Program-made: the position numbers and the translations under genes
Shown: positions 1 through 59,702 of the stretch, one piece after another
How the letters are laid out: every line of letters starts with the position of its first letter
Numbering within the stretch: the first letter of the stretch is position 1
Notes under the pieces: generated by a model
What the model was told of the DNA's origin: nothing
The model's database searches: none
What the model saw: only the letters and a program-made list of their open reading frames with translations
From: an uncultured Alphaproteobacteria bacterium
GTDB lineage: Bacteria; Pseudomonadota; Alphaproteobacteria; JAJFIK01
Length of the DNA: 59,702 nt
Reading direction: 5' to 3'
Assembly: GCA_964531285.1 (NCBI GenBank)
Contig: CAZHDI010000010.1
Coordinates: 1 to 59,702, forward strand

Positions 1-19
1 TGGCCCGACGGAGCGTTTC

Positions 20-535
20 ATGATTATCGACGACCTGAGTGCCCCTCATCCAATGGCCCGTTGTGGGGCCGCGTGGCGATTATCGACCGACCAGGTCATG
101 GGCGGTGTATCGTCAGGCACGCTCACCCGAGAAACCGTGGCCGGTCGGACCGCGCTGCGGATGCGGGGCACGGTGCGCCTGGAAAATAATGGCGGCTTCG
201 TGCAGGCCGGGATCGATCTGCAGGCGGATGGCCGTTCGATCGATGTGAGCGGGTTCACGGGCTTGACGCTGGATGTGTACGGCAACGGTGAAACCTATGG
301 GATTCATGTGCGGACCGATGACACCGTGCGCCCCTGGCAGTCGTACCGGCAGAGCTTCATGGCTCTGCCGGCGTGGCGGACGATCCGCCTCCCCTTCACA
401 GGCTTCACGCCTCACCGGGTGGATGCCGCCTTAGACCTCACCCGGATACGCCGGATCGGGTTGGCCGCAATCGGGTCAGCCTTCGAGGCCGATGTGGCCC
501 TGGGGCGGCTGGTGCTCGACACGGCGCCGTCCTAG
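20..535 (+). CDS. CIA30-family (complex I intermediate-associated protein 30-like) domain protein
   Basis: 171-aa ORF with DQVMGGVSSG and ENNGGFVQ motifs typical of bacterial CIA30-family proteins. Overlapping antisense ORFs are Arg/Pro-rich artefacts. Confidence 0.65.
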   Translation: MIIDDLSAPHPMARCGAAWRLSTDQVMGGVSSGTLTRETVAGRTALRMRGTVRLENNGGFVQAGIDLQADGRSIDVSGFTGLTLDVYGNGETYGIHVRTDDTVRPWQSYRQSFMALPAWRTIRLPFTGFTPHRVDAALDLTRIRRIGLAAIGSAFEADVALGRLVLDTAPS

Positions 536-562
536 CGCCTCTGGAAAGCCCCGCAACCTGTC

Positions 563-1174
563 TTACTTGGTGGACATGGCCTTCTGGAACGCAGGGCGTG
601 CCGCGACACGGCCAACATAGGCCTTGAGATCGGCCATCTCGTCCGGCACGCAACCCAGCATATTGCTCATGAAGCTTGCATGGCCGAGCATGATGTCGGC
701 GCCGGAGAAATTGCCGATAAGATAGTCCTTGCCCGCCAGGGTCTCGTTGACCGGCTCGAGCGCCTTGGTCAAGAGCCGCTTAGCCTGTCCGAGGACGGTC
801 TCATCGCGCCGTTCCGGCGGCAGGAGAATCGTCTGTACAACGATGGTATTGACGGGCGGCATCACCATGCCTTCGCAATAGTGGAACCATTGCAAGTAAG
901 CCGGGAACTCGGGTGCCGATACGGCGGGCTTGAGGCCGCCGTTCTTGTGGCGCTCAAGGATGTAGTCAACGATTGCCCCGGATTCGTAGAGGATGACGTC
1001 TCCGTCCTCCAAGACCGGCACGCGGCCCAGCGGATGGCGTGCACGGTGCGCATCCGATTTCAGATCCTTGGGATGAAACGCCATCGTGTTGAGTTCATAG
1101 GGCAGTCCGAGTTCCTCGAGCAGCCAGACGATCCGGCCCGCACGGGAATTCGGTGCAAAGTGAAGCTTGAGCAT
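563..1174 (-). CDS. glutathione S-transferase family protein
   Basis: 203 aa. N-terminal thioredoxin-like GST fold (RVPVLEDGDVILYESGAIVDYI) and a helical C-terminal domain. Confidence 0.9.
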   Translation of the reverse strand: MLKLHFAPNSRAGRIVWLLEELGLPYELNTMAFHPKDLKSDAHRARHPLGRVPVLEDGDVILYESGAIVDYILERHKNGGLKPAVSAPEFPAYLQWFHYCEGMVMPPVNTIVVQTILLPPERRDETVLGQAKRLLTKALEPVNETLAGKDYLIGNFSGADIMLGHASFMSNMLGCVPDEMADLKAYVGRVAARPAFQKAMSTK

Positions 1175-1215
1175 GGGATGGGTCCTCTCTCACGGTTGCA
1201 ATACGGCCGGCCGGC

Positions 1216-1617
1216 TTAGTCTCTTTCGTCCGGCGTAATTTGGCCGTCGTCGTTCTGATCGGCATTGTCGAACGCGCGCGGCGGGATGGCATCCCATTCC
1301 TCCGGCGAAAGACTGTCATCGCCATCGGCATCGACCCGATTGAACACACGCCGGGCAATGAAGGCGCTACTGATCGCACCCGACATGGCGTCGACAAATT
1401 CATCGTCTGACAAGCCGCCGCTGTTATCCGCGTCGAACCGGGGGAAAAACGTCGCCCGCGCGGCGATGAATTCCTCACGCGTGACGATGCCGTCTTCGTT
1501 CGCGTCCGACAATGCCAGCATACCTGCAAAATCGGGCATCGCGGTTTCCGGCGTATCGGAGGCGTGAGCGAGGACCGGCAGGAGCAGGGCCGTGGCCAGG
1601 GTCAGGATCGATCTCAT
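1216..1617 (-). CDS. secreted EF-hand calcium-binding protein
   Basis: Signal peptide (LLLPVLAHA) followed by four D-x-[DN]-x-[DG] loops: DANEDGIVTREEF, DADNSGGLSDDEF, DADGDDSLSPEEW, DQNDDGQITPDE. Confidence 0.8.
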   Translation of the reverse strand: MRSILTLATALLLPVLAHASDTPETAMPDFAGMLALSDANEDGIVTREEFIAARATFFPRFDADNSGGLSDDEFVDAMSGAISSAFIARRVFNRVDADGDDSLSPEEWDAIPPRAFDNADQNDDGQITPDERD

Positions 1618-1671
1618 AAGGGGGTCTCCGTGGTTGGGTGCAGACAGGTGCCCGGCGCCGCCGCCGTGGGA

Positions 1672-2739
1672 TCAGCGCGTGGCACGAATGAAATCCAGAA
1701 TCACTTGGGCGACCTGATCGGGGGCGTTTTCCTGTACGAAATGGCCGCCGCCTTTGATTGTGGTGTGGGGGTGTCCCCTGGCGCCGGGAACCCGCTCGAT
1801 AAAGGCTTGATCGCCGCCTTTGGTCACGGGGTCATCATCGGCGAAGGCGCAAAGAAACGGCTTCTCGAACGTTTCATAGAAAGCCCAGGCGCGCCGTTGC
1901 GCATCGAGTGCCGGATCGGTGGGCAAGGTCGGCACGCGGCTCGGCATGGCGCGCGGCCCCATTTTGTAAGCCGGCGACGGGAAGGGGGCGTCATAGGCCT
2001 TGGCCAGCGGGGTCGCCATGAGCGTGCCAAGCCCGATCTTGTAAGCCAGAAACGTCAATGCCTGTTGGGGGCGGCTCATGGGATCCAGCGACATGGACAT
2101 CATGAGTCCGACGGGCAGATCCTCCGTTTCCCAACAGAATTTCTGCCAATAGGCGAATTTGAGGGCCGGTTCCTCGCTGGACATTTTGGAAAGAGCGTTC
2201 GCCATTTGAGGAAGGGTCGGTGTCCTGGCTTCGGCGCGGAAGGCCTCAACCGCTCGGACTGTGTCTTCACCGATGTCGGGATTATACGGAAGACCCGTGT
2301 TCGATATGACCACCCGATCAAAACGGTCGGGATGGTCAGCGATCATCCGTAGGCCGATCAGTCCACCCCAGTCCTGACCGAAAAATGTGATGTTCCGAAA
2401 GTCATTCGCTGTCAACCAGGCGCCCATCCAGTCCACCTGTCGCTGATAGGTGAAATCCTCTCGGGCCGCTGGCTTGTCGGACTTGCCATAGCCGGGCAGA
2501 TCCGGCGCGATCACGCGGCATCCTTCGGCCGTGAGCGGCGGGATCATCTTGCGATAGAGATAGCTCCAAACCGGCTGGCCGTGCATGCACAAAACCAGGG
2601 GGCCATCGCGCGGGCCCTCATCCAGATGATGAATGCGCAGATCGGTACCGTCATCGGTTCGAATGGTGGTGTAGTGCGGGGCGAAGGGATAATCGGCGAG
2701 GCCCGCGAAGCGTTCGTCCGGCGTGCGCACGAGTTTCAT
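1672..2739 (-). CDS. haloalkane dehalogenase-like alpha/beta hydrolase (DhlA/HLD-I type)
   Basis: HGQPVWSYLYRKMIPPL and FFGQDWGGLIGL (nucleophile elbow) closely resemble Xanthobacter DhlA. Start moved to the internal ATG at 2739, which is preceded by GGAGGGG. The track ORF extends to 2790. Confidence 0.85.
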   Translation of the reverse strand: MKLVRTPDERFAGLADYPFAPHYTTIRTDDGTDLRIHHLDEGPRDGPLVLCMHGQPVWSYLYRKMIPPLTAEGCRVIAPDLPGYGKSDKPAAREDFTYQRQVDWMGAWLTANDFRNITFFGQDWGGLIGLRMIADHPDRFDRVVISNTGLPYNPDIGEDTVRAVEAFRAEARTPTLPQMANALSKMSSEEPALKFAYWQKFCWETEDLPVGLMMSMSLDPMSRPQQALTFLAYKIGLGTLMATPLAKAYDAPFPSPAYKMGPRAMPSRVPTLPTDPALDAQRRAWAFYETFEKPFLCAFADDDPVTKGGDQAFIERVPGARGHPHTTIKGGGHFVQENAPDQVAQVILDFIRATR

Positions 2740-3069
2740 AGACCCCTCCATCTTGCGGGCCGTCTGCGCGGCACCCCAATATATTGTCATGGTGACTGAC
2801 AGTATTCAATCCACCCTCAAGCGGCATGTCAATGTCGGTGGCGTCACCCGAGTGGCCATTCGAAGTTGCGGCGGTGACATCCGTCGTGAGACCGGCGGGC
2901 GATTTTCATTTGGCGTTCATTTTTTGACACAACGAGTGTTACGATCATGCCAAGAAGAGCATTCCTTGGCGGTACCGAGCGGTTTGCGCGTGGTGCCGGG
3001 GGGATCGTTGTTCGCATGCTGGGGCAAAGCGCGGGACAACCGGGCCGATGAGAGCGGGAGGCAAGTGAG

Positions 3070-4755
3070 ATGATACGGAAGATCGCATTGGGGTTTGTGG
3101 CGGTGATCCTCATCAGCGCAGCGGTTGTGTGGTTCAACCGTGAAGCGATCGTCATGTTTGTGGTGGCCAATACCGGCAAAGAGGATGTGGCCGAGAACCG
3201 CGCGGTCGAATGGGAGCAGGGCCCCTCAACGCCCGCTACGCTCTCCGGCGAACGGCCACCCAATATCGTTTTCATCCTCGCGGACGATCTCGGCATCAAC
3301 GATATCTCGACCTTCGGTGGCGGTGTGGCCGGCGGCGCCGTCCCGACACCGAATATCGACCGTCTTGCGGCCGAGGGTGCCATCTTCAGCCAAGCCTATT
3401 CGGGCACCGGTACGTGCGCGCCGTCGCGCGCCATGCTCATGACGGGGCGTTATCCGACACGGACCGGATTTGAGTTCACGCCGACACCGCCGGGTATGGG
3501 ACCCATCATGGAGATGCTCGGCAATGCCATGCGGGAAGACTCCGGCCTGCCCGGCGTTGTCTTCAATGAAGAGGCTGCGGACAGTCAGCCAGCGTTCGAG
3601 GACATGGGACTGCCTGCGGACGAAGTGACCATTGCGGAACTTCTGAAGGAGGCGGGCTACCACACGGTTCATATCGGCAAATGGCATCTGGGACGCAACA
3701 CGCCGTTCCGCGCCGTTTCGCAGGGCTTCGACGAAAGCCTGCTGATGGCCAGCGGTCTGTTTCTGCCCGAAGATGATCCGAATGTGGTCAATGCAAAGCT
3801 GCCCTTCGATCCGATCGACCGATTCCTTTGGGCGCGTATGCAGTTTGCCGCCGATTTCGACCATGCCGGTGAGGAGCCCGTCGAGGAGTGGTTCGAGCCG
3901 GGCGGTTATCTGACCGATTATTGGACCGATGAGGCGTTGAAGGTCATCGAGGCCAATAAGAACCGGCCGTTCTTCCTTTATCTCGCCCATTGGGCCACCC
4001 ACACACCGCTTCAGGCAACGCGGGACGACTATGAGGCGGTTGGCGAACTGGAACCGCATCGCCTGCAGGTCTATGCCGCCATGATCCGCGCGCTCGACCG
4101 GAGCGTTGGACGTGTGATGGACAAGCTCGAGGCCGAAGGTCTCGCCGACAATACGATCATCGTGTTTTCATCGGACAACGGAGGGCCTGGCTATATCGGT
4201 CTGCCGGAGGTCAATGCGCCCTATCGGGGCTGGAAGATCACGCTGTTCGAGGGCGGTATTCGTGTCCCGATGTTTGTCAAATGGCCGGGCCGTATCGCCC
4301 CCGGCACGGTGATCGATACACCGGTCGCTCATATCGATGTCATGCCGACTTTGGCCGCGGCCGGCGATGCACCGCTGCCGCAAGGCGTCGAGATCGATGG
4401 CCGCAATATGCTGCCCGCGGCCTTCGGCACGGGGGACATCGATCGGCCGAATGACGCGATTTTCTGGTCCAGCGGCTTTTACAAGGTCGTTCGCGCGGGG
4501 GATTGGAAACTTCAGGTCAATGAGCGCCAGGATAAAGTCTGGCTGTACAATCTAGCGCAAGATCCATCGGAGCAGACCAACCTGGCCGATAGCCGTCCCG
4601 ATAAACGGGCCGAACTGGAGGCCCTGATCGAAGCGCATTGGGCCGATGCCCGCCCGCCGCTTTATCAGCACACGCTGGAAAGCCCTATTCGGCTCGATAA
4701 AACAAATGCCGATCCGGTCAGAGACGACGATGCTTATATCATCTGGCCGAATTGA
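3070..4755 (+). CDS. membrane-anchored sulfatase (arylsulfatase family)
   Basis: N-terminal TM helix. PNIVFILADDLG and the formylglycine motif C-A-P-S-R (TGTCAPSRAMLMTGRYP). Confidence 0.9.
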   Translation: MIRKIALGFVAVILISAAVVWFNREAIVMFVVANTGKEDVAENRAVEWEQGPSTPATLSGERPPNIVFILADDLGINDISTFGGGVAGGAVPTPNIDRLAAEGAIFSQAYSGTGTCAPSRAMLMTGRYPTRTGFEFTPTPPGMGPIMEMLGNAMREDSGLPGVVFNEEAADSQPAFEDMGLPADEVTIAELLKEAGYHTVHIGKWHLGRNTPFRAVSQGFDESLLMASGLFLPEDDPNVVNAKLPFDPIDRFLWARMQFAADFDHAGEEPVEEWFEPGGYLTDYWTDEALKVIEANKNRPFFLYLAHWATHTPLQATRDDYEAVGELEPHRLQVYAAMIRALDRSVGRVMDKLEAEGLADNTIIVFSSDNGGPGYIGLPEVNAPYRGWKITLFEGGIRVPMFVKWPGRIAPGTVIDTPVAHIDVMPTLAAAGDAPLPQGVEIDGRNMLPAAFGTGDIDRPNDAIFWSSGFYKVVRAGDWKLQVNERQDKVWLYNLAQDPSEQTNLADSRPDKRAELEALIEAHWADARPPLYQHTLESPIRLDKTNADPVRDDDAYIIWPN

Positions 4756-4850
4756 CCTGAGCCGCATAGATTGGACCGGTGCGGGCCGCCGCCTTGGCCC
4801 GTGCCATAATGAATGAAGATCCAATTGCCGCTGACAGAGGAGCGCACGCC

Positions 4851-6020
4851 ATGACTCCGAATGCCGAGTTCGATGTGGTCATTTATGGGGCCACCGGCTT
4901 CACGGGTAAGCTTGTCGTGGAGTATATGGCGGCGCACTATCCGCCGGGTTCCGGTGTCACCTGGGCGATGGCGGGGCGGTCCGAGGACAAACTGAAGACC
5001 GTCCGCAGCGAATGGGGCGCGTCGTCGGATACGCCGCTGATCGTGGCCGATGCGTCGGATCCCGGCTCAATCGACGCTATGGTTCGGCGCGCGAAATGCG
5101 TTTTGACGACGGTCGGTCCGTATACGCATTACGGTGAGCCGGTGGTCGCGGCCTGTGCCCGGGCGGGAACCGACTATGTCGATCTGTCGGGCGAGGTCCT
5201 CTGGATGAAGGACATGATCGACCAGTATTCGGATGCGGCACAGACGTCCGGCGCGCGGATCGTCCATTCCTGCGGTTTCGATTCCATTCCCTTCGATCTG
5301 GGCGTTCAGTTTCTCCAGGAAGAAGCCATCAAGCGGTTCGGCGGACCGTGTCCACGGGTGCGCGGCCGGATGCGGGCCATGCAGGGGACGTTTTCAGGCG
5401 GCACCGCGGCATCGGGCGCGGCGACCTTTGCGGCCGTCCAGAAAGATCCCTCCTTGTTCAATATTCTGGTTGACCCGTTCTCCCTGGCCGGCGGATTTCA
5501 AGGACCGGAGCAACCCGCGGGCAACAAGCCCATGGAAGAAGACGGCGTCTGGCTGGCGCCATTCATCATGGCACCGATCAATACTAAGAATATTCATCGC
5601 TCCAATATGCTGTCAGGCCATCCCTATGGAGAAGATTTCGTCTATGACGAGATGATGGTGGCCGGCACCGGCGATCAGGGCAAAGCGGTGGCCGAGGCTA
5701 TCGCGGGGATGCAGATGGGTGGCGATGATGGGCCCAAGCCCGGCGAAGGCCCTTCAAAACAGGAGCGCGACGCGGGCCACTACGACTATCTGGCGATTGG
5801 AACCGCTGCCGATGGCCGCGAGATTCGCATCGCCGTCACCGGGGATAAGGATCCCGGCTATGGCTCGACCTCCAAGATCATCTCCGAGGCTGCGATCTGC
5901 CTTGTGAAGGATTGCGCGGGTCTGCCGGGCGGCATTTATACGCCGGCGCCGGCTATGGGCGCCAAGCTGCGGGAGCGCCTCGTCGCCAAGGCTGGATTGA
6001 CCTTCACCGTTGAGGCGTGA
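4851..6020 (+). CDS. saccharopine dehydrogenase-like NAD(P)-binding protein
   Basis: FDVVIYGATGFTGKLV Rossmann motif at the N-terminus. ATG at 4851 is preceded by GAGGAG. The track ORF starts at 4779. Confidence 0.8.
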   Translation: MTPNAEFDVVIYGATGFTGKLVVEYMAAHYPPGSGVTWAMAGRSEDKLKTVRSEWGASSDTPLIVADASDPGSIDAMVRRAKCVLTTVGPYTHYGEPVVAACARAGTDYVDLSGEVLWMKDMIDQYSDAAQTSGARIVHSCGFDSIPFDLGVQFLQEEAIKRFGGPCPRVRGRMRAMQGTFSGGTAASGAATFAAVQKDPSLFNILVDPFSLAGGFQGPEQPAGNKPMEEDGVWLAPFIMAPINTKNIHRSNMLSGHPYGEDFVYDEMMVAGTGDQGKAVAEAIAGMQMGGDDGPKPGEGPSKQERDAGHYDYLAIGTAADGREIRIAVTGDKDPGYGSTSKIISEAAICLVKDCAGLPGGIYTPAPAMGAKLRERLVAKAGLTFTVEA

Positions 6021-6030
6021 TTGAGGCGTT

Positions 6031-7356
6031 TCAGTCGGCCTGGAACGCCCGGCGCATGCTGTTCGACAGCGGCGACATCAGATATTGCAGCGGGCTCATG
6101 CGCTCGTCATTGATAAAGACCTCGACCGGCATGCCGGCAACAAGCCGGATCGGATGATCAAGTCGGGTCCGGACGATGTCGATCGCTACGTCGCTCAATG
6201 TCAGGCGGGCCCGGTAGTAAGGTTCGCCGGATACTGGATCCACGCTGAGGTCTGTCGCGATGCTCTCAAGCAAGGCGGATAGCTCAGGTAGATTGCGCTG
6301 GGGCAATGCCGACAGAACGATCTTCGACGTCATGCCTGCCGTCACCGCATCAATGTCCTTCGGCCGCACCCGAGCCTCAATGACAAGCTCTTCCTGGTGC
6401 GGAACGACCTGGAGCAGAATCTGGCCGGGCGCGGCAACGCCGCCAACGGTGTTCACTGCTAGGTCGATGACCTGACCAGCCACCGGTGCACGGACGATGG
6501 CTGCAGCGAGGTCGCGGTCGACACGGGCCAGTTGACGGGATGTGTCGGCGATTTGCCGCGACAGCGCGGCGATGCGCTCCAGCCGGTCGATATCATCCTC
6601 TATGTCGATTTCCACGGTTTGGCGCTCAAGTTGCTCGATCTCATTCGCGGTACGGTGAATATCAGCGGCGAATTCCTCCAACTCGCCCAGAATGGCCGCT
6701 TCCTGCATGGCGAGTTCGTCGATTTCTCCGGACGCGGCGATGCCCCGGTCGGCGAGGGATCGGCGCCGATTAATCACAGTACGGAGAATGCGAAGCTGTT
6801 CGCCCTTGGCATCGCGGGCTTTCGTATAGGCCTTATGTTGAGCCGACAGAGTGCGATGGCTCCGGTCGATCTGGTCAAGAATGGCTGTACGCCGCTCCGA
6901 GCGCCGTCCTATCTGAGCCGCACGGCGGTCCAGAATGTCTTCAAGACGCGCCGCCCTCGCCTGGTCCATCAATCGGTTCGAGAATGCCGGAGGGGCCGTT
7001 CCGGCGGGATCCATCAGAAGTCCTTCCTTCTCCGCCTGGAGAACGATCAAGGAGGTGATCAAGGCATTATATTCCGCTCTTAGGACCGTGGTGTCGAAAG
7101 ATACTAAGGCGTCTCCTGCCGAGACTTCAGAGCCTTCCGTCACATGGATGGTGTCGATCCGGCCGCCTGTCTCATGCTGGATCGTCCGTGTCTCGCCGCG
7201 CGGCATCAATGTGCCCGAGGCAACGACGGGTCGTGGCAAAGAGACCATACTTGCAAATATGCCGGCAAGGACAAGGAAGATCGTTGCCGATATCAAGCCG
7301 ACACGGATAATTGAGGCAGCGAATGTTTGAAATGTCTCTGGAAATGGAGAGGTCAT
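6031..7356 (-). CDS. HlyD-family type I secretion periplasmic adaptor (MFP)
   Basis: N-terminal TM anchor, a long coiled-coil middle and a C-terminal beta-barrel region. The start overlaps the ABC stop (ATGA at 7353-7356). Confidence 0.9.
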   Translation of the reverse strand: MTSPFPETFQTFAASIIRVGLISATIFLVLAGIFASMVSLPRPVVASGTLMPRGETRTIQHETGGRIDTIHVTEGSEVSAGDALVSFDTTVLRAEYNALITSLIVLQAEKEGLLMDPAGTAPPAFSNRLMDQARAARLEDILDRRAAQIGRRSERRTAILDQIDRSHRTLSAQHKAYTKARDAKGEQLRILRTVINRRRSLADRGIAASGEIDELAMQEAAILGELEEFAADIHRTANEIEQLERQTVEIDIEDDIDRLERIAALSRQIADTSRQLARVDRDLAAAIVRAPVAGQVIDLAVNTVGGVAAPGQILLQVVPHQEELVIEARVRPKDIDAVTAGMTSKIVLSALPQRNLPELSALLESIATDLSVDPVSGEPYYRARLTLSDVAIDIVRTRLDHPIRLVAGMPVEVFINDERMSPLQYLMSPLSNSMRRAFQAD

Positions 7357-9506
7357 CCGTTTGCTGCCAGTTTTTGTAAGGTGGTGACGGTCATACGTTC
7401 GAGCAGCAGTTTGGCCTCAAGGGACAGGCGTCCGTCCTTCAGCGTTTGATGAATTTCGTCAACAGCCGATGCGGCCACGGCCAAGCCGAGCTCGGCTGAG
7501 GTCATGCGGCTGGTGTCTTGCGGCATGGAATCGACCAACGCTTGCACGCTGCAGGGCTCAGGGAAGAGATGGTGATCGTACTCGGTGGTTACGACCCAGC
7601 GGATATGTGTTTGCGCAACCTTCAGATGGATCGCGATGGGAGCATCCGTGGGCGACTCCGGTTGGACGTCCGCAATCAGCAGTTTGAAGACCTCTACAAG
7701 GAACAATTCGGAGCGTGCACAGAATTCTTCATCATCGAGATGATTGAGTTGAACTTCCACCCATCGGATGAGCCGTGGCACTTCTCCCAATGTTGGTTGA
7801 AGGTCGATTTGGCTCCGCTTCAAGCTCAAGCGGGCGAGGACTTGCCCCCGGTCCCCAAAGTCCCTCAGCCGCCCGTTGTCGAGCATCATGAGTTTGTCGG
7901 CAACGGCGAGCAACCCGGCCCGCTGAGCGATCAGGACAACGGCGGTACCCTCGCGTTTCAGCGTACCGATCGCCCGGATCAACGCCTGTTCCCCATCTCC
8001 ATCGAGATCTGACGCCGGTTCGTCGAGAACGACGAGACGTGGGCGGCCGAAAAGAGCGCGGGCGAGGGCAAGGCGTCGCAATTGTCCGCTCGAAAGCGGT
8101 GCACCGCTCGCATCGACCGGGGTTGCGAAGCCCTGTGCTGTGTCTCGGATCAATGGCTCCGTCTCGGATCGGATCACAGCATCGAGAATGTCGGCCGGAT
8201 CGGGTGCCGCTGCGAAGCTGGCGATATTCTTGCCGATATCACCTGGAAAAAACACCGGCTGTTGAGGGGCATAGCCGACCATAGCGGCGACTTGGCGCCG
8301 CGAAAGCTGCGTATACGGGACACCGTCGATGGCCATCGATCCCATAGGCGGTGGGCGTATCCCAGCAATTATCTCAGCAAGAATAGATTTCCCGGCACCG
8401 CTGGGCCCTCCAATCGCGAGGCACTCCCCGGGCGCCAAATCGAAGCTGATTCGATCCAACAGGGGTGGCATACCGGGACTGCTCGGTACGGAGATCATCC
8501 GGCCCTGAATATATCCCTTGATCACACCTTTTGCGATCTGGTCCGGACGATCGTCAATAAGCGTGGTGCTGAAGAAGGCCGCGATGCGGCGCCAAGCGTC
8601 GAGCGATGACGACAGGCCGGCCCATGATGCGGCAATCTGTTCACTGGGCGCGAGGGCCTTACCCAGAATGATCGACGCGGCAATCATCGCGCCGCTGCTC
8701 AATTCTCCTCGCAAGACTAGATAGGCGCCGAGCGCCAACACTATGATCTGCACAGATTGCCGCAGAAACCGGGCGAACTGAGATGTTAACGTCTGGCGCG
8801 CAACCGCCTGATAACTCGTACGTAAGCTGGTGTCGGTATCGCGGGCAAAGGTGGACGCCAGATTGCGTTCCAAACCCATTGCTGTGGCGACTGGGCCGGC
8901 TTTCGTCAGGGCATCGACGATTCCCAGAGCTTCCTTTTTTGCAACGATCGCATCGCTTGTCAGCTGTTTCGCTGAATACCATCCCACAACGGACAGCCCG
9001 ACCAGGCTCGCTGAGGCGACCAAGGCGATCACGAGAAAGAGAGGGTGGATTGCCCAGAGTACAATCATGAAAATGATCGACCAGGGTGCATCAATAACGA
9101 TAACGGCGCTTTGCCGGATAAAGGCCGAAACAGTACCAATGTCCTGGAGCGCGATCTTCGTTTGTATCGGATCGCTGGCCATGCGGTCATAGGCATCCCT
9201 GGAGAGGTTCTGCTCGAGCCACATGGCCATCCGGGTCATGAGCATCTGGCGAGTTCCCTCCATCCAGCTCATAATCAGAAAGGCAAGACAGGCAAAGACC
9301 AGAAGTACACCAAGTGTGTCGATATCCTGACTCGGAATGATCCGATCCATGATCTGCATCAGGAAGAGCGGGTTGGTGAGAGCAAGAATATTGACGATTC
9401 CGCCCAAAATCATTGCAACTGCGAATGCCAGCCGTGTGCCTGTCAGGTGATCCCCATACCAACGGCCATGGGGCGGAGTTCGCTGGGGCATGCAACTACC
9501 GATCAA
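7353..9506 (-). CDS. type I secretion system permease/ATPase with atypical C-terminal extension
   Basis: Six-TM ABC exporter domain. Walker A GPSGAGKS, signature LSSGQ, Walker B LVVLDEP. About 157 extra residues follow the NBD. The H-loop reads LIAQR. Confidence 0.9.
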   Translation of the reverse strand: MIGSCMPQRTPPHGRWYGDHLTGTRLAFAVAMILGGIVNILALTNPLFLMQIMDRIIPSQDIDTLGVLLVFACLAFLIMSWMEGTRQMLMTRMAMWLEQNLSRDAYDRMASDPIQTKIALQDIGTVSAFIRQSAVIVIDAPWSIIFMIVLWAIHPLFLVIALVASASLVGLSVVGWYSAKQLTSDAIVAKKEALGIVDALTKAGPVATAMGLERNLASTFARDTDTSLRTSYQAVARQTLTSQFARFLRQSVQIIVLALGAYLVLRGELSSGAMIAASIILGKALAPSEQIAASWAGLSSSLDAWRRIAAFFSTTLIDDRPDQIAKGVIKGYIQGRMISVPSSPGMPPLLDRISFDLAPGECLAIGGPSGAGKSILAEIIAGIRPPPMGSMAIDGVPYTQLSRRQVAAMVGYAPQQPVFFPGDIGKNIASFAAAPDPADILDAVIRSETEPLIRDTAQGFATPVDASGAPLSSGQLRRLALARALFGRPRLVVLDEPASDLDGDGEQALIRAIGTLKREGTAVVLIAQRAGLLAVADKLMMLDNGRLRDFGDRGQVLARLSLKRSQIDLQPTLGEVPRLIRWVEVQLNHLDDEEFCARSELFLVEVFKLLIADVQPESPTDAPIAIHLKVAQTHIRWVVTTEYDHHLFPEPCSVQALVDSMPQDTSRMTSAELGLAVAASAVDEIHQTLKDGRLSLEAKLLLERMTVTTLQKLAANG

Positions 9507-9583
9507 AGGAGACTAGGGCGTGGAGCAGGCGTGGGCACTCCTGGACCATACGATCCAGGAGCCATAAATATGGCGGCCGTTGA

Positions 9584-11476
9584 TTAGCTGCCGAGATTAA
9601 AACTCTCGTCACTCAGGTCGTCCTTCGCGACGTTTGCCAGAACAATTCTGTCGCCGCTCTGGCCACCAAGGGTCGACAGGTCGATCATGGTCGCCCATCC
9701 CTGATCCTGCATGCTGGCTTGAACGTCCTCCCAGCTGACGTTGTACACAGACAGATCGATGACGTCGCGGCCGACCTCGAAGTCGTGGATCATGTCCTCG
9801 CCCGAACCCGGCTTGAAGACATAAAGGTCGGTTTCGCCGTCGGCAGACCAGTTGCCGCCCCACATGTGATCGTTTCCGGCGCCGCTCTCAATACGATCCG
9901 CGCCGGCGCCGCCGACCAGCTTGTCCGTACCGGCTCCGCCTTTGATTGTATCCGCGCCGCTGCCCGCAATGATTACATCGTTCCCGGCATCGCCGCTCAA
10001 TGTATCCTTGCCAAGACCGCCTTCGATATGATCGTTACCGCTGCCTCCACTGATCGTGTCGTCGCCATCCGCGCCGAATGCCTTGTCATCACCGGAACCG
10101 CCGGTCATGGTGTCGCGGCCGGCGCCACCGAAGAGTTCATCCGTACCGGCATCACCGGCGAGTGTGTCGTCACCGTCGCCGCCGCGCAGGCTGTCCGCAC
10201 CGTCACCGCCGGAGGCGGTATCATTGCCGGCTCCAGCATTGATAATATCATCGCCTGTCCCGCCGAAGCCCGTATCATTTCCGTGTTCGAGGTTGATGAC
10301 GTCGTTGCCATCGTCTCCATACGCGGTATCGTCATCGCGCCCAGCGTTTAGCCTATCTTCTCCGCCGCCGCCTCGTAGCACGTCGTTTCCGGCGTCACCC
10401 AGAAGGACATCCTTCCCCGATCCGCCTTCGATCGTGTCGGCCGCCTTGTCCTGGAGGGCCGGCCCCGCATTCGGATCGACACCCTTGAAGACCCACTCGC
10501 CGTTTTCAAAGGCCCATTCCTTGCCGACCCCGCCGCCGGCCAGCAGGTCGTTACCCTGCATTCCATAGATTGTATCCTCACCCCCCTGGCCTTGAATTTT
10601 ATCGGCGGTTTCCGCCACATCCATCTTGGAGTGAGGGTTCCGGACCTCAAGCGCTTCGGTTTCGGACACGAGATTTTGCTGGAAGTGTGCATTGAGCACT
10701 GTTGCAGTCGACTCGCCGACGTCGACTGTGAAGACGGCGTCATCGTAATCCTTGTCACCCCCGCGGTAGAGGTCTTCAAAGCCGAGCTGAATTGTACCCT
10801 CGTCGGTCTGTGCATAGCCGACAGTATGCGGAATACCGTCCGAGTTCAGTTTGGCTCGGTCACCATAGGCCGCCGTATGATAGGTTGGGTTGTTGAGACG
10901 CGTCTGCGTGCCGTCGTCGCCGACGAAATAGAGGCGCGGGCCGGCATCATCAACGGTGGCCGGTTCGCCTGCATGATTGCGGAACTCGAACTGCCCGTCT
11001 TCAAACTTAGAAAAGTCGTTGGCACTGAATCCGTTGCCGATGATGAAAAAGCCGAGTTGATCCCCGGCTTCGGCTTCGATCGTTGTGCTGCTGACTCCGC
11101 CGATCAAATCACCGCCGCTTCCTTTCAGAGAGGCGTTCTCCCACAAGATTCCAACGTCGTAGATCTCGCCGGTTTCGGCGTCGACCTTGTAGTAGCCCAG
11201 CGTATTGCGATAGCCGGCTTCTTCATAGTCGAAGGTCACCGTGACATCGCGGGCTTCCTGCATCACAATGAGATCTGCAACCGAGATCGTCGCATCCTCG
11301 CTGTCGCCGACAAGCACATCCGCGCCGCGCCCGCCGTCTATGATGTCATTGCCAATGCCGCCTTGGAGTGTATCTTCGCCATCTTGGCCACTCAGATAAT
11401 CGTTTCCGCGGCCAGCAGTATGCTGATCGTCATCATCCGTTCCCACGAAAACCGTGTTCTGATTGCTCGATGCCAT
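9584..11476 (-). CDS. RTX (hemolysin-type calcium-binding repeat) protein with central DUF4114-like domain; probable T1SS substrate
   Basis: Many GGxGxDxUx nonapeptides (GGSGNDHIEGGLGKDTLSGDAGNDVI and others). The central GFFIIGNGFS ... GFEDLYRGGDKDYDDAVF block is DUF4114-like. Acidic C-terminus with no N-terminal signal peptide. Confidence 0.9.
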   Translation of the reverse strand: MASSNQNTVFVGTDDDDQHTAGRGNDYLSGQDGEDTLQGGIGNDIIDGGRGADVLVGDSEDATISVADLIVMQEARDVTVTFDYEEAGYRNTLGYYKVDAETGEIYDVGILWENASLKGSGGDLIGGVSSTTIEAEAGDQLGFFIIGNGFSANDFSKFEDGQFEFRNHAGEPATVDDAGPRLYFVGDDGTQTRLNNPTYHTAAYGDRAKLNSDGIPHTVGYAQTDEGTIQLGFEDLYRGGDKDYDDAVFTVDVGESTATVLNAHFQQNLVSETEALEVRNPHSKMDVAETADKIQGQGGEDTIYGMQGNDLLAGGGVGKEWAFENGEWVFKGVDPNAGPALQDKAADTIEGGSGKDVLLGDAGNDVLRGGGGEDRLNAGRDDDTAYGDDGNDVINLEHGNDTGFGGTGDDIINAGAGNDTASGGDGADSLRGGDGDDTLAGDAGTDELFGGAGRDTMTGGSGDDKAFGADGDDTISGGSGNDHIEGGLGKDTLSGDAGNDVIIAGSGADTIKGGAGTDKLVGGAGADRIESGAGNDHMWGGNWSADGETDLYVFKPGSGEDMIHDFEVGRDVIDLSVYNVSWEDVQASMQDQGWATMIDLSTLGGQSGDRIVLANVAKDDLSDESFNLGS

Positions 11477-11632
11477 TGCATCCTCCTACGATCAGACTTG
11501 AGACCTGATCATGTCATCATATGACTGATTAACATCGCCTCTCGCGTGCCGGTACAAATTTCGAGACTTCTGCCAAATTAACCGATGGGAAAGCGTAATC
11601 CGGCAAGGTGGGCCGTGCCGATAGGAGGGCAG

Positions 11633-13114
11633 ATGAAAGTTCTGTTTGCTGCATCCGAGCTTTACCCGGTGGCGAAGACGGGCGGACTTGGCGATGTCGC
11701 CCATGCGTTACCGTGCGGGCTTCATCGTCTCGGTAAGGATATCCGGCTTGTTCTTCCGGGTTATCCCCAGGTGCTGGACAGCCTGCGAAACTGGCAGGCC
11801 GAAGAGACGGTTTATTTGAGCGCGGGGTTGACTTATCAACCGCTCCTGGGGCGGATCGATGACATTCCTTTTCCTGTTTGGGTCGTTCGCGCTGATCGTA
11901 TCTACCGGACGACTTCTGATCTTTACCCCGCCGATCCGTTGAACCGCTTTCACCGGTTCCTGACCCTGTCCCATGCCTCGGCTCATCTGGCGGCAGGTGG
12001 ATCGCGCACCGGTTGGCGCCCCGACGTTCTTCATGCCAACGACTGGCATACCGGGATGGCCTTCAATATGCTCGACGCCCTAAGCTGTGACGATGTCGCG
12101 CGTGTCTTCTCGCTTCACAATATCGCGTTTGCCGGGGATTTTCCGCTATCTTACGCGGCGCTCTTTTTATCCGAGACGGGTCCGCTGCGCGGCACGCTTT
12201 ATCGCAAATGGGACAAAGTGTCGTTCCTCGAGGAAGCTTTCATCGCTGCTGACAAGATCGTTACGGTCAGTCCGCGGTATGCGGAGGAAATAACCGGCCC
12301 GGAGTTCGGTTTTGGTTTCGAAACACTGTTGCGTCGGCGGCGCCGCGATCTGTCCGGCATATTGAACGGTGTGGATTATGGTGTCTGGCACCCTGAACAG
12401 GACCCGGCGCTCCCGTTTCCGGGTGCCTCGTTTGGCGGGGACGACAAGCGTGCCGCGAAGCGGCTCATTCAGCAGCGCTTTGGGTTGCCGCTGCGGCCCG
12501 ATTCCGTTCTATGCAGTTTCACCAATCGCCTTACGCATCAGAAGATGATCGATGTGGTGATGGCCGCGGCCGAGCGTCTGGCCGGTACGAGATTTCAATT
12601 TGTCTTCCACGGTATGGGTGAGCCTCAGTATCAGGATCACCTCAAGGCGCTGTCCGGCCGGTATCCGGAGGCAATCGCCTATGTGCCAGGGTTCAATGAA
12701 ACACTTGAGCATATGATGCTTGCGGGGGCTGATCTTTGTTTGTCACCGTCCCGATTCGAGCCATGCGGGCTGAATGCTCTTTATGCGATGCGTTATGGCG
12801 CGGTGCCGGTCGTTTGTCCGGTCGGGGGATTTCGCGATACGATCCGGAATGAGTTTTCCGTCAAGCAGAAGGCCACCGGCAATGGGTTCTATATGGACGG
12901 TGAAACCGGGGCGGATCTTGCGGACGTTCTGATCCGGATCGAACGCCTGATGGACGACGGGCCGTACTGGTCTCAGCTTGTTGATACCGTCAAACGGCAG
13001 CACTTTTCGTGGCGCCATGCGGCGCAGCGTTATGTTGCTCTGTACACCGCGGCGATCGAGGCGAGACGGCTGCGTGCGCCGGAGGCCGCCAACCGCCTTG
13101 CCCAGGCCGTGTGA
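11633..13114 (+). CDS. glgA: glycogen/starch synthase (GT5)
   Basis: MKVLFAASELYPVAKTGGLGDV (KTGGL motif) and RFEPCGL. ATG at 11633 is preceded by GGAGGG. The track ORF starts at 11585. Confidence 0.85.
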   Translation: MKVLFAASELYPVAKTGGLGDVAHALPCGLHRLGKDIRLVLPGYPQVLDSLRNWQAEETVYLSAGLTYQPLLGRIDDIPFPVWVVRADRIYRTTSDLYPADPLNRFHRFLTLSHASAHLAAGGSRTGWRPDVLHANDWHTGMAFNMLDALSCDDVARVFSLHNIAFAGDFPLSYAALFLSETGPLRGTLYRKWDKVSFLEEAFIAADKIVTVSPRYAEEITGPEFGFGFETLLRRRRRDLSGILNGVDYGVWHPEQDPALPFPGASFGGDDKRAAKRLIQQRFGLPLRPDSVLCSFTNRLTHQKMIDVVMAAAERLAGTRFQFVFHGMGEPQYQDHLKALSGRYPEAIAYVPGFNETLEHMMLAGADLCLSPSRFEPCGLNALYAMRYGAVPVVCPVGGFRDTIRNEFSVKQKATGNGFYMDGETGADLADVLIRIERLMDDGPYWSQLVDTVKRQHFSWRHAAQRYVALYTAAIEARRLRAPEAANRLAQAV

Positions 13115-13141
13115 TCCCGCCGGCGGGGAGCCCGTCCGGCC

Positions 13142-13180
13142 GTACGTCAGGTTAACACCTGTTTAGGTGTTCTGACGTAC
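13142..13180 (+). terminator. imperfect hairpin between glgA and glgP (possible attenuator/terminator)
   Basis: GTACGTCAG(gtt)AACACCT-gttt-AGGTGTTCTGACGTAC, 16 paired bases with a 3-nt bulge. Only a weak T-run follows. Confidence 0.35.
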
Positions 13181-13220
13181 TTCTGATCCTCGAGCCGTTC
13201 TCTCAAACTCGGGGTCGTTC

Positions 13221-15704
13221 ATGTCGGGACCTGCACTTTCGCACCAGCCCATGCCGTCAATGATGCCCGGCGATCTCGCCGGACAAATCGCATATACACT
13301 GAAATATGTTCTGTGTATCAATGACGCTGAGATCAGCTTAGGCGACCTCTATGTCGCCTTGGCGCTGAGTGTCCGGAATACCCTTGTTGACGGCCTTGCC
13401 CAGAGCCGGTTGCGCGACCGCAGTCAGGGATGCAAGAAAGTCCATTATCTGTCGATGGAGTTCTTGGTCGGCAAGTGTACGGAGAATAATCTACTCAATC
13501 TGGGTCTCTACGGTGAAGCGGAAACGGCCATCGGTTCTTATGGCTATGCCCTTCCCGATGTCTTGCACATGGAGCATGATCCGGCGCTAGGGAATGGCGG
13601 TCTCGGGCGCCTGGCGGCCTGCTTCCTCGACTCGATGGCGACGCTGGATATCGCCGGGTTTGGTTATGGAATCAACTATGACTATGGCCTGTTCCGGCAG
13701 TCCATATCGAACGGGTATCAGAAGGAGTCGCCGGATGCTTGGCGATCCGATGGGGCGCCCTGGCTTATTGAGCAGCACCACAAGACCAAGATCGTGCCGA
13801 TTTTTGGGAATGTTCTGTCTACGACAGACGGGAATGGTGCCTATAATCCGAGTTGGATGAACTGGCAGACGATTTTGGGTGTGCCATATGATATGCCAAT
13901 CGTCAGCGGAAACGGCACACGGACGAATTTTCTTCGGCTATACTCGGCAAAGGCTTCGGACGAATTCGACATCAAAGTCTTCAATGACGGCGATTATTTC
14001 AAGGCCATAGAGAATAAGATTGACTCGGAGCGGATCTCCAAAATTCTCTATCCTGAGGATAGTCGGGAGGAGGGCAAGGAGCTGCGCCTTCTTCAGGAAT
14101 ACTTCTTTGTTGCATGCGCCATTCGCGACATTGTGGACGACCATCGCCAGCAGGATGGCACGCTGGAGACATTCGCACGTTATAACGCCATTCAGCTCAA
14201 CGACACCCATCCCGCCTTGGCCATTGCAGAGCTCATGCGGCTTATGGTTGACGAACATCGTCTGCCCTGGGAACTCGCCTGGGAGCAAACCCAAGCGGCT
14301 TGTTCCTACACAAACCATACGCTGCTTCCTGAAGCCCTTGAACGGTGGTCCGAACCGCTTCTTGCGCGGGTTCTGCCGCGCCATAATCAGATCATTCGGG
14401 AGATCGACCGGCGCTTTGTTGACGCCATGCTGGCCCGAGGCATCGACCGGGCGGCTATCGATAAAATGTGCATCATCAAAGATAGTAACGATGGCAGCAC
14501 GTCCGAGATCCATATGGCGAATCTGTCGATTATCGGCAGCCATGCGACCAATGGCGTTGCAGCGCTCCATACGGATCTCATCAAGTCGGACCTCGTGCCT
14601 GAGTTCTATCGCGTCTGGCCGGAGCGATTTCAGAACAAGACCAATGGCGTGACGCCGCGCCGCTGGTTGAAGCAAGCCAACCCGCGCCTGGCGGCGCTTA
14701 TCACCGACGCGATTGGGCCCGGATGGATGGACGACCTTTCGGCGCTCCGCGGGCTCGAAGTATTTGCTACGGACAGTCCGTTTCAGGAGAAGTTTCGTGT
14801 CGTGAAGGATAGCGCGAAGCGGGACTTGGCGGCGCTGATCTATACGACAACCCGGATTCGCGTCGATCCCGACACCATCTTCGATATTCAGGTGAAGCGC
14901 ATCCATGAGTATAAGCGGCAGCTGCTCAATGTGCTCCAGATCATCGATACCTATCTTGAGATCAGCGACGGGGGAGCCGTACCGCGAACGCCGGCAACCT
15001 ATGTCTTCTCGGGTAAGGCGGCGCCGGGCTACTTTATGGCCAAGCGCATTATCAAGCTGATCAACGCTGTCGCGACCGTGGTCAATCAAGATCCGACAGT
15101 TTCGCAGCATTTGAAGGTGGCCTATGTGCCCGACTATCGGGTTTCGGTTGCTGAGCGGATCTTTCCGGCGGCAAATCTCAGTGAGCAGATCTCCACCGCC
15201 GGTTTCGAAGCGTCGGGGACCGGCAACATGAAGTTCATGATGAACGGTGCTCTTACGATCGGTACGATGGATGGCGCAAATGTGGAGATTTGCGAAGAGG
15301 CGGGTTCGGAGAATATCTACATCTTCGGTAAATCTGTAGATGAGATCGCCGCCCTCAAAACCGGCGGCTACAATCCGTGGGACTTCTATCATAACAATCC
15401 GCGGATCCAGCGTGTTCTCGATGCCCTCAATAGCGATTTGTTTGCACCGGGAGAGCCGGGTCTGTTCGAGCCGATCTACTATAGCCTGTTGAGCGGCGGC
15501 GATTACTTCTGTTTGCTGGCCGATTTTCAGGATTACGTGGATTGCAAGACCCGCGTCTTGGAGGATTTCCAGGATCAGCAGGACTGGACACGAAAGGCGA
15601 TCCTGAACATCGCCCGATCGGGGAAGTTTTCCTCCGATCGGACGATTGCGGAATATGCGCGGGACATCTGGGGGATTGATCCTTCCAATGCCGGGGCGGC
15701 TTAG
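13221..15704 (+). CDS. glgP: glycogen/maltodextrin phosphorylase (GT35)
   Basis: 827 aa. EASGTGNMKFMMNGALTIGTMDGANVE pyridoxal-phosphate lysine motif, with phosphorylase-like sequence over the full length. Confidence 0.95.
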   Translation: MSGPALSHQPMPSMMPGDLAGQIAYTLKYVLCINDAEISLGDLYVALALSVRNTLVDGLAQSRLRDRSQGCKKVHYLSMEFLVGKCTENNLLNLGLYGEAETAIGSYGYALPDVLHMEHDPALGNGGLGRLAACFLDSMATLDIAGFGYGINYDYGLFRQSISNGYQKESPDAWRSDGAPWLIEQHHKTKIVPIFGNVLSTTDGNGAYNPSWMNWQTILGVPYDMPIVSGNGTRTNFLRLYSAKASDEFDIKVFNDGDYFKAIENKIDSERISKILYPEDSREEGKELRLLQEYFFVACAIRDIVDDHRQQDGTLETFARYNAIQLNDTHPALAIAELMRLMVDEHRLPWELAWEQTQAACSYTNHTLLPEALERWSEPLLARVLPRHNQIIREIDRRFVDAMLARGIDRAAIDKMCIIKDSNDGSTSEIHMANLSIIGSHATNGVAALHTDLIKSDLVPEFYRVWPERFQNKTNGVTPRRWLKQANPRLAALITDAIGPGWMDDLSALRGLEVFATDSPFQEKFRVVKDSAKRDLAALIYTTTRIRVDPDTIFDIQVKRIHEYKRQLLNVLQIIDTYLEISDGGAVPRTPATYVFSGKAAPGYFMAKRIIKLINAVATVVNQDPTVSQHLKVAYVPDYRVSVAERIFPAANLSEQISTAGFEASGTGNMKFMMNGALTIGTMDGANVEICEEAGSENIYIFGKSVDEIAALKTGGYNPWDFYHNNPRIQRVLDALNSDLFAPGEPGLFEPIYYSLLSGGDYFCLLADFQDYVDCKTRVLEDFQDQQDWTRKAILNIARSGKFSSDRTIAEYARDIWGIDPSNAGAA

Positions 15705-15721
15705 CCCGCATACGGGGTGTC

Positions 15722-16684
15722 ATGCGGTTCAAGGCTTTCGATAGGCGGTGCGGAGGGCGAGGCCTTTCGCATGCCGCCATTGGTGTGATCGCCATTGCGT
15801 GTACCGCGTGTGCGTCGCCCCGTCATGACGGCGAGTCGTCTCTGGTCGCCCAGGGGATCCTGTCATCATTCGATGTTCCGCTTAAAGATTTGAGAGAGCG
15901 GCCCGAAGGAGGTGTTATGCGGCGCCTTCTGCACGGCTTTAGTGGCAGTTTGTCTGCCGGCATGCCGCTGGATCTGTCACAGGCAGAAACCACAGAAGGT
16001 GAGGGGCAGCGGGCGCGTGTCGGTAACACGCCGACCCTCAAGGCGACGGTGAAGTACAACCCTGTGAGTGCGTGGTTCGCGACGGGTACGGCCTATATCT
16101 ATCTTGATCGTGATCTTCAGGAGGAGTGGAATCCCGACTTCTCTTATGTCTTCGGGTATGACGATTGGCGCCCTTATACGTTCAGCTTGGTTTATTCGAA
16201 CTATGGCGGCAATCGCTTCAGCCCTGATCGGGCTCAAGGGGCGGAGGTGACCGAGTTCGATGAGGGTACGGTTTCACTGGGATGGAAGTTTCCCATTCCG
16301 GACCGGCTGGCAAAGCCCTTCGTTGTGGCATCAGATGGCGGTATCGGTTGCATCATCGGTTATAACGTCAGTCCACGGTATTTTGACTTGAGATCGTCGG
16401 AGAACCGGTCGTGGAAACAGGCTGCCTCGCTCGGCTGCAAATACATCATCACGGGGAATTGGTATCTCAACTGGACGGCGTTCTATTATCCCAAAGAGTA
16501 TCAACAACAGCCCTGGGACCCGGATTATACCTACGGATTTGGCTACTTCGACTGGCGGCCGGGAACGATTAGTCTTCAGTATAACAATTATTCGGGTAAC
16601 CGTTTTCCAGGGCGGCAGCGCGGTGACGAGACTGGGCGGTTCATCGATGGTGAATTGTCAGTTTCTTGGAGCTGGAGTTTCTGA
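15722..16684 (+). CDS. hypothetical outer-membrane beta-barrel protein with internal duplication
   Basis: Signal or possible lipobox (AIACTAC). Alternating aromatic/Gly-rich strands. Two homologous ~55-aa blocks (W[ND]PD[FY][ST]Y.FGY.DWRP...S[LV].Y[SN]NY[GS]GNRF). C-terminal Phe. The stop lies 2 nt before the next gene. Confidence 0.6.
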   Translation: MRFKAFDRRCGGRGLSHAAIGVIAIACTACASPRHDGESSLVAQGILSSFDVPLKDLRERPEGGVMRRLLHGFSGSLSAGMPLDLSQAETTEGEGQRARVGNTPTLKATVKYNPVSAWFATGTAYIYLDRDLQEEWNPDFSYVFGYDDWRPYTFSLVYSNYGGNRFSPDRAQGAEVTEFDEGTVSLGWKFPIPDRLAKPFVVASDGGIGCIIGYNVSPRYFDLRSSENRSWKQAASLGCKYIITGNWYLNWTAFYYPKEYQQQPWDPDYTYGFGYFDWRPGTISLQYNNYSGNRFPGRQRGDETGRFIDGELSVSWSWSF

Positions 16685-16686
16685 TC

Positions 16687-17934
16687 ATGACGACCGCATT
16701 CTCCTCCATGCTCATCGGACGGCGGAAAAACCTCCTGATCGTTGATGATAGCCAAAGCTTCCGCTTTGTTTTGAAAAAACTGCTGTCCCGCCTCGGTTTC
16801 ACGGTGTTTGAGGCCGGCGACGGCCAGGCCGCGCTTGATATTCTTGCATCCGAGGACATCCCTGTCGTGATCTGCGATTGGGAAATGCCGGGCATGGATG
16901 GTATCGAATTCTGCAGAACGGTGCGGCGTGCCTATCCGGATGACTATAAATATATCCTGATGCTGACGTCCCATGATGAAAGTACGGCCATTGAAGTCCT
17001 TTTCGATGCCGGAGCAGACGATTATATCACCAAGCCACCGGCGATGACGGCTCTGCGTGCCCGTCTTCTGGGCGCCCTGAGGATCGTTTCGCGCTATGAC
17101 GATCTGCGATGGTTCAATAGGGAGCTTCAGGAAAAGAAGGACGCCATCGATAAGTCCTTCGCCAGTATCCGGGACGATCTGCTGGTCGCTGAAACGATCC
17201 AACGTCAATATCTGCCGAATGACTTCGACCCTATTGGTGCGGTTCGCTTCGCCGGGGAATTTTTGCCCGCGTTCCATACGTCAGGCGATATCTTCAATTA
17301 CGTCCCGATCAACGAGACGCAGATTTGTCTGTTTTCGGCCGATGTATCCGGGCATGGCGTGGCGTCGGCCCTCCTTGCCATCACAATCGGTCAAACACTG
17401 TGCTTCGATGGAGATGCGTCGGATGCCACCTTTGTGGTGGATCGGGCCGGCAAGCGCAGAGCGCGTGATCCGGCAGAGGTCGTTGATTGGCTCAATCAAC
17501 GTTTCGCCAATGGCCAGACGGATCATTATTTTACGATAACCTATTGTGTTTTGGACTTGGAAACCTCTGCCCTGCGATATTGTCAGGCAGGGCATTGCCC
17601 GATCATTCGGGTGAATGCGGCCGGTGAGGCATCATTGATCGGGGCCGGGGGGCTGCCGGTTGGAATGCTACCAACCGCCCGATATGAGACCTGTACGATC
17701 GATCTTGAACCTGGTGACCGGATCTATCTCTACTCGGATGGTATCTCGGAAGCCGAGAACGAAACAGATGATATGTACGGACCTGAGTCTATGATGGCAT
17801 CCTTGTCCCAATCGCGGACGGCGTCGCTTGAAGGATCGATCGAACGGCTCTTGCAAGCGGTACAGAGCTGGCAGGCCGCACAGTCTTTCCTTGATGACGT
17901 GTCGATCATCAGTTTCGAATACCAGGCCGCATGA
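16687..17934 (+). CDS. response-regulator receiver fused to PP2C/SpoIIE phosphatase (RsbU-like)
   Basis: REC: LLIVDDSQSF ... VVICDWEMPGMDG ... DDYITKP. PP2C: SGDIFNY ... FSADVSGHGVASAL ... LYSDGISEA. Confidence 0.9.
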   Translation: MTTAFSSMLIGRRKNLLIVDDSQSFRFVLKKLLSRLGFTVFEAGDGQAALDILASEDIPVVICDWEMPGMDGIEFCRTVRRAYPDDYKYILMLTSHDESTAIEVLFDAGADDYITKPPAMTALRARLLGALRIVSRYDDLRWFNRELQEKKDAIDKSFASIRDDLLVAETIQRQYLPNDFDPIGAVRFAGEFLPAFHTSGDIFNYVPINETQICLFSADVSGHGVASALLAITIGQTLCFDGDASDATFVVDRAGKRRARDPAEVVDWLNQRFANGQTDHYFTITYCVLDLETSALRYCQAGHCPIIRVNAAGEASLIGAGGLPVGMLPTARYETCTIDLEPGDRIYLYSDGISEAENETDDMYGPESMMASLSQSRTASLEGSIERLLQAVQSWQAAQSFLDDVSIISFEYQAA

Positions 17935-17960
17935 GCCTGGAAAATGAGGAGATTTGACGA

Positions 17961-18293
17961 ATGCTTATGACCAAGCGGCAGGAAGGCCAGCGTTTGATCC
18001 TGGCTTTGCATGAAAAACGTCTTGATGCGGCCGTTGCGGTCGATTTCAAGGAGCAGGTTGTTCAAGACGTCGACAGCATTGGGACTGATGTCGTCATCGA
18101 TCTTACGGATGTCGAATTCATCGACAGCTCAGGGCTGGGTGCTCTCGTTGCCGTGCTGAAACATGTGAGCGGGAAGGGCCGACTCGTTCTGACGGGGTTG
18201 CGCACGAAGACCGAGCAGATCTTCAAACTGACCCGCATGGACACGGTCTTCGAAATTTATCCGTCCATTGACGAAGCGCTTGAGGCGGCTTGA
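17961..18293 (+). CDS. STAS-domain anti-sigma-factor antagonist (RsbV/SpoIIAA-like)
   Basis: 110 aa. FIDSSGLGALV contains the canonical phosphorylatable Ser. Confidence 0.9.
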   Translation: MLMTKRQEGQRLILALHEKRLDAAVAVDFKEQVVQDVDSIGTDVVIDLTDVEFIDSSGLGALVAVLKHVSGKGRLVLTGLRTKTEQIFKLTRMDTVFEIYPSIDEALEAA

Positions 18294-18314
18294 TCCTTCA
18301 GCAGAGAGAGTGTC

Positions 18315-19505
18315 ATGAAAGCCATGATCCTGTGCGCCGGTCAAGGAACGCGGTTGCGCCCCCTGACTTATGCGGTGCCCAAGCCGATGGTACCCCTCGT
18401 CGACCGGCCCGTGCTGCAGTACATCGTAGAGCACTTGCGCGATCAAGGTGTCGACGATCTCGCGATAAATCTGAGTTATCTGCCGGAGGCGATTCAAAAC
18501 TACTTCCGGGATGGGTCGGCTTATGGCGTGGACGTGACATACTCCTATGAGGGACGGCTCGTCGATGGCGAGTTTAAGGGCGCGGCCATCGGGTCGGCCG
18601 GAGGGCTGCGAAAGGTTCAGGACGAGCTTGATTTCTTTGATGACACGTTTCTGGTGCTCTGCGGCGATGCGGTTATCGATCTCGATATTCGCGCGGCTGT
18701 CCGGCAACACAAAGAGCGCCGGGCCTTAGCGACGATCGTGCTCGCGGATGTGCCGCAGCATGCCGTCTCGAAATACGGGATTGTCGATATGGCCAGTGAC
18801 GGCCGTATATCGGCGTTTCAGGAGAAGCCGGAGATTGCCGAGGCCGTCAGTACGCTGGCAAATACCGGTATTTACATCTTCGAGCCGGAAATCTTCGACC
18901 ATATCCCGACCGGACAAACCATGGACTTGGGCGGGGATCTGTTTCCAAAGCTTACCGAGGGCGGACATGCGATCTATGGCGGGGTCGCCCCCCTTACTTG
19001 GCTCGATATCGGAACCCTTCAAGACTACGCCGCCGCTTCTTTTCGTCTGTTGACTGACCGGTCGGCCGGTATTGATATTCCGGGGCGTGTCGTCGATGAT
19101 CGTTTGCGCACGGGGCCACATGTCACCATGGATCGGAAGGCGGTTACGCTTGAGGGACCGATCTATTTAGGCGGTGGGACGGTTATCGAGGCCGGGGCCC
19201 GCATTATCGGACCGGCGGTCATCGGGCAGAATTGCCGCATCAGCGCGAATGCCGTCGTGCACCAGTCGGTCTTGGGCGATCATGTTCATGCCCGGTCCGG
19301 TGCGATGATCTCGAATGCGGTCATTTCCGGTGGATACTTCATCAATGAAGCCGGTGAATTCATTCATCTGCGCAAATCGGGACCTGTCGGCGACGTGCGT
19401 GAGCCGGCCGGTTCCGGCGCCGATGATATGGCTAGTGACGTTGTCGGCTCTGCGGACGGCGACAGCGCCGTCATCCGTCGGCCGCGACAAGCAAGCGGCC
19501 ATTAG
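18315..19505 (+). CDS. NDP-sugar pyrophosphorylase (sugar-1-phosphate nucleotidyltransferase with C-terminal left-handed beta-helix)
   Basis: MILCAGQGTRLRPLTYAVPKPMVP nucleotidyltransferase signature. C-terminal hexapeptide-like repeats (IGPAVIGQNCRISANAVV). Confidence 0.85.
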   Translation: MKAMILCAGQGTRLRPLTYAVPKPMVPLVDRPVLQYIVEHLRDQGVDDLAINLSYLPEAIQNYFRDGSAYGVDVTYSYEGRLVDGEFKGAAIGSAGGLRKVQDELDFFDDTFLVLCGDAVIDLDIRAAVRQHKERRALATIVLADVPQHAVSKYGIVDMASDGRISAFQEKPEIAEAVSTLANTGIYIFEPEIFDHIPTGQTMDLGGDLFPKLTEGGHAIYGGVAPLTWLDIGTLQDYAAASFRLLTDRSAGIDIPGRVVDDRLRTGPHVTMDRKAVTLEGPIYLGGGTVIEAGARIIGPAVIGQNCRISANAVVHQSVLGDHVHARSGAMISNAVISGGYFINEAGEFIHLRKSGPVGDVREPAGSGADDMASDVVGSADGDSAVIRRPRQASGH

Positions 19506-19506
19506 G

Positions 19507-19974
19507 ATGATGCCGGCCGGGCCGATCGCACAATACCGGATCGCCAGCACATTTCATGCTGTTCGCACCTTGCTCACTGATCTGGGTGACCGTCTTTCCG
19601 GGCAGGTCGATGAAGCAACACTTGCGCGGCTTGAACTATGCTTGGCCGAAGCGCTGAACAACATAGTCGAGCACGGATATCAGGAAAATCCGAATGGCGA
19701 GATCCTGGTGGATACGGACTGGGACGGCGAGGCGGTGCGGACCCGTATCACGGATTTTGGCCGATCCAGTCAAGACGCAAACGGAGCATATCCGGAACCG
19801 GTCCAGGGGCAGCCGGACGATTTGAAAGAGGGTGGGTATGGACTGTCCCTCATTCATACGATTGCCTCGCGCATTGACTATAACTCCGAGGGCGGCCGGA
19901 ATACAACGACGATCTGGCAATCCATAGGGGCAGTGTACCCCGATACGCAGACGGAACGCTTCCCGCAAGCTTAG
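19507..19974 (+). CDS. GHKL anti-sigma-type serine kinase (RsbW/SpoIIAB-like)
   Basis: N-box EALNNIVEHG and G-box GGYGLSLI. ATG at 19507 lies 1 nt after the upstream TAG. The track ORF (19315) overlaps the previous gene out of frame. Confidence 0.85.
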   Translation: MMPAGPIAQYRIASTFHAVRTLLTDLGDRLSGQVDEATLARLELCLAEALNNIVEHGYQENPNGEILVDTDWDGEAVRTRITDFGRSSQDANGAYPEPVQGQPDDLKEGGYGLSLIHTIASRIDYNSEGGRNTTTIWQSIGAVYPDTQTERFPQA

Positions 19975-20064
19975 CGTTTCAAGCTGTGGGTGTTTGTATC
20001 AAGCCGGCGGTCCGGCATGCCGTTTCGTATATCCCCCAACCGGTTTATGCGTCCGGCTGAACCC

Positions 20065-20408
20065 GATGAACTCTTTCCGCTAATACGCGGCCGGATTGCA
20101 AAGACCCATTTGCGGGACGGCGGCGGCGTCGATGCGGTCAGTACGTGACGGTGACGTCATCGGGACGTCGTGCTGACGGACTGGTCCATGCCGGCTATGG
20201 GCGGTTTTAGGGCAACTGTCCGGATACGCCAATATAAAGCCGAGCACGACTACAGGCCGGCGAAAATCCTTGATCTGAGTGCCAATGCCATAACCGAGTA
20301 ACGGGAAGAAGGTCTTGCGGTTGGAATGGACCGGTATCTGAGCAAGCCTATTGTGAAGGGGGATCTGCTCGCCGCGTCTACGCCGCCCAACATCCATCGT
20401 TCGCTTAA
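20065..20408 (+). pseudogene. decayed response-regulator receiver domain (three in-frame stops)
   Basis: One frame reads ...GVDAVST*R*RHRDVVLTDWSMPAMGGFRATVRIRQY...ILDLSANAITE*REEGLAVGMDRYLSKPIVKGDLL. The REC hallmarks (acceptor D, S/T, K) are kept. The frame is broken by TGA at 20146, TGA at 20152 and TAA at 20299, and the N-terminal DD strand is missing. Confidence 0.6.
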
Positions 20409-20471
20409 CCCTCTATTCTCCGCTGGCGTCTTATCCTTTGAGGGCAGGACATTATCGACCGGCGGGCGAGG

Positions 20472-22313
20472 GTGCGCGTGACGCAGTTTTACTTTGAGGC
20501 CTATGAGGACCGGGTGCCGGACCCACCGGTGCCCTACTCGATGATACGCGAGATGCTTTGGCAGTTTCTCGCGACCCTGAGTCTTGCAGTCGGAGGATGG
20601 TACATCCTGTGGCGGTGGACCGAGTCGCTCAATATGGACGCACTTTGGTTTGCCATTCCGCTCGCGACTGCCGAGACTTGCGCATTTATCGGTCTCATCC
20701 TGTTCTATATCAATCTGTGGTCGACAAGAGATCCGGAGCGTCAGCCTGCGCCCTATCTGAAAAGCGAATGCGGTATCGCCAACAGTGCGCCGGATGAGCC
20801 GATCTCGGTCGATATCTTTTTTACGAGCTATGATGAGGATCCCGAACTTGTTCGGTTGAGCCTTCGGGACGCGAAGCGCGTCTATTATCCGCATCCCATC
20901 GATATTCGCATTCATGTCCTGGACGATGGTCGCCGTGAGGCCATGCGGACGGTTGCCGAGGAAGAGCAGGTCGGCTACATCACCCGATCGAACAATGTTG
21001 GGTTCAAGGCTGGAAATCTGCGTAATGGCCTTGAGAAAACATCGGGTGATTTCATCGTGATCTGCGACGCGGACACCCGCCCGTTTCCCACGCTTCTTGA
21101 TCACACCCTGGGGTATTTCAGAGATCCAAATGTCGCTTGGGTTCAAACCCCGCAATGGTTTTTCGACCTTCCTGCAGGCCGTACCCTTGACCGAATCTGG
21201 GAGGATTATGCCGGTCCGCTCGGCCGGGTCGCGGGAAAAGGTATTCAGTCGATCTTTGGGCAGATCACTTTGGGCAAGGATCCTTTCGATAACGATCCCA
21301 AGATGTTTTATGATGTGATCCAGCGCCGCAGGAATGCGCATAACGCCTCATTCTGTTGCGGGGCAGGGTCGATCCATCGCCGGGAAGCCGTGATGGATGC
21401 CGCTTTGAAGGCCTATGCTAACCAAATCGGCCGGTCGGTCGACACGGTGGCCCAAACGGTGGACGATCCGGACCTGCGCCGGGCTCTGCGCAGCGAAATG
21501 GTTCGGGCTCATGTTCGCGACACGGAGTTTACCCCCTACAAGTTTCACGTTTCCGAGGATATCTACACGTCAATTGTGCTCCACGGTGACAAGGATCGGC
21601 GCTGGAAGTCCGTTTTTCATCCAGATGTCGAAACCAAGATGCTCTCGCCGCAGGACCTGCAAGCCTGGACCGTACAGCGCTTCAAATATGCCGGCGGCTC
21701 CCTCGACATCGCTCTTCATGACAACCCGATCCTGACATCCGATATGACGGTCGGCCAGAAACTCATGTATGCCGCGACGTTCTGGTCTTATCTGTCGGGG
21801 CTTTGGAACATCGTGTTTTTATCCGCACCGATCATTTATTTGTTTACCGGTATCGCTCCGGTGGAGGCCTATTCCCACGACTTTTTTGTCCGCATTATTG
21901 CCTTTCTGATTCTGAATGAACTGGCCATGATGGTCGGCACTTGGGGCGTGGAAAACTATCGCGGCAAAGCATATTATCTGGCGTTCTTCCCCCTCAACCT
22001 TCGCGCGCTCTGGACCGTTCTGCGCAGCCAAAAGATCAAGTTCCCGACGACGCCTAAGGAGCGTCAGGACGGGACCTTCCTTTTTCTTGTCCGCCCCCAG
22101 CTGGCTGTCATGATCCTGACGGCCATTGCGATCGTCTACGGCTTCTTCTCATGGCTACAATCGGGGTCCTATAGCGATCTGAGCGCCTATATCGCGAATG
22201 TATTCTGGGGACTGAACAACATTCTTTCATTGGGCGTGATCGTGACAGCCGCACTTTGGAAGCCGCCGACTGAGAAGCCCGAGTTCGCGCCTCTGGCGCT
22301 GAAAGAGGTTTGA
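20472..22313 (+). CDS. processive family-2 glycosyltransferase, cellulose-synthase (BcsA)-like, no PilZ domain
   Basis: TM helices flank a GT-A domain: FFTSYDEDP, VLDDG, ICDADT, QTPQWF, FCCGAGSIHRR, SEDIYTS (the TED equivalent), QRFKYAGG (the QxxRW equivalent), FPTTPKE. GTG start. Ends right after the last TM helix. Confidence 0.9.
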   Translation: MRVTQFYFEAYEDRVPDPPVPYSMIREMLWQFLATLSLAVGGWYILWRWTESLNMDALWFAIPLATAETCAFIGLILFYINLWSTRDPERQPAPYLKSECGIANSAPDEPISVDIFFTSYDEDPELVRLSLRDAKRVYYPHPIDIRIHVLDDGRREAMRTVAEEEQVGYITRSNNVGFKAGNLRNGLEKTSGDFIVICDADTRPFPTLLDHTLGYFRDPNVAWVQTPQWFFDLPAGRTLDRIWEDYAGPLGRVAGKGIQSIFGQITLGKDPFDNDPKMFYDVIQRRRNAHNASFCCGAGSIHRREAVMDAALKAYANQIGRSVDTVAQTVDDPDLRRALRSEMVRAHVRDTEFTPYKFHVSEDIYTSIVLHGDKDRRWKSVFHPDVETKMLSPQDLQAWTVQRFKYAGGSLDIALHDNPILTSDMTVGQKLMYAATFWSYLSGLWNIVFLSAPIIYLFTGIAPVEAYSHDFFVRIIAFLILNELAMMVGTWGVENYRGKAYYLAFFPLNLRALWTVLRSQKIKFPTTPKERQDGTFLFLVRPQLAVMILTAIAIVYGFFSWLQSGSYSDLSAYIANVFWGLNNILSLGVIVTAALWKPPTEKPEFAPLALKEV

Positions 22314-22315
22314 CA

Positions 22316-23644
22316 ATGACATTCACCAAAGGCGTTATGCGTGCCCGCAGTCACATCGTCTTTCTGGTCGGTCTGTGTGCGGCCTTCACACTGATTGTCC
22401 ATCTCGATGCTCTTGGTGCCCGGCAGCGTCCGATCTCGATTGATGTCTTCGAGATTGCTACATCGGAGCAGTCGGCTCCGGCGAAGCCGGTCGGTGCACT
22501 GACCGCTCAGGAAGAAGCGGCTGCGCAAACAGCATGGGTTTACTTCGAGAATAACCTCCAACCGGAGACAGGATTGGTAAACTCCGTTGACGGATATCCG
22601 TCGACGACCATGTGGGACCAGGCCTCCTACATGCTCGCGCTGATTTCGGCGTATCGGCTTGATGTCATCGACTCGAGCATGTTCGACCGGCGAATGACGA
22701 GCCTTTTGACGGCCCTTGCGGCGCTTCCCTTGTTCGACGGCGCGCTCCCGAACAAGGCGTACTCAACCACGTCACTCGCCATGACCGATTATGAAGGTCA
22801 AGTCAGTGAACGGGGCATTGGCTGGTCGGCGCTGGATATCGGACGGATCATGGTGCCGCTCAATATTGTGGTCTGGAATTATCCGCGCTATGCCGGCCTC
22901 GTCAAAGACGTCGTCCAGCACTGGCAGATCGACGCTATGCTGGATGATGGATTTATGATTGGAACACGGACCGATGCGAGTGACAGAACGGAGCGCGTTC
23001 AGGAGGGTCGGATCGGATACGAGGAGTATGCCGCCGCGTCTCTGGGGCTTCTGGGCTATGACGCGAAGCGAGCCGGCAGCTACACGGACTTTCTCCAATT
23101 CGAGCCGATTTACGGTGTCGATGTACCGGTCGATGTGCGCGACGTCAGGAGCTATGGGGCTCATAACTATGTGGTGAGTGAGCCCTACATTCTGGCCGCA
23201 CTGGAATATGGGTGGACATCGGATATGCAGGAATTTGCCTATCGCGTTTATGCGGCGCAGGAACAGCGCTTCCGCCGGACAGGACAACTCACTGCGGTCA
23301 GTGAGGACAATGTCGATCGGCCGCCGTATTTTGTCTACAACACGGTTTTTGCGAATGGGCGGCGCTGGAACACGATCTCCGAGGACGGAGAAGATGTGAG
23401 CGACTTACGCTCTGTTAGCACTAAGGCAGCATTCGGTTGGTACGTTCTTTATCCTAATGACTATACCACCCGGCTCGTCGAAAAGGTCATTGCGCTGTCC
23501 GATCCGGAGAAGGGCTTCTATTCCGGGTGGTATGAAGTGCTCGATGAACCGAACACGGCCATCACGGCCAACACCAATGGAATCATTCTGCAAAGCTTGC
23601 ACTTCAAGAAGTTCGGCAAGCTCGTTCAGCTTTATACGGACTAA
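22316..23644 (+). CDS. periplasmic (alpha/alpha)6-glycosidase-like / DUF3131-like protein, paralogue 1
   Basis: Signal anchor. AWVYFENN...TGLVNSVDGYPSTTMWDQASY ... LPNKAY ... QEGRIGYEEYAA ... AHNYVVSEPY ... PPYFVYNTVF. ATG lies 2 nt after the GT2 stop, with RBS GAAAGAGG. Confidence 0.75.
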   Translation: MTFTKGVMRARSHIVFLVGLCAAFTLIVHLDALGARQRPISIDVFEIATSEQSAPAKPVGALTAQEEAAAQTAWVYFENNLQPETGLVNSVDGYPSTTMWDQASYMLALISAYRLDVIDSSMFDRRMTSLLTALAALPLFDGALPNKAYSTTSLAMTDYEGQVSERGIGWSALDIGRIMVPLNIVVWNYPRYAGLVKDVVQHWQIDAMLDDGFMIGTRTDASDRTERVQEGRIGYEEYAAASLGLLGYDAKRAGSYTDFLQFEPIYGVDVPVDVRDVRSYGAHNYVVSEPYILAALEYGWTSDMQEFAYRVYAAQEQRFRRTGQLTAVSEDNVDRPPYFVYNTVFANGRRWNTISEDGEDVSDLRSVSTKAAFGWYVLYPNDYTTRLVEKVIALSDPEKGFYSGWYEVLDEPNTAITANTNGIILQSLHFKKFGKLVQLYTD

Positions 23645-23656
23645 AGGATAGCGCGG

Positions 23657-25153
23657 ATGCGGGGCAGTCTGAAACAGGCGGCGAACGCTTTGTCTTGTAC
23701 ACGCCGCATTGGTGCGCTTGGTGCGCTCGCTCTGCTCATTGCCTGTACCGGACCCGATGCGTGGTTACTTGACGAAAGTGATGACCTCATACCGCACGCG
23801 GCTGACCTGAGACGGGATGGCTTCGGTCCGCGACGGTCTTATCCAACGCGGCGGGGGCCGTTGACCGAGCGCGAGATGGACATGGCTCGGATCGCCTGGA
23901 CCTATTTCGAGAATAACATGCAGGAGGCAACGGGCCTCGTAAACGCCGTGAATGATTATCCGTCTACAACTCTTTGGGATACAGCATCCTATCTTGGCGG
24001 CATGGTGGCGGCCTACGAATTGGGCATCATCGATCGAAACGAGTTTTCACGGCGTCTTGTGAAGATACTCGGTACACTGAACAGTATGGACTTCTTCCGA
24101 GGGGAGCTTCCCAATAAGGTCTACAATACCCAAACGGCCGAGAAGGTGAATTACGCCAATCAACCGGGCGAGATCGGGTTCTCGGCGCTCGATCTTGGCC
24201 GGCTGCTGATTTGGCTCGAGATCATCAAGAACCGCTATCCGGAACGGGCCAATGCGATCGATACCTTTGTCCTGCGCTGGAATTTCTGTAACGTCGTCGA
24301 TAATCGCGGCATGATGTACGGCGCCATCGTCGGCCCTGATAATGAGACACAGTATGTCCAGGAAGGCCGGCTCGGTTATGAAGAGTATGCGGCGAAGGGA
24401 TTTCAGCTTTGGGACATCGATACCGATCTTGCCTCCCGTCCGGAACCCTACAGCATTCTGACGACGTATGGCGTCAAAGTCCCCTATGATTCGCGGGATC
24501 CACGCACGTTGGATGCGCATAACTATGTGGTGTCGGAAAGTTATGTGCTGGACGGTATTGAGCTGAACTGGGATCACGCAGACGACACGACGTCCAGCGA
24601 CCGGCATCACAGCGATCGTATCGCCGAGAAGTTCGGCAATCTCATCTATGAAGCCCAGGTTGCCAGATACCGGGCGACAGGCATCTTAACGGCGCGTACC
24701 GAGCATCAACTCGCCGAGCCGCCCTACTTCGTTTATGATACGATCTATACGGACGGCTATGCGTGGAACACTATCACCGAAGACGGAAAGCATGTCCCGC
24801 AATTCGCTGCGATAGCGCTAAAGGGGGCCCTTGGGATGTGGGCGGTTTGGGAGACGGAGTACACGGACCTCCTGTTCGATACGATTGCCGATCTTTATCA
24901 TCCTGAGAAGGGATTCTACGAGGGCATCTTTGAAAATGGCAGTGGGGTGATCGAGACATATACGTCCAATAATAACGGTATCATGCTCGAGGCGCTTCTT
25001 TATAAGGCGCAGGGGAAGCTTTTACGTCCGTCAACGGAGAAGACAATCTGGGATCAGACGATGCGGGACAACTTCCTGTGGGACCGGCACAATGGTAAAG
25101 CCAAGTGCTATCCGCGCAAGAGGTTGGAGGGCACGAATGAGCCGGAGAATTAA
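23657..25153 (+). CDS. DUF3131-like lipoprotein, paralogue 2
   Basis: Lipobox LLIAC. AWTYFENN...TGLVNAVNDYPSTTLWDTASY ... QEGRLGYEEYAA ... AHNYVVSESY ... PPYFVYDTIY. Confidence 0.75.
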   Translation: MRGSLKQAANALSCTRRIGALGALALLIACTGPDAWLLDESDDLIPHAADLRRDGFGPRRSYPTRRGPLTEREMDMARIAWTYFENNMQEATGLVNAVNDYPSTTLWDTASYLGGMVAAYELGIIDRNEFSRRLVKILGTLNSMDFFRGELPNKVYNTQTAEKVNYANQPGEIGFSALDLGRLLIWLEIIKNRYPERANAIDTFVLRWNFCNVVDNRGMMYGAIVGPDNETQYVQEGRLGYEEYAAKGFQLWDIDTDLASRPEPYSILTTYGVKVPYDSRDPRTLDAHNYVVSESYVLDGIELNWDHADDTTSSDRHHSDRIAEKFGNLIYEAQVARYRATGILTARTEHQLAEPPYFVYDTIYTDGYAWNTITEDGKHVPQFAAIALKGALGMWAVWETEYTDLLFDTIADLYHPEKGFYEGIFENGSGVIETYTSNNNGIMLEALLYKAQGKLLRPSTEKTIWDQTMRDNFLWDRHNGKAKCYPRKRLEGTNEPEN

Positions 25154-26546
25154 AGTACTCTGGCTGGTTGTTGTCCTGTCAATGGGTGTGTCGTTGACCG
25201 GATGCGGTGTTGCCTATCGCGGACTGGAGACAGCAGCCACGAGCCTTGCGCAGTCGTCGCTCTGGTATGTTGGCCGCCGAGGACCGCTGTCGGAGAAGGA
25301 ACTGTCCTGGGCTCGAACGGCCTGGACATATTTCGAGAACAATTACCATCCGCAAACCGGGCTCGTCAATGGCGCCGACCGCTACCCGGTCGTCAGTATG
25401 TGGCATGTCGGCGATTATCTCGCCGCGCTCCATAGCGCCCGCCAACTTGGTATCATTGAAGAGCGGATATACGATCAGCGTTTGAGTGCTGTCCTGGCCC
25501 GTCTCTCCGGACTGCCGCTGGCCTTCGGCGAATTGCCGAACACGCTCTACAATGCGCAAAGCGGAGTGATGGTGAACTATGCCAATCAACCGGAGGAAAT
25601 CGGTTGGGCGATTATCGATATTGGCAGGGTCCTCATATGGCTGAGTATCGTGAAAGCGGATGTTCCTCATTTCGCGGAGTATATCGACAGGATTGTCTTG
25701 CGATGGTCGTTCTGCAAGGCCCTTGACGATGAGGGGCGTCTTCAAAGCGCCGTAAAGATCAATGACCGCCTACAGACGATCCCTGAGACAACCATCGGAT
25801 ATACCGATTACGCACAAACGGGCTTCAGGCTCTGGGGACTTTCGACGGTGCCCCGCTTGATGTCAGACCCGGATAACCGCGTCGATATTTTTGGTATCTC
25901 CTTTCCGCTCGACAGTGATTGGGCCCGCCAGTCCGGTACCTACGGGGCGCTGGTATCGGCGCCGTTTCTTTATGCGGGCCTTGAGACACATTGGGATTTT
26001 CCGGTGGCGTTGGGAGCGGCCGATGCTCAGAGTGCCTTCTTTCGTGATCTTGCCAACCGGGTCTATGATGTTCAGGAAAGCAGGTTCGAGCTTGAAGGTA
26101 TCTCAACAGCACGAACCGACCATCAACTCAGCCGTCCGCCATTCTATGTGCAGGATTCCATTTTCGGGGCCGGTTATCCGTGGTCGACATTATCCGATAA
26201 CGGGGAGAACAGACCAGACCTCGCCCTTGTGTCGACACGGGCCGTATTCGGCATGTGGGCACTGTGGAATACATCCTATACCGATCATCTCATGCGGCTG
26301 ATTGAGCCGCTTTTCGATCCGCAACGCGGTTGGTTCGAGGGTCGATACGAGAACAGCGCGGGGTATGAACCCATGATCACCTTATCGACCAATACAATGG
26401 TGCTCCAGGCGCTTGCCTTTAAACAGAACGGTCGCCTGTTTCAGCCGGTTCGCAAGAAGAGCCTCATCGGTCATGTCCTATCCGATGCATTCCGGGTTAC
26501 CGGACAGTGTCTTGCGAATCGTCGGGAGGATGACGACGATGCGTAA
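25137..26546 (+). CDS. DUF3131-like lipoprotein, paralogue 3 (most divergent)
   Basis: Lipobox SLTGC. AWTYFENN...TGLVNGADRYPVVSMWHVGDY. Conserved acidic blocks are altered (PETTIGYTDYAQ, LVSAPF). The start overlaps the paralogue 2 stop by 17 nt. Confidence 0.75.
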   Translation: MSRRIKVLWLVVVLSMGVSLTGCGVAYRGLETAATSLAQSSLWYVGRRGPLSEKELSWARTAWTYFENNYHPQTGLVNGADRYPVVSMWHVGDYLAALHSARQLGIIEERIYDQRLSAVLARLSGLPLAFGELPNTLYNAQSGVMVNYANQPEEIGWAIIDIGRVLIWLSIVKADVPHFAEYIDRIVLRWSFCKALDDEGRLQSAVKINDRLQTIPETTIGYTDYAQTGFRLWGLSTVPRLMSDPDNRVDIFGISFPLDSDWARQSGTYGALVSAPFLYAGLETHWDFPVALGAADAQSAFFRDLANRVYDVQESRFELEGISTARTDHQLSRPPFYVQDSIFGAGYPWSTLSDNGENRPDLALVSTRAVFGMWALWNTSYTDHLMRLIEPLFDPQRGWFEGRYENSAGYEPMITLSTNTMVLQALAFKQNGRLFQPVRKKSLIGHVLSDAFRVTGQCLANRREDDDDA

Positions 26547-28578
26547 TGGCGTACTGATTGTCCTGACCTGGCTTTTCGTTTCGATGCCATGGTCCGGTTC
26601 GCTGTCTTGGGCGCGGACGGACGCTTATCTCGATGTCTTGCGTCAGGGGGTGGTGCTGTCACAAGTCGGCCGGTGGGAGCAGGCCGCTGATCATTGGGCA
26701 AAGGGCCGGACCGCGCTCGATGCGACGGAAGGAATGTCGGATCAGGATCTGGCGCTGCTTGGCATTCTCCAGGCAATGGCTCTTGAGAAGACAGGCAATG
26801 CTCAGGCCTACGAGGTCTGGACGGATGCCCTGGCGGCCTTTCTGAAAGCGGGAACGCGATGGGAGGATTTTCGCGCCACGCTGGCAGGTCACTTGCGCGG
26901 AATGCAAATTTCGCGCGGATCCACCTTCTCGACTGAGGGCGTCATTACCGCCGATCAGAAGCCCGGTGACTTAATCCTTTCAAGCTTGGATTCCCTTCTT
27001 CAGTTCACGACTTATGACGGGCCAGCCCCGGGGCTTCAGCCGGTTCAACATCGCGTGGAAGAGCCTCTGACGGTTGCCCGATCGTATTTTCCGAGACCAC
27101 CCGCTATCTTGGCTGAGGACAATTCCACGGGCCCCAGGGGGCGGACCATCAGCGCTCCACAGGCTGGCGAGGGCGAGCGGTCGTCATCGAGAGTGATGCG
27201 CGGCGTACCCGAGATAGGGCCGGATGAGCTGAGTTCTGATCCAACGCAAAATCAATCGAAAACGGACGAATTTTCAGCAGGGTCGGGGGCACTCAATGGC
27301 GAGAGCGCCTTCAGTATGCGTTTCCCACCGGCGAGAAGCGGGGCCGAGGGTCCATCCGGGATGCTTTCGGGACCGACGCTAAGCCGTCGCCTCGATCGTC
27401 GTTCAGCCGGTGCTTTGAGCGAGGCTGATCGGGACGCCGCACGCCGGGCCTGGCGGTATATCGTAATGAACCGTCAGTCGAACACGGGGCTCGTGAACTC
27501 GGTTCAGACGTATCCCTATACGACCATGTGGGATCTGGGCAGCAGCATTGCGGCGATCGTCAGTGCTTTCCGGATTGGGATCATTGATGAGTGGGTGGTC
27601 GAAGACTATCTCGATAGAATGCTCCGCACATTAAGCGACATACCGCTTTATGACGGTGTCCTTCCGAACAGGGAATACGATACGCGTTCGGCGATGATGA
27701 CCGACCTGCGCAATCGGCAATCGTCCGTCGGCAGCGGGTATTCGTCCATCGATGTGGCGAGGCTATTGGTCTGGCTGGCTGTCATCAAGGAGCATTTTGA
27801 CACTTTTGCCGAACGGGTTGAGTCCATCGTGAGCCGATGGGATCTGACGCGCGTACATGACGGCGACGAATTTTACCGGGAGCTTCTCACGGCGGAAGGC
27901 ATCGACCGCAAGCAGGAAGGCCGGATGGGATATGAGCAGTATACGGCTCTTGCGTTTGCCCATTGGGGGATCGTTGTCCCTGGTGCGCATGACACTATGG
28001 AGTCGCGAACCGTGCGCCTCCACGATATTCCGATTCTCAAGGATACCCGGACGCCGAACCACCTCAATCTGGAACCGTTCCTGCTGGCCTTGATGGAGTT
28101 CGAAACACGGATGCCCGTGGTCGAAACACAGGCGGCGCGTCTGCTTGCGGCGCATGTAAAGCGGTACGAAGATACCGGCATTCTGTCCCTGTATACGGAG
28201 GATTCCATCGATCAAGCGCCGTGGTTTCTGTACAACACGGTCCTCGCAGATGCAGGGCCCTGGCGCTGCTTGACCTCCGCCGGGAAAGAGGCCGACCGGT
28301 GTCAAAGGCTGTCGACAAAGGCGGCGTTTGCGGCAGAGGCAGTCTTCGATTTGGACTACACGCGCATCGCCCGGCAACAGGTCATCGAGGGTGTGGATAT
28401 GCGCCGGGGCTATTATGCGGGCATCTATGAAGACGGAACGATGAACCGTGTTTTGACGGTCAATACCAATGCCATCATTCTCGAAGCGCTCGCTTTCAAA
28501 GCAGGTGGATCGAGGGCGTTCCTCGCCAATGCGTATGCGGATCCTGGCACAGCGACGGGCAGCCGTGCAGCGCGCTGA
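26539..28578 (+). CDS. DUF3131-like protein, paralogue 4, with N-terminal helical (TPR-like) region and low-complexity linker
   Basis: Signal peptide (SGSLSWA), ~130 aa helical region, ~150 aa Pro/Ser/Gly-rich linker. Then AWRYIVMN...TGLVNSVQTYPYTTMWDLGSS ... QEGRMGYEQYTA ... APWFLYNTVL. ATG overlaps the previous stop (ATGCGTAA). Confidence 0.75.
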   Translation: MRNGVLIVLTWLFVSMPWSGSLSWARTDAYLDVLRQGVVLSQVGRWEQAADHWAKGRTALDATEGMSDQDLALLGILQAMALEKTGNAQAYEVWTDALAAFLKAGTRWEDFRATLAGHLRGMQISRGSTFSTEGVITADQKPGDLILSSLDSLLQFTTYDGPAPGLQPVQHRVEEPLTVARSYFPRPPAILAEDNSTGPRGRTISAPQAGEGERSSSRVMRGVPEIGPDELSSDPTQNQSKTDEFSAGSGALNGESAFSMRFPPARSGAEGPSGMLSGPTLSRRLDRRSAGALSEADRDAARRAWRYIVMNRQSNTGLVNSVQTYPYTTMWDLGSSIAAIVSAFRIGIIDEWVVEDYLDRMLRTLSDIPLYDGVLPNREYDTRSAMMTDLRNRQSSVGSGYSSIDVARLLVWLAVIKEHFDTFAERVESIVSRWDLTRVHDGDEFYRELLTAEGIDRKQEGRMGYEQYTALAFAHWGIVVPGAHDTMESRTVRLHDIPILKDTRTPNHLNLEPFLLALMEFETRMPVVETQAARLLAAHVKRYEDTGILSLYTEDSIDQAPWFLYNTVLADAGPWRCLTSAGKEADRCQRLSTKAAFAAEAVFDLDYTRIARQQVIEGVDMRRGYYAGIYEDGTMNRVLTVNTNAIILEALAFKAGGSRAFLANAYADPGTATGSRAAR

Positions 28579-29143
28579 TTCAGCGGCCGAGTACTGCCTT
28601 GTGTTCGGCGGTCAGTCGCTTGATATGAGAGGTCGGAGACCATCATCGGATATCGAAGAACTGATTGGCAAAAGAGTATGTACGGCATACGGATAATAAT
28701 GCGCCGCTGCCATCGCGGCTTGCTGTCAGATCGAGGCTTTCGTCGGCCGACATGACCCTGATACTGCGCAGGGCGGATCCGGCACGAGTATATGGTCCGC
28801 CTATGGTCGATCAGATCCCCCGGGTCAAGCCTCCCAGGTCGAGACCCGCGGGCCATGGCTTCGAGCGATGATCCAGCGGCTGTCATCAGCACCGGGCGAA
28901 CCGGCATTGTGCCAAGAACCGTTCGGGCGCCGCAACGAGCGATATGACGGGCAAGGGACGAAACACAATCCCCGATGGCGCGATTGGTTAGCAATTAATT
29001 CCATCATGAGGGCTTCAAGGCGTTCAATCGCGACTGCGCGCGGTTGGCCCGCTGGCGGATTTCTGCAATTCTCCCGGTTAGAGGCGATGGGGGCATGTTG
29101 AGGCATGGTCGCCGCGCCAGACAAACAGCGAAGGGGAGTGGCT

Positions 29144-31219
29144 ATGCTCACGACATTCTCACGCCGGGTGCATGGGGTGTGCGCCGCCGCGCTTGGTGCC
29201 GCGATGCTCTGTGCCGTGCCGGCGATGGCGGATCCAATGACCATTGAGGACCTGGCCAAAATCCGGAGCGTGACCGGCGCGGTTGTATCGCCGGACGGGC
29301 AGCGCGTGGCGTACACGCTGGCCACACCGCGCGATGTGCTGAAGGGCGAGGAGGATGGACCGGCCCATCGGCATCTTTATATCGCGGGCGATGAGCCGGG
29401 CGATGGCCGGGCTTTCGTGACGGCGAAGAGTGGTGTCGGCGGGGTCCAATGGACACCGGATGGCACGATGATCACGTTCCGCGCCAAACGCGATGGCGAC
29501 ACGCATGGCGCGGTATACGGCATTCCGGTCGATGGCGGCGAGGCGACCCGGCTCTTCGCGCACAGTGCCGGGATCGGAGATTATCTGTGGGCGGATGACG
29601 GCGACCGGCTGTTTTTCGTCGCCACGGATAAGGCCGATCCGGTGGAAAAGCAACTGAAAGAGAAGGGCTTCAAAGCCCGTATCTATGAAGAAGATATTCC
29701 CTTCGGTCAGGTCTGGTCGGTCGATCTCACGGCCGATGAGCCGGCGGCGGAGCCGCTGCCACTGGAGGGACATGCGTCGTCGATCGAACTCTCGCCCGAC
29801 GGTGAAATGCTTGCGGTCGTGCTCGCGCCGACGCCGCTGGTCGATGACTCTCTGATGAGCCAGCGTATTCATCTGGTCTCGGTCGATGACCCCACCCAGA
29901 CCACGGTGATCGACACGCCCGGGAAGATTGGGCCCTACCGGTTTTCTCCGGATGGTGAGCATCTCGCCTTTCTGGCGGCCATCGACCGGGCCGACCCGAC
30001 TGCGGGCACGCTGATGATCGCCGATATCGGCACCGGCGCCTATGAGGCCCTTGACGCCGAGGCGCAAGCCCATGTGATGGATCTCGAATGGCTCGATAAC
30101 ACGACGGTTCTGGGCCTTCAGCATCGGGGCGTTCAAAGCGCGTTGATGGCCTATGGTCTTGATGGGTCGGTCACGGAGCGTGTCGTCCATGAGGATATGG
30201 TGGCGTTTTCCTTGGATTTGGCCACGCCCGACGGTATTCTGGCCATGACGGCCAGCGCACCGGATCATCCGTTTGCCCTCTATCTTGCGCAAAGCGATTT
30301 AGAGGCCCGGAAGTGGACGGCATATAATACGTGGCTGGAAGAGCGTGATCTGGCCGCTCAGACGGTCGTACGGTATGAAGCGCGCGATGGCGTTGAGATC
30401 GAAGGTCTTCTGATCACACCGAATGGGCGCAAGCCCCGGCGCGGTTGGCCGTTGATCATGGTGGTCCATGGCGGCCCGGAAGCCCATTATTCCAATAGCT
30501 GGCTGACCGGGTACAGCTCAGGCGGTCAAATCGCGGCGGGCGAAGGCTTTGCGCTCTTCTACCCGAACTATCGCGGGTCCACCGGGCGGGGCACGGCCTT
30601 TGCCAAGCTTGACCATCTCGATCCGCCTGCGGCGGAATTCAACGATGTCGTCGATGCCATCGGCGTGCTGGCCGAAGACGGACTGATCGACGAAACCAAG
30701 GTCGGTATCACCGGCGGGTCCTATGGCGGCTATGCCTCGGCATGGGGCGCAACAGCGTTGTCGGAGCATTTCGCGGCCAGCGTCGCGTTCGTTGCTCTGA
30801 CGGATCTGGTGTCGTTCGGCGGTACCACCGATATTCCCGTCGAAATGGTCGATGTTCATTTCATGGAATATCCGTGGGAAGATTGGCAACGAACCCTGGA
30901 GTCGAGCCCGATCTACCACGCGGGCAACTCCAAGACGCCCACGTTGATTCTGCACGGCGAAGCCGATCCCCGGGTGCATCCGGCCCAATCGCTGGAACTC
31001 TATCGGTATCTCAAGCTGCGGTCCGCAGCGCCGGTTCGGCTGGTGACCTATCCGGGCGAAGGACACGGCAACCGGATGGCTGCCGCGCGGATCGATTATG
31101 CCAAGCGGTTGATGCGGTGGATGACCCATTATCTGAAGGGACCGGGCGGGGAACCGCCGGCGGCGGATTTGGGTCTGGCCGAAACGCTGGGGCTCGAAAC
31201 CGGCGAAGGTGAAGACTGA
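29144..31219 (+). CDS. S9-family serine peptidase (prolyl oligopeptidase / dipeptidyl aminopeptidase type)
   Basis: Signal peptide, N-terminal beta-propeller region, C-terminal hydrolase with GGSYGGYAS nucleophile elbow and an HG...D...H pattern. Confidence 0.9.
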   Translation: MLTTFSRRVHGVCAAALGAAMLCAVPAMADPMTIEDLAKIRSVTGAVVSPDGQRVAYTLATPRDVLKGEEDGPAHRHLYIAGDEPGDGRAFVTAKSGVGGVQWTPDGTMITFRAKRDGDTHGAVYGIPVDGGEATRLFAHSAGIGDYLWADDGDRLFFVATDKADPVEKQLKEKGFKARIYEEDIPFGQVWSVDLTADEPAAEPLPLEGHASSIELSPDGEMLAVVLAPTPLVDDSLMSQRIHLVSVDDPTQTTVIDTPGKIGPYRFSPDGEHLAFLAAIDRADPTAGTLMIADIGTGAYEALDAEAQAHVMDLEWLDNTTVLGLQHRGVQSALMAYGLDGSVTERVVHEDMVAFSLDLATPDGILAMTASAPDHPFALYLAQSDLEARKWTAYNTWLEERDLAAQTVVRYEARDGVEIEGLLITPNGRKPRRGWPLIMVVHGGPEAHYSNSWLTGYSSGGQIAAGEGFALFYPNYRGSTGRGTAFAKLDHLDPPAAEFNDVVDAIGVLAEDGLIDETKVGITGGSYGGYASAWGATALSEHFAASVAFVALTDLVSFGGTTDIPVEMVDVHFMEYPWEDWQRTLESSPIYHAGNSKTPTLILHGEADPRVHPAQSLELYRYLKLRSAAPVRLVTYPGEGHGNRMAAARIDYAKRLMRWMTHYLKGPGGEPPAADLGLAETLGLETGEGED

Positions 31220-31241
31220 CCAGCCTCAGGATATCCTGCGG

Positions 31242-31268
31242 GGGCGCGGCCATGGTGCCGCGCCCTTT
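31242..31268 (+). terminator. Rho-independent terminator after the S9 peptidase gene
   Basis: GGGCGCGGC-catggt-GCCGCGCCC followed by TTT. Confidence 0.6.
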
Positions 31269-31326
31269 GCTATCCGGGCCGGCACATGCACCGCATGCGG
31301 TATAACATCGTTCAAAGAGGTGCGGC

Positions 31327-33027
31327 GTGACGGCCATCGAAACCCTAATCACGCTGGGCACCTGTGCCGTGTTCATGGCGCTGGTCGCGTGGTATTCCTA
31401 TCTCAAAACCCGGGGTGAGGTTCAAACCAAGGAAGGCTACTTCCTGGCCGGTCACGGGCTGAGCGCCACCTTCATCGCAGGGTCGCTGTTGCTGACCAAT
31501 CTGTCGGCGGAGCATATGGTCGGCCTGAACGGGTCGGCTTACAGCGCCAATATGAGCAGCATGGCCTGGGAGGTCACCGCGGCGGTGGCCACCATCCTGA
31601 TGGCGATGTTCTTTTTGCCGCGCTATCTCGCCGGCGCCTTCACAACGCTACCCGAATTTCTCGACACGCGCTTTGATGCCGATGTGCGGCGCATGACGGT
31701 CGTCCTGTTCATGGCCGGATACGGACTGATCACAATCCCATCGGTTCTGTATGCCGGATCAGTCGCGATTCTACAGATCTTTGACGTTGAAGCGTTGACG
31801 GGCTTGGCTTATTTCCCGGCGCTGGCATTGACCATTGCGGCCATTGCCGCGGTCGGCGCGCTCTATGCGATCTTTGGCGGCCTGCGGGCCGTGGCAATCT
31901 CGGATACGCTCAACGGCGTTGGCCTCCTGATCATCGGCGTGATCACGCCGGTTATGGGCCTCCTCGCCCTTGGCGGCGGCGATATCGGCGCTGGGCTGAC
32001 GATCCTGACAACGGCGTATCCGGAGAAGCTCGATGCCATTGGCAAGGCGTCCGATCCCATTCCGTTTGGGACCATTTTCACCGGTATGCTATTCGCCAAT
32101 CTCTTTTATTGGTGTACCAATCAGTATGTGATCCAGCGGACGTTGGGTGCGGCTTCCCTCAAAGAGGGCCAGAAAGGCGTTCTCGTGGCGGGCTATTTCA
32201 AGGTGCTCGTGCCGTTCATGCTGATGGTCCCGGGGGTGATCGCCTTTCATCTTTATGGGCCGGGCCTGTCATCCGTCGATCAGGCCTATCCCCGGCTGAT
32301 CCGCGACACGATGCCGGTTTATTTGACCGGGTTCTTCCTGGCTGTCTTTCTGGGCGCGGTGTTCAGTTCCTTCAATTCACTGCTCAACAGTGCGGCAACA
32401 CTGTTCACGCTCGACATCTATGCACCGATGAAGAAGACGACTTTGAGCGATGCCGACCTTATTCGCGTCGCCAAGCGGGTCAGCATCGTGATCGCCATAT
32501 TCTCGATCATGGCCGCGCCGATGCTCCATTTCGCCGAAGAAGGGCTGTGGCAGGTCGTCCGCGTCTTCACGGGGTTTTACAATATTCCGATCATCGCGAT
32601 TGTGCTGACCGGCCTTCTGACCCGTCATGTGCCGGCCATCGGCGCCAAGATCGCGATCATGTTTCATGTGGTCGCTTATGGTCTGCTGCGTTTTGTCTTT
32701 GAGGATACGATAACGCTCCATTTCCTCCATCAGTATGCGATCCTATTTGCGATCGAAGTCGGGATCATGCTTGTGGCCGGCCATTTGCGTCCGCGGACGG
32801 ATGTCCGGGAGACCAAACCGGCACGGGTGGTCGATCTGACGCCGTGGCGCTTTGCCATGCCGTGCTCGGTGACCCTCATGTCCTGCGTCTTCGCGCTGTA
32901 TCTGCTGTTGTCGGACTTCGGCGTCGCTTCGGGCCAGGGCTTATCGGTGGAATTCGGTGCAGCGATCGCCGGTCTGGCCGTGGTCAATGGGATGATCTGG
33001 CTGCGGACGGCCCGGCGCGTCATTTGA
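31327..33027 (+). CDS. sodium:solute symporter (SSF/SGLT family)
   Basis: 566 aa polytopic protein. YFLAGHGLSATFIAGSLLLTNLSAEHMVGLNGSAY is an SSF signature region. GTG start. Confidence 0.85.
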   Translation: MTAIETLITLGTCAVFMALVAWYSYLKTRGEVQTKEGYFLAGHGLSATFIAGSLLLTNLSAEHMVGLNGSAYSANMSSMAWEVTAAVATILMAMFFLPRYLAGAFTTLPEFLDTRFDADVRRMTVVLFMAGYGLITIPSVLYAGSVAILQIFDVEALTGLAYFPALALTIAAIAAVGALYAIFGGLRAVAISDTLNGVGLLIIGVITPVMGLLALGGGDIGAGLTILTTAYPEKLDAIGKASDPIPFGTIFTGMLFANLFYWCTNQYVIQRTLGAASLKEGQKGVLVAGYFKVLVPFMLMVPGVIAFHLYGPGLSSVDQAYPRLIRDTMPVYLTGFFLAVFLGAVFSSFNSLLNSAATLFTLDIYAPMKKTTLSDADLIRVAKRVSIVIAIFSIMAAPMLHFAEEGLWQVVRVFTGFYNIPIIAIVLTGLLTRHVPAIGAKIAIMFHVVAYGLLRFVFEDTITLHFLHQYAILFAIEVGIMLVAGHLRPRTDVRETKPARVVDLTPWRFAMPCSVTLMSCVFALYLLLSDFGVASGQGLSVEFGAAIAGLAVVNGMIWLRTARRVI

Positions 33028-33985
33028 TCAGCGAGGCCAGGACCCGCCGCTTGCCCTCGAACGGTCTGCGTCCGTGCATGACGAGGAAATTATCGATCAA
33101 CGCGACATCGCCCGTCTGCCACTCAAGGTCCCAGCTGAGGCGGTCGGACAGATCGATGGCGGTGGCCATATCCTCGGCCTGTAGCGGTGTGCCATCGCCG
33201 AAGGTAATGGCTTTGGAAGGATCGTTGCGTCCGTCCGCCCAGCCCCGATAGGCTGCAATCAACTGATTGAAGAAGACGCGGCGGCCATCGGGAAGGGTCC
33301 GCACGGCCGACAGAACCGGGGACGTGACACGCAGCGTATCACCCGATTGCCATGTCCAATCATAGCCGAGAGCCGAAAGGCGGGCCTCGGCGGCCGCTTT
33401 GGTTTCGGCGCCGAGTGTGCTTTTCCAACTGCGCCCCTGGCCGGATTGGGCGTCATTCTCCGCAGGCATCGTATTGCTGTAGCGCACGCCGAGGCGCTCG
33501 AAACGCGCCATGAGGTCCGGCGCCTGGGTCCACAAGTCGTCCAGAAGGATGTCCGAGCGGCACAGGGGCGTTGCACCGCCCTGGCCCGGGGCCTGTTCGC
33601 AGTAGAAAAACAGCTTGCTTGGATAGACCGGTGTCTGCGCCATTTCATGGTGCAGATAAATGCTCGTGGTGGGCGGGGCTTCATTGGCAGTGAAAACGCG
33701 CGGGGTGACATTGACCCTGACAGCGTTCGATAACGACTCCGCATAAGGAAAATTCTCGGCGCCATAGGCGAGAACCGCCTGATCGAAGGCTGTAGATTCC
33801 GGGACATCGAACCCGCGAAACAGGACCGCGCCCGTTGCGGCCAGCGCCGTGTCGATCCGCGCGCGCTCAGTCTCGATGAATTCCGGCAATACCCCGCCTC
33901 GTCCGGCCGAAAAAATCTCCGGGAAGGCATGTCCCTTCCAGGTCTGCTGCTGCGGTGCGCTTGGCGATGCGGCGGTCTCGGCCAT
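33020..33985 (-). CDS. Fe(II)/2-oxoglutarate dioxygenase, TauD/TfdA superfamily (H-x-E type)
   Basis: 321 aa. LHHEMAQ (the facial triad appears as H-x-E) and C-terminal NFLVMHGR. Confidence 0.8.
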   Translation of the reverse strand: MAETAASPSAPQQQTWKGHAFPEIFSAGRGGVLPEFIETERARIDTALAATGAVLFRGFDVPESTAFDQAVLAYGAENFPYAESLSNAVRVNVTPRVFTANEAPPTTSIYLHHEMAQTPVYPSKLFFYCEQAPGQGGATPLCRSDILLDDLWTQAPDLMARFERLGVRYSNTMPAENDAQSGQGRSWKSTLGAETKAAAEARLSALGYDWTWQSGDTLRVTSPVLSAVRTLPDGRRVFFNQLIAAYRGWADGRNDPSKAITFGDGTPLQAEDMATAIDLSDRLSWDLEWQTGDVALIDNFLVMHGRRPFEGKRRVLASLIK

Positions 33986-33995
33986 GGAGGACCCC

Positions 33996-34952
33996 TCAGT
34001 CGTAAATGGTACAAAAGGTGTTGAAGGCAGCTTCGCAGAACACGCCGGGATCGTTGAAACGTCGGTTTTTGTTCAGTCCCGAGATGGCTGCCATGTCCTG
34101 GTCCGATAGCGTGAAGTCCTGTATGTCGAGATTCTCACGCATCCTGGCGGGTTTGCTGGTCTTGGGAATCACGCCGAGCCCGCGTTGGATATTCCAACGC
34201 AAGACGATCTGCGCGGGGGTCTTGCCATGCGCCTGCGCGGCCGCGCGCACGGGTGCGGCGTTCAGCGCCGTTTCGCTCTCCTTGGCCATGTCGAGTTCAA
34301 CATAAGACAGGGCGCCCAGGGGCGAGAAGGCCGTGACGTTGAGGCCGAAAGTCTGGGCAAGGCGGACGAGTTTGTCCTGGGTGAGAAAGGGGTGCGCTTC
34401 AATCTGAAGAGTCGACGGGGCGGTACGCGCATAATTCATCAGATCGGTCAGGAGCGCCGCGTTGTAGTTGCACACGCCGATCTGCCGGACAAGCCCCTCG
34501 TCGACCAGTGCCTCCATGGCGGCCCAGGTTTCGTGAAGGGGCACTTTGGCGAACTGCATATTCGGTTTCTGTACGGATGGATCGGCGATCCATTCGGGCG
34601 GATAGCGCTCCTCGAAGGGAACATAGGCGAGGGCGATGGGAAAGTGGATCAAATAGAGATCGAGATAGTCGAGCCCCAGATCGCTCAGTGTGCGCATGAG
34701 AGCGGGCCGGACATGATCGGGGTGATGATAGGTGTTCCACAGCTTCGATGTGATCCACAAGTCGTCCCGCGTGCTCAAGCCGTCCGCCATGACGGCGGCA
34801 AGCCCTTCGCCGACCTCTCGTTCGTTGCCGTAATCTGCCGCACTGTCGAAATGCCGGTAGCCGGCGGCGGCGGCTTCTGTCACGAGGCGCGCGCAATCCG
34901 GTTTGGGCACCTTCCAAAGGCCAAAGCCGACGGGGGGGATGGTCGCGGGCAC
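33996..34952 (-). CDS. aldo/keto reductase (xylose/aldose-reductase-like)
   Basis: GFGLWKV ... AGYRHFDSAADYGNE ... IPKTSKPARMRENL. GTG start at 34952 is preceded by AGGAGG. The track ORF N-terminal extension (to 35408) is non-protein-like. Confidence 0.85.
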   Translation of the reverse strand: MPATIPPVGFGLWKVPKPDCARLVTEAAAAGYRHFDSAADYGNEREVGEGLAAVMADGLSTRDDLWITSKLWNTYHHPDHVRPALMRTLSDLGLDYLDLYLIHFPIALAYVPFEERYPPEWIADPSVQKPNMQFAKVPLHETWAAMEALVDEGLVRQIGVCNYNAALLTDLMNYARTAPSTLQIEAHPFLTQDKLVRLAQTFGLNVTAFSPLGALSYVELDMAKESETALNAAPVRAAAQAHGKTPAQIVLRWNIQRGLGVIPKTSKPARMRENLDIQDFTLSDQDMAAISGLNKNRRFNDPGVFCEAAFNTFCTIYD

Positions 34953-34974
34953 AAGGCGCCTCCTGCTGGCTGGA

Positions 34975-36045
34975 TTAGGGACGGAGAAAGTCGAGGGCAA
35001 CGGGTTGTCCGGTTTCGATGGAATGCTGTGCGGCAAGGCCCATCTGCACCGAGCGCAGACCATCAAGCGCGGAGACATCCGGGTCAAGACCCTGGTCAAG
35101 CGCCCGGTCAAAACGGCGGAGTTGATAATAGGTGGCACCGTGGTGACTACCGGCGGCGAGGGCCTCGGCGGGGACGGCGACATGCTCCAGTGTGGTGCCT
35201 TGCCGGTCGCGGGGATGCCAACCCAGCATGCCGGACGGTATCTTGACTTCCCATTTGCCGTGAGGGCCGACGGCGTAGATCTCCTCTTGTTCGGGCGATC
35301 CCTCCGCAAACATGCATAGATCGAGTACTGCTCTGGCCCCGCCCGCAAAATCGACGATGACATAGGCATTGTCCAGAATATCAGGCGCCCTACCGTCATA
35401 GCGTTCATGGAGATGATTCACATCCTGACCGCCGCTCGCGTAAACGCGGACGGGTTCATCGCGCAGAATGTGGCGCATCAGATCGAAAAAGTGACAGCAT
35501 TTTTCAACCAGCGTGCCGCCGGTGTTCGCGTTGAAGCGGTTCCAGTCACCGACTTTCGGCAGGAACGGGAAACGGTGTTCACGGATCGTCAGCATTTTGA
35601 CCGGTCCGGCCGGGCCGGTGTGGACCCGCTCGATGAACGCGGTCACCGGCGGCATGAAGCGGTATTCCAGCCCGACCCAGAACAGACCGGAATAGGTGTC
35701 TGCCTCCCGGCAGAGCGCCACAGCGTCCGGTTCCGTCGTGCACATCGGTTTTTCCAGCAGGATCGCCTTGCCGGTGCGCATCAGCATGCGCGCGATTGTG
35801 TAATGGGTATGGTTGGGCGCGGCAACAATGAAGGCGTCGATGTCCTGACGATCGAGCAGCGCCGCGATATGCTGCACCGCATCGACGGGACCGATCAGGC
35901 GCTCGGCGAGGGTCCGGGCCGTGTCGAGCGATCCGCGGTCGGGATCGGCCAATGCAACGACCTGAACATCTGGCAGGAGCGCGGCATTACACAAATGTTC
36001 GCATCCCATCATGCCGGTCCCGATAATGGCATATCTGCGCGGCAT
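34975..36045 (-). CDS. Gfo/Idh/MocA-family NAD(P)-dependent oxidoreductase
   Basis: MPRRYAIIGTGMMGCEHL Rossmann N-terminus. ATG at 36045 is preceded by AAGGAG. Confidence 0.85.
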   Translation of the reverse strand: MPRRYAIIGTGMMGCEHLCNAALLPDVQVVALADPDRGSLDTARTLAERLIGPVDAVQHIAALLDRQDIDAFIVAAPNHTHYTIARMLMRTGKAILLEKPMCTTEPDAVALCREADTYSGLFWVGLEYRFMPPVTAFIERVHTGPAGPVKMLTIREHRFPFLPKVGDWNRFNANTGGTLVEKCCHFFDLMRHILRDEPVRVYASGGQDVNHLHERYDGRAPDILDNAYVIVDFAGGARAVLDLCMFAEGSPEQEEIYAVGPHGKWEVKIPSGMLGWHPRDRQGTTLEHVAVPAEALAAGSHHGATYYQLRRFDRALDQGLDPDVSALDGLRSVQMGLAAQHSIETGQPVALDFLRP

Positions 36046-36209
36046 ATCCTGCTCCTTGATGCGCGTGTGCACAGGTGCAGGCCTTATAGCAGATGGGCGA
36101 TCCCGAGGGCGGCACGATCTTGCGAGCGACGCGATCCGACGTAAGCGGTGTCCGGGCGGGCACGGACGCTGAGGGGGTAGAACAGTTTGATGGATATGGC
36201 GCCGGTGGC

Positions 36210-37700
36210 TTAATGCATTATGTTTGCGTCCGGCCACATGTTGGCAATCAGGACGGCAAGGTCCTGCACCACGTCGCCGTAGCTTGGATCTTCGGCCAGA
36301 TTATGGTGCTCGCCAGGGTCGGCGGCGAGATCGTACAACTCGCGGTCGACGGTCCCGGCGCCATGCCATTCCGTGTACCGATAAGGGCCTGACCGGACAC
36401 TGCGGCCATGAATCGATCCGTTGACGATTTCGCTGAAAGCAGCGGTCTCACCAGGCGCATCCGGGTCAGCAATCTGGCCGGCGAAGCTCGTGCCCTCCAA
36501 ATGCGCCGGTGCTGGCAAACCGGCCAGGTCAAGCAAAGTGGGATAAAGATCGACCAGTTCCACGAACGCGTCTGAGACCGCGCCATGCGGGCCATCGGGC
36601 AGCGCCACGATCAAGGGAACGCGGGTGGCTTCCTCGAACAGCATATGTTTGGACCACAGCCCGCCATGCTCGCCGAGCAGGAAGCCGTGATCGCTGAAGA
36701 ACACGACAATCGTGTTATCCGCCAATCCGGACGTCTCCAGAGCATTCAGAACCAGTCCCACCTGGGTATCGACGAGGCTCACGGTCGCATGATAGGCGGC
36801 GCGGGCCTGGCGGACCTGCTCCGGCGTGTGAGCGAGATAATCCGGTACCAGCCGATAGGCGGCGCGCGGCATGTCGGCGCGATCGTTTTCGACCGTCACG
36901 GGCAGGCCGACAGTGTCGAGCGGATGCTGATCGAAATAGGTCCGCGGTGCAACCCAGGGCAGGTGCGGCTTGTGAAACCCGGCGGCGATGAAGAACGGCT
37001 CGCCGGTGCCGCTCTCGCCATGGGCCGTCAGAAGATCGGCGACCCGGCGCGCGGTGCCGCCATCGGGCGTTTGTGCATCGGTCTGATCGGTGGCGCGCCA
37101 CACAAGGGGCAGTCCGGCCCGGCGGCCGAGCCGCCGAAGCATCTGATCCCGGGTCAATCCGTCCTCTGCGCCATCGACCCAGGTGTTGTCGCGCACCTGT
37201 GAACGATCCGTTCCCGGCATGTCATAAGGATTGACCGGTGTATTCTCGGAGATGTCCCAAGAGACCGAGTCGTTGAAACGGTCATGGGACACTTTGCCGA
37301 TGCGGGCCGTGCGGTAGCCGTGATCAGCGAAATGCTCCGGCAGCATACGGATGGCGCCAACAGCCTCGCGCGGCGGTGTGCCGCCCGTGTAGACCCGTGT
37401 GGTACCCGGCCGCGTGCCACTCAGAAAGGACGCGCGGGAGGGATTGCATAACGGGTACTGAACATAGGCCCGTTCGAAGCGGACGCCGCGCGCGGCCAGC
37501 GCATCCATATGGGGAGTGACGGCGGTGGGATGGCCATAACTGCCGAGCGCCGTGTTGAGATCGTCGACGATGATCATCAGGACATTGGGACGCGTCTCGG
37601 CCGCCGACGCGGACGGCTGCATGCCAAGCATCAGCGACATCGACAGGACCGCCAGACAGGCGCGGCGCGGGATCGCGGCGGTTGGACCGTGACAGGGCAT
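36210..37700 (-). CDS. secreted sulfatase (iduronate/choline-sulfatase-like)
   Basis: Signal peptide (possibly Tat, with RR). PNVLMIIVDDLN and C-N-P-S-R (PLCNPSRASFLSGTRPG). ATG at 37700 is preceded by AGGGAG. Confidence 0.9.
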   Translation of the reverse strand: MPCHGPTAAIPRRACLAVLSMSLMLGMQPSASAAETRPNVLMIIVDDLNTALGSYGHPTAVTPHMDALAARGVRFERAYVQYPLCNPSRASFLSGTRPGTTRVYTGGTPPREAVGAIRMLPEHFADHGYRTARIGKVSHDRFNDSVSWDISENTPVNPYDMPGTDRSQVRDNTWVDGAEDGLTRDQMLRRLGRRAGLPLVWRATDQTDAQTPDGGTARRVADLLTAHGESGTGEPFFIAAGFHKPHLPWVAPRTYFDQHPLDTVGLPVTVENDRADMPRAAYRLVPDYLAHTPEQVRQARAAYHATVSLVDTQVGLVLNALETSGLADNTIVVFFSDHGFLLGEHGGLWSKHMLFEEATRVPLIVALPDGPHGAVSDAFVELVDLYPTLLDLAGLPAPAHLEGTSFAGQIADPDAPGETAAFSEIVNGSIHGRSVRSGPYRYTEWHGAGTVDRELYDLAADPGEHHNLAEDPSYGDVVQDLAVLIANMWPDANIMH

Positions 37701-37876
37701 GGCGTTCTCCCTGAGCTGCGGCTCGATGGCCGGCACTCGTTTGCTTGTTTATGCCTGTCAGCTTAGCGGCGATGGAGCGCGCCGGTCCACACGTCCGTCG
37801 GACGGGTCGTCTTTGGCCCGCCGTGGTGCGCATGATACGGTCCCGCCGCGCGAGCGCACAGGCGGGGCTCTGATCC

Positions 37877-38743
37877 ATGACACGACAGTTTCATTTCATC
37901 TCAGGTTTGCCGCGATCCGGCTCGACATTGCTTGCAGCCCTGCTGCGCCAGAACCCGCGCTTTTACGCCGGCATGTCGGGGCCGGTCGCGAGCCTGTTCG
38001 AGGGTGTGGTCGGGCAGGTGTCGGCCGGGTCGGAACTGTCCAGCATGGTCAATGACGAGCAGCGCGCGCGCATCCTGAAGGGGCTGTTCGACAGTTATTA
38101 TGCCGACCGCCGGGAACCGGTAATTTTCGACACCAACCGCGCCTGGACTGCCAAGATGCCGGCGCTCATGTCGCTGTTTCCCCAGGCCAAGCTGATCTGC
38201 TGCGTGCGGGATATCGCCTGGATCATGGATTCAATGGAGCGCCAGTTCCGGGGCAATGCGTTCGAGAATACCCGGCTCTTCAACAATCCCGGGGAGCGGG
38301 CAACCGTTTACACCAGGGTTGAGGCGCTTGCGCATGCGAACCGGCTGGTCGGTTTTCCGTATCATGCCTTGCGGGAGGCCTGCTGGGGCGAGTTCGCCGA
38401 GCAACTGGTGATCGTCGATTACGATCTCTTGGTGGCGCGGCCTCGGGACGTACTGAGTCTCATCTACCAATTCCTCGGCGAAGAGCCGTTCGAGCATGAC
38501 TTTGACGCGGTCGATTATGATGCACCGGAATTCGACACCCAACTCGGCGTGTCGGGTCTGCATAAGGTCCATCCCAAGGTTGGGCCGCGGCCGCGCCAAA
38601 CCATTCTCCCGCCCGATCTCTTCGAGCGTTACGCGAATATGGCATTCTGGCGGGACCTGAAAAACTGTAAGGCCTACCGCATCGTCAGCCAGCCCTCCCC
38701 GGCGGCGGGGGAACCGCTCGCGCCGTCCCCATCCGTCCTGTAG
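37877..38743 (+). CDS. sulfotransferase family protein
   Basis: N-terminal PAPS-binding loop SGLPRSGSTLL. 288 aa. Divergent from the sulfatase operon. Confidence 0.8.
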   Translation: MTRQFHFISGLPRSGSTLLAALLRQNPRFYAGMSGPVASLFEGVVGQVSAGSELSSMVNDEQRARILKGLFDSYYADRREPVIFDTNRAWTAKMPALMSLFPQAKLICCVRDIAWIMDSMERQFRGNAFENTRLFNNPGERATVYTRVEALAHANRLVGFPYHALREACWGEFAEQLVIVDYDLLVARPRDVLSLIYQFLGEEPFEHDFDAVDYDAPEFDTQLGVSGLHKVHPKVGPRPRQTILPPDLFERYANMAFWRDLKNCKAYRIVSQPSPAAGEPLAPSPSVL

Positions 38744-39051
38744 GTGACCGGCTGTCAGCGCGTCCCCCGTGCGTGAAGGCCCTCTAAACAATTGCCAGTC
38801 GTTTAACAGTTTGGTGATTTCCAAGCTGGGGTCTCCCGGTTTGCGTGCACACGCGCCGGGACGGGTCGGCACGCCGTTCGTCCGCACAGCAAAGCCCAGA
38901 TGACCGCGTCCGGGCCGGGGGTCATCCACGCGGCCTCTCGGCTGTGCTCAGGACGATGGCCATGTGCGTCGCGGCCCTCCGAAATTCGCTCCTAAGCCTG
39001 CCATGGGCCGGTCGTGTCCCAAGCATCGGGGCGGAACATCCAACGAGGGGG

Positions 39052-39969
39052 ATGGAGAGTATGACTGCACTATCGAAACATTTGCTGGGCACCGTGGCGG
39101 GGGCGATCGCCCTCGGTGCGGCGGCGTCCTTGTCGGCGGCGGATGCCCGGCCGATGGATTATGACGCCTCCGGCAGTGGGTTCTTCGTCAATACCGACGG
39201 CGACGTGGTGACCAATCATCATGTGATCGACGGCTGTACGCGGGTGCGTCTGGCGGTCGGCACTCAGATCACGGGCGGGCGCGTGCTGGCGTCCTCTCCG
39301 GTCAACGATCTGGCCGTGGTGCGCGCCGACAATCCGTCCGCTCTGGTAAGCGCGAGCCGGACCCCAGAGACCCCGGCTCCAACTGCGGCACGGGTCCAGT
39401 CCGCGCCGCGTCCGTCCGGCGGTATGGTCGCGATTACGGGCGACAACGATTATCAGTATGGCAACAGTTATCGGGACGAGCGCCCGGGCGGGTCCTACGG
39501 GTCCGGCAGTACCGGAGCGGCTGCCGCTTCCGGCGGTTTGAAGCCTTATGCGGTCTTTCGGGCCGGTCGGCTCACCCAGGGTGAACCGGCGATTGCGCTT
39601 GGTTATCCGTATGCGCCGGCTTTATCGGACCAAGTGAAGATCACCTCCGGGCTGGTCTCAAGCACCGCTGGCTTGCTTAACGACACGACGCGGTTTCAGG
39701 TGTCGACCCCCATCAATCCGGGAAACAGCGGCGGTCCGATCTACGGCAAGGACGGTCTGGTGATCGGGGCATCGGTCTCGGGGCTGAACAACGAAGTCTT
39801 CTCGGCCACCCAGAACAATAATTTCGGGATCAAGACGACCACGATCCTCCAATTCCTGGGCGATCACGGCATCCGGTATCACACCGCAAATGGCGGCACG
39901 GACGTTTCGACCGAAGATCTGTTGAAAACGGCCGGACCGACCACGGTGCATATTTTGTGCAACCAGTGA
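39052..39969 (+). CDS. secreted trypsin-like (S1/S1C) serine protease with low-complexity insert
   Basis: Signal peptide. His in VVTNHHVIDG, Asp in NDLAVVRAD, Ser in NPGNSGGPIY. An alternative ATG exists at 39061. Confidence 0.8.
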   Translation: MESMTALSKHLLGTVAGAIALGAAASLSAADARPMDYDASGSGFFVNTDGDVVTNHHVIDGCTRVRLAVGTQITGGRVLASSPVNDLAVVRADNPSALVSASRTPETPAPTAARVQSAPRPSGGMVAITGDNDYQYGNSYRDERPGGSYGSGSTGAAAASGGLKPYAVFRAGRLTQGEPAIALGYPYAPALSDQVKITSGLVSSTAGLLNDTTRFQVSTPINPGNSGGPIYGKDGLVIGASVSGLNNEVFSATQNNNFGIKTTTILQFLGDHGIRYHTANGGTDVSTEDLLKTAGPTTVHILCNQ

Positions 39970-39998
39970 CCGGCCGGAGTGTGTGGGGAGATCGGGCC

Positions 39999-41396
39999 AT
40001 GATCATCCGGATCGTGATGAGTATCCTGCTCATGCTTGGCGGCGTGGCCGGCGCGGGAACCGCCTGGGCCGCCGACGGGCACGACCGGGCGGAGACGCTC
40101 GTGGTGTGGGGCCATTGGGGATATCTCAAGCGCGATGCCCAGGCCAGCCTGGCGGCCATCCTTGATGCTGGACGCGGCACGGCGCTTGGACGGGAACGCG
40201 ATGCGCTTGCTTCGTTTTCCGATGATTTGGTGAGCCGGCCAGCGGTCGGTCAGGTGCTGAACCAGTGGTCGAGCCATCCTCTGGTGCGCGGCGAGTCCGA
40301 TGTGGCCGCCGCTTATCAGCGGGCTCACGGGCGCCCCGCGCAACCGAAGCATCTGGAGAATCCGGAACGGTATTTCGACCGGGCCTATGCGCTCATTCTG
40401 ATTGGCGGGTTCGAGGATCACTCGCCACTCAAGACCTCGGTTGATATCCGCGGGCAGGTGGTCGATCTGCACCATGATTATTTCACCGCGACCGTGACCG
40501 CCGTTCTCTTCGACCTGAAATCCGATGAGATCGTCCTGTCGGCCACGGCAACGACCGTGCGGCCCGTCAAGGAGCAGGACCGGCCCGTCACCGGTCCGGT
40601 GCGGATTGCCGGATTCTTCCGGGAGGCCTATCAGGGCGCGGCCGACAAAGCGCTCACGCGTCTGACCCGGATTATGGGCCAGACCGCGCCGGATACCGTG
40701 GCGGACCGGTTCGACACCTATATGGTGACCAGCGTGGATATGGCGCCAGCGACGGGGCGCGAAGGCCTTATCAATCCGCGTGCGGTGTTCCAGTTCGATG
40801 GTTACAATGCGCAGGACGATGACTTTTGCCCGCGCCAGGCCCTGTGCCGGAACCGGGATCCAGCTTGCAAATCCTTCGTCAGCATGATGGCCAACGGTGT
40901 CACCAGCGCCTTGTCCCAGGCCGGTCATTTGACCATGCCGCCCTGGGGCGTTTCGGACTGGCGGGCGCGGAGCAATCACAAGATTTCCGTCTCGCTGGCC
41001 TTGCCGCAATTCGATTCGCCGATGGCCAAGCGGGCGCTTGAGTTCACCATCGATCCGCGAAAGGCCCGCTACAAGGTGCGCGCCCGCCTTGACGGCATCA
41101 CCCTGCGCCAGCCCGACAGCGGGTCGCGCTATGTCACCCACAACCGCTATTTTGCGCTTGTCAGCCATACGGCCACCAAGACGCGGATGTCGGCGGACGG
41201 CGCGGCCTGTATTCCGCGCGGTGACCCGGTGGAGGCCGCCGGCGCGGATTTCGTTGGTGTTTATGCGGACAATCCGCCGAGCCATCTGCCGCCGGTCACC
41301 GGCAAAATGGAACGGATGTTCTATTTTGCCGCCATCAACTGTTCCCTGCGCAAGCACGGCGATCCCAATGAGGTGTGCGATGCCCGGCAAAACTGA
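39999..41396 (+). CDS. secreted hypothetical protein
   Basis: Signal peptide (GAGTAWA), protein-like composition, RBS GGGGAG. The long antisense ORF is Arg-rich. Confidence 0.6.
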   Translation: MIIRIVMSILLMLGGVAGAGTAWAADGHDRAETLVVWGHWGYLKRDAQASLAAILDAGRGTALGRERDALASFSDDLVSRPAVGQVLNQWSSHPLVRGESDVAAAYQRAHGRPAQPKHLENPERYFDRAYALILIGGFEDHSPLKTSVDIRGQVVDLHHDYFTATVTAVLFDLKSDEIVLSATATTVRPVKEQDRPVTGPVRIAGFFREAYQGAADKALTRLTRIMGQTAPDTVADRFDTYMVTSVDMAPATGREGLINPRAVFQFDGYNAQDDDFCPRQALCRNRDPACKSFVSMMANGVTSALSQAGHLTMPPWGVSDWRARSNHKISVSLALPQFDSPMAKRALEFTIDPRKARYKVRARLDGITLRQPDSGSRYVTHNRYFALVSHTATKTRMSADGAACIPRGDPVEAAGADFVGVYADNPPSHLPPVTGKMERMFYFAAINCSLRKHGDPNEVCDARQN

Positions 41397-42327
41397 CCGT
41401 TTTATATCCCGTCTTGTCATCGGCGCGGGGCTTTTGATCGGTGCCCTGGTACCGGCGAGCGCTTTGGCGCACAAACATGAGATCATGGTGACGCTGCCGC
41501 CTTCGGGTGATGCTGCGGCTTGTGAGCGCGCCGCGGAGAAAGCGGCGGGGCGCGATGCGGTGGCACAGTCCGTCGCCTGGATCGACGATGCGTACACGAA
41601 CACTGCCAAGATGCAGGCCATGGCCGGGCGGTTCGTCGAGCGGACCATTGTCGAGACGGTCGATGCCTCGGCGGGCGCCTGCTCGGCAACCGTCCTGGTG
41701 CAGATCGACGGCGCGGAATTGGAAGATGCGATGGTCGATGCGGTCGATGTTGGCGGCCGCGACATCGGCATTCTGGTGCACTTTTCGCGGGACGGGGAAC
41801 CGGTGAGCCTGGGCGCCAGCGATGTCTATCTCCCGACCGTGGCGTTCCAGGATGCGCTGGCCCAGACGGGGTTCGAGACCATTCCTTTGGGCGAGATGCA
41901 CAAGGGCTTTCAGTCCATGCAGGATGCCAAGCGCTGTGCTGTCACCGGCGGTGACTTCAAGTTCTGCTACGAGGATCAGGGCCTTGTGGACAGCGTGCTC
42001 GATCTGTTGGACGGGCTGCGGCAGGCCTATCGGGATGCCGGCAACCCGAACATGACCTTCGATACCGCGCCGAAATTCATTCGGCTTTGGAAGGGCAATC
42101 TCGTGGCCGTCGGTACGCTGAGCACCGTCTTGTCGCCGGACGGTTATGCAATGACCGGCACCGCGGCGATCGAGTTTTACTCGGTCAAGGATTCCGGCGC
42201 GGCCGCCGCTCCCTTCGAAAAGCAGTTCAAGATCAATGTTCACGGCGCGCGCGCGGATGCCGAGCGGGCGGTGATCAACAAGCTTGGCGATGCGCTGGCC
42301 CGGCATGCCGCCCAAAATCTGCCCTGA
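41380..42327 (+). CDS. secreted hypothetical protein (two alpha/beta modules)
   Basis: Signal peptide (VPASALA). The start overlaps the previous gene by 17 nt. The track ORF (41038) N-terminus is out of phase with the upstream gene. Confidence 0.6.
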   Translation: MPGKTDRFISRLVIGAGLLIGALVPASALAHKHEIMVTLPPSGDAAACERAAEKAAGRDAVAQSVAWIDDAYTNTAKMQAMAGRFVERTIVETVDASAGACSATVLVQIDGAELEDAMVDAVDVGGRDIGILVHFSRDGEPVSLGASDVYLPTVAFQDALAQTGFETIPLGEMHKGFQSMQDAKRCAVTGGDFKFCYEDQGLVDSVLDLLDGLRQAYRDAGNPNMTFDTAPKFIRLWKGNLVAVGTLSTVLSPDGYAMTGTAAIEFYSVKDSGAAAAPFEKQFKINVHGARADAERAVINKLGDALARHAAQNLP

Positions 42328-42396
42328 TCCGGCAATGGGGCGAAAAGAAGGTCACGGATCTTCGATTTCTTTCACATCCAATCAACGGGGGATGAG

Positions 42397-43338
42397 ATGA
42401 CACAGTTCCGCACCACGACACTCGCCGGGCTCGCGACCGCTGCCGTCCTGGCGTTCGGCACGCTGACCGCCGCACCGGCGCCGGCCCAGGCCAACATGTT
42501 CGGCAAGCTGTTCGCCGGCATGGCCGATGGCATGGAAGAACACGGACCGTGCCTGGCGTTCGGCGACAAACAGATGGATTTTGGGAATTCCCATCAGCGT
42601 GATGACGCCATGGGTCTGCTCAAGGGCTTCGGCGAGCAGTTGGCCGAGGGGGTTGTGAATGACGTCATTCGCGGCTTGGCCGGCAAGTCGCCCTATTGCC
42701 GGACGCAGGACCCGGTCGAAAAGATGATGCTGATGGGCGTCGCGATGGACAATGCGACGTTCCATATCGGCCAGGGTCTGGTCGATGCCGAGTCGGCGCT
42801 GGGGCTGAAAAGCGATCTCCACCGCCAGGTCGCCTCGTTCGACCGGGCGCGTAATGGTGCGACGCTGGCCGAGCAGTTGGGGACGTCGCGGCAGCAGATC
42901 ACCAGTTCCCTGTCCGATGGTGCGGCCAAGGTGTCGCTGGAAATCAAGCGTCTCCAGGCAAGCGGGGGGCTGACCCCGGAAATCCTGACGCGCCTGGATG
43001 CGGCCGACGCCAAGATGCAACGCGGGATTTACTACTACATGATGGCCGGCGCCGGGGCCTATGTGTTCCAGGATCAGCTCAAGAACAATCAGCGGGAGCT
43101 GACCAATGCGCTGCGCAGCTCCGGCCAGTCGGATCTGACACAGGATTTCCTGGTCAGCGTGCCCCGCCGGGCCCTGGCCATCTTCGGCAATCTCGATGGC
43201 GTGGGCGATGTGTCCGGCTCCATCCGGGAAGGCCGGTCGAAAAAAGAATTGAAGAAGCTCAAAAAGGCGACCAAGGCCCAGCACAAGGTGAGCCGCAAGG
43301 AGGCTCAGGAGATCGCTGAACTGTTCGGTCAGGTCTGA
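42397..43338 (+). CDS. secreted hypothetical helical protein with Lys-rich C-terminus
   Basis: Signal peptide (APAPAQA). Helical composition. KKELKKLKKATKAQHK tail. Confidence 0.6.
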   Translation: MTQFRTTTLAGLATAAVLAFGTLTAAPAPAQANMFGKLFAGMADGMEEHGPCLAFGDKQMDFGNSHQRDDAMGLLKGFGEQLAEGVVNDVIRGLAGKSPYCRTQDPVEKMMLMGVAMDNATFHIGQGLVDAESALGLKSDLHRQVASFDRARNGATLAEQLGTSRQQITSSLSDGAAKVSLEIKRLQASGGLTPEILTRLDAADAKMQRGIYYYMMAGAGAYVFQDQLKNNQRELTNALRSSGQSDLTQDFLVSVPRRALAIFGNLDGVGDVSGSIREGRSKKELKKLKKATKAQHKVSRKEAQEIAELFGQV

Positions 43339-43398
43339 TGGACGGCGGGCGGGGCGCGCTCAGCGGTCCGCTCAATCCGTCCCGCTAACCGGCATCGC

Positions 43399-43443
43399 GC
43401 CGAAAAAATATCGAAAAAACAAGGCTTTGCAGATTTTTTCGGC
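43399..43443. promoter_or_regulatory. A/T-rich 11-bp perfect inverted repeat in an intergenic region
   Basis: GCCGAAAAAAT (43399-43409) and ATTTTTTCGGC (43433-43443) separated by 23 nt, about 100 nt upstream of the 43549 gene. Confidence 0.3.
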
Positions 43444-43548
43444 CGCGACGGGAAAAAAGATCCCTGATCTGTCCATAAGCCAGCATGCGAGTTCCAAAGC
43501 TGGTTTTCCGATCCCCGAGGGGGGACGCACTGAAGAAAGGGCGTAGCT

Positions 43549-44514
43549 ATGAAATCTCTTCTGACTGCGGCGGGTATCGCCGTTTCGGCCCTGGCCTGGG
43601 CCTTCACTGCCGCTCCGGCGGCTGCCTATAACGGCGAAGGCCTGTCGCTCGTCGTTCTCGCTGAAGATGCCGACCGTAATTCGGTGCGGGCCGACAGCGA
43701 TATCTTCCGCCGAGTCACCTCGGAGCTGCAACAGCAGTTCGCCGACTACGACTTCAATGTGATCGACGAGGAATTGTGGCTGGCGCGGATGCGCTGGACC
43801 CGCGACACCCGTCTGTCCAAGGGCGATCTGGCCGGACGCATCATGAATGCCTGTAATCAGGGCGACGACATCACCTGCCCGCGGGCGATGGCGGCCATCA
43901 AGATCCGGGCGTATGCGGAGGATCTGGGGTATGGCAGCCGGGCCCAGGTCCGGGTGATGGGCGATGTGCTCGATGCCGAGACCGGACAGTTCCTGGGCAG
44001 CTGGGAGCATCCGCTGATGGAATTCCCGGCGCCGCGCGGGTGCGACGGTGTGTGTATCGAGGAAATCATCGGCAAGAACGCCCGCGATATCGCGACTGTG
44101 CTGGGCGACACGCTCCGAGTGAAGCTTGCGGTCCTGGAGCGCGGCGAAGCGCGGCCGACGCATTCGGGCTACACCTCGGACGATGCTGGCCTCATCAACC
44201 GCTATCTCTTGACCTTCAAGAACTTCAGCCTGCGGGAATATCTGGCGATCGTCGATATGATGTCGTCGGACTTCCCCAAGGGGGTCGGGTTCGGCAAGCA
44301 GACCGGTGCGGTGCCGCTCATCAAGGTGAACTACAACACCCGGGCGAGCAATGAAGAGATCAACCGCTGGCTGAACATTCTCCTCCTGGAGATGGATTAC
44401 CCCGAGACCCACTTTAAGGTTCTCACCCAGCGCAATGGCCGTGAGATCCTGGTGGAAAAGGTCGTGGCCAACGCGCAAGGCCGGCGCAGCAACCCTAGCG
44501 ATCTGTATCACTGA
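43549..44514 (+). CDS. secreted hypothetical protein
   Basis: Signal peptide (TAAPAAA). Protein-like composition. Confidence 0.6.
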   Translation: MKSLLTAAGIAVSALAWAFTAAPAAAYNGEGLSLVVLAEDADRNSVRADSDIFRRVTSELQQQFADYDFNVIDEELWLARMRWTRDTRLSKGDLAGRIMNACNQGDDITCPRAMAAIKIRAYAEDLGYGSRAQVRVMGDVLDAETGQFLGSWEHPLMEFPAPRGCDGVCIEEIIGKNARDIATVLGDTLRVKLAVLERGEARPTHSGYTSDDAGLINRYLLTFKNFSLREYLAIVDMMSSDFPKGVGFGKQTGAVPLIKVNYNTRASNEEINRWLNILLLEMDYPETHFKVLTQRNGREILVEKVVANAQGRRSNPSDLYH

Positions 44515-44623
44515 GGTCTGCAGGGGAGGGGCCCGCCCGGCACCTCCCCCCACCGTCTTTATCGCTTCTGTCAGGTCTGCGTCAGGGCCGCCCGGTGCGG
44601 CTCAACAGGGAAGGAGTGCCCCC

Positions 44624-44953
44624 ATGGCTCCCATCATCAGACTGCTCCTCGTTGGTTTTGCCGCCGTTTCCATCTCGGCTTGCGCCACCGCTCACGGCGA
44701 CGTCCCCAGCGACATCAGCCAATACGATCAGCCGCTGGGCGATGGTTACGGGGAGACCCGCTTTGTGGTCTCGCGTGATTTCAAACTGCGGACCTCGCCG
44801 AATGTGAATGCCCGCGTGATGGACCGGATCCCGGAATCGACCCGGCTGACCGCACGGGTCACACAGGTGGACGATGTCTGGTACCACATCGACATCACCG
44901 GCGGTCCCGATGGCTATATGTTCGGCTTGCCGCTTCAACACGATCCGTATTGA
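44624..44953 (+). CDS. small lipoprotein with bacterial SH3-like domain
   Basis: Lipobox ISAC. C-terminal LRTSPNVNARVMDRIPESTRLTARVTQVDDVWYHI resembles SH3b. ATG at 44624 is preceded by AAGGAG. Confidence 0.65.
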   Translation: MAPIIRLLLVGFAAVSISACATAHGDVPSDISQYDQPLGDGYGETRFVVSRDFKLRTSPNVNARVMDRIPESTRLTARVTQVDDVWYHIDITGGPDGYMFGLPLQHDPY

Positions 44954-45036
44954 TGCGCAAGGCCGGATCTTAGGGCGTTGACAAACCGAGCGTTTTAGCA
45001 AGATAGCCGAAGAAGCACGAAAACCCATCAGTACCC

Positions 45037-45146
45037 GTCATGCCCGCGGACGCGGGCATCCAGCACCGCACGGCACTCACTCCAAGCGGAGACCTGAAAC
45101 CGTCGCCCCTGGATGCCGGATCTGCGCTGCGCTTGTCCGGCATGAC
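45037..45146. repeat. MITE/REP-like intergenic element made of two hairpin modules
   Basis: GTCATGCCCGCG-ga-CGCGGGCATCCAG (45037-45063) and CTGGATGCCGGA...TCCGGCATGAC (45109-45146). The ends are mutually inverted. Resembles the widespread GTCAT[TG]CCCGCG...GGGA/CATCCAG alphaproteobacterial repeat family. Confidence 0.6.
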
Positions 45147-45181
45147 GACCTCTGGAGAAAATGACGTTCTCATCAGTCTGA

Positions 45182-45207
45182 GACCCGGCCCAGCCGGGTC
45201 TTTTTTT
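45182..45207 (+). terminator. Rho-independent terminator
   Basis: GACCCGGC-cca-GCCGGGTC followed by TTTTTTT. Confidence 0.8.
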
Positions 45208-45291
45208 ATGGCGTTTGAGCCGTACCGGGAAAATTTGGGCCTGATCCGTCCATACGCCGTTACAGCGGATCCATTTGAAGGGAACAGGGCG

Positions 45292-46257
45292 ATGATGAAC
45301 GGGATTTGGGTGCGGTGCGGCGTTTTCGCCGTTGGCTTTGCCGGCCTGACACTGCTGGCGATGGCGACGGCCATGGCGTCGCACGGGCCGCGCGTCGAAG
45401 TGCAATACAAGAAAACGGATATCAAGGAGATGGTCCGGGCCGAGGCGATGCGTCAGGGCACCGTTCCGATCGCGCTCGCGCTCGGCGTGGCCCGGGTGGA
45501 ATCCAATTTCAATGCCAACGCGCTGAGCTCAGCCGGCGCCCGCGGGGTGATGCAGATCATGCCGCGGACCGCGCGCACCGAATTCGGGGTCGATCCGGAC
45601 GATCTTTGGGACCCGGCGTTGAATATCCGCCTGGGGATCAGATTTCTGTCCCGCCTCTATGCCATCTACGGCAACCGGTGGGACGCGGCCCTGTCGCATT
45701 ACAATGGCGGAACCCTGGACGGCGATCCCTTGACCGCGCCGCCCCATGGCTACACCCGGGGGTATGTCGCGTCCGTGCTCAAATGGGCCGACCGCTATGA
45801 GGCCGAAACCGGCGTCGCGCTCGCGGGCGGTGAGCGCTACAGCGATCCGGCGCCCGTGACCGCCACGTCCGATGCCGCGCTTGCCGCGCGGTTCCGGGCC
45901 CGGCTTGATGCGCAAAACGGCAGCGCGCCGCAGCCCGTGTCCGAAACACAGGCGCCGGAGCCCCACGTAATCGACGTCGGCTCCGCGGTGACCGCTGCCG
46001 GTGTTGCGCCGGTCTGGGCATACCGGTCGACTGAACCGCGGATGACCCTCAATGCGGGCCCGGCGGCGGCGCAGCCCGCCTATCGGACGGCGCAAGTGGC
46101 GCCGCAGAACGCACAGGATTGGCGCGCGGCGCAGCCGGTCTCTGCCGCCGCCGTCTATCCCAATGACCCGGGGTCGTCCTTCGATCGGGTCGTGCGCCGC
46201 GACATGGGTGAATTGCGCGCCCGTTTCCGGGGCGCTATTCGTAGGGATCGCAACTGA
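45292..46257 (+). CDS. lytic transglycosylase (SLT domain) with Ala/Pro-rich C-terminal tail
   Basis: Signal anchor. ALGVARVESNFNANALSSAGARGVMQIMPRTA with the catalytic Glu. The track ORF N-terminus (45040-45291) is a translation of the repeat element. Confidence 0.85.
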   Translation: MMNGIWVRCGVFAVGFAGLTLLAMATAMASHGPRVEVQYKKTDIKEMVRAEAMRQGTVPIALALGVARVESNFNANALSSAGARGVMQIMPRTARTEFGVDPDDLWDPALNIRLGIRFLSRLYAIYGNRWDAALSHYNGGTLDGDPLTAPPHGYTRGYVASVLKWADRYEAETGVALAGGERYSDPAPVTATSDAALAARFRARLDAQNGSAPQPVSETQAPEPHVIDVGSAVTAAGVAPVWAYRSTEPRMTLNAGPAAAQPAYRTAQVAPQNAQDWRAAQPVSAAAVYPNDPGSSFDRVVRRDMGELRARFRGAIRRDRN

Positions 46258-46305
46258 GTGGAGACGGCGCGGCGGCGCTTTGGGCTGCGCGGGGGGCAGC
46301 AGGAC

Positions 46306-48000
46306 ATGGCGGACACGAGACCCGGAGTGCGCAAGCTTGTCGTGCTGTCCTTTCCGAAGGGCGAATTGCTCGATGCCCTGAAGCATCTGGAGATCGCCAG
46401 GACCCATCCCGGCGATGCGCCGCTGGTCTTCAAGCCCAAGACCATCCTGCGGATCACCCAGTTGCTGGTCGGCGGACCGGTGGATTTCGGGGTCTTGCGT
46501 CTGTGCCACTTTCTTGTGGCGGTGGCGGCCACCGATGAGGATCTGGGCAGCTTCCCCATGATGTTCCGGGGATCGCCGCGCGATGCGCGGGCGATCTTCA
46601 CCCGCGAGGCCCTGCAGCCCGTGATGGGTGCCCGCGTCAGTGCCTCCAAAGCGGGCATTGAACTGTCTTATCCAGACGGCGATTTTACCATCGATTACAG
46701 CGCCGTGCCGGAACTGCTGGCTCTGGCCGAGGTGCTGGCCAACGGCCTCGGCTATCACACGATCGGCGGGCTGATCGACGCGGTGCATGAGAGCCCGGTG
46801 TCGATGCAGCGGGTGAAAGACATCGCTCAATCGGTGATGCCGGAGTTCCGCACCTGGATCGAGCGCAATATGGCGGTGTCGCGCCAGAGCCGTCAAAAGT
46901 TCAAGAAGATGATCGATTTTCTGGAACGGTTCCGAGGTGCCGATTTCAGTACGGACGATATCGACGATGAAGCCGTTCTTGAGCTGTGGAAAGAGCATGC
47001 CGGCTCGGACGACGATTTCAAATTGTTCGGTACCGCGCTCGACAGTCTTCTGTTTCTCATCCGGCAGGCCCATGAGGGCCAGCGGCGCCTTGAGGAAGAT
47101 CGAATGGGCGGCCTCGATTTCGCTTACGAGGATGGCCGCTACACGATTGATCCGGGCTATGATCCTGAAGCCGACGATTTCGATACGTTCGCATCGTGGT
47201 TTGTCTTTATCAACGGGTCCGATGACGACGATGCGGATTTCGTCGCGCCGTTGAAAGATGCTGGCAATATTCTGTTCGCCAAGCAATGGGCCTGGCTGGA
47301 CCCTTATTGGCCCGCGCCGGACGGTCCGCATCTGATGCGCTCTCGCCTGCGGGCCGACGCCTTCGGAGCGCTTCAGCGGCGAATCGTTCAGGCACTGCGC
47401 CGCAATGCCAGCCGTACAGAGATCTGCGGGCTGATCGGCGTGGCGCCGGAGGAAACATATGATGTGATCGCCGGCCGGGCGGAAAAGGCGCATTCGGATA
47501 TTTGGACCGCGGCCCACGCGATCCTCCATGTCCTGATCGCGAGCGAACATGAAAATGCGCTGCATCTTCTGTACACGCTGCGTCAGCGGGATGTCGATCT
47601 GCGCAGTTTTGTCCAGACACTCGTTCTCGAAGATCTGGTCGACACCGAGGCCCTGGCCCGGGACGGGCTCGACGCGCTGGCCGATGCCTTTTTCGAGGCC
47701 CTGCGGCGCGGAGATATCACGCCCGATGACGTAGCGACGGTCGTGCGTCAGTCGGAGGGCTTCTGGCGTAAGCTTAAAGATCGGGCTGGTTTCAAGCCCG
47801 CCGAGATTGAAGACCCCGTCCGTGTGGAAAGCTTTGCCGAGGTGACGGGCGATTTGACGAAGGCCGTGACCCGGATCGGATCCGTGCGCACCATGATCGA
47901 TCGCGCGTGCCCGGCGGGGGAGCGGGAAAATCTGTTCAAATCCGACTATCAGAGTTTTGCGGGGCTGTTCCTGCGTCTCTATGTGGACGGTATTGAGTAG
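46306..48000 (+). CDS. hypothetical cytoplasmic protein (~565 aa, acidic, no recognisable motifs)
   Basis: Protein-like composition versus an Arg-rich 678-aa antisense ORF. An alternative GTG start at 46258 abuts the SLT stop. No Walker A motif seen. Confidence 0.65.
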   Translation: MADTRPGVRKLVVLSFPKGELLDALKHLEIARTHPGDAPLVFKPKTILRITQLLVGGPVDFGVLRLCHFLVAVAATDEDLGSFPMMFRGSPRDARAIFTREALQPVMGARVSASKAGIELSYPDGDFTIDYSAVPELLALAEVLANGLGYHTIGGLIDAVHESPVSMQRVKDIAQSVMPEFRTWIERNMAVSRQSRQKFKKMIDFLERFRGADFSTDDIDDEAVLELWKEHAGSDDDFKLFGTALDSLLFLIRQAHEGQRRLEEDRMGGLDFAYEDGRYTIDPGYDPEADDFDTFASWFVFINGSDDDDADFVAPLKDAGNILFAKQWAWLDPYWPAPDGPHLMRSRLRADAFGALQRRIVQALRRNASRTEICGLIGVAPEETYDVIAGRAEKAHSDIWTAAHAILHVLIASEHENALHLLYTLRQRDVDLRSFVQTLVLEDLVDTEALARDGLDALADAFFEALRRGDITPDDVATVVRQSEGFWRKLKDRAGFKPAEIEDPVRVESFAEVTGDLTKAVTRIGSVRTMIDRACPAGERENLFKSDYQSFAGLFLRLYVDGIE

Positions 48001-48015
48001 ACTGGAGGCATTGAC

Positions 48016-48576
48016 ATGGCGGTTACGTGGAGCAAGTTGCCCCCCCGCACGAGAACCGAGATCGAACAGGCATTCGGTGTTATGGACACCGCGAAGACCC
48101 TACTGGACGAGGTGAGCGCGATGGATGCGCCGTCGCGTCCGGGTATTCGCGATCTCTATCACTTTATGCTCCGCCCGCAGAGCGATGTGTCGGGCCGGGT
48201 CCAGCGTGCGCTGCGCGACGATCCGCGGGTGCAGCGGGATTTCGACAGCCTTCTGGAGCGCAATGGCGCCTTTGCGTTTCCGCAAGCCGCGGCGGCCAGT
48301 TCGACCCAGATCGAGGAACGCACCGACGTGGAAGGGTTGGCGCGGCTTCGGCTCCTGCCGTCGGATTCTCTGCCCGACGAGGCCTATCTGCTGATCGACC
48401 TCGATCCGTCGAACGGGCTGGAGCCGAAATGCCTCTATGTGAGCGGGACCGATGTCGGCTACATTGCGATACCGCTTGCGCCGCCGGAAAATGATACGAT
48501 CAGCATGATCCTGTCGTCGTCCAGCGACGAGGCGCGCGCGCTGTGGGACCCCAAGGCGAAGGTCCATCTGAAATAG
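48016..48576 (+). CDS. hypothetical protein (186 aa)
   Basis: RBS GGAGG. 15 nt after the upstream stop. Protein-like composition. Confidence 0.6.
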   Translation: MAVTWSKLPPRTRTEIEQAFGVMDTAKTLLDEVSAMDAPSRPGIRDLYHFMLRPQSDVSGRVQRALRDDPRVQRDFDSLLERNGAFAFPQAAAASSTQIEERTDVEGLARLRLLPSDSLPDEAYLLIDLDPSNGLEPKCLYVSGTDVGYIAIPLAPPENDTISMILSSSSDEARALWDPKAKVHLK

Positions 48577-48588
48577 ACGGTCGAGGCC

Positions 48589-49977
48589 ATGACGGATATT
48601 GCGGTCTATATTCCGACAACGAACGGGGCGAGCCAGGTCTTGAGTCTGACCAAGATCGGGCTCGATGGGTCGGACCGTGATTATCCGTCAATGATCGGCG
48701 TCAATCACACGACCCGGTCGATTTCCGGTTTACGGATTCGCTATGACGAGTTCGTCCGCGAGCCGACGGGCGTTATCGAGCGGCATACCGATCACCGGTC
48801 GTACCGGGTCGATGTGTCGGGCGATATCAGCCATGGCGACAGCTGGCAGCTCGGCTTGTTCATTGCTCATGCCCTGGCCGAAAGCGGTGCGGTCGGTCTT
48901 CAAGGCGATCGCGGGGAAAGTCTGACTCTCAAAGGCGGTCTTCACACCCGGTCCCAGAAGGCATCGGAAACCGCGCAGCAGGGCGAGGCCGGGATCGTCG
49001 TCTGGGCGACCGGGATCGTAACCTCCGGCCTTCATGTGCGCAGCGTCGGAGAAATCCTCTGTAAACTCGATCAGTCAGCGGATTTGTTTGAGGTAGCGCG
49101 TAAAGCAGGCGCCCGTGTTGTGTTTGCTCTGCCGGCGGAAAATCGTACGCCGGAGCTAGAAGCTTATTTCAAGACCCTGTCCGGTCATTTCTCAGAGTGC
49201 GATGTGGTTTTTGTCGATGACGTTGTTTTTGGCGAGCCTGCCGGTGGTGCGCAAACCGCGGTGACGGCGATGCCGTCCGCGGCATCTCCGGGCGCGCGCC
49301 CCGCCGCTGGTACGTCAGGTTTACCGATCAAAGCTGGCGCCATGGTGGCTGCAGGCGTTGCCGGGGCCGCGGTTCTGGCTTATGCGCTTTCGGGGCCGGA
49401 TGAAACAACGATGCCGGCCGCTGACGATCAGGCGGCGGCGGCATTCACGTCATCTGACCCTGTGCCGGAGCCCGCCGGCGGTTGGTCCCCGGCTCAAGCC
49501 GGCCGTTTGATCACCCATGTGGATGTGGATTTGCGGTTTCGCGATGATGTCTCCTTAAGCCTGCCGTGGGCCGGGGCGCCGTCGGCCGTCCTGCCGAGGG
49601 ATGCCGGGCGGATCGTGACCCATCGGGCGGGTGTCGATGTTGTGCTGGAAAATCCGAGTACGGAGCGCCTGGATGTTGCCTATGCGATCATTGACCAGCA
49701 ATCGGGGCTTTTGGCGTCCGGCCATGGTCAAGTTCAGCCGGTTGGCCGCTGGTCCGTGCCTTTGGAGGGCGACATAGGCGATCTTGAGGAGCGGGCTGTT
49801 TGGCTCTTTGCGGCGCCTCACCTGGCCGTGGATTTTTCCGAGGTCTTGGGAGGCGGTCTGTCGGACGGGACGGTTCGCGATATCCGGCAGTGGGCGGAGG
49901 ATCGCAATGTGGCGAGCTTCCGACTCGGCCGCAACACGCTGGCTGGCGATGTTCCGGCGACATCGTATACACCTTGA
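48589..49977 (+). CDS. bitopic membrane protein with N-terminal Lon-protease-like (S16-like) domain
   Basis: VDVSGDISHGDSWQLGLFIAHALA and VVWATGIVTSGLHVRSVGEILCKL...ARKAGARVVFALPAEN parallel the Lon GPSAG...MTGEI..G.V..IGG..EK...A...G...V.IP..N pattern. One TM helix (AGAMVAAGVAGAAVLAYAL). Confidence 0.55.
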   Translation: MTDIAVYIPTTNGASQVLSLTKIGLDGSDRDYPSMIGVNHTTRSISGLRIRYDEFVREPTGVIERHTDHRSYRVDVSGDISHGDSWQLGLFIAHALAESGAVGLQGDRGESLTLKGGLHTRSQKASETAQQGEAGIVVWATGIVTSGLHVRSVGEILCKLDQSADLFEVARKAGARVVFALPAENRTPELEAYFKTLSGHFSECDVVFVDDVVFGEPAGGAQTAVTAMPSAASPGARPAAGTSGLPIKAGAMVAAGVAGAAVLAYALSGPDETTMPAADDQAAAAFTSSDPVPEPAGGWSPAQAGRLITHVDVDLRFRDDVSLSLPWAGAPSAVLPRDAGRIVTHRAGVDVVLENPSTERLDVAYAIIDQQSGLLASGHGQVQPVGRWSVPLEGDIGDLEERAVWLFAAPHLAVDFSEVLGGGLSDGTVRDIRQWAEDRNVASFRLGRNTLAGDVPATSYTP

Positions 49978-49992
49978 CGGGGAGGACATGAG

Positions 49993-50535
49993 ATGAGCCT
50001 GCATCGGATCACATTACGCGCTAGGGGCGGCACTCTTGCCGCGGCCGTCGCGGTGCTGGTTGTTGCCGCGCCGGCGGGTGCAACAACAAGCGAGCGCTAT
50101 GACCGGGAGGGTTACATCTCGGCGTTGACGCCCATTACCGGCGACGAGACGCCGGCGAAGGTCGATCTCTATCTGACCTTCGCGTTCGGGTCTGCCGCAC
50201 TCACCGGCGACGCCCGGAACCAGCTTGACGTGCTGGCCGAGGCGATCCTGTCGGACGGCTTGCAGAGGGCGCGCTTCGGTCTCTACGGGCATACCGATGC
50301 CGTCGGTTCGGCGGCTTATAACGAGGATCTCTCAGCCCGCCGCGCCCGCGCCGTGCGGGATTATCTTGTTGGCCAAGGGGTCACGCCAGACCGGCTCGAT
50401 AGCCGTGGTTTCGGGGAAACCCGGCCGAAAAATCTGCTGGACCCTGAAGCCGCCGAGAACCGCCGGGTCGAGGTTGTCAATCTGACACCGCCGCCGGCGC
50501 CCGCCGGGTCTATGACGCCCATTACCGGCGATTGA
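49993..50535 (+). CDS. OmpA/MotB-family peptidoglycan-binding protein
   Basis: Signal peptide. FAFGSAALT ... GHTDAVGSAAYNEDLSARRARAV ... NRRVEV. Confidence 0.9.
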   Translation: MSLHRITLRARGGTLAAAVAVLVVAAPAGATTSERYDREGYISALTPITGDETPAKVDLYLTFAFGSAALTGDARNQLDVLAEAILSDGLQRARFGLYGHTDAVGSAAYNEDLSARRARAVRDYLVGQGVTPDRLDSRGFGETRPKNLLDPEAAENRRVEVVNLTPPPAPAGSMTPITGD

Positions 50536-50716
50536 ACGAAGCCCCTCGGGCCCCCGTTCATCGGCCCGCCTCCTCCCGCTGTCCCCCGATAGTGCGCGAC
50601 CCATTCTCATTCGCGACAGGTTTCAAGTGTGATGAGCCGATAGTTGAGTGGCGCCGGAACCCGGCGTAGCATCACGCGGAGAGATATCACCGACGATCCC
50701 TTGAGGAGGGGCTGGA

Positions 50717-51169
50717 ATGACCAAGCTGAATGTCAATGGCCAGGCCATGGAGGTCGAGGCTGACGAAAACACGCCGTTGCTCTGGGTCCTCAGGGAACAG
50801 TTGGGCCTCACCGGAACGAAATATGGCTGCGGCATCGCACAATGCGGTGCCTGTACCGTTCATGTCGACGGAATGGCCGTCCGCGCCTGTGTTTATCCGC
50901 TGGCCGCGGTCGCCGAGGGCAGCCAAATCACGACTATCGAAGGATTGTCCGAAGACGGCAGCCATCCGGTACAGGAAGCGTGGGCGGAACTCGACATTCC
51001 ACAATGCGGCTATTGCCAGCCCGGTATGATCATGGCGGTGTCCGCTCTGCTTGCGGAAAATCCGAATGCGACCGATGACGATATCGACGCGCAGATTACC
51101 AATATCTGCCGCTGCGGGACCCTGGCTCGGGTCCGCAAGGGCATCCATTTGGCAAAAACCAAGATTTGA
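50717..51169 (+). CDS. (2Fe-2S)-binding small subunit of a xanthine-oxidase-family molybdo-hydroxylase (IorA-like)
   Basis: [16 protein letters not shown] and CGYCQPG cluster motifs. 150 aa. Confidence 0.9.
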
Positions 51170-51183
51170 GGCGGAGAGAACCT

Positions 51184-53400
51184 ATGGTCGATACACAGTC
51201 GATTTCCCGGCGCCGCTTCATGATCAGTGCCGGTGCGGCAGGCGCGGGCCTGACGATCACCCTTATGGGCGGATGCTCCGAAGCGCAGGACGGACCGGTT
51301 GAGACGGCCTCAGCACCGGAAGTGCCCGCGGGCCCGGCGCCGGAAGTCAATGCCTGGGTCCATATCGGAACGGACGATACGGTCACGATACGGATCGCCC
51401 GTTCGGAGATGGGGCAGGGCACGCTGACCGGTCTGGCCCAACTCGTCGCCGAAGAGCTTCAGTGCGATTGGGACAAGGTGGTCACCGAATATCCGACGCC
51501 GGGGCAAAATCTCGCTCGGGAGCGCGTGTGGGGCAGTTTCTCCACCGGCGGGAGCCGCGGCATCCGCGACAGCCATCAATATGTCCGCGAAGGCGGTGCT
51601 GCCGCGCGCATGATGCTGATCGAAGCAGCAGCGGCTGAATGGGATGTTCCGGCAACGGAGTGCTCAGCCAAGGACAGCATCATCACCCATGGGCCGTCCG
51701 GCCGCACAACGACCTATGGTGCGGTGGCCACGGCGGCGGCCTCCCTGGCTCCGCCGATTGAAATCACGCTCAAGGATCCGTCGGAATGGACCATCGCCGG
51801 TCAGCCGAAGGCGCGTCTCGACACGGCGGATAAGCTCACCGGCAAGCAGATCTATGGCGCGGATTTGACCCTACCGGGCATGCTGAATGCCAGCATCCGG
51901 CAGGCGCCAATGATCGGCGGCACCCTGGCGTCCTATGACGAAGCCGCCGTCCTGTCGATGCCGGGTGTCAAGAAAGTCGTTCCGGTCGGCGATAACGCGG
52001 TGGCCGTCGTGGCCGACACCTGGTGGCAGGCCAACACGGCACTCGATGCGCTGCCGATGGACTGGACGCCGGGCGAAGGATCGGATTATTCGAGTGCGGC
52101 CTTCGATGCTGAACTGGATGATGGTCTGACCGCTGACGAAACTTTCGTCGGCAACGCGATCGGTGATGTAAAGGCGGCCCTTGAAGGGTCGGCGCAGGTC
52201 GTTGAAGCGACCTATAATATGGCTCATCAGAACCACGCCTGCATGGAGCCGATGAATGCCACTGCGGTGTGGACGGAAGACAAGTGTGAGGTCTGGTGCC
52301 CCACGCAGAACGGTGAGGGGGCACTGGCGGCTGTCGCCGATGCGGCCGGTCTCGATATCCAGAACTGCGATGTGCACAAGATTCACCTGGGCGGCGGTTT
52401 CGGACGCCGGGGCATGAACGATTACGTCGCTCAGGCGGTGGAGATTGCCAAAGCCATGCCCGGCACGCCGGTCAAGCTTCTGTGGACCCGTGAAGAAGAC
52501 ATGGTGCACGGATTTGTGCACCCGACCACCAAGGCGCGCATGACCGGCGGTCTTGATGCGGAGGGTAATCCCACCGGGCTGCATCTTCGGATCTCGGGAC
52601 AATCCATCCTCGCCGCGTTGATGCCGCAGGCGCTGAACGATGGTATGGACTTCGCCACCTTTCAGGGCCTTCTGCCGTCCGGTGTCGATCCGCGGGTGGA
52701 AGATCAGACTCTGAAGCATACGTTCCCGACACTGCTGGTCGATCACGCCATGCGCAATCCTCCGGTTCGGCCGGGGTTCTGGCGCGGCGTCAATGCCAAT
52801 CAGAATGCCATCTATCTGGAATGTTTCGTCGATGAAATGGCCCATGCGGCGGGACGGGACCCGCTGGAGTTCCGGCTGTCGTTGATGGGCGATGCGCCGC
52901 AACTGGCCGCAGTGTTGCAGGCGGTCGCGGACAAGTCCGGTTGGGGCGCGGATGATGGCAAGGCGCGGGGTCTGTGTGCGTTCTATTCCTTCGGGGCTTA
53001 CACCGCCGCCTGTGCGGAAGTGACGGTCGATGACAATGGCCACTTGAAGATGGACCGCATCGTCGCGGCTACGGACCCGGGGATGGCCGTCAACCCGCAA
53101 CAGATCGAGGCGCAGGTCGAAGGGTCCTTCGTGTACGGATTGTCGGCGATGCTGTTCGGCGAGATCACGGTTGAGAATGGTGAGGTTCAGCAGCGCAATT
53201 TCGACACGTTCGACTCGCTGCGTCTGGCGGACATGCCGGAAGTCGAGACCATCGTCATGCCGTCGGGCGGCTTCTGGGGCGGGGTTGGTGAGCCGACCAT
53301 CGCCGTGGCGGCACCGGCCGTGCTCAATGCGATCTTTGCCGCGACCGGCAAGCGCATCCGGCAATTGCCGATCAAGGATCAGGATTTGCGACCGGCATGA
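51184..53400 (+). CDS. molybdopterin-binding large subunit (IorB / membrane-bound aldehyde dehydrogenase-like), Tat-exported
   Basis: Twin-arginine signal SRRRFMISAGAAGAGL. Sequence resembles xanthine dehydrogenase family MoCo subunits. ATG at 51184 is preceded by GGAGAG. Confidence 0.85.
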   Translation: MVDTQSISRRRFMISAGAAGAGLTITLMGGCSEAQDGPVETASAPEVPAGPAPEVNAWVHIGTDDTVTIRIARSEMGQGTLTGLAQLVAEELQCDWDKVVTEYPTPGQNLARERVWGSFSTGGSRGIRDSHQYVREGGAAARMMLIEAAAAEWDVPATECSAKDSIITHGPSGRTTTYGAVATAAASLAPPIEITLKDPSEWTIAGQPKARLDTADKLTGKQIYGADLTLPGMLNASIRQAPMIGGTLASYDEAAVLSMPGVKKVVPVGDNAVAVVADTWWQANTALDALPMDWTPGEGSDYSSAAFDAELDDGLTADETFVGNAIGDVKAALEGSAQVVEATYNMAHQNHACMEPMNATAVWTEDKCEVWCPTQNGEGALAAVADAAGLDIQNCDVHKIHLGGGFGRRGMNDYVAQAVEIAKAMPGTPVKLLWTREEDMVHGFVHPTTKARMTGGLDAEGNPTGLHLRISGQSILAALMPQALNDGMDFATFQGLLPSGVDPRVEDQTLKHTFPTLLVDHAMRNPPVRPGFWRGVNANQNAIYLECFVDEMAHAAGRDPLEFRLSLMGDAPQLAAVLQAVADKSGWGADDGKARGLCAFYSFGAYTAACAEVTVDDNGHLKMDRIVAATDPGMAVNPQQIEAQVEGSFVYGLSAMLFGEITVENGEVQQRNFDTFDSLRLADMPEVETIVMPSGGFWGGVGEPTIAVAAPAVLNAIFAATGKRIRQLPIKDQDLRPA

Positions 53401-53747
53401 CCTCACACCGTATCCGACCGGTTTCGGGATGGGCGCTGGCAGCCGTTCTGGTTGCCGGCGTTGCCGTTTCGGGATGCCGGTCGGATGCGGCGGACACAAC
53501 GGATGCCAGTGGTCCGGGGCTCGGCTCGCCGGCCCTCCTGGCGGCGTCCTGTTCGGGGTGTCACGGGACGGACGGAGCTGCCATTCCGGTTCTGGATGAT
53601 CTGACGGCGGACATGATTGCCGCCTCCTTAAAGACCTATCGGGACGACGCTGCTGGTAGCACGGTCATGCACCGCCTGACGCGTGGCTACAGCGATGCCG
53701 AGATCGATGCCATTGCCGCGTATCTCGCGGCGGAAGGCGGTGGCTGA
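53397..53747 (+). CDS. monohaem c-type cytochrome (flavocytochrome c cytochrome subunit-like, FccA/SoxE type)
   Basis: Single CSGCH haem motif and a signal or possible lipobox (VSGC). The start overlaps the Mo-subunit stop (ATGA). Confidence 0.75.
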   Translation: MTSHRIRPVSGWALAAVLVAGVAVSGCRSDAADTTDASGPGLGSPALLAASCSGCHGTDGAAIPVLDDLTADMIAASLKTYRDDAAGSTVMHRLTRGYSDAEIDAIAAYLAAEGGG

Positions 53748-53748
53748 C

Positions 53749-55020
53749 ATGACCTTCGTCACGCGGCGGGCACTGATGGCTGGACTGTCGGCGGCCGGCT
53801 TGACCGTCGCCGCGCCGGCTATCGTGCGGGGTGCGACCAGTGCGCGCGTCGCCGTGATCGGCGGCGGGTTCGGCGGGGCGATCGCAGCGCGCATGGTCAA
53901 GCGTCTGATGCCGTCGGCGAGCGTGACTCTGATCGAGCCGAACCGGACTTATACGGCCTGTCCGTTTTCCAATCTTGTCATCGGCGGTTTGCGCGATCTG
54001 GCGGATCAAGCGTTTTCCTACGCGGCTTTGGCCGACGAGGGGATCGCGCTCATTGCACAAGCCGCTCGCGATGTGGACCCGGCGGCCCATACGATCACCT
54101 TGGCCGATGGCGCCGCTCTTGGCTATGACCGCCTCATCCTGTCGCCGGGTATCGATATTCGCTGGGGAGCCTTGGCGGGATATGATCCGTCGGCGGCCGA
54201 TGTAATGCCTCATGCCTGGAAGGCCGGCCCGCAGACCCAGTTGCTGCGCCGTCAGCTTGAAGCCATGGATGACGGCGGGCTCGTGGTGATGACTGCGCCG
54301 GCGGCGCCCTTTCGCTGCCCGCCGGGGCCGTATGAGCGCGCGAGTTTGATTGCTCACTATCTGAAGACGTACAAGCCGCGCGCCAAGCTCCTTGTTCTGG
54401 ATGCCAAGGACCAATTCTCTAAACAACCCCTGTTTCTTGAGGCGTGGGCTGCTCATTATCCGGATCATTTGGAATGGCGCGGTGCGTCCGATGACGGGCG
54501 GGTCTCCCGTGTCGATGGCGGTGCGATGACCGTTGACACCGATTTCGAAACGATCCAGGGCGATGTGATCAACGTCATTCCGCCGCAGCGCGCCGCGCTC
54601 ATCGCGGACCGGGCCGGTGTTGCGGATGCCACCGGATGGTGCCCTGTCGATGCTGTTGCATTTGAGTCGACCCTTCAGCCGCATGTTCACGTGATTGGAG
54701 ACGCCTCCATCGCCGCGCCCATGCCGAAATCCGCCTTCTCGGCCAATCTGCAAGGCAAGCTGTGTGCCATCCATGTCGTCCGTTTGCTGACGGGGCGTGA
54801 GCCCGAGCCGACGGTGCTTGCCAACACTTGTTACTCCTATATCACGCCCGAGGAAGCCGTATCGATTACCGGGGTTTACAGCAATGAAGGCGGGCGGTTT
54901 GCCAATGTGCGCGGCGCGGGCGGTCTGAGTCCCCTTGGGGCCGGTGCTGACCTCCGGGCCGCAGAAGCGGGGCAGGCGGACGATTGGTTCCGCACCATCA
55001 CACGCGAGACATTCGGATGA
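53749..55020 (+). CDS. flavocytochrome c sulfide dehydrogenase flavoprotein subunit (FccB/SoxF-like)
   Basis: Tat signal TRRALMAG. FAD fold VAVIGGGFGGAIAA. ATG lies 1 nt after the upstream TGA. Confidence 0.85.
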   Translation: MTFVTRRALMAGLSAAGLTVAAPAIVRGATSARVAVIGGGFGGAIAARMVKRLMPSASVTLIEPNRTYTACPFSNLVIGGLRDLADQAFSYAALADEGIALIAQAARDVDPAAHTITLADGAALGYDRLILSPGIDIRWGALAGYDPSAADVMPHAWKAGPQTQLLRRQLEAMDDGGLVVMTAPAAPFRCPPGPYERASLIAHYLKTYKPRAKLLVLDAKDQFSKQPLFLEAWAAHYPDHLEWRGASDDGRVSRVDGGAMTVDTDFETIQGDVINVIPPQRAALIADRAGVADATGWCPVDAVAFESTLQPHVHVIGDASIAAPMPKSAFSANLQGKLCAIHVVRLLTGREPEPTVLANTCYSYITPEEAVSITGVYSNEGGRFANVRGAGGLSPLGAGADLRAAEAGQADDWFRTITRETFG

Positions 55021-55466
55021 TGGTCCGGGGGGCAGCCGGGCTACTTATGGTCGGGCTGATAGCGGCCTGCACCGATGCCGCACCGCTTGTTGATCCGGCT
55101 CAGATCGACGGCGATGCCATCCCAGCCGCGCTGAGCGGCGTCTCGGGAGATGCGGCCATCGGCAAAGCCGTCTTCGTTGAGCGTGAGCAAGGGCACTGTG
55201 TCCTATGCCATCAAATCGACGGCCTGGAGGCGCCCTTTCAAGGGAATGTCGGTCCTGCTTTGACAGGACTTGGCAGCCGGTTAAACAAGGGGCAGATCCG
55301 CCTGCGGATTGTCAATGCTTCTGTGCTTAATCCGTCGACGATTATGCCGCCCTACTATCGTATCCGCGGCCTGAACCAAGTGGCCGATGAGCATCGGGGC
55401 GCGCCAGTTCTGACGGCGGATCAGATCGAACACTTGGTTGCGTATCTGTCATCATTGAAAGGGTAG
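55017..55466 (+). CDS. soxX: sulfur-oxidation c-type cytochrome SoxX-like
   Basis: Single CVLCH haem motif and a lipoprotein-like signal (IAAC). ATGA overlap with the upstream gene. Confidence 0.75.
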   Translation: MMVRGAAGLLMVGLIAACTDAAPLVDPAQIDGDAIPAALSGVSGDAAIGKAVFVEREQGHCVLCHQIDGLEAPFQGNVGPALTGLGSRLNKGQIRLRIVNASVLNPSTIMPPYYRIRGLNQVADEHRGAPVLTADQIEHLVAYLSSLKG

Positions 55467-55470
55467 GTTC

Positions 55471-55941
55471 ATGCCGGATCGGATCCATCCGATGCTGACG
55501 CGGCGCACGGTTTGCGCTGGCCTTGCCGTCGCTGCCATTGCCGCGCCGATTGCACGGGCCCGAGCGATCGAGATGCCGGAAAAGACGCGCGCCGCGATTC
55601 TTGAGTTATTCGGTGACCGGCCCCTTGAGGAGGCACGCGTCACGATCACCATGCCGCCGATTGCCGAGAACGGATTTTCCGTACCCGTTGCGGTCGATGT
55701 GGACAGTCCCATGAGTGAAGCGGACCATGTGCGCCGAATTGCGCTGGTCGCCGAACGCAATCCCATTGCGACGCTGTTTCAGTGTCACCTTGGGCCTCGA
55801 GCCGGTCGGGCCAGTGTCGCGACAAGGGTGCGCCTTGCAGGAACACAGACGATCCGCGCGATTGCTGAAACCAACGATGGGCGGCTTTGGGTTGCCGGCA
55901 CGGAAGTTGTCGTGACGCTTGCCGCCTGTGTGGTGTTGTAG
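55471..55941 (+). CDS. SoxY-related carrier protein with non-canonical C-terminal arm (…LAACVVL)
   Basis: Tat signal TRRTVCAGLA. PPIAENGFSVPVAV SoxY core. The C-terminus lacks GGCGG and ends in AACVVL. Confidence 0.75.
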   Translation: MPDRIHPMLTRRTVCAGLAVAAIAAPIARARAIEMPEKTRAAILELFGDRPLEEARVTITMPPIAENGFSVPVAVDVDSPMSEADHVRRIALVAERNPIATLFQCHLGPRAGRASVATRVRLAGTQTIRAIAETNDGRLWVAGTEVVVTLAACVVL

Positions 55942-55950
55942 GGGACGGTC

Positions 55951-56274
55951 ATGGCCAATACCATTCGTATCCTGGTACCCGAAACCGCCGCGGCGGGCGA
56001 GGTTATCGAACTCAAGGCGTTGATCCGCCATCCGATGGAAAGCGGATTTCGGCGCGGCTCGCGTGGTGAGGTGATCCCGCGCGACATCATCACGGACTTT
56101 GTGTGCCTTTATGATGGTGAAGAAATCTTCCGCGCGGACTTCTTCCCGGCCGTTGCGGCCAATCCCTTTCTGACCTTCTATACTGTCGCCATGAACAGCG
56201 GCACGCTGGAGTTTCGCTGGACCGATCAAAATGGTGAGACCTGGTCGCAGACGGCGGAGTTGATCGTTACATGA
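55951..56274 (+). CDS. soxZ: SoxZ-like carrier complex subunit
   Basis: 107 aa. GEVIELKALIRHPMESGFRR is typical of SoxZ. Confidence 0.8.
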   Translation: MANTIRILVPETAAAGEVIELKALIRHPMESGFRRGSRGEVIPRDIITDFVCLYDGEEIFRADFFPAVAANPFLTFYTVAMNSGTLEFRWTDQNGETWSQTAELIVT

Positions 56275-57062
56275 TCCGGAAGGCGGTCATGGGGATGCTG
56301 TTTGGCTTCCTGGCGGCGTGCAGCCCGCAATCGGATCCGGTTGAGCCCGCTTCTCTCGATGCGGATGAAAAGCGATCCGGCTACAGCTTTTTGACGCCCG
56401 ACACCCAGGCTTTGCAAGACGACGATTTTGCCAATCCTGGTTATCTCTGGGTGGATCGCGGTGAGGCTTTGTTCCATGAAGCATCGGCAGGCGGGCCGTC
56501 TTGCGGGTCCTGCCATGAAGGGGAGACTGGCCATCTGAAGGGTGTCGCGGCGCGCTATCCGGCCATGGATAGGCAGAGCGATACATTGGTCAATCTTGAA
56601 GGCCGGATCAATTTGTGCCGGACACGGCATCAGAATGCGCCGGCGCTGGACTATGAGAGCGATGGGCTTCTCGCACTCACCGCCTATGTGGCATCCTTAT
56701 CACGCGGGATGCCGCTTTCGGTTTCCGTCAGTGAGCAGACCAGATCGTTCTACACTCAAGGCGAGGTGTATTTCTTCACGCGGCGCGGCCAGCTCAATCT
56801 CGCATGCAGTCAGTGTCACAACGAAAATTGGGGTAAGCGACTGCGCGGCGACACAATCAGCCAAGGGCATGGAACGGGCTTTCCGGCCTACCGGCTGGAA
56901 TGGCAAACCCTAGGGTCCCTGCACCGCCGGCTTTACGATTGCGATGCCGGGGTTCGGGCGGAACCAAAGGACCTGGGGTCGCCCGTTTATACGGCCCTGG
57001 AATATTACCTTGCCGTCCGGGCATCGGGCCTCACGGTCGAGGCGCCCGGTGTGCGGCGGTAG
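56271..57062 (+). CDS. soxA: dihaem sulfur-oxidation cytochrome SoxA-like
   Basis: Two haem motifs (CGSCH, CSQCH) and an RRLYDCDAGVRAEP block carrying the conserved Cys. ATGA overlap with soxZ. Confidence 0.8.
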   Translation: MIRKAVMGMLFGFLAACSPQSDPVEPASLDADEKRSGYSFLTPDTQALQDDDFANPGYLWVDRGEALFHEASAGGPSCGSCHEGETGHLKGVAARYPAMDRQSDTLVNLEGRINLCRTRHQNAPALDYESDGLLALTAYVASLSRGMPLSVSVSEQTRSFYTQGEVYFFTRRGQLNLACSQCHNENWGKRLRGDTISQGHGTGFPAYRLEWQTLGSLHRRLYDCDAGVRAEPKDLGSPVYTALEYYLAVRASGLTVEAPGVRR

Positions 57063-57081
57063 CTTCTCTGCCTTCAGCGCA

Positions 57082-58554
57082 TTATTCCCAGGGATTGATC
57101 GGCGGCAGAATGGTCGGCAATGGCTGCTCGAGGCTATCCGTCTGGCGCGCGGGTCTGAAAGCCGCCAGCGGTTCCTCGGTTCGTTGCTGCTCCAGCCAAA
57201 AGACCCCGTCAAAGGGTTCGCTGTTCCCCCGTGTACCGATGAAATCCAAATCGCCGTCCCGATCGAGATCGCGGGCAATGAATTTGTCGAACATGCCGCG
57301 CGTGCGGCGGCTGATGTCATGGCGCACCCAGGGTTGGCCCGGTTCGCCGGTATTCTGGAACCAGCCCAGGCGGCCAAGCGCATCATTCCGGCCGATATCC
57401 GCGCCGTCGCGATCACGGGGACCGCGGCTGTAACTCCCGGCAAAGACATCGCCGTCGCCATCGCCATCGATGTCGGCGGCAATCAGTCCAACGACCATAT
57501 CGGGAAAAAACGTGCCGATTGGGTGTGCCGTCCATGTCTCGCCGAGATTCGCCGGTTGCTCCAACCAGGCAATACCGCCCGTGGTGGCCGCAACAATATC
57601 CAGCCGGCCGTCACCATTGAGATCGTCGTAAGCCAGATTGAAGCCGCCCGCCTTGACACGGTCAATCGTTATCGGGTGCTCCGTAAAGGCAAGTGCATTC
57701 GGCGTACTGACATTCTCAAAAAGGACGATCCGATTATCGACCCGAAGACCTCCAATGACATCGAGATCGCCATCGCCATCAAGGTCCACCGGTTCGGCAT
57801 TCTGCGGGATTCGATACCGGCCGAGTACGTGCTCCGACCAGCTTGCCTGCGCCAGGGGATCACCAGTGATCTTGAAAACGGAAATGGCAGTCGGCTTTGC
57901 CGTCGCCCGGTCCGGGTTTTGCTTTCCCTTGTTCGCCGCCGACACCTCAGGGCGGCCGTCCCCGTCAAAATCGGCGAAAAATACGCGGATCCAGGATCCG
58001 CGATCCTGCGTGATCGCTGGGATGATGTGGTCCCAAGGACGTGTGCGACTATCCGCTCCCGGATTCTGAAAGTAGGCCAGATGCGCCAACTCCGACGCGA
58101 TGATGATATCCGGCCAGCCATCGCCATTCAGATCCGCAATCGACGCGTCCTCTGGTGCGGCGGCGAGCGGGCCGTCCGCAAGCGTCACATTCACCCACTT
58201 GGTAGGGTCATCAGTCGCGAAGGCAATCCGGACATGGCCGTTCGGGACCCCATCATAGACGGTGTCCGACTCATGGACCGAGACGATATCCTCTCGGCCG
58301 TCGCCGTCGAGATCGGCCATAACAAGGCCATCACTGCCGCTAATGGCCTCCCCGCTCAAGGCCACATCGTCGATTACGTGCTCCTGCCAGGAGATGAAAT
58401 GGCCATCGTCTGCTATTGCGGACGTCGGCGTATCGGCGACCGTGGGAGCGTGATCCTCGGTGGCCATGAGCGGGAATATCCAAGCACTGCCAACAAAAAT
58501 GGCCAGGAACCCAGCGATCAGAGGCATTCTGTTGCGCCAAAACCGTCCGGTCAT
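57082..58554 (-). CDS. FG-GAP/VCBS-repeat beta-propeller protein (secreted or membrane-anchored)
   Basis: N-terminal TM/signal. Seven D-x-[DN]-x-D-G-x-x-D blocks (DLDGDGREDIV, DLNGDGWPDII, DFDGDGRPEV, DLDGDGDLDVI, DLNGDGRLDIV, DIDGDGDGDVF, DLDRDGDLDFI). Confidence 0.85.
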   Translation of the reverse strand: MTGRFWRNRMPLIAGFLAIFVGSAWIFPLMATEDHAPTVADTPTSAIADDGHFISWQEHVIDDVALSGEAISGSDGLVMADLDGDGREDIVSVHESDTVYDGVPNGHVRIAFATDDPTKWVNVTLADGPLAAAPEDASIADLNGDGWPDIIIASELAHLAYFQNPGADSRTRPWDHIIPAITQDRGSWIRVFFADFDGDGRPEVSAANKGKQNPDRATAKPTAISVFKITGDPLAQASWSEHVLGRYRIPQNAEPVDLDGDGDLDVIGGLRVDNRIVLFENVSTPNALAFTEHPITIDRVKAGGFNLAYDDLNGDGRLDIVAATTGGIAWLEQPANLGETWTAHPIGTFFPDMVVGLIAADIDGDGDGDVFAGSYSRGPRDRDGADIGRNDALGRLGWFQNTGEPGQPWVRHDISRRTRGMFDKFIARDLDRDGDLDFIGTRGNSEPFDGVFWLEQQRTEEPLAAFRPARQTDSLEQPLPTILPPINPWE

Positions 58555-58760
58555 TGATGGTCCTCCCTCGGTTTATACGCTGTTCCGCTTTAGTCTCAAG
58601 CATAGTCGAGTGCGGCCATGAGCAGAAGGGGGCCGTGACAGGGCATGGGGTGCGTTCTTACCATCCGCTGCATGGGATCATGCTATACTCATGCTACAAG
58701 CTCAGTCGATGAGATCAGAAGGTCTATGGCCGCGAGGCTGGTGGAAGCGCGAGGGTACCG

Positions 58761-59702
58761 GTGACAGCAAAACGCATCCTTCTCTTGGGCGCGACGGGCA
58801 CCATAGGGCGTGCCGCGGCGGCGGCCTTGGCCGGGCGTGGCCATGACCTGACGTGCATTATCCGTCCGTCTCAGGACCGACAGCATGGGGATGATCTCGC
58901 CGGTTTCGAGGGCATCAAGAACGGTGCAACTATACGGCTTGCGGATGTGACCGATCCGATGGATCTGCGCCGAAATGGTATCTGCGGTGACCCATTCGAC
59001 GTTTTGGTGTCCTGTCTTGCATCCCGCACGGGTGCGCCGAAGGATGCCTGGGCCATCGATTATCAAGCCCACATGGATGCTTTGGAGGCCGCCCGTGAAG
59101 CGGGCGTATCCCAAATGGTTTTGTTGTCGGCCTTGTGCGTTCAAAAGCCCCGGCTCGCGTTCCAGCAAGCTAAACTGGCGTTTGAACGGCAGTTGATGGA
59201 CTCCGGCATCACCTATTCGATTGTCCGGCCGACCGCCTTCTTCAAGTCATTGTCCGGCCAGATCGAACGGGTCCGGCGCGGCAAGCCTTTCCTGATTTTC
59301 GGAGATGGAAACCGGACGGCCTGCAAACCGATCAGCGACGCCGATCTGGCGACCTATATGTCGGATTGTCTGAATAAGGAGGATCGGTGGAACCGCATCT
59401 TGCCCATTGGCGGGCCTGGACCGGCGATCACGCCGCGCGATCAGGGGGAGGCCCTGTTCCGGCTGTTGGGACGGGACGCTCGCTTCCAAAGCGTCCCGGT
59501 GGCCTTGTTTCGCGGGCTTGCCGGCGTGCTTGGCTTGGCGGGCCGGGCCATCCCGCCGCTCGCCGAGAAAGCAGAACTCGCGCGCATTGCTCACTATTAT
59601 GCGACTGAGTCCATGTTGGTGCTGGATCCTGTCACAGGCCGGTACGACGCTGATGCCACGCCGTCTTTTGGAACGCAGACCTTGATCGATCATTATGATC
59701 GG
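58761..59702 (+). CDS. NAD(P)-binding SDR/NmrA-like protein (divinyl-reductase BciA-like family), 3' end outside the window
   Basis: Not in the ORF track because there is no stop in the window. My translation from GTG 58761 gives VTAKRILLLGATGTIGRAAAAAL... IVRPTAFFKSL ... with no stop to 59702. The two antisense track ORFs here are artefacts. Confidence 0.7.
   Translation, partial: MTAKRILLLGATGTIGRAAAAALAGRGHDLTCIIRPSQDRQHGDDLAGFEGIKNGATIRLADVTDPMDLRRNGICGDPFDVLVSCLASRTGAPKDAWAIDYQAHMDALEAAREAGVSQMVLLSALCVQKPRLAFQQAKLAFERQLMDSGITYSIVRPTAFFKSLSGQIERVRRGKPFLIFGDGNRTACKPISDADLATYMSDCLNKEDRWNRILPIGGPGPAITPRDQGEALFRLLGRDARFQSVPVALFRGLAGVLGLAGRAIPPLAEKAELARIAHYYATESMLVLDPVTGRYDADATPSFGTQTLIDHYDR

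What the first reader, a model, noticed from the sequence alone, without database searches (positions are those of the whole stretch)
39052..44953. Cluster of six exported proteins (trypsin-like protease, four unknowns, SH3 lipoprotein) with no assignable function
All six products have signal peptides or lipoboxes and all are on the same strand. Junctions include a 17-nt overlap (41380/41396). The unit ends at a strong terminator (45182-45207). The proteins at 41380 and 43549, and part of the one at 39999, contain segments that read like small alpha/beta periplasmic scaffold modules of the CsgG/LpoB/FlgT-TolB-N type. Examples are GILVHFSRDGEPV...AFQDALAQTGFETIPLG, GLSLVVLAEDADRNS...ELQQQFADYDFNVIDEE and TATVTAVLFDLKSDEIVLSA. 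That assignment is only an impression. Together with the neighbouring SLT and OmpA genes, this could encode a periplasmic or envelope-associated assembly.
Basis: inference. Interest (0 to 1): 0.55.

Follow-up and report, generated by a model that had tools for sequence, protein, structure and literature searches.

The report
Conserved eleven-gene cell-envelope system
The six exported proteins are real and form the first half of a conserved eleven-gene set, seen in a few dozen environmental bacteria, that probably builds a protease-carrying scaffold in the cell-wall space linked to a membrane-anchored Lon-like protease; no described system matches it.

Summary
Six same-strand genes (39052-44953) encode Sec-type exported proteins. 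They show the 17-nt overlap and end at a strong terminator (45180-45209). They are not the whole unit. With the next five genes (SLT, three unknowns, OmpA; to 50535) they form an 11-gene block. That block recurs gene for gene, at 26-63% identity and with the terminator in the same place, in another genome with different flanks.

More distant subtypes, in about 30 loci including a Methylobacterium plasmid, keep a core:
- a homologue of the 43549 protein;
- usually an SLT;
- a three-gene module;
- where the contig reaches far enough, an OmpA-type protein and a periplasmic protease (trypsin-type, subtilisin or caspase).

A moderate-confidence AlphaFold model of the 43549 protein matches FlgT, CsgG, PelC and GNA1162. 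The membrane protein of the three-gene module has a cytoplasmic domain whose profile hits Lon proteolytic domains, with an invariant Ser and Lys. A short motif (PITGD-like) occurs only in this system's proteases and OmpA proteins.

My best reading is a peptidoglycan-anchored periplasmic scaffold with docked protease, coupled to a transmembrane Lon-like module. Its function is untested. It is no member of the curli, Pel, flagellar, Tol or listed defence systems.

The parts
39052..39969 (+). Exported trypsin-like (HtrA-type, no PDZ) serine protease. It has an 80-aa low-complexity insert that carries the motif GGMVAITGD (residues 123-131).
   Evidence: Pfam Trypsin_2 E 2e-18. NCBIfam HtrA/DegS-type partial hits. 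Catalytic motifs TNHH(56/57)V, D86 and GNS226GGP. 45% identical orthologue at the same position in L038. The motif is the conserved island of the insert.
39999..41396 (+). Exported 465-aa protein with 6 Cys. Its family is specific to this subtype; fold unknown.
   Evidence: No Pfam, NCBIfam, PADLOC or PDB hit. Orthologues in L038 (37%) and L041 (26%) at the same position. The word-indexed search missed them.
41380..42327 (+). Exported 315-aa protein whose start overlaps the previous gene by 17 nt. C48 and C101 are invariant. Fold untested.
   Evidence: Exhaustive phmmer found three real homologues among 1.84e9 representatives (alignment). All three sit in related clusters.
42397..43338 (+). 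Exported 313-aa protein with a Lys-rich C-terminus; it reads as mainly helical (my impression, not computed). A lipoprotein in some relatives.
   Evidence: No family hit. Orthologues follow the 315-aa gene in L038, L041 and L042.
43549..44514 (+). Exported 321-aa protein. The N-domain (about 33-197) has a CsgG/FlgT/PelC-type fold; the C-domain (217-306) is beta-alpha-beta-beta-alpha-beta-beta. It is the one component of the six that is conserved across subtypes.
   Evidence: AF2 model pLDDT 65. Foldseek PDB matches: FlgT 8z5n/3w1e, CsgG 4uv2, GNA1162, PelC, E 1e-5 to 1e-3. A CsgG-annotated phage protein ranks 3 in BFVD. Homologues next to the three-gene module in many loci.
44624..44953 (+). 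SH3-domain lipoprotein (109 aa, lipobox ISA-C20).
   Evidence: Pfam SH3_3 E 1.2e-4, below the curated cut-off. The orthologue in L024 passes the cut-off. Same position in L038 and L024.
45180..45209 (+). Intrinsic terminator separating the six-gene operon from the SLT operon.
   Evidence: An equivalent hairpin plus T-run lies at the same junction in L038.
45292..46257 (+). Membrane-anchored or exported lytic transglycosylase (SLT domain).
   Evidence: Pfam SLT E 1.7e-22. An SLT gene lies directly upstream of the 580-family gene in 13 metagenome loci (L013-L022, L024-L026), and in L038 and the marine relatives.
46258..48000 (+). Cytoplasmic 580-aa protein, first gene of the three-gene module. 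No known domain.
   Evidence: No Pfam or PDB hit, even with a 16-sequence profile. Family found in 23 metagenome loci.
48016..48576 (+). Cytoplasmic 186-aa protein, second gene of the module. It has an invariant AAAS-like motif (A93 A94 ... R102).
   Evidence: Alignment of 16 members. No PDB or Pfam hit. Always lies between the 580 and 462 families.
48589..49977 (+). Single-pass membrane protein. The cytoplasmic N-domain (1-190) is Lon (S16)-like with invariant S85 and K159. The TM segment is about 245-269. The periplasmic C-domain is variable.
   Evidence: Invariant columns in 16 members. The profile hits 23 Lon proteolytic-domain entries in PDB sequences, E 0.004-0.7. hhalign places S85 and K159 on the Lon catalytic Ser and Lys. 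The C-terminus is replaced by FGE-sulfatase in P0020. The AF2 model failed.
49993..50535 (+). OmpA-family peptidoglycan-binding protein. It carries the motif TPITGD twice: before the OmpA domain and at the extreme C-terminus.
   Evidence: Pfam OmpA E 3.6e-21. Last gene of the block in L038 and in the marine relatives as well. Motif and 19-nt repeat.

Best explanation
The six genes are the exported arm of one two-operon, 11-gene envelope system (39052-50535).

Shown:
- The block is conserved as a unit.
- Across distant subtypes the recurring partners are the CsgG/FlgT-fold protein (43549), a lytic transglycosylase, an OmpA-type peptidoglycan binder, a periplasmic protease, and a translationally coupled three-gene module.
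- The membrane protein of that module carries a Lon-like domain with an invariant Ser and Lys.
- The protease and the OmpA protein share a system-specific PITGD-like peptide.

Inferred mechanism:
1. After Sec export, the 43549 protein oligomerises into a periplasmic ring or scaffold, as its fold relatives do.
2. The SLT enzyme opens the peptidoglycan for it.
3. The OmpA protein and the SH3 lipoprotein fix it to the wall and outer membrane.
4. The protease and the OmpA protein dock through the PITGD-like peptides.
5. The 465-, 315- and 313-aa proteins are subtype-specific partners or substrates.
6. The periplasmic domain of the 462-aa protein contacts this assembly. It relays its state, perhaps after cleavage by the periplasmic protease, to the cytoplasmic Lon-like domain.
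7. That domain processes the 186-aa and/or 580-aa partner.

This would be a proteolytic relay across the inner membrane, comparable in logic to DegS-RseA.
For: Unit and synteny:
- L038 has all 11 genes in the same order (26-63% identity), different flanks and the same internal terminator.
- L041 and L042 keep the 465-315-313 string (315-313-321 in L042) with module genes nearby.
- L024 has 321-like, SH3 lipoprotein, SLT and module in the window's order.
- The marine Rhodospirillales loci and the Methylobacterium plasmid keep the 321 family, protease, OmpA and module.
- 23 metagenome loci were found with the 580-family profile.

Scaffold fold:
-.
- A protein that passes the Pfam CsgG cut-off, fused to PG_binding_1, sits just upstream of the TM-protein and SLT genes in L025, where no 321-family gene is found.

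Lon-like domain.

Coupling of the module: 1-4 nt overlaps in relatives.

Motif: it was found in none of the other six-frame ORFs among the 4318 scanned in the window and all loci. It is the conserved island in otherwise divergent linkers.

Protease swapping: trypsin-type, subtilisin S8 or caspase appears at equivalent places.
Against: - No oligomer prediction and no experiment exists.
- The 43549 model is only moderate (pTM 0.48; TM-scores 0.2-0.56).
- 43549 has no lipobox in this genome.
- The Lon link rests on marginal E-values (0.004 and weaker), and only the Lys half aligns in HMMER.
- The roles of the 580- and 186-aa proteins are unknown.
- The terminator shows that the two halves can be transcribed separately.
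- In L010 and L011 unrelated genes follow the module. Their upstream sides are cut off, so the module may also occur without the exported arm.
- The larger relatives have seven more genes that this window lacks.
Confidence: 0.45

Rival explanations
1. A curli- or Pel-like outer-membrane export route. The CsgG-fold protein forms a channel or funnel, and the subtype-specific Sec-exported proteins (465, 315, 313 aa) are cargo or surface parts. The protease matures them. The three-gene module only regulates.
For: - Fold matches to CsgG and PelC.
- A protein passing the Pfam CsgG cut-off sits beside the SLT and module genes in L025.
- Several 321-family members have a lipobox (L027, L031, L024, P0016).
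- No ATPase is present, as expected for a Sec plus diffusion-type pathway.
- Exported partners diverge fast and differ between subtypes.
Against: - The window protein and several relatives lack the lipid anchor that CsgG and PelC use.
- No homologue of CsgA/B/E/F or PelA-G was found in the window or loci.
- No outer-membrane barrel partner was recognised.
- FlgT, the best match, is a scaffold and not a channel.
Confidence: 0.2
2. An envelope-resident conflict system (anti-phage, suicide or inter-bacterial). The periplasmic protease and the SLT enzyme are lytic effectors held in check on a scaffold. The transmembrane Lon-like module senses attack and releases them.
For: - Rare, patchy distribution with different neighbours in each lineage.
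- The Methylobacterium copy lies on a mobilizable plasmid beside RelE/HigA pairs, an integrase and IS256.
- The accessory domains (caspase, trypsin, FGE-sulfatase, vWA, Sel1, OmpA) are those listed for membrane-proximal conflict systems in PMC7159879.
- The periplasmic domain of the 462 family is variable.
Against: - No PADLOC model matches except weak hits to the trypsin domain.
- No NTPase, nuclease or other usual effector was found.
- Size is 11-20 genes.
- In the marine clade the cluster keeps one chromosomal position next to hyp genes in the loci examined.
- No viral contig carries the 580 family.
Confidence: 0.2
3. No system at all: unrelated exported proteins that happen to be adjacent, next to ordinary housekeeping SLT and OmpA genes.
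For: - A terminator splits the block.
- Most components have no annotated family.
Against: - Whole-block synteny at 26-63% identity with different flanks.
- Recurrence of the core in about 30 loci.
- The shared motif.
Confidence: 0.03

Closest known systems
FlgT of the Vibrio flagellar H-ring (PDB 3w1e, 8z5n)
   Same: Best structural match of the 43549 protein (E 1.5e-5 and 5.6e-5). From my own knowledge, FlgT is a soluble periplasmic ring or scaffold protein that works with an OmpA-like protein (MotY) and a Sel1-repeat protein (MotX).
   Different: No flagellar gene was found in the parts of the window or the loci that were scanned. Sequence identity is 14-15% and TM-score only about 0.3. No FlgO/FlgP was detected.
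CsgG (curli, type VIII secretion) and PelC (Pel polysaccharide export)
   Same: Same alpha/beta fold class. Both form rings (from my own knowledge). A Pfam-positive CsgG-domain protein sits beside the SLT and module genes in one related locus.
   Different: The window protein does not reach any Pfam CsgG score, has no lipobox and has no curli or Pel partner genes.
Lon (S16) proteolytic domain, e.g. Archaeoglobus LonB 1z0c/1z0e, Meiothermus Lon 4ypl, LonC 4fwd
   Same: The 462-family N-domain profile hits these entries. The invariant Ser and Lys align with the catalytic dyad. The Ser-to-Lys spacing is similar.
   Different: No AAA+ module. The domain is N-terminal and tethered to a single TM helix with a periplasmic tail. 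E-values are marginal. Pfam Lon_C gives E 0.04 for one member of 16.
DegS-RseA-RseP envelope-stress relay (works-like comparison only)
   Same: A periplasmic HtrA-type protease plus a single-pass membrane protein and cytoplasmic proteolysis. C-terminal peptides act as signals.
   Different: No homology to RseA, RseP or sigma-E was found. The window protease lacks a PDZ domain. The relay here is inferred, not shown.
Membrane-proximal conflict systems of Kaur et al. 2020 (PMC7159879)
   Same: Shared accessory domains: caspase, trypsin, FGE-sulfatase, vWA, Sel1 and OmpA behind a TM segment.
   Different: Those systems are built around MoxR-vWA, STAND or GTPase cores. None of these is present here.

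Membership tests
Curli / type VIII secretion (CsgG) | Sequence membership in the Pfam CsgG family PF03783 | tested here: not met
   No hit for the 43549 protein or any of 14 family members. Only the unrelated L025 protein passes.
Curli / type VIII secretion (CsgG) | CsgG-type alpha/beta fold | tested here: met
   Foldseek matches to 4uv2, 4q79, 6l7a; E 2e-5 to 1e-3, probability 0.9-1.0. The model is only moderate and TM-scores are low, 0.2-0.34.
Curli / type VIII secretion (CsgG) | N-terminal lipobox for outer-membrane anchoring | tested here: not met
   The window signal peptide ends AAPAAA-YNG with no Cys. Some relatives do have one.
Curli / type VIII secretion (CsgG) | Partner genes csgA/B/E/F | tested here: not met
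   No such Pfam hit among the window genes and locus proteins scanned.
Flagellar H-ring (FlgT) | Fold similarity to FlgT | tested here: met
   8z5n E 1.5e-5 and 3w1e E 5.6e-5; rmsd 5.6-5.8 over about 185 columns.
Flagellar H-ring (FlgT) | Genomic association with flagellar genes (flgO/P, motX/Y) | tested here: not met
   None among the window genes scanned or the related clusters.
Lon protease family S16 | Ser-Lys catalytic dyad in the proteolytic domain | tested here: met
   S85 and K159 are invariant in 16 members.
Lon protease family S16 | Significant profile match to the Lon_C domain | tested here: inconclusive
   23 coherent PDB Lon hits, but E 0.004-0.7 and covering only the Lys half. 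Pfam Lon_C E 0.042 in 1 of 16 members. The AF2 model was too poor to use.
Lon protease family S16 | AAA+ ATPase module | tested here: not met
   No ATPase domain in the 462-aa protein or its neighbours.
HtrA/DegP family | Trypsin-fold domain with His-Asp-Ser | tested here: met
   Trypsin_2 E 2e-18; H56/57, D86, S226.
HtrA/DegP family | C-terminal PDZ domain(s) | tested here: not met
   No PDZ hit. All NCBIfam equivalog scores are far below their cut-offs.
Known anti-phage defence systems (PADLOC 2.0) | Match of components to a system model | tested here: not met
   Only generic protease-domain hits.
Tol-Pal / TonB-ExbBD (considered for the larger relatives) | Homology of the 4-TM and 1-TM proteins to ExbB/TolQ and ExbD/TolR | tested here: not met
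   My by-eye impression was not supported: no Pfam hit, hhalign probability below 1%. These genes are absent from the window anyway.

The most novel reading that the evidence does not exclude
This is a new class of trans-envelope apparatus. A peptidoglycan-embedded ring of a CsgG/FlgT-fold protein carries interchangeable periplasmic proteases (trypsin-type, subtilisin or caspase). The proteases dock through a dedicated PITGD-type peptide. A membrane-tethered, ATPase-less Lon-like Ser-Lys protease and two unknown cytoplasmic partners read out or control the assembly. That would be a proteolytic signalling or killing device with no described counterpart.
Probability: 0.3. Interest if true: 0.8.

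Novelty: new variant of a known kind. Interest (0 to 1): 0.6.

Why it matters
- **New families in one system.** Seven families without any Pfam model (465, 315, 313, 321, 580, 186 and 462 aa) are tied together. Two of them now have testable fold or active-site assignments.
- **New use of a known fold.** A CsgG/FlgT-fold protein would be placed in a context that is neither curli, Pel nor flagellar.
- **An unusual protease.** A Lon-type proteolytic domain would be working without an ATPase at the inner membrane.
- **A precise experimental handle.** The short docking or cleavage motif can be mutated directly.
- **A cultured host.** Methylobacterium aquaticum MA-22A carries a variant on plasmid pMaq22A_2p, so the system can be studied genetically.

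Tried and rejected
**Family and sequence searches**
- Pfam, NCBIfam, PADLOC and PDB-sequence searches of the unknowns gave nothing.
- The word-indexed search for the 465-aa protein found only itself. This was a false negative, because a 37% orthologue exists.
- tblastn of the unknowns against plasmids and phages found only the Methylobacterium hit.
- The viral-contig scan was empty.
- The first metagenome scan, with a 315-family pattern, was empty.
- Rfam and tRNA scans of the window were empty.
- Five literature searches found no description of the cluster.

**Structure**
- The AF2 model of the 462-aa protein failed (pLDDT 34) and was not used.

**Profile comparisons**
- Attempts to link the 465-, 315- and 313-aa proteins to the positional analogues of other subtypes, or to the 321 family, were all non-significant.
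- The 148-aa lipoprotein of the relatives is not detectably SH3.

**Impressions I dropped**
- I read the relatives' 166/142/363-aa proteins as ExbB/ExbD/TonB-like and the 227-aa lipoprotein as PelC-like. Pfam and hhalign do not support this, so it is rejected as evidence.
- I read an LPP20/FlgT-N-like start in the 315-aa protein. This remains untested.


Full report
**1. The observation**

The six + strand ORFs exist as described.
- Five have an N-terminal hydrophobic segment followed by an AXA-type site.
- The sixth is best started at ATG 44624. This gives a 109-aa lipoprotein (lipobox ISA-C20) with a weak SH3_3 match.
- Even cysteine counts fit periplasmic disulfides.
- Codon-position GC identifies the + frames as the coding ones, not the long antisense ORFs.
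- The 17-nt overlap 41380/41396 is exact.
- The terminator is real: a 10-bp stem with 7 G-C pairs at 45180-45202, followed by a T-run.
- The terminator lies inside the over-extended 405-aa 'SLT' ORF, so the SLT gene most likely starts at 45292.
- No signal-peptide predictor was available. Export is therefore read from the sequence.

**2. Annotation attempts**

Only three of the six genes get any family hit. The protease matches Trypsin_2 with intact H56/57, D86 and S226 but no PDZ. The lipoprotein matches SH3_3 weakly. The 321-aa protein gets one chance-level Pfam hit (Spike_JR1, E 0.046). Downstream genes are SLT (45292-46257), three proteins without any hit (580, 186 and 462 aa) and an OmpA-family protein (49993-50535). 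The unknowns match nothing in Pfam, NCBIfam or PADLOC beyond chance-level scores. The PDB-sequence search with each of the four unknown exported proteins gave nothing below E 0.17. The 580- and 186-aa proteins have no hydrophobic segment. The 462-aa protein has one, at about 245-269.

**3. The unit is eleven genes and is conserved**

An exhaustive HMMER search with the 315-aa protein found three real homologues among 1.84 billion representatives. Their genomic contexts are decisive.
- **L038** (NCBI GCA_964449455.1) carries all eleven genes in the window's order. Identities are: protease 45%, 465-aa 37%, 315-aa 34%, 313-aa 35%, 321-aa 55%, SH3 36%, SLT 63%, 580-aa 26%, 186-aa 36%, 462-aa 37% and OmpA 55%. 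Its flanks are unrelated to the window's (glnB/glnA/recO on one side, a cation-efflux gene and a GTPase gene on the other). It has an intrinsic terminator at the same SH3/SLT junction.
- **L041** has a subtilisin, then homologues of the 465-, 315- and 313-aa genes. A 321-family gene and 462/186-family genes lie on the other strand.
- **L042** has the order 315-313-321.

The block is bounded by the protease gene and the OmpA gene.

**4. Wider family**

The 321-aa protein has only seven homologous clusters among 5.8 billion proteins.
- They lie in marine Alphaproteobacteria/Rhodospirillales assemblies, in a cluster of about 20 genes. The cluster contains a Trypsin_2 protease, an SLT, homologues of the 580/186/462 genes and a terminal OmpA protein.
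- A tblastn hit led to Methylobacterium aquaticum plasmid pMaq22A_2p. There a secreted caspase-Sel1-PG_binding protein, the three-gene module, a serine protease, an OmpA protein and a 321-family protein are co-linear. They sit beside toxin-antitoxin pairs, an integrase and IS256.
- A profile of the 580 family retrieved 23 metagenome loci.
- In those loci the module is directly preceded by an SLT gene in 13 cases and has one within 3 kb in three more. A 321-family gene is found in most loci with enough flank.
- L024 has the order 321-like, SH3 lipoprotein, SLT, module, as in the window.
- Other subtypes carry a caspase-SH3-FGE-sulfatase protein, a DUF4384 protein or a vWA-OmpA protein. In L025 a protein that passes the Pfam CsgG cut-off, fused to PG_binding_1, sits just upstream of the TM-protein and SLT genes, and no 321-family gene is found there.
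- In L010 and L011 unrelated genes follow the module, so it may also travel separately.
- The 465/315/313 families are confined to the window subtype. Profile comparisons to the positional analogues of other subtypes are not significant.

**5. Fold of the 43549 protein**

An AlphaFold2 model built from eight sequences has mean pLDDT 65 and pTM 0.48. It shows an alpha/beta N-domain (about 33-197) and a beta-alpha-beta-beta-alpha-beta-beta C-domain.
- Foldseek against the PDB returns FlgT (8z5n, 3w1e), CsgG (4uv2 and others), GNA1162, XCC0632, HpaA, CT253 and PelC. E-values are 1.5e-5 to about 3e-3 with probabilities near 1.
- TM-scores are low: 0.2-0.3 on the query and up to 0.56 on small targets.
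- BFVD gives a CsgG-annotated phage protein at rank 3.

No member of the family reaches a Pfam CsgG score.

The same claim for the 315- and 465-aa proteins could not be tested.

**6. The Lon-like domain**

The N-terminal 190 residues of the 462 family align well in 16 diverse members. T10, G83, S85, W86, G142 and K159 are invariant.
- The profile hits 23 distinct Lon proteolytic-domain sequences in the PDB (LonB, bacterial Lon, LonC, LONP1). E-values run from 0.004 to 0.7. The match covers the TG...K...P..N half.
The pairwise E-value is 0.0026 and the probability 12%.
- Pfam Lon_C appears for one member only.
- The AF2 model was unusable.

I rate the Lon-like assignment at about 0.7. There is no AAA+ module. 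The periplasmic tail varies: Pro-rich plus a beta-rich domain in the marine clade, FGE-sulfatase in P0020, and a unique sequence in the window.

The 186 family has an invariant AAAS-like motif. It is a candidate substrate site. That is inference only.

**7. A system-specific peptide motif**

The pattern [LM]x[PAS]ITG[DE] occurs as follows.
- **Window OmpA protein:** just before the OmpA domain, and again as the last residues (SMTPITGD-stop). The two copies are encoded by an exact 19-nt repeat.
- **Window protease:** in the insert (GGMVAITGD).
- **L038:** the same three places.
- **L041:** three times in the subtilisin, and at the C-terminus of an 83-aa protein.
- **Marine clade:** LMPITGEE in the OmpA protein, and the C-terminal variants WQPIN and WVPITQ on the protease and a lipoprotein.

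It occurs in none of the other 4318 six-frame ORFs of the window and loci. Because it sits at extreme C-termini, I favour a docking peptide over a cleavage site. Either way, it links the first operon (protease) to the last gene of the second (OmpA).

**8. Interpretation**

Shown:
- a conserved two-operon block;
- a core shared across subtypes;
- a CsgG/FlgT-type fold;
- an SLT, a peptidoglycan binder and an intact serine protease;
- a probable Lon-like Ser-Lys domain on a single-pass membrane protein;
- a shared motif.

Inferred:
- ring formation;
- peptidoglycan insertion with the help of the SLT;
- docking through the motif;
- a proteolytic relay to the cytoplasm.

Rival readings are a curli/Pel-like export route and a conflict system with lytic effectors. 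The data do not separate them. The system fails the membership tests for curli, Pel, the flagellar H-ring, Tol/TonB, canonical Lon, HtrA and PADLOC-listed defence systems. Five literature searches found no description of it. The domain repertoire overlaps that of the membrane-proximal conflict systems in PMC7159879, but their NTPase cores are absent.

**9. Verdict**

- It is an undescribed, rare envelope system built partly from known folds.
- Function and mechanism remain hypotheses.
- A cultured carrier exists for experiments.

Noticed in passing
window 20472-28578: A GT2 glycosyltransferase gene is followed by four tandem paralogues of DUF3131 (E 1e-102 to 1e-146). A glycogen phosphorylase gene and a response-regulator/SpoIIE phosphatase gene lie upstream.
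   Followed up: no
window 50717-58557: A 2Fe-2S and molybdopterin oxidoreductase pair comes first. It is followed by flavocytochrome c sulfide dehydrogenase, cytochrome c, SoxY and SoxA genes. This suggests a sulfur-oxidising host.
   Followed up: no
window 50126-50144 and 50513-50531: An exact 19-nt direct repeat inside the OmpA gene. Both copies encode TPITGD.
   Followed up: partly
window 43339-43548: A 211-nt spacer between the 313-aa and 321-aa genes. It has a GC-rich hairpin, then an A6/T6 hairpin (43399-43443). Folding z-score is -2.3. It may be an internal regulatory or promoter region.
   Followed up: partly
window 45040-45291: The 405-aa 'SLT' ORF runs through the terminator and over short inverted repeats (for example ATGCCCGCGGACGCGGGCAT at 45041-45060). 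The first roughly 84 codons are probably not translated.
   Followed up: partly
window 36210-38743; L012 1-883; P0020; L027 7695-9725: A sulfatase (and, in the window, a sulfotransferase) lies next to the cluster in both the window and the Methylobacterium plasmid. FGE-sulfatase domains occur on some system proteins. This may be coincidence.
   Followed up: no
L005 and L008 (GCA_016776725.1, contigs JADHSV010000032 and JADHSV010000020): The same metagenome-assembled genome carries the marine-type cluster on two contigs. This is either a duplication or mixed strains in the bin.
   Followed up: no
L038 12139-12424: A run of N in the assembly removes the signal-peptide part of the 321-aa orthologue. 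The database gene call there is therefore truncated.
   Followed up: yes

What the first reader, a model, noticed from the sequence alone, without database searches (positions are those of the whole stretch)
45292..50535. SLT, two cytoplasmic unknowns, a Lon-like membrane protein and an OmpA-like protein: tightly coupled five-gene unit of unknown function
The unit starts just after a terminator and repeat element. The gene junctions are 0 nt (TGA-GTG at 46255-46260, or 48 nt if the ATG at 46306 is used), 15, 12 and 15 nt, each with a GGAGG-type RBS. The products span all compartments. There is a 565-aa acidic cytoplasmic protein with no NTPase motif and a 186-aa cytoplasmic protein. There is a bitopic inner-membrane protein with a cytoplasmic Ser-Lys protease-like domain and a ~190-aa periplasmic domain. 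There is also a periplasmic peptidoglycan-binding OmpA/MotB-like protein and a peptidoglycan-cutting SLT enzyme. A wall-anchored, wall-remodelling module joined to a regulated cytoplasmic protease is reminiscent of trans-envelope signalling or of conflict and defence-type systems. I cannot match it to a named system.
Basis: partly seen in the sequence, partly recalled or inferred. Interest (0 to 1): 0.7.

Follow-up and report, generated by a model that had tools for sequence, protein, structure and literature searches.

The report
Membrane Lon-like protease signalling triad
The region holds a rare, uncharacterised three-gene module, conserved across about 35 loci, made of a membrane-anchored Lon-type protease with a periplasmic sensor-like domain, a small protein with an invariant alanine-rich motif, and a large protein whose predicted fold matches nothing known; it probably relays an envelope signal into the cell by cutting the small protein.

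Summary
All five ORFs, their 12-48 nt junctions, the RBSs and the upstream terminator and hairpins are as described. The conserved unit is not five genes. It is a triad, H-I-J (46306-49977), contiguous and co-oriented in all 24 informative loci.

- The SLT gene precedes H in 12 of 24 loci.
- OmpA occurs in only 2 of 24.

J's N-terminal 210 residues model confidently as a Lon protease domain. Ser85 is invariant and Lys159 nearly so, and they align with E. coli Lon S679 and K722. There is no AAA+ module. One TM helix and a variable periplasmic domain follow.

I carries a nearly invariant P-x-(V/L)-A-A-A-(S/A) motif between two halves. It resembles the LAA|A site at which the Lon-type protease CalpL cuts CalpT.

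H models at pLDDT 89 and pTM 0.86 but has no PDB, BFVD, Pfam, NCBIfam, PADLOC or PHROG match. One homolog is fused to a primase CHC2 zinc finger.

Best reading (inferred): periplasmic sensing activates J, J cleaves I, and H is released. About eight relatives embed the triad in a roughly 15-gene envelope cluster that the window lacks. This is a new variant of sensor-protease signalling built from unnamed families.

The parts
43549..44514 (+). U321, a signal-peptide periplasmic two-domain protein.
   Evidence: Homologs lie directly upstream of SLT or H in L006, L008, L009, L017, L018, L021, L033 and L035, and its C-terminal domain alone in L019. It has no Pfam, NCBIfam or PDB sequence match.
44624..44953 (+). 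Small lipoprotein with a weak SH3_3 match. It is lineage-specific and sits where relatives carry X139.
   Evidence: Pfam SH3_3 at E 1.2e-4, below the curated cut-off. No homolog lies near any other triad.
45040..45143 (.). Two REP-like palindromic hairpins.
   Evidence: The pattern ATGCCSG..CSGGCAT is found twice here and nowhere else in the window, against 0.07 expected.
45180..45209 (+). Intrinsic-terminator-like hairpin with a T-run, separating U321/SH3 from SLT-H-I-J-OmpA.
   Evidence: A stem of 10 pairs, 7 of them G-C, followed by TTTTTAT.
45292..46257 (+). Membrane-anchored family-1 lytic transglycosylase (SLT) with an Ala/Pro-rich C-terminal tail.
   Evidence: Pfam SLT 1.1e-22 over residues 51-141. 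The ES, GVMQIM and YNGG motifs are visible in the translation. An SLT gene lies directly upstream of H in 12 of 24 loci.
46306..48000 (+). H, a 564-aa acidic cytoplasmic alpha-helical protein of unknown fold and the proposed output factor. An alternative GTG start lies at 46258.
   Evidence: AF2 gives pLDDT 88.8 and pTM 0.86. The best PDB Foldseek hit has E 0.42 and the best BFVD hit E 0.27. No Pfam hit in 67 members beyond one at E 0.0035. There are 273 representative homologs among 1.84 billion proteins.
48016..48576 (+). I, a 186-aa cytoplasmic two-part protein and the proposed protease substrate or anti-factor.
   Evidence: Present in every locus. No Pfam or PDB sequence match.
48280..48306 (+). 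Conserved P-x-(V/L)-A-A-A-(S/A)-(S/T)-G motif of I (PQAAAASST in the window), the candidate cleavage and degron site.
   Evidence: A92 is conserved in 31 of 32, A93 in 31 of 32 and A94 in 32 of 32 unique sequences, and R102 in 31 of 32. Translation was checked. It parallels the CalpT LAA|A site.
48589..49224 (+). Cytoplasmic Lon-fold (S16-like) protease domain of J. The Ser85 codon is 48841-48843 and the Lys159 codon is 49063-49065.
   Evidence: pLDDT is above 90 except for the 107-131 insertion. The top 14 Foldseek PDB hits are all Lon-family proteins, with E down to 1e-5. S85 is invariant and K159 is at least 90% conserved in 63 sequences. hhalign maps them to Lon S679 and K722. Codons were checked.
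49321..49377 (+). Single transmembrane helix of J (residues about 245-263).
   Evidence: A hydropathy peak and an AF2 helix at 253-266. Arg and Lys precede it and acidic residues follow it, which places the N-terminus inside.
49378..49977 (+). Periplasmic C-terminal domain of J, lineage-specific and the presumed sensor.
   Evidence: No homolog in other loci. The model is of low confidence here. Relatives carry FGE-sulfatase, DUF4384, a Cys-containing domain or Pro-rich spacers at this position.
49993..50535 (+). Secreted OmpA-like peptidoglycan-binding protein, an accessory that is not conserved with the triad.
   Evidence: Pfam OmpA 3.6e-21. It has a signal-peptide-like N-terminus and no MotB-type TM Asp. 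An OmpA gene lies near the triad only here and in L038.

Best explanation
The locus encodes a transmembrane proteolytic signalling module.

- J is a single-pass inner-membrane protein. Its cytoplasmic N-terminal domain is an AAA-less Lon-fold Ser-Lys protease, and its variable C-terminal domain faces the periplasm and acts as the sensor.
- I is a small cytoplasmic two-domain protein. Its nearly invariant (V/L)AAA(S/A) linker is the site J cuts. The cut exposes an Ala-Ala C-terminal degron, as in CalpT and RseA, so that housekeeping proteases remove the N-terminal fragment.
- H is a 550-aa helical protein of an undescribed fold. It is the output factor held or silenced by I. Its action may be DNA-directed.
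- The SLT enzyme, the periplasmic U321 protein, and the lineage-specific SH3 and OmpA proteins are wall-associated accessories. They place the sensor in, or feed it from, the peptidoglycan layer.

Shown: the gene anatomy, conservation of the triad, the Lon fold with a conserved Ser and Lys, the topology, the conserved Ala motif, and the absence of any known relative for H.

Inferred: that J is active, that I is its substrate, that cleavage occurs at the Ala motif, that H is the output, and what the signal is.
For: - The triad H-I-J is contiguous, co-oriented and mostly overlapping by start and stop codons in 24 of 24 informative loci and in 11 shorter contigs.
- J's domain model has pLDDT above 90. 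Its top 14 PDB neighbours are all Lon proteolytic domains: LONP1 at E 1e-5, LonC, and CalpL at E 0.08.
- G-x-S85-W-Q is invariant, and T141-G142 and K159 are at least 90% conserved in 63 homologs.
- hhalign places S85 on Lon S679 and K159 on K722. A PDB profile search gives a weak, correctly registered hit to Lon protease 2.
- Topology: no signal peptide, one TM helix, and basic residues before it.
- The C-terminal domain is swapped among relatives: FGE-sulfatase, DUF4384, a Cys-pair domain, Pro-rich spacers. The first two are named as accessory domains of orthocaspases and Ser/Thr kinases in papers listed.
- The I motif is the most conserved segment in 32 unique sequences.
- The Lon-type protease CalpL cuts its partner CalpT in LAA|A and exposes a degron that frees the partner sigma factor. 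RseA likewise exposes VAA (bioRxiv 10.1101/2024.05.08.593097).
- H: a confident model with no structural or sequence relative. One homolog carries an N-terminal CHC2 primase zinc finger at E 1.5e-35.
Against: - No experiment exists, and no complex prediction could be run.
- Sequence-level similarity of J to Lon is below significance (hhalign probability 11%; no Pfam Lon_C hit). The fold match has modest TM-scores (0.43-0.47 against isolated domains).
- The Ala motif could be structural or a binding site rather than a cleavage site.
- I shows no detectable similarity to CalpT or to anti-sigma factors, and H is not a sigma factor by Pfam.
- The DNA link for H rests on a single fusion protein.
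- In about eight loci the triad lies in the middle of a large envelope gene cluster, so H-I-J could be structural parts of a machine rather than a signalling arm.
- The window's own periplasmic domain has no homologs and a poor model, so the signal is unknown.
Confidence: 0.45

Rival explanations
1. H-I-J are integral cytoplasmic and inner-membrane parts of an undescribed proton-motive-force-driven envelope-spanning machine. That machine would comprise a MotA/ExbB-like channel, an ExbD/MotB-like partner, TonB-like Pro-rich proteins, lipoproteins and a specialised SLT. J's protease would mature or quality-control components rather than signal. The window would carry a decayed remnant.
For: - In L006, L009, L017, L018, L033, L034, L035 and L038 the triad sits between U321-X139-SLT and a set of seven to eight conserved membrane or periplasmic genes.
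- F202 hits five ZorA (MotA/ExbB/TolQ) models at E 0.002-0.013.
- X139 has a TM segment with a conserved Glu. d223 and d368 consist of a TM segment followed by a Pro-rich region.
- X139 accompanies SLT in 11 of 12 SLT-bearing loci.
Against: - The triad stands alone, with none of these genes, in at least 10 loci: the Nisaea species, L005, L014, L020, L022, L023, L029 and L039. It therefore functions without the machine.
- hhalign of F202 and X139 against E. coli TolQ, ExbB, TolR and ExbD is not significant.
- No ATPase or known secretion component is present.
Confidence: 0.2
2. The triad is an anti-phage or abortive-infection system. J senses envelope damage or phage entry, cleaves I, and frees H as a toxic effector.
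For: - Distribution is rare and patchy: 18 of 185,579 species genomes by a pattern-limited scan.
- One copy is in a gammaproteobacterial MAG with a PIN-like gene inserted, and one is a decaying copy next to a transposase.
- The sensor domains are variable.
- It shares its logic with CalpL-CalpT-CalpS and has a MotA-like neighbour reminiscent of Zorya.
Against: - No PADLOC hit for H, I, J or any cluster protein except generic OmpA and MotA-like similarity.
- No relative in 2.9 million viral contigs.
- The neighbours are metabolic genes, and flanking synteny (arginase, DUF1194, TusA) is conserved across Nisaea and Thalassobaculaceae. That argues for vertical inheritance rather than a defence island.
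- H has no recognisable toxin or nuclease features.
Confidence: 0.2
3. J's Lon-like domain is a non-catalytic scaffold (a pseudo-protease), and the triad is a structural or regulatory complex that works without proteolysis.
For: Other Lon-fold domains have lost activity (RadA/Sms, from general knowledge). Purified YlbL/DdcP lacking its TM segment showed no activity in vitro (PMC6051672). The signature here is GDSWQL, not the canonical GPSAG.
Against: Ser85 is invariant and Lys159 is at least 90% conserved at the positions of the Lon dyad across 63 sequences that are otherwise only 21-37% identical to the window protein. That is hard to explain without catalysis.
Confidence: 0.1
4. The five genes are neighbours by accident, with no functional link.
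For: OmpA, the SH3 protein and J's C-terminal domain have no counterpart next to the triad in other loci, apart from an OmpA gene at a different position in L038.
Against: H-I-J is conserved in 24 of 24 loci and SLT in 12 of 24, across Rhodospirillales, a Hyphomicrobiales MAG and a Moraxellaceae MAG.
Confidence: 0.03

Closest known systems
CalpL-CalpT-CalpS (type III CRISPR-associated SAVED-Lon protease, anti-sigma factor and ECF-like sigma factor)
   Same: Both are three-gene modules built around an AAA-less Lon-fold Ser-Lys protease fused to a sensor domain. CalpL is among J's structural neighbours (7qda). CalpL cuts its small partner in an Ala-rich LAA|A motif, which exposes a C-degron and frees the third protein. 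I carries a nearly invariant (V/L)AAA(S/A) motif.
   Different: J's sensor is periplasmic and lies behind a TM helix. It is not a cytoplasmic cA4-binding SAVED domain. No CRISPR genes were seen. I has no detectable similarity to CalpT, and H is a 550-aa protein of unknown fold, not a sigma factor.
BlaR1/MecR1-BlaI/MecI sensor-protease signalling (general knowledge)
   Same: Both have an extracytoplasmic sensor domain coupled across the membrane to a cytoplasmic protease domain that cleaves a cytoplasmic regulator.
   Different: BlaR1 is a multi-pass zinc metalloprotease with a penicillin-binding sensor, and its substrate is a winged-helix repressor. There is no sequence or fold relation to J, I or H.
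YlbL/DdcP of Bacillus subtilis (membrane-anchored Lon-domain protease without AAA+)
   Same: Both combine a TM anchor with a Lon peptidase domain, lack an ATPase module, and act on a specific partner protein (PMC6051672).
   Different: YlbL has an N-terminal anchor, an extracellular Lon domain and a PDZ domain. J's protease is cytoplasmic, its anchor is central, and it has no PDZ domain.
RseA/sigma-E regulated proteolysis and FecR-type trans-envelope signalling (general knowledge; the RseA degron is cited)
   Same: An envelope signal is converted by site-specific cleavage into an exposed VAA-type degron on a cytoplasmic anti-factor fragment.
   Different: Those systems use DegS/RseP or Prc/RseP and a membrane-spanning anti-sigma factor. 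Here the protease is itself the membrane-spanning sensor and the putative substrate is soluble.
Canonical Lon proteases (LonA, LonB, LonC; MEROPS S16)
   Same: The proteolytic-domain fold and the Ser-Lys dyad positions match.
   Different: J has no AAA+ or N-domain, no Pfam Lon_C hit, a GDSWQL signature instead of GPSAG, and a 16-residue insertion before the Ser. The window copy has a further 25-residue insertion after it.

Membership tests
Lon protease family (MEROPS S16) | Lon proteolytic-domain fold | tested here: met
   An AF2 model with pLDDT above 90 over residues 1-210. Its top 14 Foldseek PDB hits are all Lon-family proteins, with E from 1e-5 to 0.08.
Lon protease family (MEROPS S16) | Catalytic Ser-Lys dyad at the canonical positions | tested here: met
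   S85 is invariant and K159 is at least 90% conserved. They align to E. coli Lon S679 and K722, although the alignment alone is not statistically significant.
Lon protease family (MEROPS S16) | AAA+ ATPase module fused to the protease | tested here: not met
   No Walker A motif, no AAA Pfam hit, and the protease domain starts at residue 1.
Lon protease family (MEROPS S16) | Match to curated sequence models (Pfam Lon_C or NCBIfam) | tested here: not met
   No family at E of 0.1 or better.
CalpL-CalpT-CalpS | SAVED cyclic-oligoadenylate sensor fused to the Lon domain | tested here: not met
   No Pfam hit. J continues into a TM helix and a periplasmic domain.
CalpL-CalpT-CalpS | Anti-sigma and ECF-sigma partner pair | tested here: not met
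   No Sigma70 or anti-sigma Pfam match in 67 H or 16 I family members.
CalpL-CalpT-CalpS | Ala-rich cleavage motif in the small partner | tested here: inconclusive
   The motif is present and nearly invariant, but cleavage has not been tested.
CalpL-CalpT-CalpS | Association with a type III CRISPR-Cas locus | tested here: not met
   No cas-related Pfam domain among the window genes scanned or among the genes called in L003, L005, L033, L034, L038 and L039.
Zorya (ZorA/ZorB-based defence) | ZorA (MotA-like protein with a long tail), ZorB, and ZorC/D/E effector genes | tested here: not met
   In the window only the OmpA domain gives weak ZorB hits (E 2e-6 to 0.01). There are no ZorA, ZorC, ZorD or ZorE hits. 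In relatives a 202-aa protein hits ZorA models weakly, but no other Zor protein is found.
Secretion-system or flagellar specialised lytic transglycosylases (VirB1, IagB, FlgJ-type) | An SLT encoded within a recognisable T3SS, T4SS, flagellar or pilus gene cluster | tested here: not met
   The SLT domain is present. NCBIfam hits to IagB and the flagellar LT fall far below their cut-offs. No secretion or flagellar genes lie in the window or the related loci.
OmpA/MotB family | OmpA-like peptidoglycan-binding domain | tested here: met
   Pfam OmpA 3.6e-21, above the cut-off.
OmpA/MotB family | MotB-type N-terminal TM helix with a conserved Asp, paired with a MotA gene | tested here: not met
   The N-terminus looks like a cleavable signal peptide without an acidic residue. 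No MotA-like ORF is present in the window.
Ton/Tol-type energy-transducing systems (related loci only) | ExbB/TolQ-like and ExbD/TolR-like pair plus a TonB/TolA-like protein | tested here: inconclusive
   F202 gives weak ZorA/MotA/ExbB model hits. hhalign against E. coli TolQ, ExbB, TolR and ExbD is not significant. Pro-rich TM proteins were identified by eye. These genes are absent from the window.

The most novel reading that the evidence does not exclude
H-I-J is the cytoplasmic arm of a previously undescribed trans-envelope apparatus of Rhodospirillales-type bacteria. That apparatus would comprise a specialised SLT, a MotA/ExbB-like channel with an ExbD-like partner, TonB-like spacers and lipoproteins. 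A membrane-embedded Lon-type protease would convert an envelope or peptidoglycan event into site-specific cleavage of I, releasing H. H would be the founding member of a new protein fold that acts on DNA. This would be a new route from the cell wall to the chromosome that uses no kinase, sigma factor or second messenger.
Probability: 0.2. Interest if true: 0.8.

Novelty: new variant of a known kind. Interest (0 to 1): 0.62.

Why it matters
If the model holds, it adds a second, independent example of an AAA-less Lon-fold protease used as a site-specific signalling switch. The first is CalpL. This one is wired to a periplasmic sensor rather than to a CRISPR second messenger. That would suggest the 'Lon cut exposes an Ala-Ala degron' logic is a general bacterial device.

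It also defines three protein families, H, I and J, that no curated library covers. H has a confident model without structural relatives. The work points to a roughly 15-gene envelope cluster of wholly unknown function in cultured marine alphaproteobacteria (Thalassobaculum, strain BAL199), where it can be tested genetically.

Tried and rejected
- Pfam, NCBIfam, PADLOC and PDB sequence searches of H, I and J as single sequences gave nothing.
- Profile searches against PDB sequences for H, I and U321 gave nothing significant.
- PHROGs gave nothing for H or the cluster proteins.
- A word-indexed homolog search with H alone found only H itself.
- The 63-sequence J alignment was too diverse for pattern scanning. 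The 3-sequence alignment found only 8 JGI metagenome loci and none in viral contigs.
- hhalign of the cluster proteins F202 and X139 against E. coli TolQ, ExbB, TolR and ExbD was not significant, although it aligned the expected motifs.
The source organism remains unidentified.
- Literature searches for a membrane Lon-like signalling or defence system with these partners found no description.
- A sigma/anti-sigma identity for H and I was considered and rejected because there are no Pfam matches.
- Membership of Zorya, BREX-BrxL, T3SS or T4SS accessory genes was rejected.

Full report
**Observation.** The five + strand ORFs exist as stated. They are SLT 45292-46257, H 46306-48000 (an in-frame GTG at 46258 abuts the SLT stop), I 48016-48576, J 48589-49977 and OmpA 49993-50535.

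The junctions were read from the sequence. The gap before the H ATG is 48 nt, or 0 nt if the GTG is used. The other gaps are 15, 12 and 15 nt, with GGAGG or GAGG upstream of I, J and OmpA. Sixty-six H homologs align from the ATG-encoded N-terminus, so 46306 is the likelier start.

A strong terminator-like hairpin lies upstream at 45180-45202 (10 pairs plus a T-run). Two related palindromic hairpins lie at 45040-45059 and 45113-45143 and are unique in the window.

Pfam confirms SLT (1e-22) and OmpA (4e-21). H is acidic (pI 4.96) and has no Walker A motif. I has pI 4.8. J has a single hydrophobic span at residues 245-263.

**No library covers H, I or J.** Pfam, NCBIfam, PADLOC, PHROGs and PDB sequences all return nothing. 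This holds for single sequences and for family members or profiles.

**Family sizes.**
- J alone found two distant relatives among 5.8 billion proteins. A three-sequence profile of its N-terminal domain found 77, all labelled hypothetical and mostly alphaproteobacterial (Nisaea, Kiloniellales and Hyphomicrobiales MAGs).
- An exhaustive phmmer search of H against 1.84 billion representatives found 273 proteins at E up to 1e-3. Nearly all are about 540-560 aa and only 22-34% identical to the window protein.
- A pattern-limited scan found J relatives in 18 of 185,579 species genomes. These are Thalassobaculum, Nisaea, strain BAL199, Rhodospirillaceae and other alphaproteobacterial MAGs, and one Moraxellaceae MAG.
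- The same scan found 8 JGI metagenome contigs and no viral contigs.

**The conserved unit.** I searched six-frame ORFs of all fetched loci with iterated profiles of the window proteins and of the cluster proteins.
- H-I-J is contiguous, in that order and on one strand, in all 24 non-redundant loci with enough flanking DNA. Eleven shorter contigs are consistent with this. In most relatives the stops and starts overlap.
- An SLT gene lies directly upstream of H in 12 of 24 loci.
It has homologs at the same upstream position in 10 of 24 loci.
- An OmpA-family gene is near the triad only in the window and in L038, where it sits upstream.
- The SH3-like lipoprotein (44624-44953), J's periplasmic domain, and the trypsin-like and secreted genes at 38845-43338 have no counterparts near other triads.

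**J.** A 63-sequence alignment gave an AlphaFold2 model with pLDDT above 90 for residues 1-210. The exception is a window-specific 25-residue insertion at 107-131. The TM helix is modelled, but the periplasmic domain has low confidence.

Foldseek against the PDB returned Lon proteolytic domains as its top 14 hits. These include human LONP1 at E 1e-5, Yersinia Lon, LonC, and the CRISPR protease CalpL at E 0.08. Nothing else was significant. TM-scores against isolated Lon domains are 0.43-0.47.

G83, S85, W86 and Q87 are invariant. H94, T141, G142 and K159 are at least 90% conserved. The codons were checked.

hhalign against E. coli Lon 585-784 aligns WATGxV...K159 with AMTGEI...K722 and ALPxxN with LIPFEN (probability 11%). 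In global mode it aligns GDS85 with GPS679. A PDB profile search gives a weak, correctly registered hit to 'Lon protease 2' (E 0.85).

J is therefore an AAA-less Lon-fold domain with the dyad residues conserved. It is not a canonical Lon.

There is no signal peptide, basic residues precede the TM helix and acidic residues follow it. This places the protease in the cytoplasm and the C-terminal domain in the periplasm.

That C-terminal domain is swapped among relatives. Variants include FGE-sulfatase, DUF4384, a Cys-pair domain, Pro-rich spacers, and in some loci a separate ORF. FGE-sulfatase and DUF4384 are named as accessory domains of orthocaspases and Ser/Thr kinases in papers listed. This swapping is what one expects of a sensor module.

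**I.** Thirty-two unique sequences share little apart from a central P-x-(V/L)-A-A-A-(S/A)-(S/T)-G...R segment. A92 and A93 are conserved in 31 of 32, A94 in 32 of 32 and R102 in 31 of 32. The window reads PQAAAASST. By sequence character, the segment lies between a helix-like N-half and a strand-like C-half.

The only biochemically dissected AAA-less Lon-type signalling protease is CalpL. It cuts its partner CalpT in the motif LAAA between A204 and A205. This exposes an LAA-type C-degron that leads to degradation of the fragment and release of the sigma factor CalpS. The authors compare this with the VAA degron of RseA (bioRxiv 10.1101/2024.05.08.593097).

That parallel is the basis for proposing that I is J's substrate and that the Ala motif is both cut site and degron. 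This is an inference, not a result.

**H.** A 67-sequence alignment gave a model with mean pLDDT 88.8 and pTM 0.86. It is mostly helical, with two small sheets. Foldseek found no credible neighbour in the PDB (best E 0.42, probability 0.08) or in BFVD (best E 0.27). No AlphaFold DB library was available.

Invariant or nearly invariant positions include W228, R349, G495, D547 and several arginines. No catalytic signature is evident.

One homolog, P0093 in L038, carries an N-terminal primase-type CHC2 zinc finger (PF01807, E 1.5e-35). The H profile gives a non-significant hit to a DnaD-like protein (E 0.54). Together these give a weak hint that H acts on DNA.

**A larger context in relatives.** The triad lies within a co-oriented cluster in L006, L009, L017, L018, L033, L034, L035 and L038, and in part in L007, L011 and L021. 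The order is U321, X139, SLT, H, I, J, then d191, d298, d128, F202, d223, d368 and d216.
- X139 is a 139-aa protein whose TM segment carries a conserved Glu.
- d191 and d216 are lipoproteins, and d298 is a periplasmic coiled-coil protein.
- F202 is a 3-4-TM protein that hits five ZorA (MotA/ExbB/TolQ) models at E 0.002-0.013. It is not significant against E. coli TolQ or ExbB by hhalign.
- d223 and d368 have a TM segment followed by a Pro-rich, TonB-like region.

None of these proteins has a Pfam or NCBIfam match. The window has none of them. It is also the only SLT-bearing locus without X139. The SH3 lipoprotein, the hairpins and the terminator occupy that position instead, which suggests a remodelled, reduced locus.

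At least ten loci carry the bare triad. These are the Nisaea species, L005, L014, L020, L022, L023, L029 and L039. H-I-J is therefore a self-sufficient module that is often, but not always, coupled to the envelope cluster.

**Interpretation.** The best-supported model is a sensor-protease relay.
1. The periplasmic domain of J senses an event. It may be helped by wall-associated accessories: SLT, U321, and PG-binding proteins that vary by lineage (SH3 and OmpA here, PG_binding_1 in L033).
2. The cytoplasmic Lon-fold domain of J cleaves I at the Ala motif.
3. The degron-tagged fragment is removed, and H is freed to act.

My confidence is about 0.85 that J is a membrane-anchored Lon-fold protein with a conserved dyad and that H-I-J is a functional module. 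It is about 0.45 for the full relay.

The rivals are these:
- H-I-J are parts of an undescribed proton-motive-force-driven envelope machine (0.2).
- The triad is an abortive-infection or defence system (0.2). Rarity, horizontal transfer and the CalpL and Zorya analogies favour this. The absence of PADLOC hits and viral copies, and the housekeeping synteny conserved across Nisaea and Thalassobaculaceae, argue against it.
- J is a pseudo-protease scaffold (0.1).

**Comparison and novelty.** The module works most like CalpL-CalpT-CalpS and, in topology, like BlaR1-BlaI. It fails the defining features of both families: no SAVED domain, no sigma/anti-sigma pair, no CRISPR association and no metalloprotease.

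It shares the AAA-less, membrane-anchored Lon design with B. subtilis YlbL/DdcP (PMC6051672). The orientation is opposite, however, and J has no PDZ domain.

I found no description of it in the searchable literature.

I rate it a new variant of a known kind, namely regulated-proteolysis signalling, built from three unnamed families, one of which has no detectable structural relative. The organism of origin could not be identified.

Noticed in passing
L033:1747-13300, L034:3241-13793, L038:1-14100; also L006, L009, L017, L018, L035: A co-oriented cluster of about 15 genes surrounds the triad in these relatives. It holds U321, X139, SLT and H-I-J, followed by lipoproteins, a coiled-coil periplasmic protein, a weakly MotA/ExbB/ZorA-like membrane protein and two TonB-like Pro-rich proteins. 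Apart from SLT, H-I-J and the U321 protein, the window holds none of these genes. Almost none has a Pfam or NCBIfam match. It may be an undescribed envelope apparatus.
   Followed up: partly
L038:6001-8100 (protein P0093): This H homolog is fused at its N-terminus to a primase-type CHC2 zinc finger (PF01807, E 1.5e-35). It is the only domain clue to H's function. The same locus has an OmpA gene and a DUF4384 protein at the cluster edge, and partial duplicates of three cluster genes.
   Followed up: partly
window 48907-48981 (J residues 107-131): The window's J carries a 25-residue insertion between the putative catalytic Ser and Lys. No other family member has it, and it is modelled with pLDDT below 50.
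   Followed up: no
window 44624-45209: The window is the only SLT-bearing locus without the X139 gene. An SH3-like lipoprotein gene, two REP-like hairpins and a terminator occupy that position, which suggests local remodelling.
   Followed up: partly
window 38845-43338: A co-oriented run comprises a trypsin-like peptidase (Trypsin_2), a 479-aa unknown, a probable lipoprotein and a secreted 313-aa protein. None has a homolog near any other triad, and their relation to the system is unknown.
   Followed up: partly
window 20472-28578: A GT2 glycosyltransferase gene is followed by four tandem DUF3131 paralogs with E values from 1e-102 to 1e-146. This looks like a glycan-related gene family expansion.
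   Followed up: no
window 16666-19974: A response-regulator/PP2C (SpoIIE) phosphatase gene lies near an HATPase_c_2 anti-sigma-kinase-like gene, which suggests a partner-switching module. Glycogen synthase and phosphorylase genes lie nearby.
   Followed up: no
L021:6374-6766: In the Moraxellaceae MAG a 130-aa ORF lies between SLT and H; by eye its sequence resembles PIN/VapC toxins (no profile search was run). The cluster genes F202 and d368 lie upstream rather than downstream. The copy appears rearranged and probably horizontally acquired.
   Followed up: no
L005:7663-12672: H and J are each split into two ORFs, and a DDE_3 transposase lies immediately downstream of the FGE-sulfatase fragment. 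This looks like a decaying copy.
   Followed up: no

Follow-up and report, generated by a model that had tools for sequence, protein, structure and literature searches.

A Lon-like membrane protein without an AAA+ module founds a large family linked to two partner proteins

To our knowledge, very few systems are known in which an ATP-independent protease of the Lon fold serves as a signalling switch, and these are mainly represented by CalpL in type III CRISPR. Birnavirus VP4, which cuts small-residue, Ala-rich sites, is likewise a Ser-Lys enzyme of the Lon fold; it stands alone, carries no ATPase and processes a viral polyprotein in cis. CalpL is activated by filament formation and cuts CalpT in trans within the sequence LAAA, at A204/A205 (bioRxiv 10.1101/2024.05.08.593097). 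In SsCalpL the P1 residue is A194, the S1 pocket admits only Ala or Gly, and a fragment of ~9 kDa is freed (bioRxiv 10.1101/2021.12.06.471393). A Lon-type membrane protease without ATPase has been described in Bacillus subtilis, where YlbL/DdcP is organised as TM-Lon-PDZ with the dyad S234/K279 (PMC6051672); as a general concept, a membrane Lon devoid of the AAA module thus has a precedent. On a broader scale, sensor-fused protease-effector modules represent a general logic of prokaryotic defence (bioRxiv 10.1101/2025.11.14.688446), and the conflict modules listed so far include trypsin-, caspase- and subtilisin-linked MBL, alpha/beta-hydrolase, Pepco as well as EACC1 proteins (bioRxiv 10.1101/2025.11.14.688446; PMC7159879).

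The gene described here lies in a window of 59,702 nucleotides, which is the whole stretch analysed (contig CAZHDI010000010.1 of assembly GCA_964531285.1, from an uncultured Alphaproteobacteria bacterium). Its features and those of the neighbouring genes are collected in Table 1. The open reading frame singled out in a preliminary description of this DNA is real: it starts with an ATG, a GAGG resembling a ribosome-binding site stands immediately 5′ of it, and NCBI lists the identical 462-aa product. This product gave no relevant match in Pfam, NCBIfam or PADLOC, and none in Pfam at E≤1. It does lack an AAA+ module, as had been proposed, since the Lon-like domain begins at residue 1 and no ATPase profile of the three libraries matched. 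In the AF2 model, the chain past the protease domain is made up of a linker, a transmembrane (TM) helix and a domain rich in beta structure. The proteolytic fold is shared by the canonical Lon proteases (LonA, LonB, LonC; MEROPS S16, PF05362), which carry an AAA+ (LonA/LonB) or AAA-like (LonC) module, whereas the present protein has neither of these, nor an N-domain.

Table 1. Positions of the features discussed in the text, numbered from the first nucleotide of the window
Feature	Position	Strand	Basis or remark
Secreted protein, 321 aa	43549..44514	+	signal-like N-terminus; recurrent cassette link
SLT-domain lytic transglycosylase, N-terminal anchor	45208..46257	+	Pfam SLT, E 1.7e-22
big580, 580 aa, cytoplasmic, all-alpha, candidate effector/regulator	46258..48000	+	25/26 loci
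big580 disordered inter-domain loop, residues 285-327	47110..47238	+	pLDDT <50; motif G287...G293-E294-x-D-P
mid186, 186 aa, cytoplasmic, candidate substrate/adaptor	48016..48576	+	directly upstream of the Lon-like gene
mid186 P89-Q-A-A92-A93-A94-S95-S-T97, candidate cleavage site	48280..48306	+	alignment of 25 sequences
Lon-like membrane protein gene	48589..49977	+	ATG start, 462 aa; ORF list
Lon-fold protease domain, cytoplasmic, residues 1-215	48589..49233	+	AF2, Foldseek, hhalign
S85 codon (in G-D-S-W-Q), counterpart of E. coli Lon S679 and predicted nucleophile	48841..48843	+	hhalign; codon checked
35-aa insertion, residues 103-137, between Ser helix and TG strand	48895..48999	+	lineage-specific
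T141-G142 codons, equivalent to Lon T704-G705	49009..49014	+	hhalign alignment
K159 codon, counterpart of Lon K722 and predicted general base	49063..49065	+	hhalign; codon checked
Predicted single TM helix, residues 245-269	49321..49395	+	Kyte-Doolittle, AF2
Predicted periplasmic region: Pro/Ala/Asp-rich linker, then beta-rich domain	49396..49974	+	AF2
OmpA-family peptidoglycan-binding protein, signal sequence, last operon gene	49993..50535	+	Pfam OmpA, E 3.6e-21

The relationship to Lon is seen in the AF2 model, in which residues 1-215 have a pLDDT of ~90 outside the inserted segment. The best 27 matches of this model in a Foldseek search of the PDB were all Lon proteolytic domains and nothing else, the best being human LONP1 (E 1.4e-5), so that a structural match to Lon is found. 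The E. coli Lon P-domain (1rr9_F) was matched with a TM-score of 0.58 normalised to the target, and isolated Lon P-domains were matched with TM-scores of 0.52-0.58, again normalised to them. BsLonBA, an archaeal Lon and LonC were further matches, and CalpL (7qda) was recovered more weakly (E 0.039). A Foldseek search against viral structures (BFVD) returned nothing relevant or significant, and VP4 was absent.

Profile comparison leads to the same relationship. The family profile aligned by hhalign with a profile of 57 Lon P-domains over 97 columns, with a probability of 91.9%, P 6.9e-7 and a score of 48.8. As controls, 20 column-shuffled Lon profiles gave a highest score of 18.0 and a minimal P of 0.07, and the reversed Lon profile gave P 0.22. 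The motif parallels with Lon are therefore above chance. Significance needed the 57-sequence Lon profile and the setting -M 50: with E. coli Lon as a single sequence the alignment was not significant (P 0.08), and with the insert of the window protein counted as match states the Lys half alone was covered. The Pfam Lon_C HMM, proposed earlier as a way to recognise the domain, did not match this protein, and a set of 40 homologues gave no match to it either, with the threshold relaxed to E≤10. NCBIfam gave no Lon match for the protein, a PDB sequence search gave noise only, and a Pfam scan of 105 family members at E≤0.001 found five families, each in one or two members, Lon_C not being among them. 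Divergence from canonical Lon has carried the sequence out of reach of the Lon_C HMM, and HMM libraries overlook this whole branch of the Lon superfamily.

The two half-alignments on which the preliminary description relied are present in the sequence: HGDS85WQ lies opposite KDGPS679 of E. coli Lon, and WAT141G142...CK159L...PAEN lies opposite AMT704G705...K722EK...PFEN. The hhalign alignment pairs S85 with S679, T141-G142 with T704-G705 and K159 with K722, exactly as in these alignments. Both S85 and K159 are conserved in 94/94 full-length homologous domains, in a set of sequences otherwise ~25-45% identical. G83, W86, H94 and G142 are equally invariant, while position 141 is occupied by T (82 sequences) or S (the other 12). 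S85, K159, G83 and G142 are also retained in relatives fused to nSTAND1 or NACHT. Canonical Lon has S-A-G-I at the nucleophile, whereas the family has S-W-Q-L together with an additional invariant His (H94). Two natures had been left open for the protein, an ATP-independent Lon-like protease or a pseudo-protease sensor. The predicted fold and the invariant dyad support the former; the latter is disfavoured because the Ser-Lys dyad is absolutely conserved.

The window protein itself diverges from its family. It is devoid of E28 and C37, conserved in 92/94 and 91/94 sequences respectively, and it carries the insertion of ~35 aa already noticed between the two halves of the domain, which is real: it is missing in 39/39 aligned homologues and comes out as disordered in AF2 (pLDDT <50). 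Since two family-conserved residues are lost and the insert stands beside the active-site helix, the activity of this particular protein could be altered. Such losses, together with the failure of the Lon_C HMM and with S-W-Q in place of the canonical S-A-G after the Ser, would fit a scaffold or adaptor of the Lon fold that has no catalytic activity, comparable to the C-terminal domain of RadA/Sms and devoted only to oligomerisation or partner binding. We regard this as extremely unlikely, given that Ser, Lys and T/S-G are invariant among the 94 sequences and that known inactive Lon-fold domains are without the dyad (10.1101/2021.12.06.471393 on RadA).

The protease domain is predicted to be tethered to the membrane by a single TM helix, placed at about residues 245-268 in the preliminary description. 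This is supported by hydropathy, with a Kyte-Doolittle 19-mer peak of 1.88 at residues 245-269 and no second hydrophobic segment, by a helix at residues 248-267 in the AF2 model (medium confidence), and by a hydrophobic segment at the equivalent place in 117 of 140 family representatives. The net charge of the flanks is +1 on the N side and -4 on the C side, and an N-in/C-out orientation therefore fits. Cytochrome c domains mature outside the cytoplasm only; because relative P0083 carries three of them C-terminal to the helix, the part that follows the helix should be extracytoplasmic. The AF2 layout, the flank charges and the same 117 relatives make the proposed extracytoplasmic C-terminal domain well supported. 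In the window protein this region is modelled with a pLDDT of 30-60 and strands at residues 340-408; it has no Pfam match, and Foldseek gave only weak Ig-like matches. CalpL was once predicted to be membrane-bound, wrongly (10.1101/2021.12.06.471393).

The arrangement differs from that of YlbL/DdcP, in which an N-terminal anchor is followed by Lon and PDZ and whose target, YneA, is largely extracellular. In the present protein the Lon-like domain (1-215) precedes the predicted helix (245-269) and is predicted to be cytoplasmic, there is no PDZ, and two dedicated cytoplasmic partner proteins are encoded alongside.

A word-indexed homologue search recovered three proteins; the family emerged with a three-sequence profile and in an exhaustive search. 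It comprises ~640 clusters at 50% identity, every one annotated as hypothetical, and the Lon-like protein thus founds a large undescribed family. Different sensor modules are swapped on one protease domain, the C-terminal domains having been exchanged repeatedly across the family. The commonest form is transmembrane and extracytoplasmic (the 117 of 140 representatives mentioned above). Other members are fused to nSTAND1 (P0100, P0155, P0196) or NACHT (P0108, P0130), and these NTPase-fused relatives carry WD40, TPR or HEAT sensors; cytochrome c repeats, RHS/PDZ, FGE-sulfatase and DUF4384 are found as further fusions. A Lon fold that has diverged past curated profiles underlies a family whose inputs are either extracytoplasmic sensors or NLR-like NTPases. 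Its occurrence is patchy, with a gammaproteobacterial MAG among the carriers. The nearest relatives of the cassette belong to Thalassobaculaceae, Nisaea and other Rhodospirillales.

What is constant in the family, apart from the protease domain, is its association with two partner genes, named here after the window proteins big580 and mid186. Both stand ahead of the Lon-like gene in 25 of 26 loci, and the three-gene linkage is thus obligatory. Both partners are retained beside the nSTAND1 (L101) and NACHT (L102) fusions. The genes of the cassette are separated by 12-15 nt in the window, and the mid gene overlaps the Lon-like gene in homologue loci such as L003 and L004. Neither big580 nor mid186 has hydrophobic segments or any match in Pfam, NCBIfam or PADLOC. 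The constant linkage to two partner proteins suggests a new sensor-coupled proteolytic switch, and the context gives strong support to the two upstream gene products as candidate substrates. General quality-control proteolysis was rejected, there being no unfoldase and the partners being dedicated; the gene context points to site-specific signalling instead of processive degradation.

In the mid186 family, the sole near-invariant feature is the motif P-x-[VLA]-A-A-A-[A/S] (P-x-Φ-A-A-A-[A/S]) at residues 89-95: P is found in 23 of 25 sequences, A92, A93 and A94 in 24 each, and A or S at position 95 also in 24. The motif separates an N-terminal half from a C-terminal half of ~10 kDa. It resembles the CalpT site cut by CalpL, both proteins having a conserved Ala-rich site (LAA↓A or A194↓S in CalpT, P-x-Φ-AAA-[A/S] as the candidate site in mid186) followed by a C-terminal piece of ~10 kDa. 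There is no detectable sequence similarity between mid186 and CalpT, and a PDB profile search with mid186 gave noise. The AAA motif could be structural instead of a cleavage site.

The big580 family is of roughly 560 aa, and big580 aligns with the copy found beside the nSTAND1 fusion with an hhalign probability of 99.8%. A profile search for homologues returned only the window protein itself, and the profile gave noise against PDB sequences. The AF2 model (pLDDT 77.8) found no structural relative in the PDB by Foldseek (best E 0.46), and the fold, as modelled, is novel. Weak Foldseek matches to transporters and alpha-pore-forming toxins were set aside as not being evidence.

The overall organisation recalls CalpL-CalpT-CalpS, in which an ATP-independent Lon-fold Ser-Lys protease carries a sensor domain and two partners are encoded alongside. 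It differs by the input, CalpL having a SAVED domain that responds to cyclic nucleotides, whereas here there is no SAVED and the sensor is a TM helix with a periplasmic domain, replaced in relatives by a STAND NTPase. It differs also by the third component, which is an ECF sigma factor in CalpS, whereas big580 matches no sigma-factor profile and has a novel predicted fold. Finally, the Calp system is linked to type III CRISPR; no CRISPR genes are near the Lon-like gene, and no cas genes were found among the neighbours scanned.

From these comparisons, the locus probably encodes an ATP-independent Ser-Lys (S85/K159) Lon-fold protease, cytoplasmic and tethered by a TM helix to a periplasmic input, which forms a three-protein module with its partners. 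Its most likely function would be that of a signalling protease, activated by oligomerisation, that cleaves a partner. The variable periplasmic domain would be the input, and a signal received there would alter how the protein oligomerises; in the STAND-fused relatives, oligomerisation driven by NTP would have the same effect. The Lon-like domains, once gathered, would become competent to cut in trans and would cleave mid186 at its Ala-rich site (A92-A94/S95). The two halves of mid186 would then part, releasing or activating big580, which would be the output. The predicted catalytic residues are pinpointed, four residues delimit the candidate site of cleavage, and the three proteins are small and soluble or easily truncated. 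Work on this module could bring to light a protease-gated effector that is new, as well as a new route for a signal across the bacterial membrane.

With the same biochemistry, the substrate might be the loop of big580 at residues 285-327 (G...GE-x-DP), mid186 being an adaptor or inhibitor docking on the protease. This loop has a pLDDT below 50 between two well-modelled helical halves, its G293 is invariant with G287 and E294 nearly so, and two-site or linker zymogen cleavage is seen in other protease-effector modules (10.1101/2025.11.14.688446). However, nothing in this loop equals the AAA motif as an Ala- or Gly-rich candidate for P1; S1 pockets of the CalpL type favour these two residues (10.1101/2021.12.06.471393), and it is the mid186 gene that adjoins the protease gene, to the point of overlapping it in loci such as L003 and L004. 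We consider cleavage in this loop unlikely. Less likely again is autoproteolysis, by which the Lon-like domain would cut its own linker and so come off the membrane, whole or as a fragment; birnavirus VP4 cuts in cis in this manner. The linker of the window protein (215-245) is Ala-, Gly- and Pro-rich, and self-processing by viral ATP-independent Lon-fold proteases is cited in 10.1101/2021.12.06.471393. No motif is conserved in the linker across homologues, however, and such a mechanism would leave the two obligatory partner genes and the near-invariant AAA motif of mid186 unexplained; it appears very improbable. We retain cleavage of mid186 as the preferred reading.

The module also shares several properties with conflict systems. 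The protease occupies the N-terminal 'effector' position of STAND NTPases or other sensors, the sensors are exchangeable, and constant partner genes adjoin the protease whatever the sensor (25/26 loci; nSTAND1 and NACHT fusions). The Lon fold is outside the protease classes listed for these systems, CalpL excepted; for both partners, comparison with Pepco, EACC1, MBL and the Pfam families at large gave no match, and the dominant sensor here is transmembrane and extracytoplasmic. Genes for caspase-like C14, CHAT, protein kinase and DUF4384 proteins are found among the homologue neighbours, the first three being no more than suggestive of defence. It is conceivable, and we propose it tentatively, that the family represents a new class of proteolytic switch, in which a Lon-fold protease is the output of single-pass TM receptors, signalling from outside to inside, and of STAND/NLR-like NTPases. 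On oligomerisation of the receptor, a cut of mid186, its dedicated adaptor, at AAA↓[A/S] would free big580 to carry out a response of immunity, cell death or the envelope. In that case bacterial protease-effector immunity would gain a fifth class of protease together with two protein families that are new, and the protein would be a rare bacterial transmembrane receptor-protease with its catalytic domain in the cytoplasm.

Another view of the module comes from its genes in the window, where it is inserted between two envelope functions. The lytic transglycosylase gene is probably the first of the operon: a terminator-like hairpin (45180-45202) stands upstream of it, and an SLT gene is found directly 5′ of big580 homologues in 8 loci. 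On the other side, the OmpA-family gene is preceded by a 15-nt gap and a GGAGG ribosome-binding site. The system might then serve housekeeping envelope signalling outside conflict or defence, as a regulated proteolysis reporting peptidoglycan or envelope status, the periplasmic domain sensing the state of the cell wall jointly with the SLT and OmpA-like proteins made from the same transcript. This would account for SLT and OmpA-family genes flanking the triad within one operon and for the recurrence of SLT and of the secreted 321-aa protein, for which 6 loci, one of them in a Moraxellaceae MAG, have a homologue upstream of SLT. It would also agree with the loci being chromosomal, with PADLOC giving no match, and with plasmid and phage collections containing no copies (tblastn, one family member as query). 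The fusions of the triad to nSTAND1/NACHT NTPases with WD40, TPR or HEAT sensors, the C14, CHAT, kinase and DUF4384 neighbours, the patchy distribution and the repeated C-terminal domain swaps count against it, because these are hallmarks of conflict systems (PMC7159879). A housekeeping role seems rather doubtful to us.

Genes at 38.8-43.3 kb were also considered as members of the module and were rejected, having no homologues in the other loci. A scan of the window for tRNAs gave none. An OmpA gene is also present near the homologue in locus L006.

The preliminary description had proposed, from an alignment with E. coli Lon, that the protein carries a Lon-type Ser-Lys dyad and lacks an AAA+ module. 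Once the E. coli Lon sequence was retrieved and translated, both aligned stretches were found in the target and agreed with the actual Lon sequence. Pfam, NCBIfam and PADLOC profiles gave nothing with the target, even at E ≤ 1, in line with the claimed lack of an AAA+ module, and a PDB sequence search returned only noise. The Lon_C model (PF05362), proposed as a check, failed to match the target or any of 40 homologues at E ≤ 10; the family escapes this curated model.

An AlphaFold2 model of the target, computed from a 40-sequence alignment, has pLDDT ~90 over residues 1–102 and 136–215 and a disordered insertion between them, followed by a helix (248–267) and a weakly modelled β-rich C-terminal region. 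Its 27 best Foldseek matches in the PDB are Lon proteolytic domains, including human LONP1 (E 1.4e-5), B. subtilis LonA, yeast PIM1, archaeal Lon and LonC. CalpL comes next (E 0.039), and no credible PDB match was found beyond Lon P-domains and CalpL. Compared with the E. coli Lon P-domain, the model reaches a TM-score of up to 0.58, normalised to the 180-aa target. The family profile was also compared by hhalign to a profile of 57 Lon P-domains (38–76% identity to E. coli, from 75 loci), giving a probability of 91.9%, P 6.9e-7 and a score of 48.8 over 97 aligned columns. As controls, twenty column-shuffled Lon profiles did not exceed a score of 18 (P ≥ 0.07), and reversing the profile gave P 0.22. 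The alignment equates G83-x-S85 with G677-P-S679, T141-G142 with T704-G705, K159 with K722 and N185 with the Asn of the FEN motif, placing the proposed dyad on S679 and K722. On the Foldseek matches and the hhalign equivalences, with clean controls, this is a diverged Lon-fold domain having the Ser-Lys dyad and a supporting Thr in place, and predicted to be catalytic; it is devoid of an AAA+ module.

The first homologue search retrieved 3 proteins and a profile of their N-terminal domains 59; an exhaustive search through 1.84 billion cluster representatives brought the total to 641 at E ≤ 1e-3, or 220 at the stricter E ≤ 1e-10. Wherever a source supplies a name, it is ‘hypothetical protein’. 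The part conserved across the family spans roughly the first 180 aa, which corresponds to 215 aa in the window protein. Across 94 full-length domains, T10, Y52, F55, G61, R73, G83, S85, W86, H94, G142 and K159 are invariant, both dyad residues thus being kept throughout, and position 141 is T or S in all. E28 and C37, which belong to the family motif E-D-P-x-V-R-S-V-V-C-L, are kept in 92 and 91 domains, respectively; in the window protein they are replaced by Ser and Gly (codons 48670–48672 and 48697–48699), with a 5-aa insertion nearby. The ~35-aa insertion noticed earlier between the dyad halves is present (residues 103–137) and unique to the window protein. With this insertion and without E28 and C37, the window protein is a divergent, atypical family member.

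As proposed, a single TM helix is predicted: the sole hydrophobic segment of the target is 245–269, with net charges of +1 and −4 in its N- and C-side flanks. In 117 of 140 family representatives a hydrophobic segment directly follows the Lon-like domain. The region beyond it varies, consisting mostly of unrecognised ~200-aa domains, often with conserved cysteines, and occasionally of FGE-sulfatase, DUF4384, DUF4189 or VHL-beta domains. One relative (P0083) joins the Lon-like domain to three cytochrome c domains, suggesting that its periplasmic sensor is redox- or haem-based; another (P0138) carries RHS repeats and a PDZ domain. Because cytochrome c domains complete their maturation only outside the cytoplasm, their position supports an N-in/C-out arrangement across the predicted TM helix, with the protease domain cytoplasmic and the variable domain periplasmic, the latter as the preliminary description had it. 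In the window protein the periplasmic domain lacks cysteines, its model is of low confidence, and Foldseek against the PDB gave it no recognisable relatives. A caution on the predicted TM helix is that CalpL itself had at one time been wrongly assigned to the membrane by prediction (10.1101/2021.12.06.471393).

Loci around homologues were taken from metagenomes and 18 reference genomes (Thalassobaculum, Nisaea, strain BAL199, several Rhodospirillales MAGs and one Moraxellaceae MAG). Clustering of ORFs from 26 loci placed the Lon-like gene in 26, a ~560-aa protein in 25 and a ~186-aa protein in 25, the next commonest genes being SLT (8), a secreted 321-aa protein (6) and a caspase-like C14 peptidase (5). 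The original observation is confirmed and its interpretation supported, and the finding widens to a conserved three-gene module. In some family members, nSTAND1 or NACHT NTPases with WD40, TPR or HEAT repeats replace the TM/periplasmic part. The Lon-like domain of these fusions retains G-S-W, H, T-G and K and is N-terminal, the position that usually holds the effector domain in STAND proteins. Both partner genes are retained beside them: locus L101 encodes proteins of 579 and 186 aa (hhalign to the partner profiles, 99.8% and 98.3%) with Lon-like::nSTAND1, and locus L102 proteins of 558 and 174 aa, then a C14 peptidase and Lon-like::NACHT. The invariant unit is therefore the protease domain with its two partners, the sensor being exchangeable. 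No family member was found in plasmid and phage collections. Caspase-like Peptidase_C14 genes often adjoin homologous triads (locus L003, 3202–4575; L102, 5061–5882), and a third locus (L006, 9142–14836) has as neighbours a Ser/Thr kinase, an OmpA protein, a DUF4384 protein and a TPR-CHAT protein.

Genes of the Lon-like operon and of the run upstream of it
Feature	Position	Strand	Remark
Trypsin_2 peptidase	38845-39969	+	
Three proteins	39957-41396, about 41400-42327, 42397-43338	+	signal-like N-termini, no Pfam match
321-aa protein	43549-44514	+	
SH3_3 lipoprotein	likely start 44624	+	lipobox ISAC
SLT-domain lytic transglycosylase	45040-46257	+	longest ORF; Pfam SLT
580-aa protein	46258-48000	+	
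186-aa protein	48016-48576	+	
Lon-like protein (target)	48589-49977	+	ATG start, 462 aa
OmpA-family protein	49993-50535	+	

The five genes from SLT to OmpA are co-directional and lie 0, 15, 12 and 15 nt apart; the 186-aa, target and OmpA genes each have a ribosome-binding site of the GGAGG/GAGG type. The close spacing of the triad genes (46258–49977), their shared reading frame and, in several homologous loci, a 4-nt overlap of the 186-aa and Lon-like genes (e.g. L003, 7447–8004 and 8001–9155) suggest translational coupling. Since the best terminator-like hairpin of the region (45180–45202; 10-bp stem, 7 GC pairs, T7 tail) falls within the long SLT ORF, the SLT gene, and with it the operon, probably starts later, at 45208 (MAFEPY) or 45292 (MMNGIW). 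The protein collection contained no exact copy of the 405-aa product of the long ORF; the products of its neighbours were present. An identical 462-aa target protein is recorded from an NCBI contig of 59,702 bp, and the window thus spans an entire contig. The system may serve either defence or envelope homeostasis. Sensing of cell-wall status would fit the window, where the operon also codes for the transglycosylase and an OmpA-like peptidoglycan binder and follows a run of secreted proteins; the C14, kinase and CHAT genes around homologous triads are neighbours of the kind usually seen in conflict or programmed-cell-death systems.

Both partners lack a signal peptide and hydrophobic segments, and are predicted to reside in the cytoplasm, as the protease domain is. 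No Pfam, NCBIfam or PADLOC model and no PDB sequence matched either of them. The 186-aa family is weakly conserved (mean column identity 34%) outside a central motif. Of 25 distinct sequences, 23 keep P89, 24 keep each of A92, A93 and A94, and 24 have Ala or Ser at position 95, with [S/T/D]-G coming next. The window motif, PQAAAASST (nt 48280–48306), separates an N-terminal half from a ~10 kDa C-terminal half. The 580-aa protein, modelled from 14 sequences (pLDDT 77.8, pTM 0.72), is all-α, and its two halves (~20–284 and 330–580) are joined by a disordered loop holding the conserved G287...G293-E294-x-D-P; the PDB offered no structural relative of the model (best E 0.46).

The closest functional precedent is CalpL, an ATP-independent SAVED-Lon protease of type III CRISPR with a Ser-Lys dyad. 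CalpL binds the small protein CalpT stably and cleaves it with a conserved Ala in the P1 position (A194|S in SsCalpT; within 202-LAAA, at A204/A205, in CCaCalpT), freeing a ~9–11 kDa C-terminal fragment, and it is activated through ligand-induced filaments and cleaves in trans (bioRxiv 10.1101/2021.12.06.471393; 10.1101/2024.05.08.593097). More broadly, proteases that are fused to exchangeable sensors and have constant, cleavage-activated partners are now regarded as a dominant logic of prokaryotic defence (bioRxiv 10.1101/2025.11.14.688446; PMC7159879). By analogy, we propose that the Lon-like domain would be activated when the receptor oligomerises, a step that the periplasmic domain would drive in TM-type proteins and NTP in STAND-type ones. 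The activated domain is the candidate protease, which may then cleave the 186-aa protein at AAA|[A/S] and so free or activate the 580-aa protein. The AAA motif could be a structural element of the 186-aa protein, and the disordered loop of the 580-aa protein is an alternative target.

AAA-less Lon-fold proteases as such are already known, since LonC, CalpL, birnavirus VP4 and YlbL, a membrane-anchored TM-Lon-PDZ protease (PMC6051672), all belong to this type. Our literature search found neither the Lon-like family nor its two partner families, and no paper joining a Lon-like protease to a STAND NTPase; the main surveys of sensor-protease conflict systems do not mention Lon. What appears new is a Lon-fold signalling protease module built as cytoplasmic protease, TM helix and periplasmic sensor, together with its two partner families and its set of sensors.

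Upstream of the operon, genes for secreted or periplasmic proteins form a co-directional run (38845–45000, +), of which only the 321-aa protein recurs beside the triad elsewhere. No tRNA gene was found anywhere in the window. G+C is 0.54–0.58 at 10000–27000 and 0.60–0.64 in the remainder. A 630-aa RTX-type protein (9584–11476, −), with 11 HemolysinCabind repeat matches and a DUF4114 domain, is encoded next to glycogen synthase and glycogen phosphorylase genes (11585–15704), and at 20472–26546 (+) a GT2 glycosyltransferase gene is followed by three tandem DUF3131 paralogues (444, 498 and 484 aa; E down to 3e-146). Sulfatase, sulfotransferase and TauD dioxygenase genes cluster at 31327–38743. 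In the metagenomic locus L002 a TauD gene (2959–3813) lies directly downstream of the triad; this recurrence is probably a coincidence.

Follow-up and report, generated by a model that had tools for sequence, protein, structure and literature searches.

Eight closely packed genes on the + strand of the window (the whole stretch of DNA analysed, 59,702 nt), at positions 50717–57062, are best explained as one conserved operon. The operon is widespread and apparently undescribed; a literature search found no description of the eight-gene module. We tentatively read it as a sulfur oxidation module that is built around a carrier protein, lies in the periplasm and is for the most part tethered to the membrane, and in which a molybdenum enzyme, IorAB, may oxidise carrier-bound sulfur and so replace both SoxCD and SoxB; we regard this as a real possibility rather than a probable one.

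The genes encode, in order, an IorA-like protein, an IorB-like protein, an FccA-like cytochrome, FccB, SoxX, a SoxY variant (SoxY′), SoxZ and SoxA. The eight genes and their junctions (14, −4, 1, −4, 4, 9 and −4 nt), as listed in the initial annotation, were recovered, and its family assignments held in Pfam and NCBIfam profile searches. Judged by junction lengths, the packing is operon-like. Three of the eight starts are internal ATGs inside longer stop-to-stop ORFs; an IorA/IorB spacing of 10–15 nt was also called at orthologous loci. Upstream of iorA lies a 181-nt intergenic region (50536..50716), the presumed promoter region of the operon. A consensus scan of this region gave no sigma-70-like promoter and no terminator, and an Rfam search of it gave no match; a GGAGG ribosome-binding site was read just 5′ of the iorA ATG. 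The upstream neighbour of iorA varies among orthologous loci; therefore, the conserved unit begins at iorA. The possibility raised earlier of a terminator separating iorB from the cytochrome gene does not fit what we saw, since the two genes share 4 nt and nothing resembling a terminator was seen where they meet. The last gene is soxA, with a convergent FG-GAP gene ending 19 nt downstream.

The adjacency of iorAB and sox genes goes far beyond what chance would give: it is seen again in all 61 informative species genomes (those with at least 5.3 kb of DNA upstream of SoxY′), and is thus not the peculiarity of a single genome that the initial annotation had allowed for. IorA and IorB were upstream of SoxY′ in 61 of 61, and all eight genes were present in 59. 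The hosts, mostly marine or soil heterotrophs, span Alphaproteobacteria and Gammaproteobacteria; Hyphomonadaceae, Parvibaculaceae, Maricaulaceae, Hyphomicrobiales, Rhodospirillales, Halieaceae, Spongiibacteraceae, other Pseudomonadales and Burkholderiales are among them. Cultured hosts include Hyphomonas polymorpha, Henriciella, Neorhizobium galegae and Methylobacterium sp. NMS14P. Flanking genes vary between loci. The same eight genes are reordered on one plasmid, in Roseomonas marmotae (IorA-IorB-SoxX-Y-Z-A-cyt c-FccB). Some variant clusters are without FccAB (L069, L087, L097, L112, L113, L136, L151), others without both FccAB and SoxXA (L026, L078, L079, L085, L091–L101, L131, L135, L144), and all of these keep IorA-IorB-SoxY-SoxZ. 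The clade with this minimal set consists of deeper-branching relatives, where no other gene recurs and no cytochrome is encoded by the cluster. As the deeper relatives keep only these four genes, the invariant core is the Mo enzyme with the carrier; FccAB and SoxXA are add-ons.

The IorA-like small subunit (50717..51169, +; Pfam Fer2 and Fer2_2) has two [2Fe-2S] clusters, with the cysteine motifs CGIAQCGAC...C and CGYCQPG...CRCG both present in the translation, and lies directly 5′ of IorB at all informative loci. Having no signal peptide, it is presumably co-exported with IorB. The IorB-like molybdopterin large subunit of the xanthine-oxidase family (51184..53400, +; Pfam MoCoBD_1 and MoCoBD_2) probably uses the MCD form of the cofactor; it has a Tat motif (SRRRF) followed through 64 of 64 orthologues as an RRx motif, as well as a lipobox-like MGGC. 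Among solved structures its nearest relative is the large subunit of a membrane-bound aldehyde dehydrogenase, 8gy3_C (E 2e-80, full-length alignment). Like AldFGH (8gy3) and isoquinoline 1-oxidoreductase, IorAB pairs a small subunit that has two 2Fe-2S clusters with a MoCoBD large subunit exported by Tat, and it has no FAD subunit; the catalytic GxGE glutamate is conserved between IorB and 8gy3. The 8gy3 enzyme, from acetic acid bacteria, has a multi-haem (three-haem) cytochrome subunit, whereas none is encoded here and the fixed genetic partner is a SoxYZ carrier. The multi-haem cytochrome that had been named as the normal partner of such enzymes is thus apt for the closest solved relative, but does not define IorAB-type enzymes as a whole. 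Among characterised enzymes, the nearest relatives hydroxylate aldehydes and N-heterocycles, an observation that speaks against a sulfur-oxidation reading.

The Mo enzyme looks active, to judge by residues invariant among 148 relatives (Q375, the GGGFGRR motif, R534 and E703) and by cofactor genes nearby: MoaA, XdhC-MocA, MoaE, MoaC, MoaB and MoeA flank the cluster at 27–33 of 80 loci. The position of bovine XDH E802, after GGGFGRR in the pocket, is Gly here and in 92% of the carrier-linked IorB enzymes, but Leu in 8gy3 and Thr in a sister subclade without SoxYZ. Gly may enlarge the pocket, which would fit the admission of a peptide arm. The SoxYZ-less subclade, found as tandem IorAB arrays, exists; therefore, this enzyme type needs no carrier intrinsically.

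The third gene encodes an FccA-like monohaem cytochrome c (CSGCH; 53397..53747, +; Pfam Cytochrom_C / Cytochrome_CBB3), a predicted lipoprotein (VSGC) with a lipobox-like motif in 53 of 59 orthologues. In the PDB it best matches the cytochrome subunit of the flavocytochrome c sulfide dehydrogenase from Thioalkalivibrio, 5n1t_B (E 2e-11). The fourth gene (53749..55020, +; Pfam FCSD_central, FCSD-flav_bind and Pyr_redox_2) encodes the flavoprotein subunit of sulfide dehydrogenase, of the FccB / SoxF type; it carries a Tat signal and the conserved motif RCPPGPYERAS, and its top match is 5n1t_A (E 4e-130, full length). The small cytochrome adjoins FccB wherever it was detected and is absent from every FccB-less cluster; on these sequence relations, it is the FccA-type partner of FccB. 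Genes 3 and 4 thus match both subunits of the monohaem-FccA flavocytochrome c of Thioalkalivibrio paradoxus (5n1t); the differences are that the pair is embedded here between iorB and soxX and that the cytochrome is a predicted lipoprotein. With the cytochrome assigned to FccB (5n1t_B, 5n1t_A), the earlier suggestion that two unrelated dehydrogenases share one cytochrome and one promoter is disfavoured.

The remaining genes encode the Sox proteins. SoxX (55017..55466, +) is a monohaem cytochrome passing TIGR04485 (81.5 bits, cut-off 61) and a predicted lipoprotein (IAAC), with a lipobox-like motif in 53 of 76 orthologues. SoxY′ (55471..55941, +; Pfam SoxY) has a Tat signal and misses the true-SoxY model TIGR04488 (101.3 bits, cut-off 125); its highest score is on TIGR04487, ‘SoxY-related AACIE arm protein’, though below the cut-off (152.9 versus 172 bits). 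Its C-terminal arm, ...VVVTLAACVVL, replaces ...VTIGGCGG, with C153 falling on the carrier cysteine in alignment to the SoxY structures 4uwq_B and 2ox5_Y; the pattern of the arm family is T(L/V)AAC(V/I)(V/I)x. An (A/S)AC arm is also found in clusters without SoxXA, so the modified arm follows IorAB and not SoxXA. SoxZ, the partner of SoxY′ (55951..56274, +; Pfam SoxZ), passes TIGR04490 (92.1 bits, cut-off 76). Dihaem SoxA (CGSCH, CSQCH; 56271..57062, +), a predicted lipoprotein (LAAC), passes TIGR04484 (224 bits, cut-off 110) and matches Rhodovulum SoxA, 1h31_A (E 2e-52), the RLYDC cysteine falling on RFRGC in the alignment.

Features shared with the canonical Sox system of Paracoccus pantotrophus and Rhodovulum (SoxXA, SoxYZ, SoxB, SoxCD, SoxEF) are SoxX, SoxZ and SoxA that pass curated equivalog models, a SoxA that aligns along its whole length to its Rhodovulum counterpart, cysteine ligand and both haem motifs included, a carrier of SoxY fold whose cysteine is C-terminal, and a SoxEF/FccAB-type flavocytochrome. 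However, the arm is GGCGG there and TLAACVVL here, the constant partner here is a xanthine-oxidase-family Mo enzyme, and SoxB and SoxCD are missing from the window, as had been noted at the outset. Neither SoxB, SoxCD, SorAB nor Dsr genes were found in the window, Pfam searches of 30 further large ORFs included; phmmer searches in which Ciceribacter queries were run over every six-frame ORF of 50 aa or longer gave no SoxB, SoxC or SoxD there. SoxB and SoxC were also missing at ∼170 related loci. As a control, the search recovered SoxB, SoxC and SoxD in a canonical Sox locus. A further difference is that one host of the module is thiosulfate-negative: Hyphomonas polymorpha PS-728, which carries all eight genes (locus L049), served as negative control when thiosulfate oxidation was assayed with a pH indicator (PMC12943752). 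Therefore, thiosulfate-to-sulfate conversion is probably not the function of the module.

The hub of the module that we tentatively propose would be SoxY′Z, with the carrier cysteine on the altered arm (AAC-V-V-L, not GGCGG). FccAB and SoxXA would load the carrier by attaching sulfide- or thiosulfate-derived sulfur to this cysteine. IorAB, the only enzyme that always accompanies SoxY′, would then oxidise the carrier-bound sulfane sulfur in successive two-electron steps, each inserting oxygen at the Mo centre, with electrons leaving via the two [2Fe-2S] clusters to c-type cytochromes. Because no hydrolase is conserved with the module, the simplest product to be released, after a four-electron oxidation, would be sulfite; the persulfide dioxygenase reaction would thereby have a counterpart that needs no oxygen. 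IorAB would in this way assume the roles of SoxCD and SoxB.

In canonical Sox, the partner enzymes SoxXA, SoxB and SoxCD all act on the SoxY arm. SoxCD, a periplasmic Mo enzyme, oxidises the outer sulfur of the persulfide on the SoxY cysteine, with cytochrome c as electron acceptor; IorAB could be its functional analogue, albeit with a xanthine-oxidase rather than a sulfite-oxidase fold and with no SoxC homologue present. It counts against this reading that no member of the xanthine-oxidase family is known to oxidise sulfur or act on a protein-bound substrate. The variant pathway put forward in the initial annotation, with a Mo-hydroxylase working on a carrier, gains support as to functional coupling (61/61 linkage, the gene set kept when reordered, a stand-alone four-gene core); a direct action of IorAB on the carrier, sulfane sulfur as the bound species and sulfite as the product are our inferences. 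The SoxYZ-less sister subclade and the cytochrome-less minimal clusters were counted against sulfur oxidation, as were the H. polymorpha assay (PMC12943752) and the PQQ-linked SoxYZ-like carriers (PMC12997753).

One could instead suppose that IorAB oxidises a free aldehyde or N-heterocycle and that SoxY′Z, with FccAB and SoxXA as its loading enzymes, does not carry the substrate but assists IorAB, either by resupplying its labile periplasmic Mo=S sulfido ligand or by scavenging sulfide and reactive sulfur species that would poison the Mo site. Xanthine-oxidase-family enzymes do require a cyanolysable Mo=S ligand, and the closest solved relative of IorB is an aldehyde dehydrogenase. The thiosulfate-negative H. 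polymorpha agrees with such a role (PMC12943752), as do the SoxYZ-like carriers genetically linked to periplasmic PQQ alcohol dehydrogenases (PMC12997753, PMC11237559), for which maturation, redox control or protection from sulfur nucleophiles was suspected rather than substrate carriage (PMC12997753). Those systems share with ours a SoxYZ-type carrier outside canonical Sox tied to a periplasmic dehydrogenase; however, their carrier is fused and accompanied by SoxH and rhodanese, whereas SoxY and SoxZ are separate here, with a Mo enzyme as partner and SoxXA and FccAB alongside. Many clusters have a neighbouring gene for an XdhC-type chaperone, a protein that supplies sulfurated cofactor in the cytoplasm, other periplasmic enzymes of the family (the SoxYZ-less subclade included) work without a carrier, and cofactor upkeep would be a costly use of FccAB and SoxXA, both complete sulfur-oxidising enzymes; we consider this role unlikely. 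Rather more doubtful is an organic substrate: the SoxY′ cysteine would capture a reactive compound of carbon or organic sulfur (either an aldehyde, bound as a thiohemiacetal, or a thiol such as methanethiol, bound in a mixed disulfide made by SoxXA), IorAB would hydroxylate the carbon and release an acid or aldehyde, and FccAB would handle co-released sulfide. Attack on carbon is closer to the known chemistry of the family, but its enzymes attack the sp2 carbons of free aldehydes directly, with no need of a thiol adduct. The hydrophobic arm tail (VVL), unlike the glycine-rich arm used for sulfur anions, the mostly heterotrophic marine or soil hosts, and divergent SoxY/SoxYZ proteins adjoining alcohol, methanol and formate dehydrogenases (PMC11237559) would suit such a substrate; on the other hand, all accessory enzymes are inorganic-sulfur enzymes (curated SoxX, SoxZ and SoxA models passed; FCSD matches), and no methanethiol oxidase, alcohol dehydrogenase or thioesterase recurs near the cluster.

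It seems very improbable that an IorAB-type dehydrogenase and a truncated Sox/Fcc system are mechanistically independent and share the operon through common conditions or a common cytochrome pool. Operons can contain unrelated genes (PMC11237559), and, with the cytochrome between iorB and fccB being FccA-like, no gene of the cluster is demonstrably a dedicated electron acceptor of IorAB. Yet linkage is 61/61 in hosts from two classes of Proteobacteria and amid many different neighbouring genes, the gene set stays complete when its order changes, the four-gene IorA-IorB-SoxY-SoxZ unit occurs without any other sulfur enzyme, and the modified arm goes with IorAB, not with SoxXA.

With oxidation of carrier-bound sulfur by IorAB as our tentative preference, the eight-gene operon points to a way of oxidising sulfur that has gone unstudied in bacteria, in a module that can be tested in cultured hosts.

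Eight ORFs, all on the + strand, were found again in the region 50717-57062, with the junctions of 14, −4, 1, −4, 4, 9 and −4 nt reported in the initial annotation, and each of the eight family assignments was upheld by Pfam and NCBIfam. The genes code for an IorA-like 2Fe-2S subunit (50717-51169, 150 aa), an IorB-like Mo subunit (51184-53400, 738 aa), an FccA-like cytochrome c (53397-53747, 116 aa), FccB (53749-55020, 423 aa), SoxX (55017-55466, 149 aa), a SoxY-like protein, SoxY' (55471-55941, 156 aa), SoxZ (55951-56274, 107 aa) and SoxA (56271-57062, 263 aa). A TTG at 51166 was tried as the start of iorB (the frame is open, with a 4-nt overlap with iorA); ATG at 51184 was preferred because in orthologous loci the annotated iorB starts 10-15 nt after iorA. 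No promoter or terminator, a possibility raised in the initial annotation, parts iorB from the cytochrome gene: the two genes overlap by 4 nt and their junction has no terminator-like site. A consensus scan of 49900-57500 detected no sigma-70-like promoter, and terminator-like sites were seen only within coding sequence, at none of the gene junctions; Rfam gave no element, and hence no Moco riboswitch, either for the window as a whole or for the iorA upstream region. As the neighbors on both sides of the cluster vary among orthologous loci, the conserved unit extends from iorA to soxA. When the iorA upstream regions were compared for a common operator, an AT-rich inverted repeat, CATTA-N7-TAATG (CATTATTTAGGTTAATG), was found ∼72 nt before iorA in seven fetched loci of Henriciella-like genomes (L019, L029, L032, L035, L042, L050, L054); it may be a candidate operator and is absent from the window.

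The operon follows a co-directional run of ORFs (38845-50535, +) with almost no Pfam matches; it includes a Trypsin_2 protease, several unknown proteins, an SLT transglycosylase, then unknown proteins of 580, 186 and 462 aa and, at its end, directly upstream of the operon, an OmpA-family protein. This run may be an uncharacterized envelope system. Elsewhere on the window, a family-2 glycosyltransferase gene precedes four tandem DUF3131 paralogues of 444, 498, 484 and 721 aa (20472-28578, +), with a full-length DUF3131 match in each; the gene of an RTX calcium-binding repeat protein with DUF4114 adjoins those of a type I secretion ABC transporter and an HlyD-family adaptor (6031-11476, −). The presence of two sulfatases, a TauD-family dioxygenase and a sulfotransferase on the contig (3070-4755, +; 33020-33985, −; 36210-37736, −; 37877-38743, +) indicates that the organism handles organosulfates.

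The adjacency of the Mo enzyme and sox genes turned out to be conserved beyond the window. In an alignment scan with SoxY', using one genome per GTDB species, at least 417 genomes had a relative, and the best 80 of these were analyzed. IorA and IorB stand upstream of SoxY' in all 61 loci with at least 5.3 kb of upstream sequence, and 59 of the 61 have all eight genes; the 19 loci with shorter upstream sequence are all consistent, being either truncated by a contig end or smaller variants still keeping IorAB. IorB orthologues at 72-81% identity are abundant; the three such loci that we inspected had the same eight genes (3/3) in different flanking contexts. The same eight-gene cluster was seen in SoxY'-family loci from Rhodobiaceae, Halieaceae and a JGI scaffold of isolate size. 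The window is a whole MAG contig of 59,702 bp, and its best relatives belong to Hyphomonadaceae or Caulobacterales. Cultured carriers of the cluster include Hyphomonas polymorpha PS728, Hyphomonas sp. CY54-11-8 and FCG-A18, several Henriciella species, Taklimakanibacter lacteus, Neorhizobium galegae (on a chromid), Methylobacterium sp. NMS14P (on a plasmid) and Roseomonas marmotae (on a plasmid). When the 6.3-kb region was compared with plasmids by megablast, the sole match was 58 nt long and lay in a 2Fe-2S gene. Exact matches were scarce as well: the SoxY' of the window was seen only on a Logan contig of 2 kb, and its IorB had none. In R. marmotae the same eight genes are reordered (IorA-IorB-SoxX-Y-Z-A-cytochrome c-FccB); thus, selection acts on the gene set, not merely on its order.

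In Hyphomonas sp. FCG-A18 (L004, 6660-7418), iorA is immediately preceded by a gene of the TauE/SafE 'sulfite exporter family', and a second such gene lies near a SoxYZ-FccAB module of Phyllobacterium (L175, 14507-15235). This gene does not generally recur beside the clusters; such a neighbor would be of interest if sulfite were the product.

Some variant clusters have no FccAB; others have neither FccAB nor SoxXA and consist of IorA-IorB-SoxY-SoxZ alone. When the IorB of one minimal cluster was used to scan metagenome contigs, 54 loci extended 1.2 kb or more past IorB: SoxY/Z followed in 33, five ended within Fcc/SoxX and 16 had none of these. Most of the 16 loci without SoxYZ form one subclade of a neighbor-joining tree and occur in tandem IorAB arrays; one soil metagenome contig of this carrier-less sister subclade (L105, 1-7985) has three tandem IorA/IorB pairs and no SoxYZ. 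In the deep-branching minimal clade, IorA, IorB, SoxY and SoxZ are the sole recurring genes. Since clusters lose FccAB, or both FccAB and SoxXA, and keep IorAB with SoxYZ, the invariant core is the Mo enzyme plus the carrier, and FccAB and SoxXA are optional modules. A long ORF in L026 considered as an IorB-SoxY fusion was rejected, as it is another reading frame overlapping iorB.

IorA has two [2Fe-2S] motifs and IorB has the MoCoBD_1 and MoCoBD_2 domains of Pfam, the composition of the IorAB/AldH subtype; there is no gene for a FAD subunit (CO_deh_flav) in the cluster. The Tat motif of IorB is SRRRF, and an RRx motif is present in 64 of 64 orthologues. Among solved structures, the closest to IorB is that of a membrane-bound aldehyde dehydrogenase large subunit (8gy3; E 2e-80); the alignment runs from end to end, and the catalytic glutamate E703 (GVGEP) falls on GLGEP of 8gy3_C. 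Q375, GGGFGRR, R534 and E703 do not vary across 148 IorB relatives, and the Mo-hydroxylase machinery therefore looks intact; by alignment offset, we take the equivalents in bovine XDH to be Q767, the F798 loop and E1261. No more than three columns of the alignment tell carrier-linked IorB apart from the carrier-less sister subclade (G/A at 122, G/T at 410 and G/H at 531). G410 (GGGFGRR-G) and G531 (RP-G-FWR) flank Mo-site motifs; at the former position, presumably that of bovine E802, the aldehyde dehydrogenase 8gy3 has Leu. Small residues at 410 and 531 would enlarge the pocket.

The dedicated multi-haem cytochrome c subunit of AldFGH-type enzymes is absent, as the initial annotation had observed: unlike those enzymes, the IorAB cluster of the window is accompanied only by monohaem (FccA-like, SoxX) and dihaem (SoxA) proteins, and no multi-haem ORF was found downstream in the related loci. 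Genes for MoaA, an XdhC-MocA fusion, MoaE, MoaC, MoaB and MoeA stand beside the cluster in 27-33 of the 80 loci and are the only gene families recurring there; this is consistent with a sulfurated cofactor of MCD type and with a major Mo client.

The carrier is a SoxY variant. SoxY' scores 101.3 against the model of true SoxY with a GGCGG arm (TIGR04488, cut-off 125) and thus fails it; its best-scoring model is TIGR04487, 'SoxY-related AACIE arm protein', at 152.9, which is below the cut-off of 172, and some orthologues bear the TIGR04487 name at NCBI. Its C-terminus reads ...VVVTLAACVVL, with an (A/S/G)AC arm in place of GGCGG, and C153 falls on the carrier cysteine in alignments with solved SoxY structures. 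SoxZ, which starts 9 nt after SoxY', passes its curated equivalog cut-off. The SoxY' family is large and has the arm T(L/V)AAC(V/I)(V/I)x; marine forms end in AAC(V/I)(V/I)(L/G) and soil forms in AAC(T/L/V)E(E/D). The arms in minimal clusters, where SoxXA is missing, are of xGCG(L) or (A/S)AC type, and the modified arm thus tracks IorAB rather than SoxXA.

SoxX (81.5 against a cut-off of 61 for TIGR04485) and SoxA (224 against 110 for TIGR04484) pass their models, and the dihaem SoxA aligns with 1h31_A, close to the Rhodovulum enzyme. FccB has the FCSD_central and FCSD-flav_bind domains and matches 5n1t_A (E 4e-130) with a conserved active-site region; the small cytochrome c matches 5n1t_B (E 2e-11). 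As both subunits of 5n1t, the flavocytochrome c sulfide dehydrogenase of Thioalkalivibrio, are matched, the small cytochrome is predicted to be FccA, the partner of FccB, and not a recognizable IorAB subunit. A simple regular-expression count gave lipobox-like motifs in 53/59 FccA-like, 53/76 SoxX, 51/74 SoxA and 37/64 IorB proteins, and Tat motifs in IorB, FccB and SoxY'; these motifs suggest a membrane-tethered periplasmic assembly. Plasmids also carry a SoxY-SoxZ-cytochrome c-FccB-like flavoprotein module without IorAB, SoxXA or SoxB, at 8929-11370 of L171 (Sinorhizobium meliloti pSymA) and 9881-12315 of L175 (a Phyllobacterium zundukense plasmid); it was seen in 35 plasmid records of Sinorhizobium and has a gene for a metallophosphoesterase close by. 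Its make-up points to direct pairing of SoxYZ carriers with FccAB-type enzymes, too.

Neither SoxB nor SoxCD is present in the window, as first noted; Pfam searches of the window also gave no SorAB or Dsr gene. With authentic SoxB, SoxC and SoxD of a canonical Ciceribacter cluster as phmmer queries against every six-frame ORF from the window and from 175 fetched loci, SoxB and SoxC were absent from the window and ∼170 related loci, and both were matched solely in a canonical sox locus of Indioceanicola (L173), which served as positive control; SoxD matches at other loci were rejected as generic c550-type cytochromes. Canonical thiosulfate-oxidizing Sox has SoxB and a GGCGG-arm SoxY, whereas the window cluster shares its SoxXA and has neither. 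A pH-indicator assay of thiosulfate oxidation used H. polymorpha PS-728T as its negative control (PMC12943752); the full cluster in this species (L049) argues, if weakly, against a thiosulfate-to-sulfate function.

In our view, the module is a carrier system of Sox type in which another enzyme does the processing. A carrier protein requires loading enzymes as well as processing or unloading enzymes; in canonical Sox, SoxXA is the loader, and SoxB and SoxCD are the processors. FccAB and SoxXA would be plausible, dispensable loaders of SoxY'Z. IorAB would dock on SoxY'Z and oxidize the sulfur on C153, with electrons passing from the Fe-S clusters of IorAB to c-type cytochromes; since no hydrolase is conserved, release of the product as sulfite after a four-electron oxidation would be the simplest outcome. 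As IorAB is always present and a hydrolase or SoxCD is never linked, IorAB acting on the carrier would be the most economical model. We consider it very likely that IorAB and SoxY'Z are functionally coupled, and give the full model as stated somewhat less than an even chance. The specific sulfane-dehydrogenase mechanism for IorAB is a tentative proposal, one that we would sooner doubt than accept. Equally tentatively, one could speculate that IorAB is a carrier-dependent persulfide (sulfane) dehydrogenase, the first xanthine-oxidase-family molybdoenzyme acting on a protein-bound substrate and on sulfur, and that with SoxY'Z it might provide a periplasmic route from sulfide/polysulfide to sulfite that needs neither SoxB, SoxCD nor oxygen; the module is present in at least ∼400 species, mostly heterotrophic marine and soil Proteobacteria.

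The initial annotation had left two alternatives. One, a Mo-hydroxylase in a variant sulfur-oxidation pathway, is strengthened by conserved linkage as far as the coupling of IorAB with the carrier goes; its chemistry stays as tentative as just stated. The other, unrelated dehydrogenases sharing one cytochrome and one promoter, is disfavored, the small cytochrome being FccB's own partner, and it is very unlikely that the enzymes are independent and merely co-regulated. Several points, however, speak against IorAB as a processor of carrier-bound sulfur: precedent for sulfur or protein-bound substrates is lacking in the xanthine-oxidase family, a carrier-less IorAB sister subclade exists, an electron outlet is missing in minimal clusters, and SoxXA is left without a clear role if thiosulfate is not the substrate. 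The carrier might instead maintain or protect an ordinary aldehyde or heterocycle dehydrogenase, which we regard as unlikely; in the ped cluster of Pseudomonas, a SoxYZ-like carrier with SoxH and a rhodanese stands beside PQQ dehydrogenases, and maturation, redox control or protection was suggested as its role (reviewed in PMC12997753). That the carrier holds an organic substrate is quite unlikely. The flanks of minimal clusters, scanned for a clue to the substrate, had only unrelated NmrA, SnoaL, amidase, amidohydrolase and thioesterase genes.

We found no description of an association of IorAB with SoxY' in the literature, and the NCBI annotation of the parts is generic; the module is widespread and apparently undescribed. 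A study of SoxY diversification tied divergent SoxY copies to DMSO reductase, tetrathionate reductase, PQQ alcohol dehydrogenase and XoxF/formate dehydrogenase neighborhoods, and did not mention Mo-hydroxylases (PMC11237559). In a 2026 survey that took SoxABXYZ as the criterion of a sox cluster, ∼1000-1300 'insulated' soxA, soxX, soxY and soxZ paralogues were merely counted (PMC13500833).

SoxY paralogues with altered arms are known to be numerous; one large family of them, in at least 417 species genomes, is now seen to have its fixed partner in a wholly different enzyme class. The IorAB partner offers a concrete hypothesis for the role of the 'insulated' sox copies that had been set aside. 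If the Mo-hydroxylase does process carrier-bound sulfur, the known chemistry of the xanthine-oxidase family would widen, and Sox-type pathways would have a third solution to the sulfane-oxidation step, beside SoxCD and rDsr/sHdr. Predictions from genomes would shift too: Hyphomonadaceae, Halieaceae, rhizobia and methylobacteria at present scored as 'incomplete Sox' could then be sulfide or polysulfide oxidizers. Cultured, partly genetically tractable hosts are at hand in N. galegae, Methylobacterium, Hyphomonas and Henriciella.
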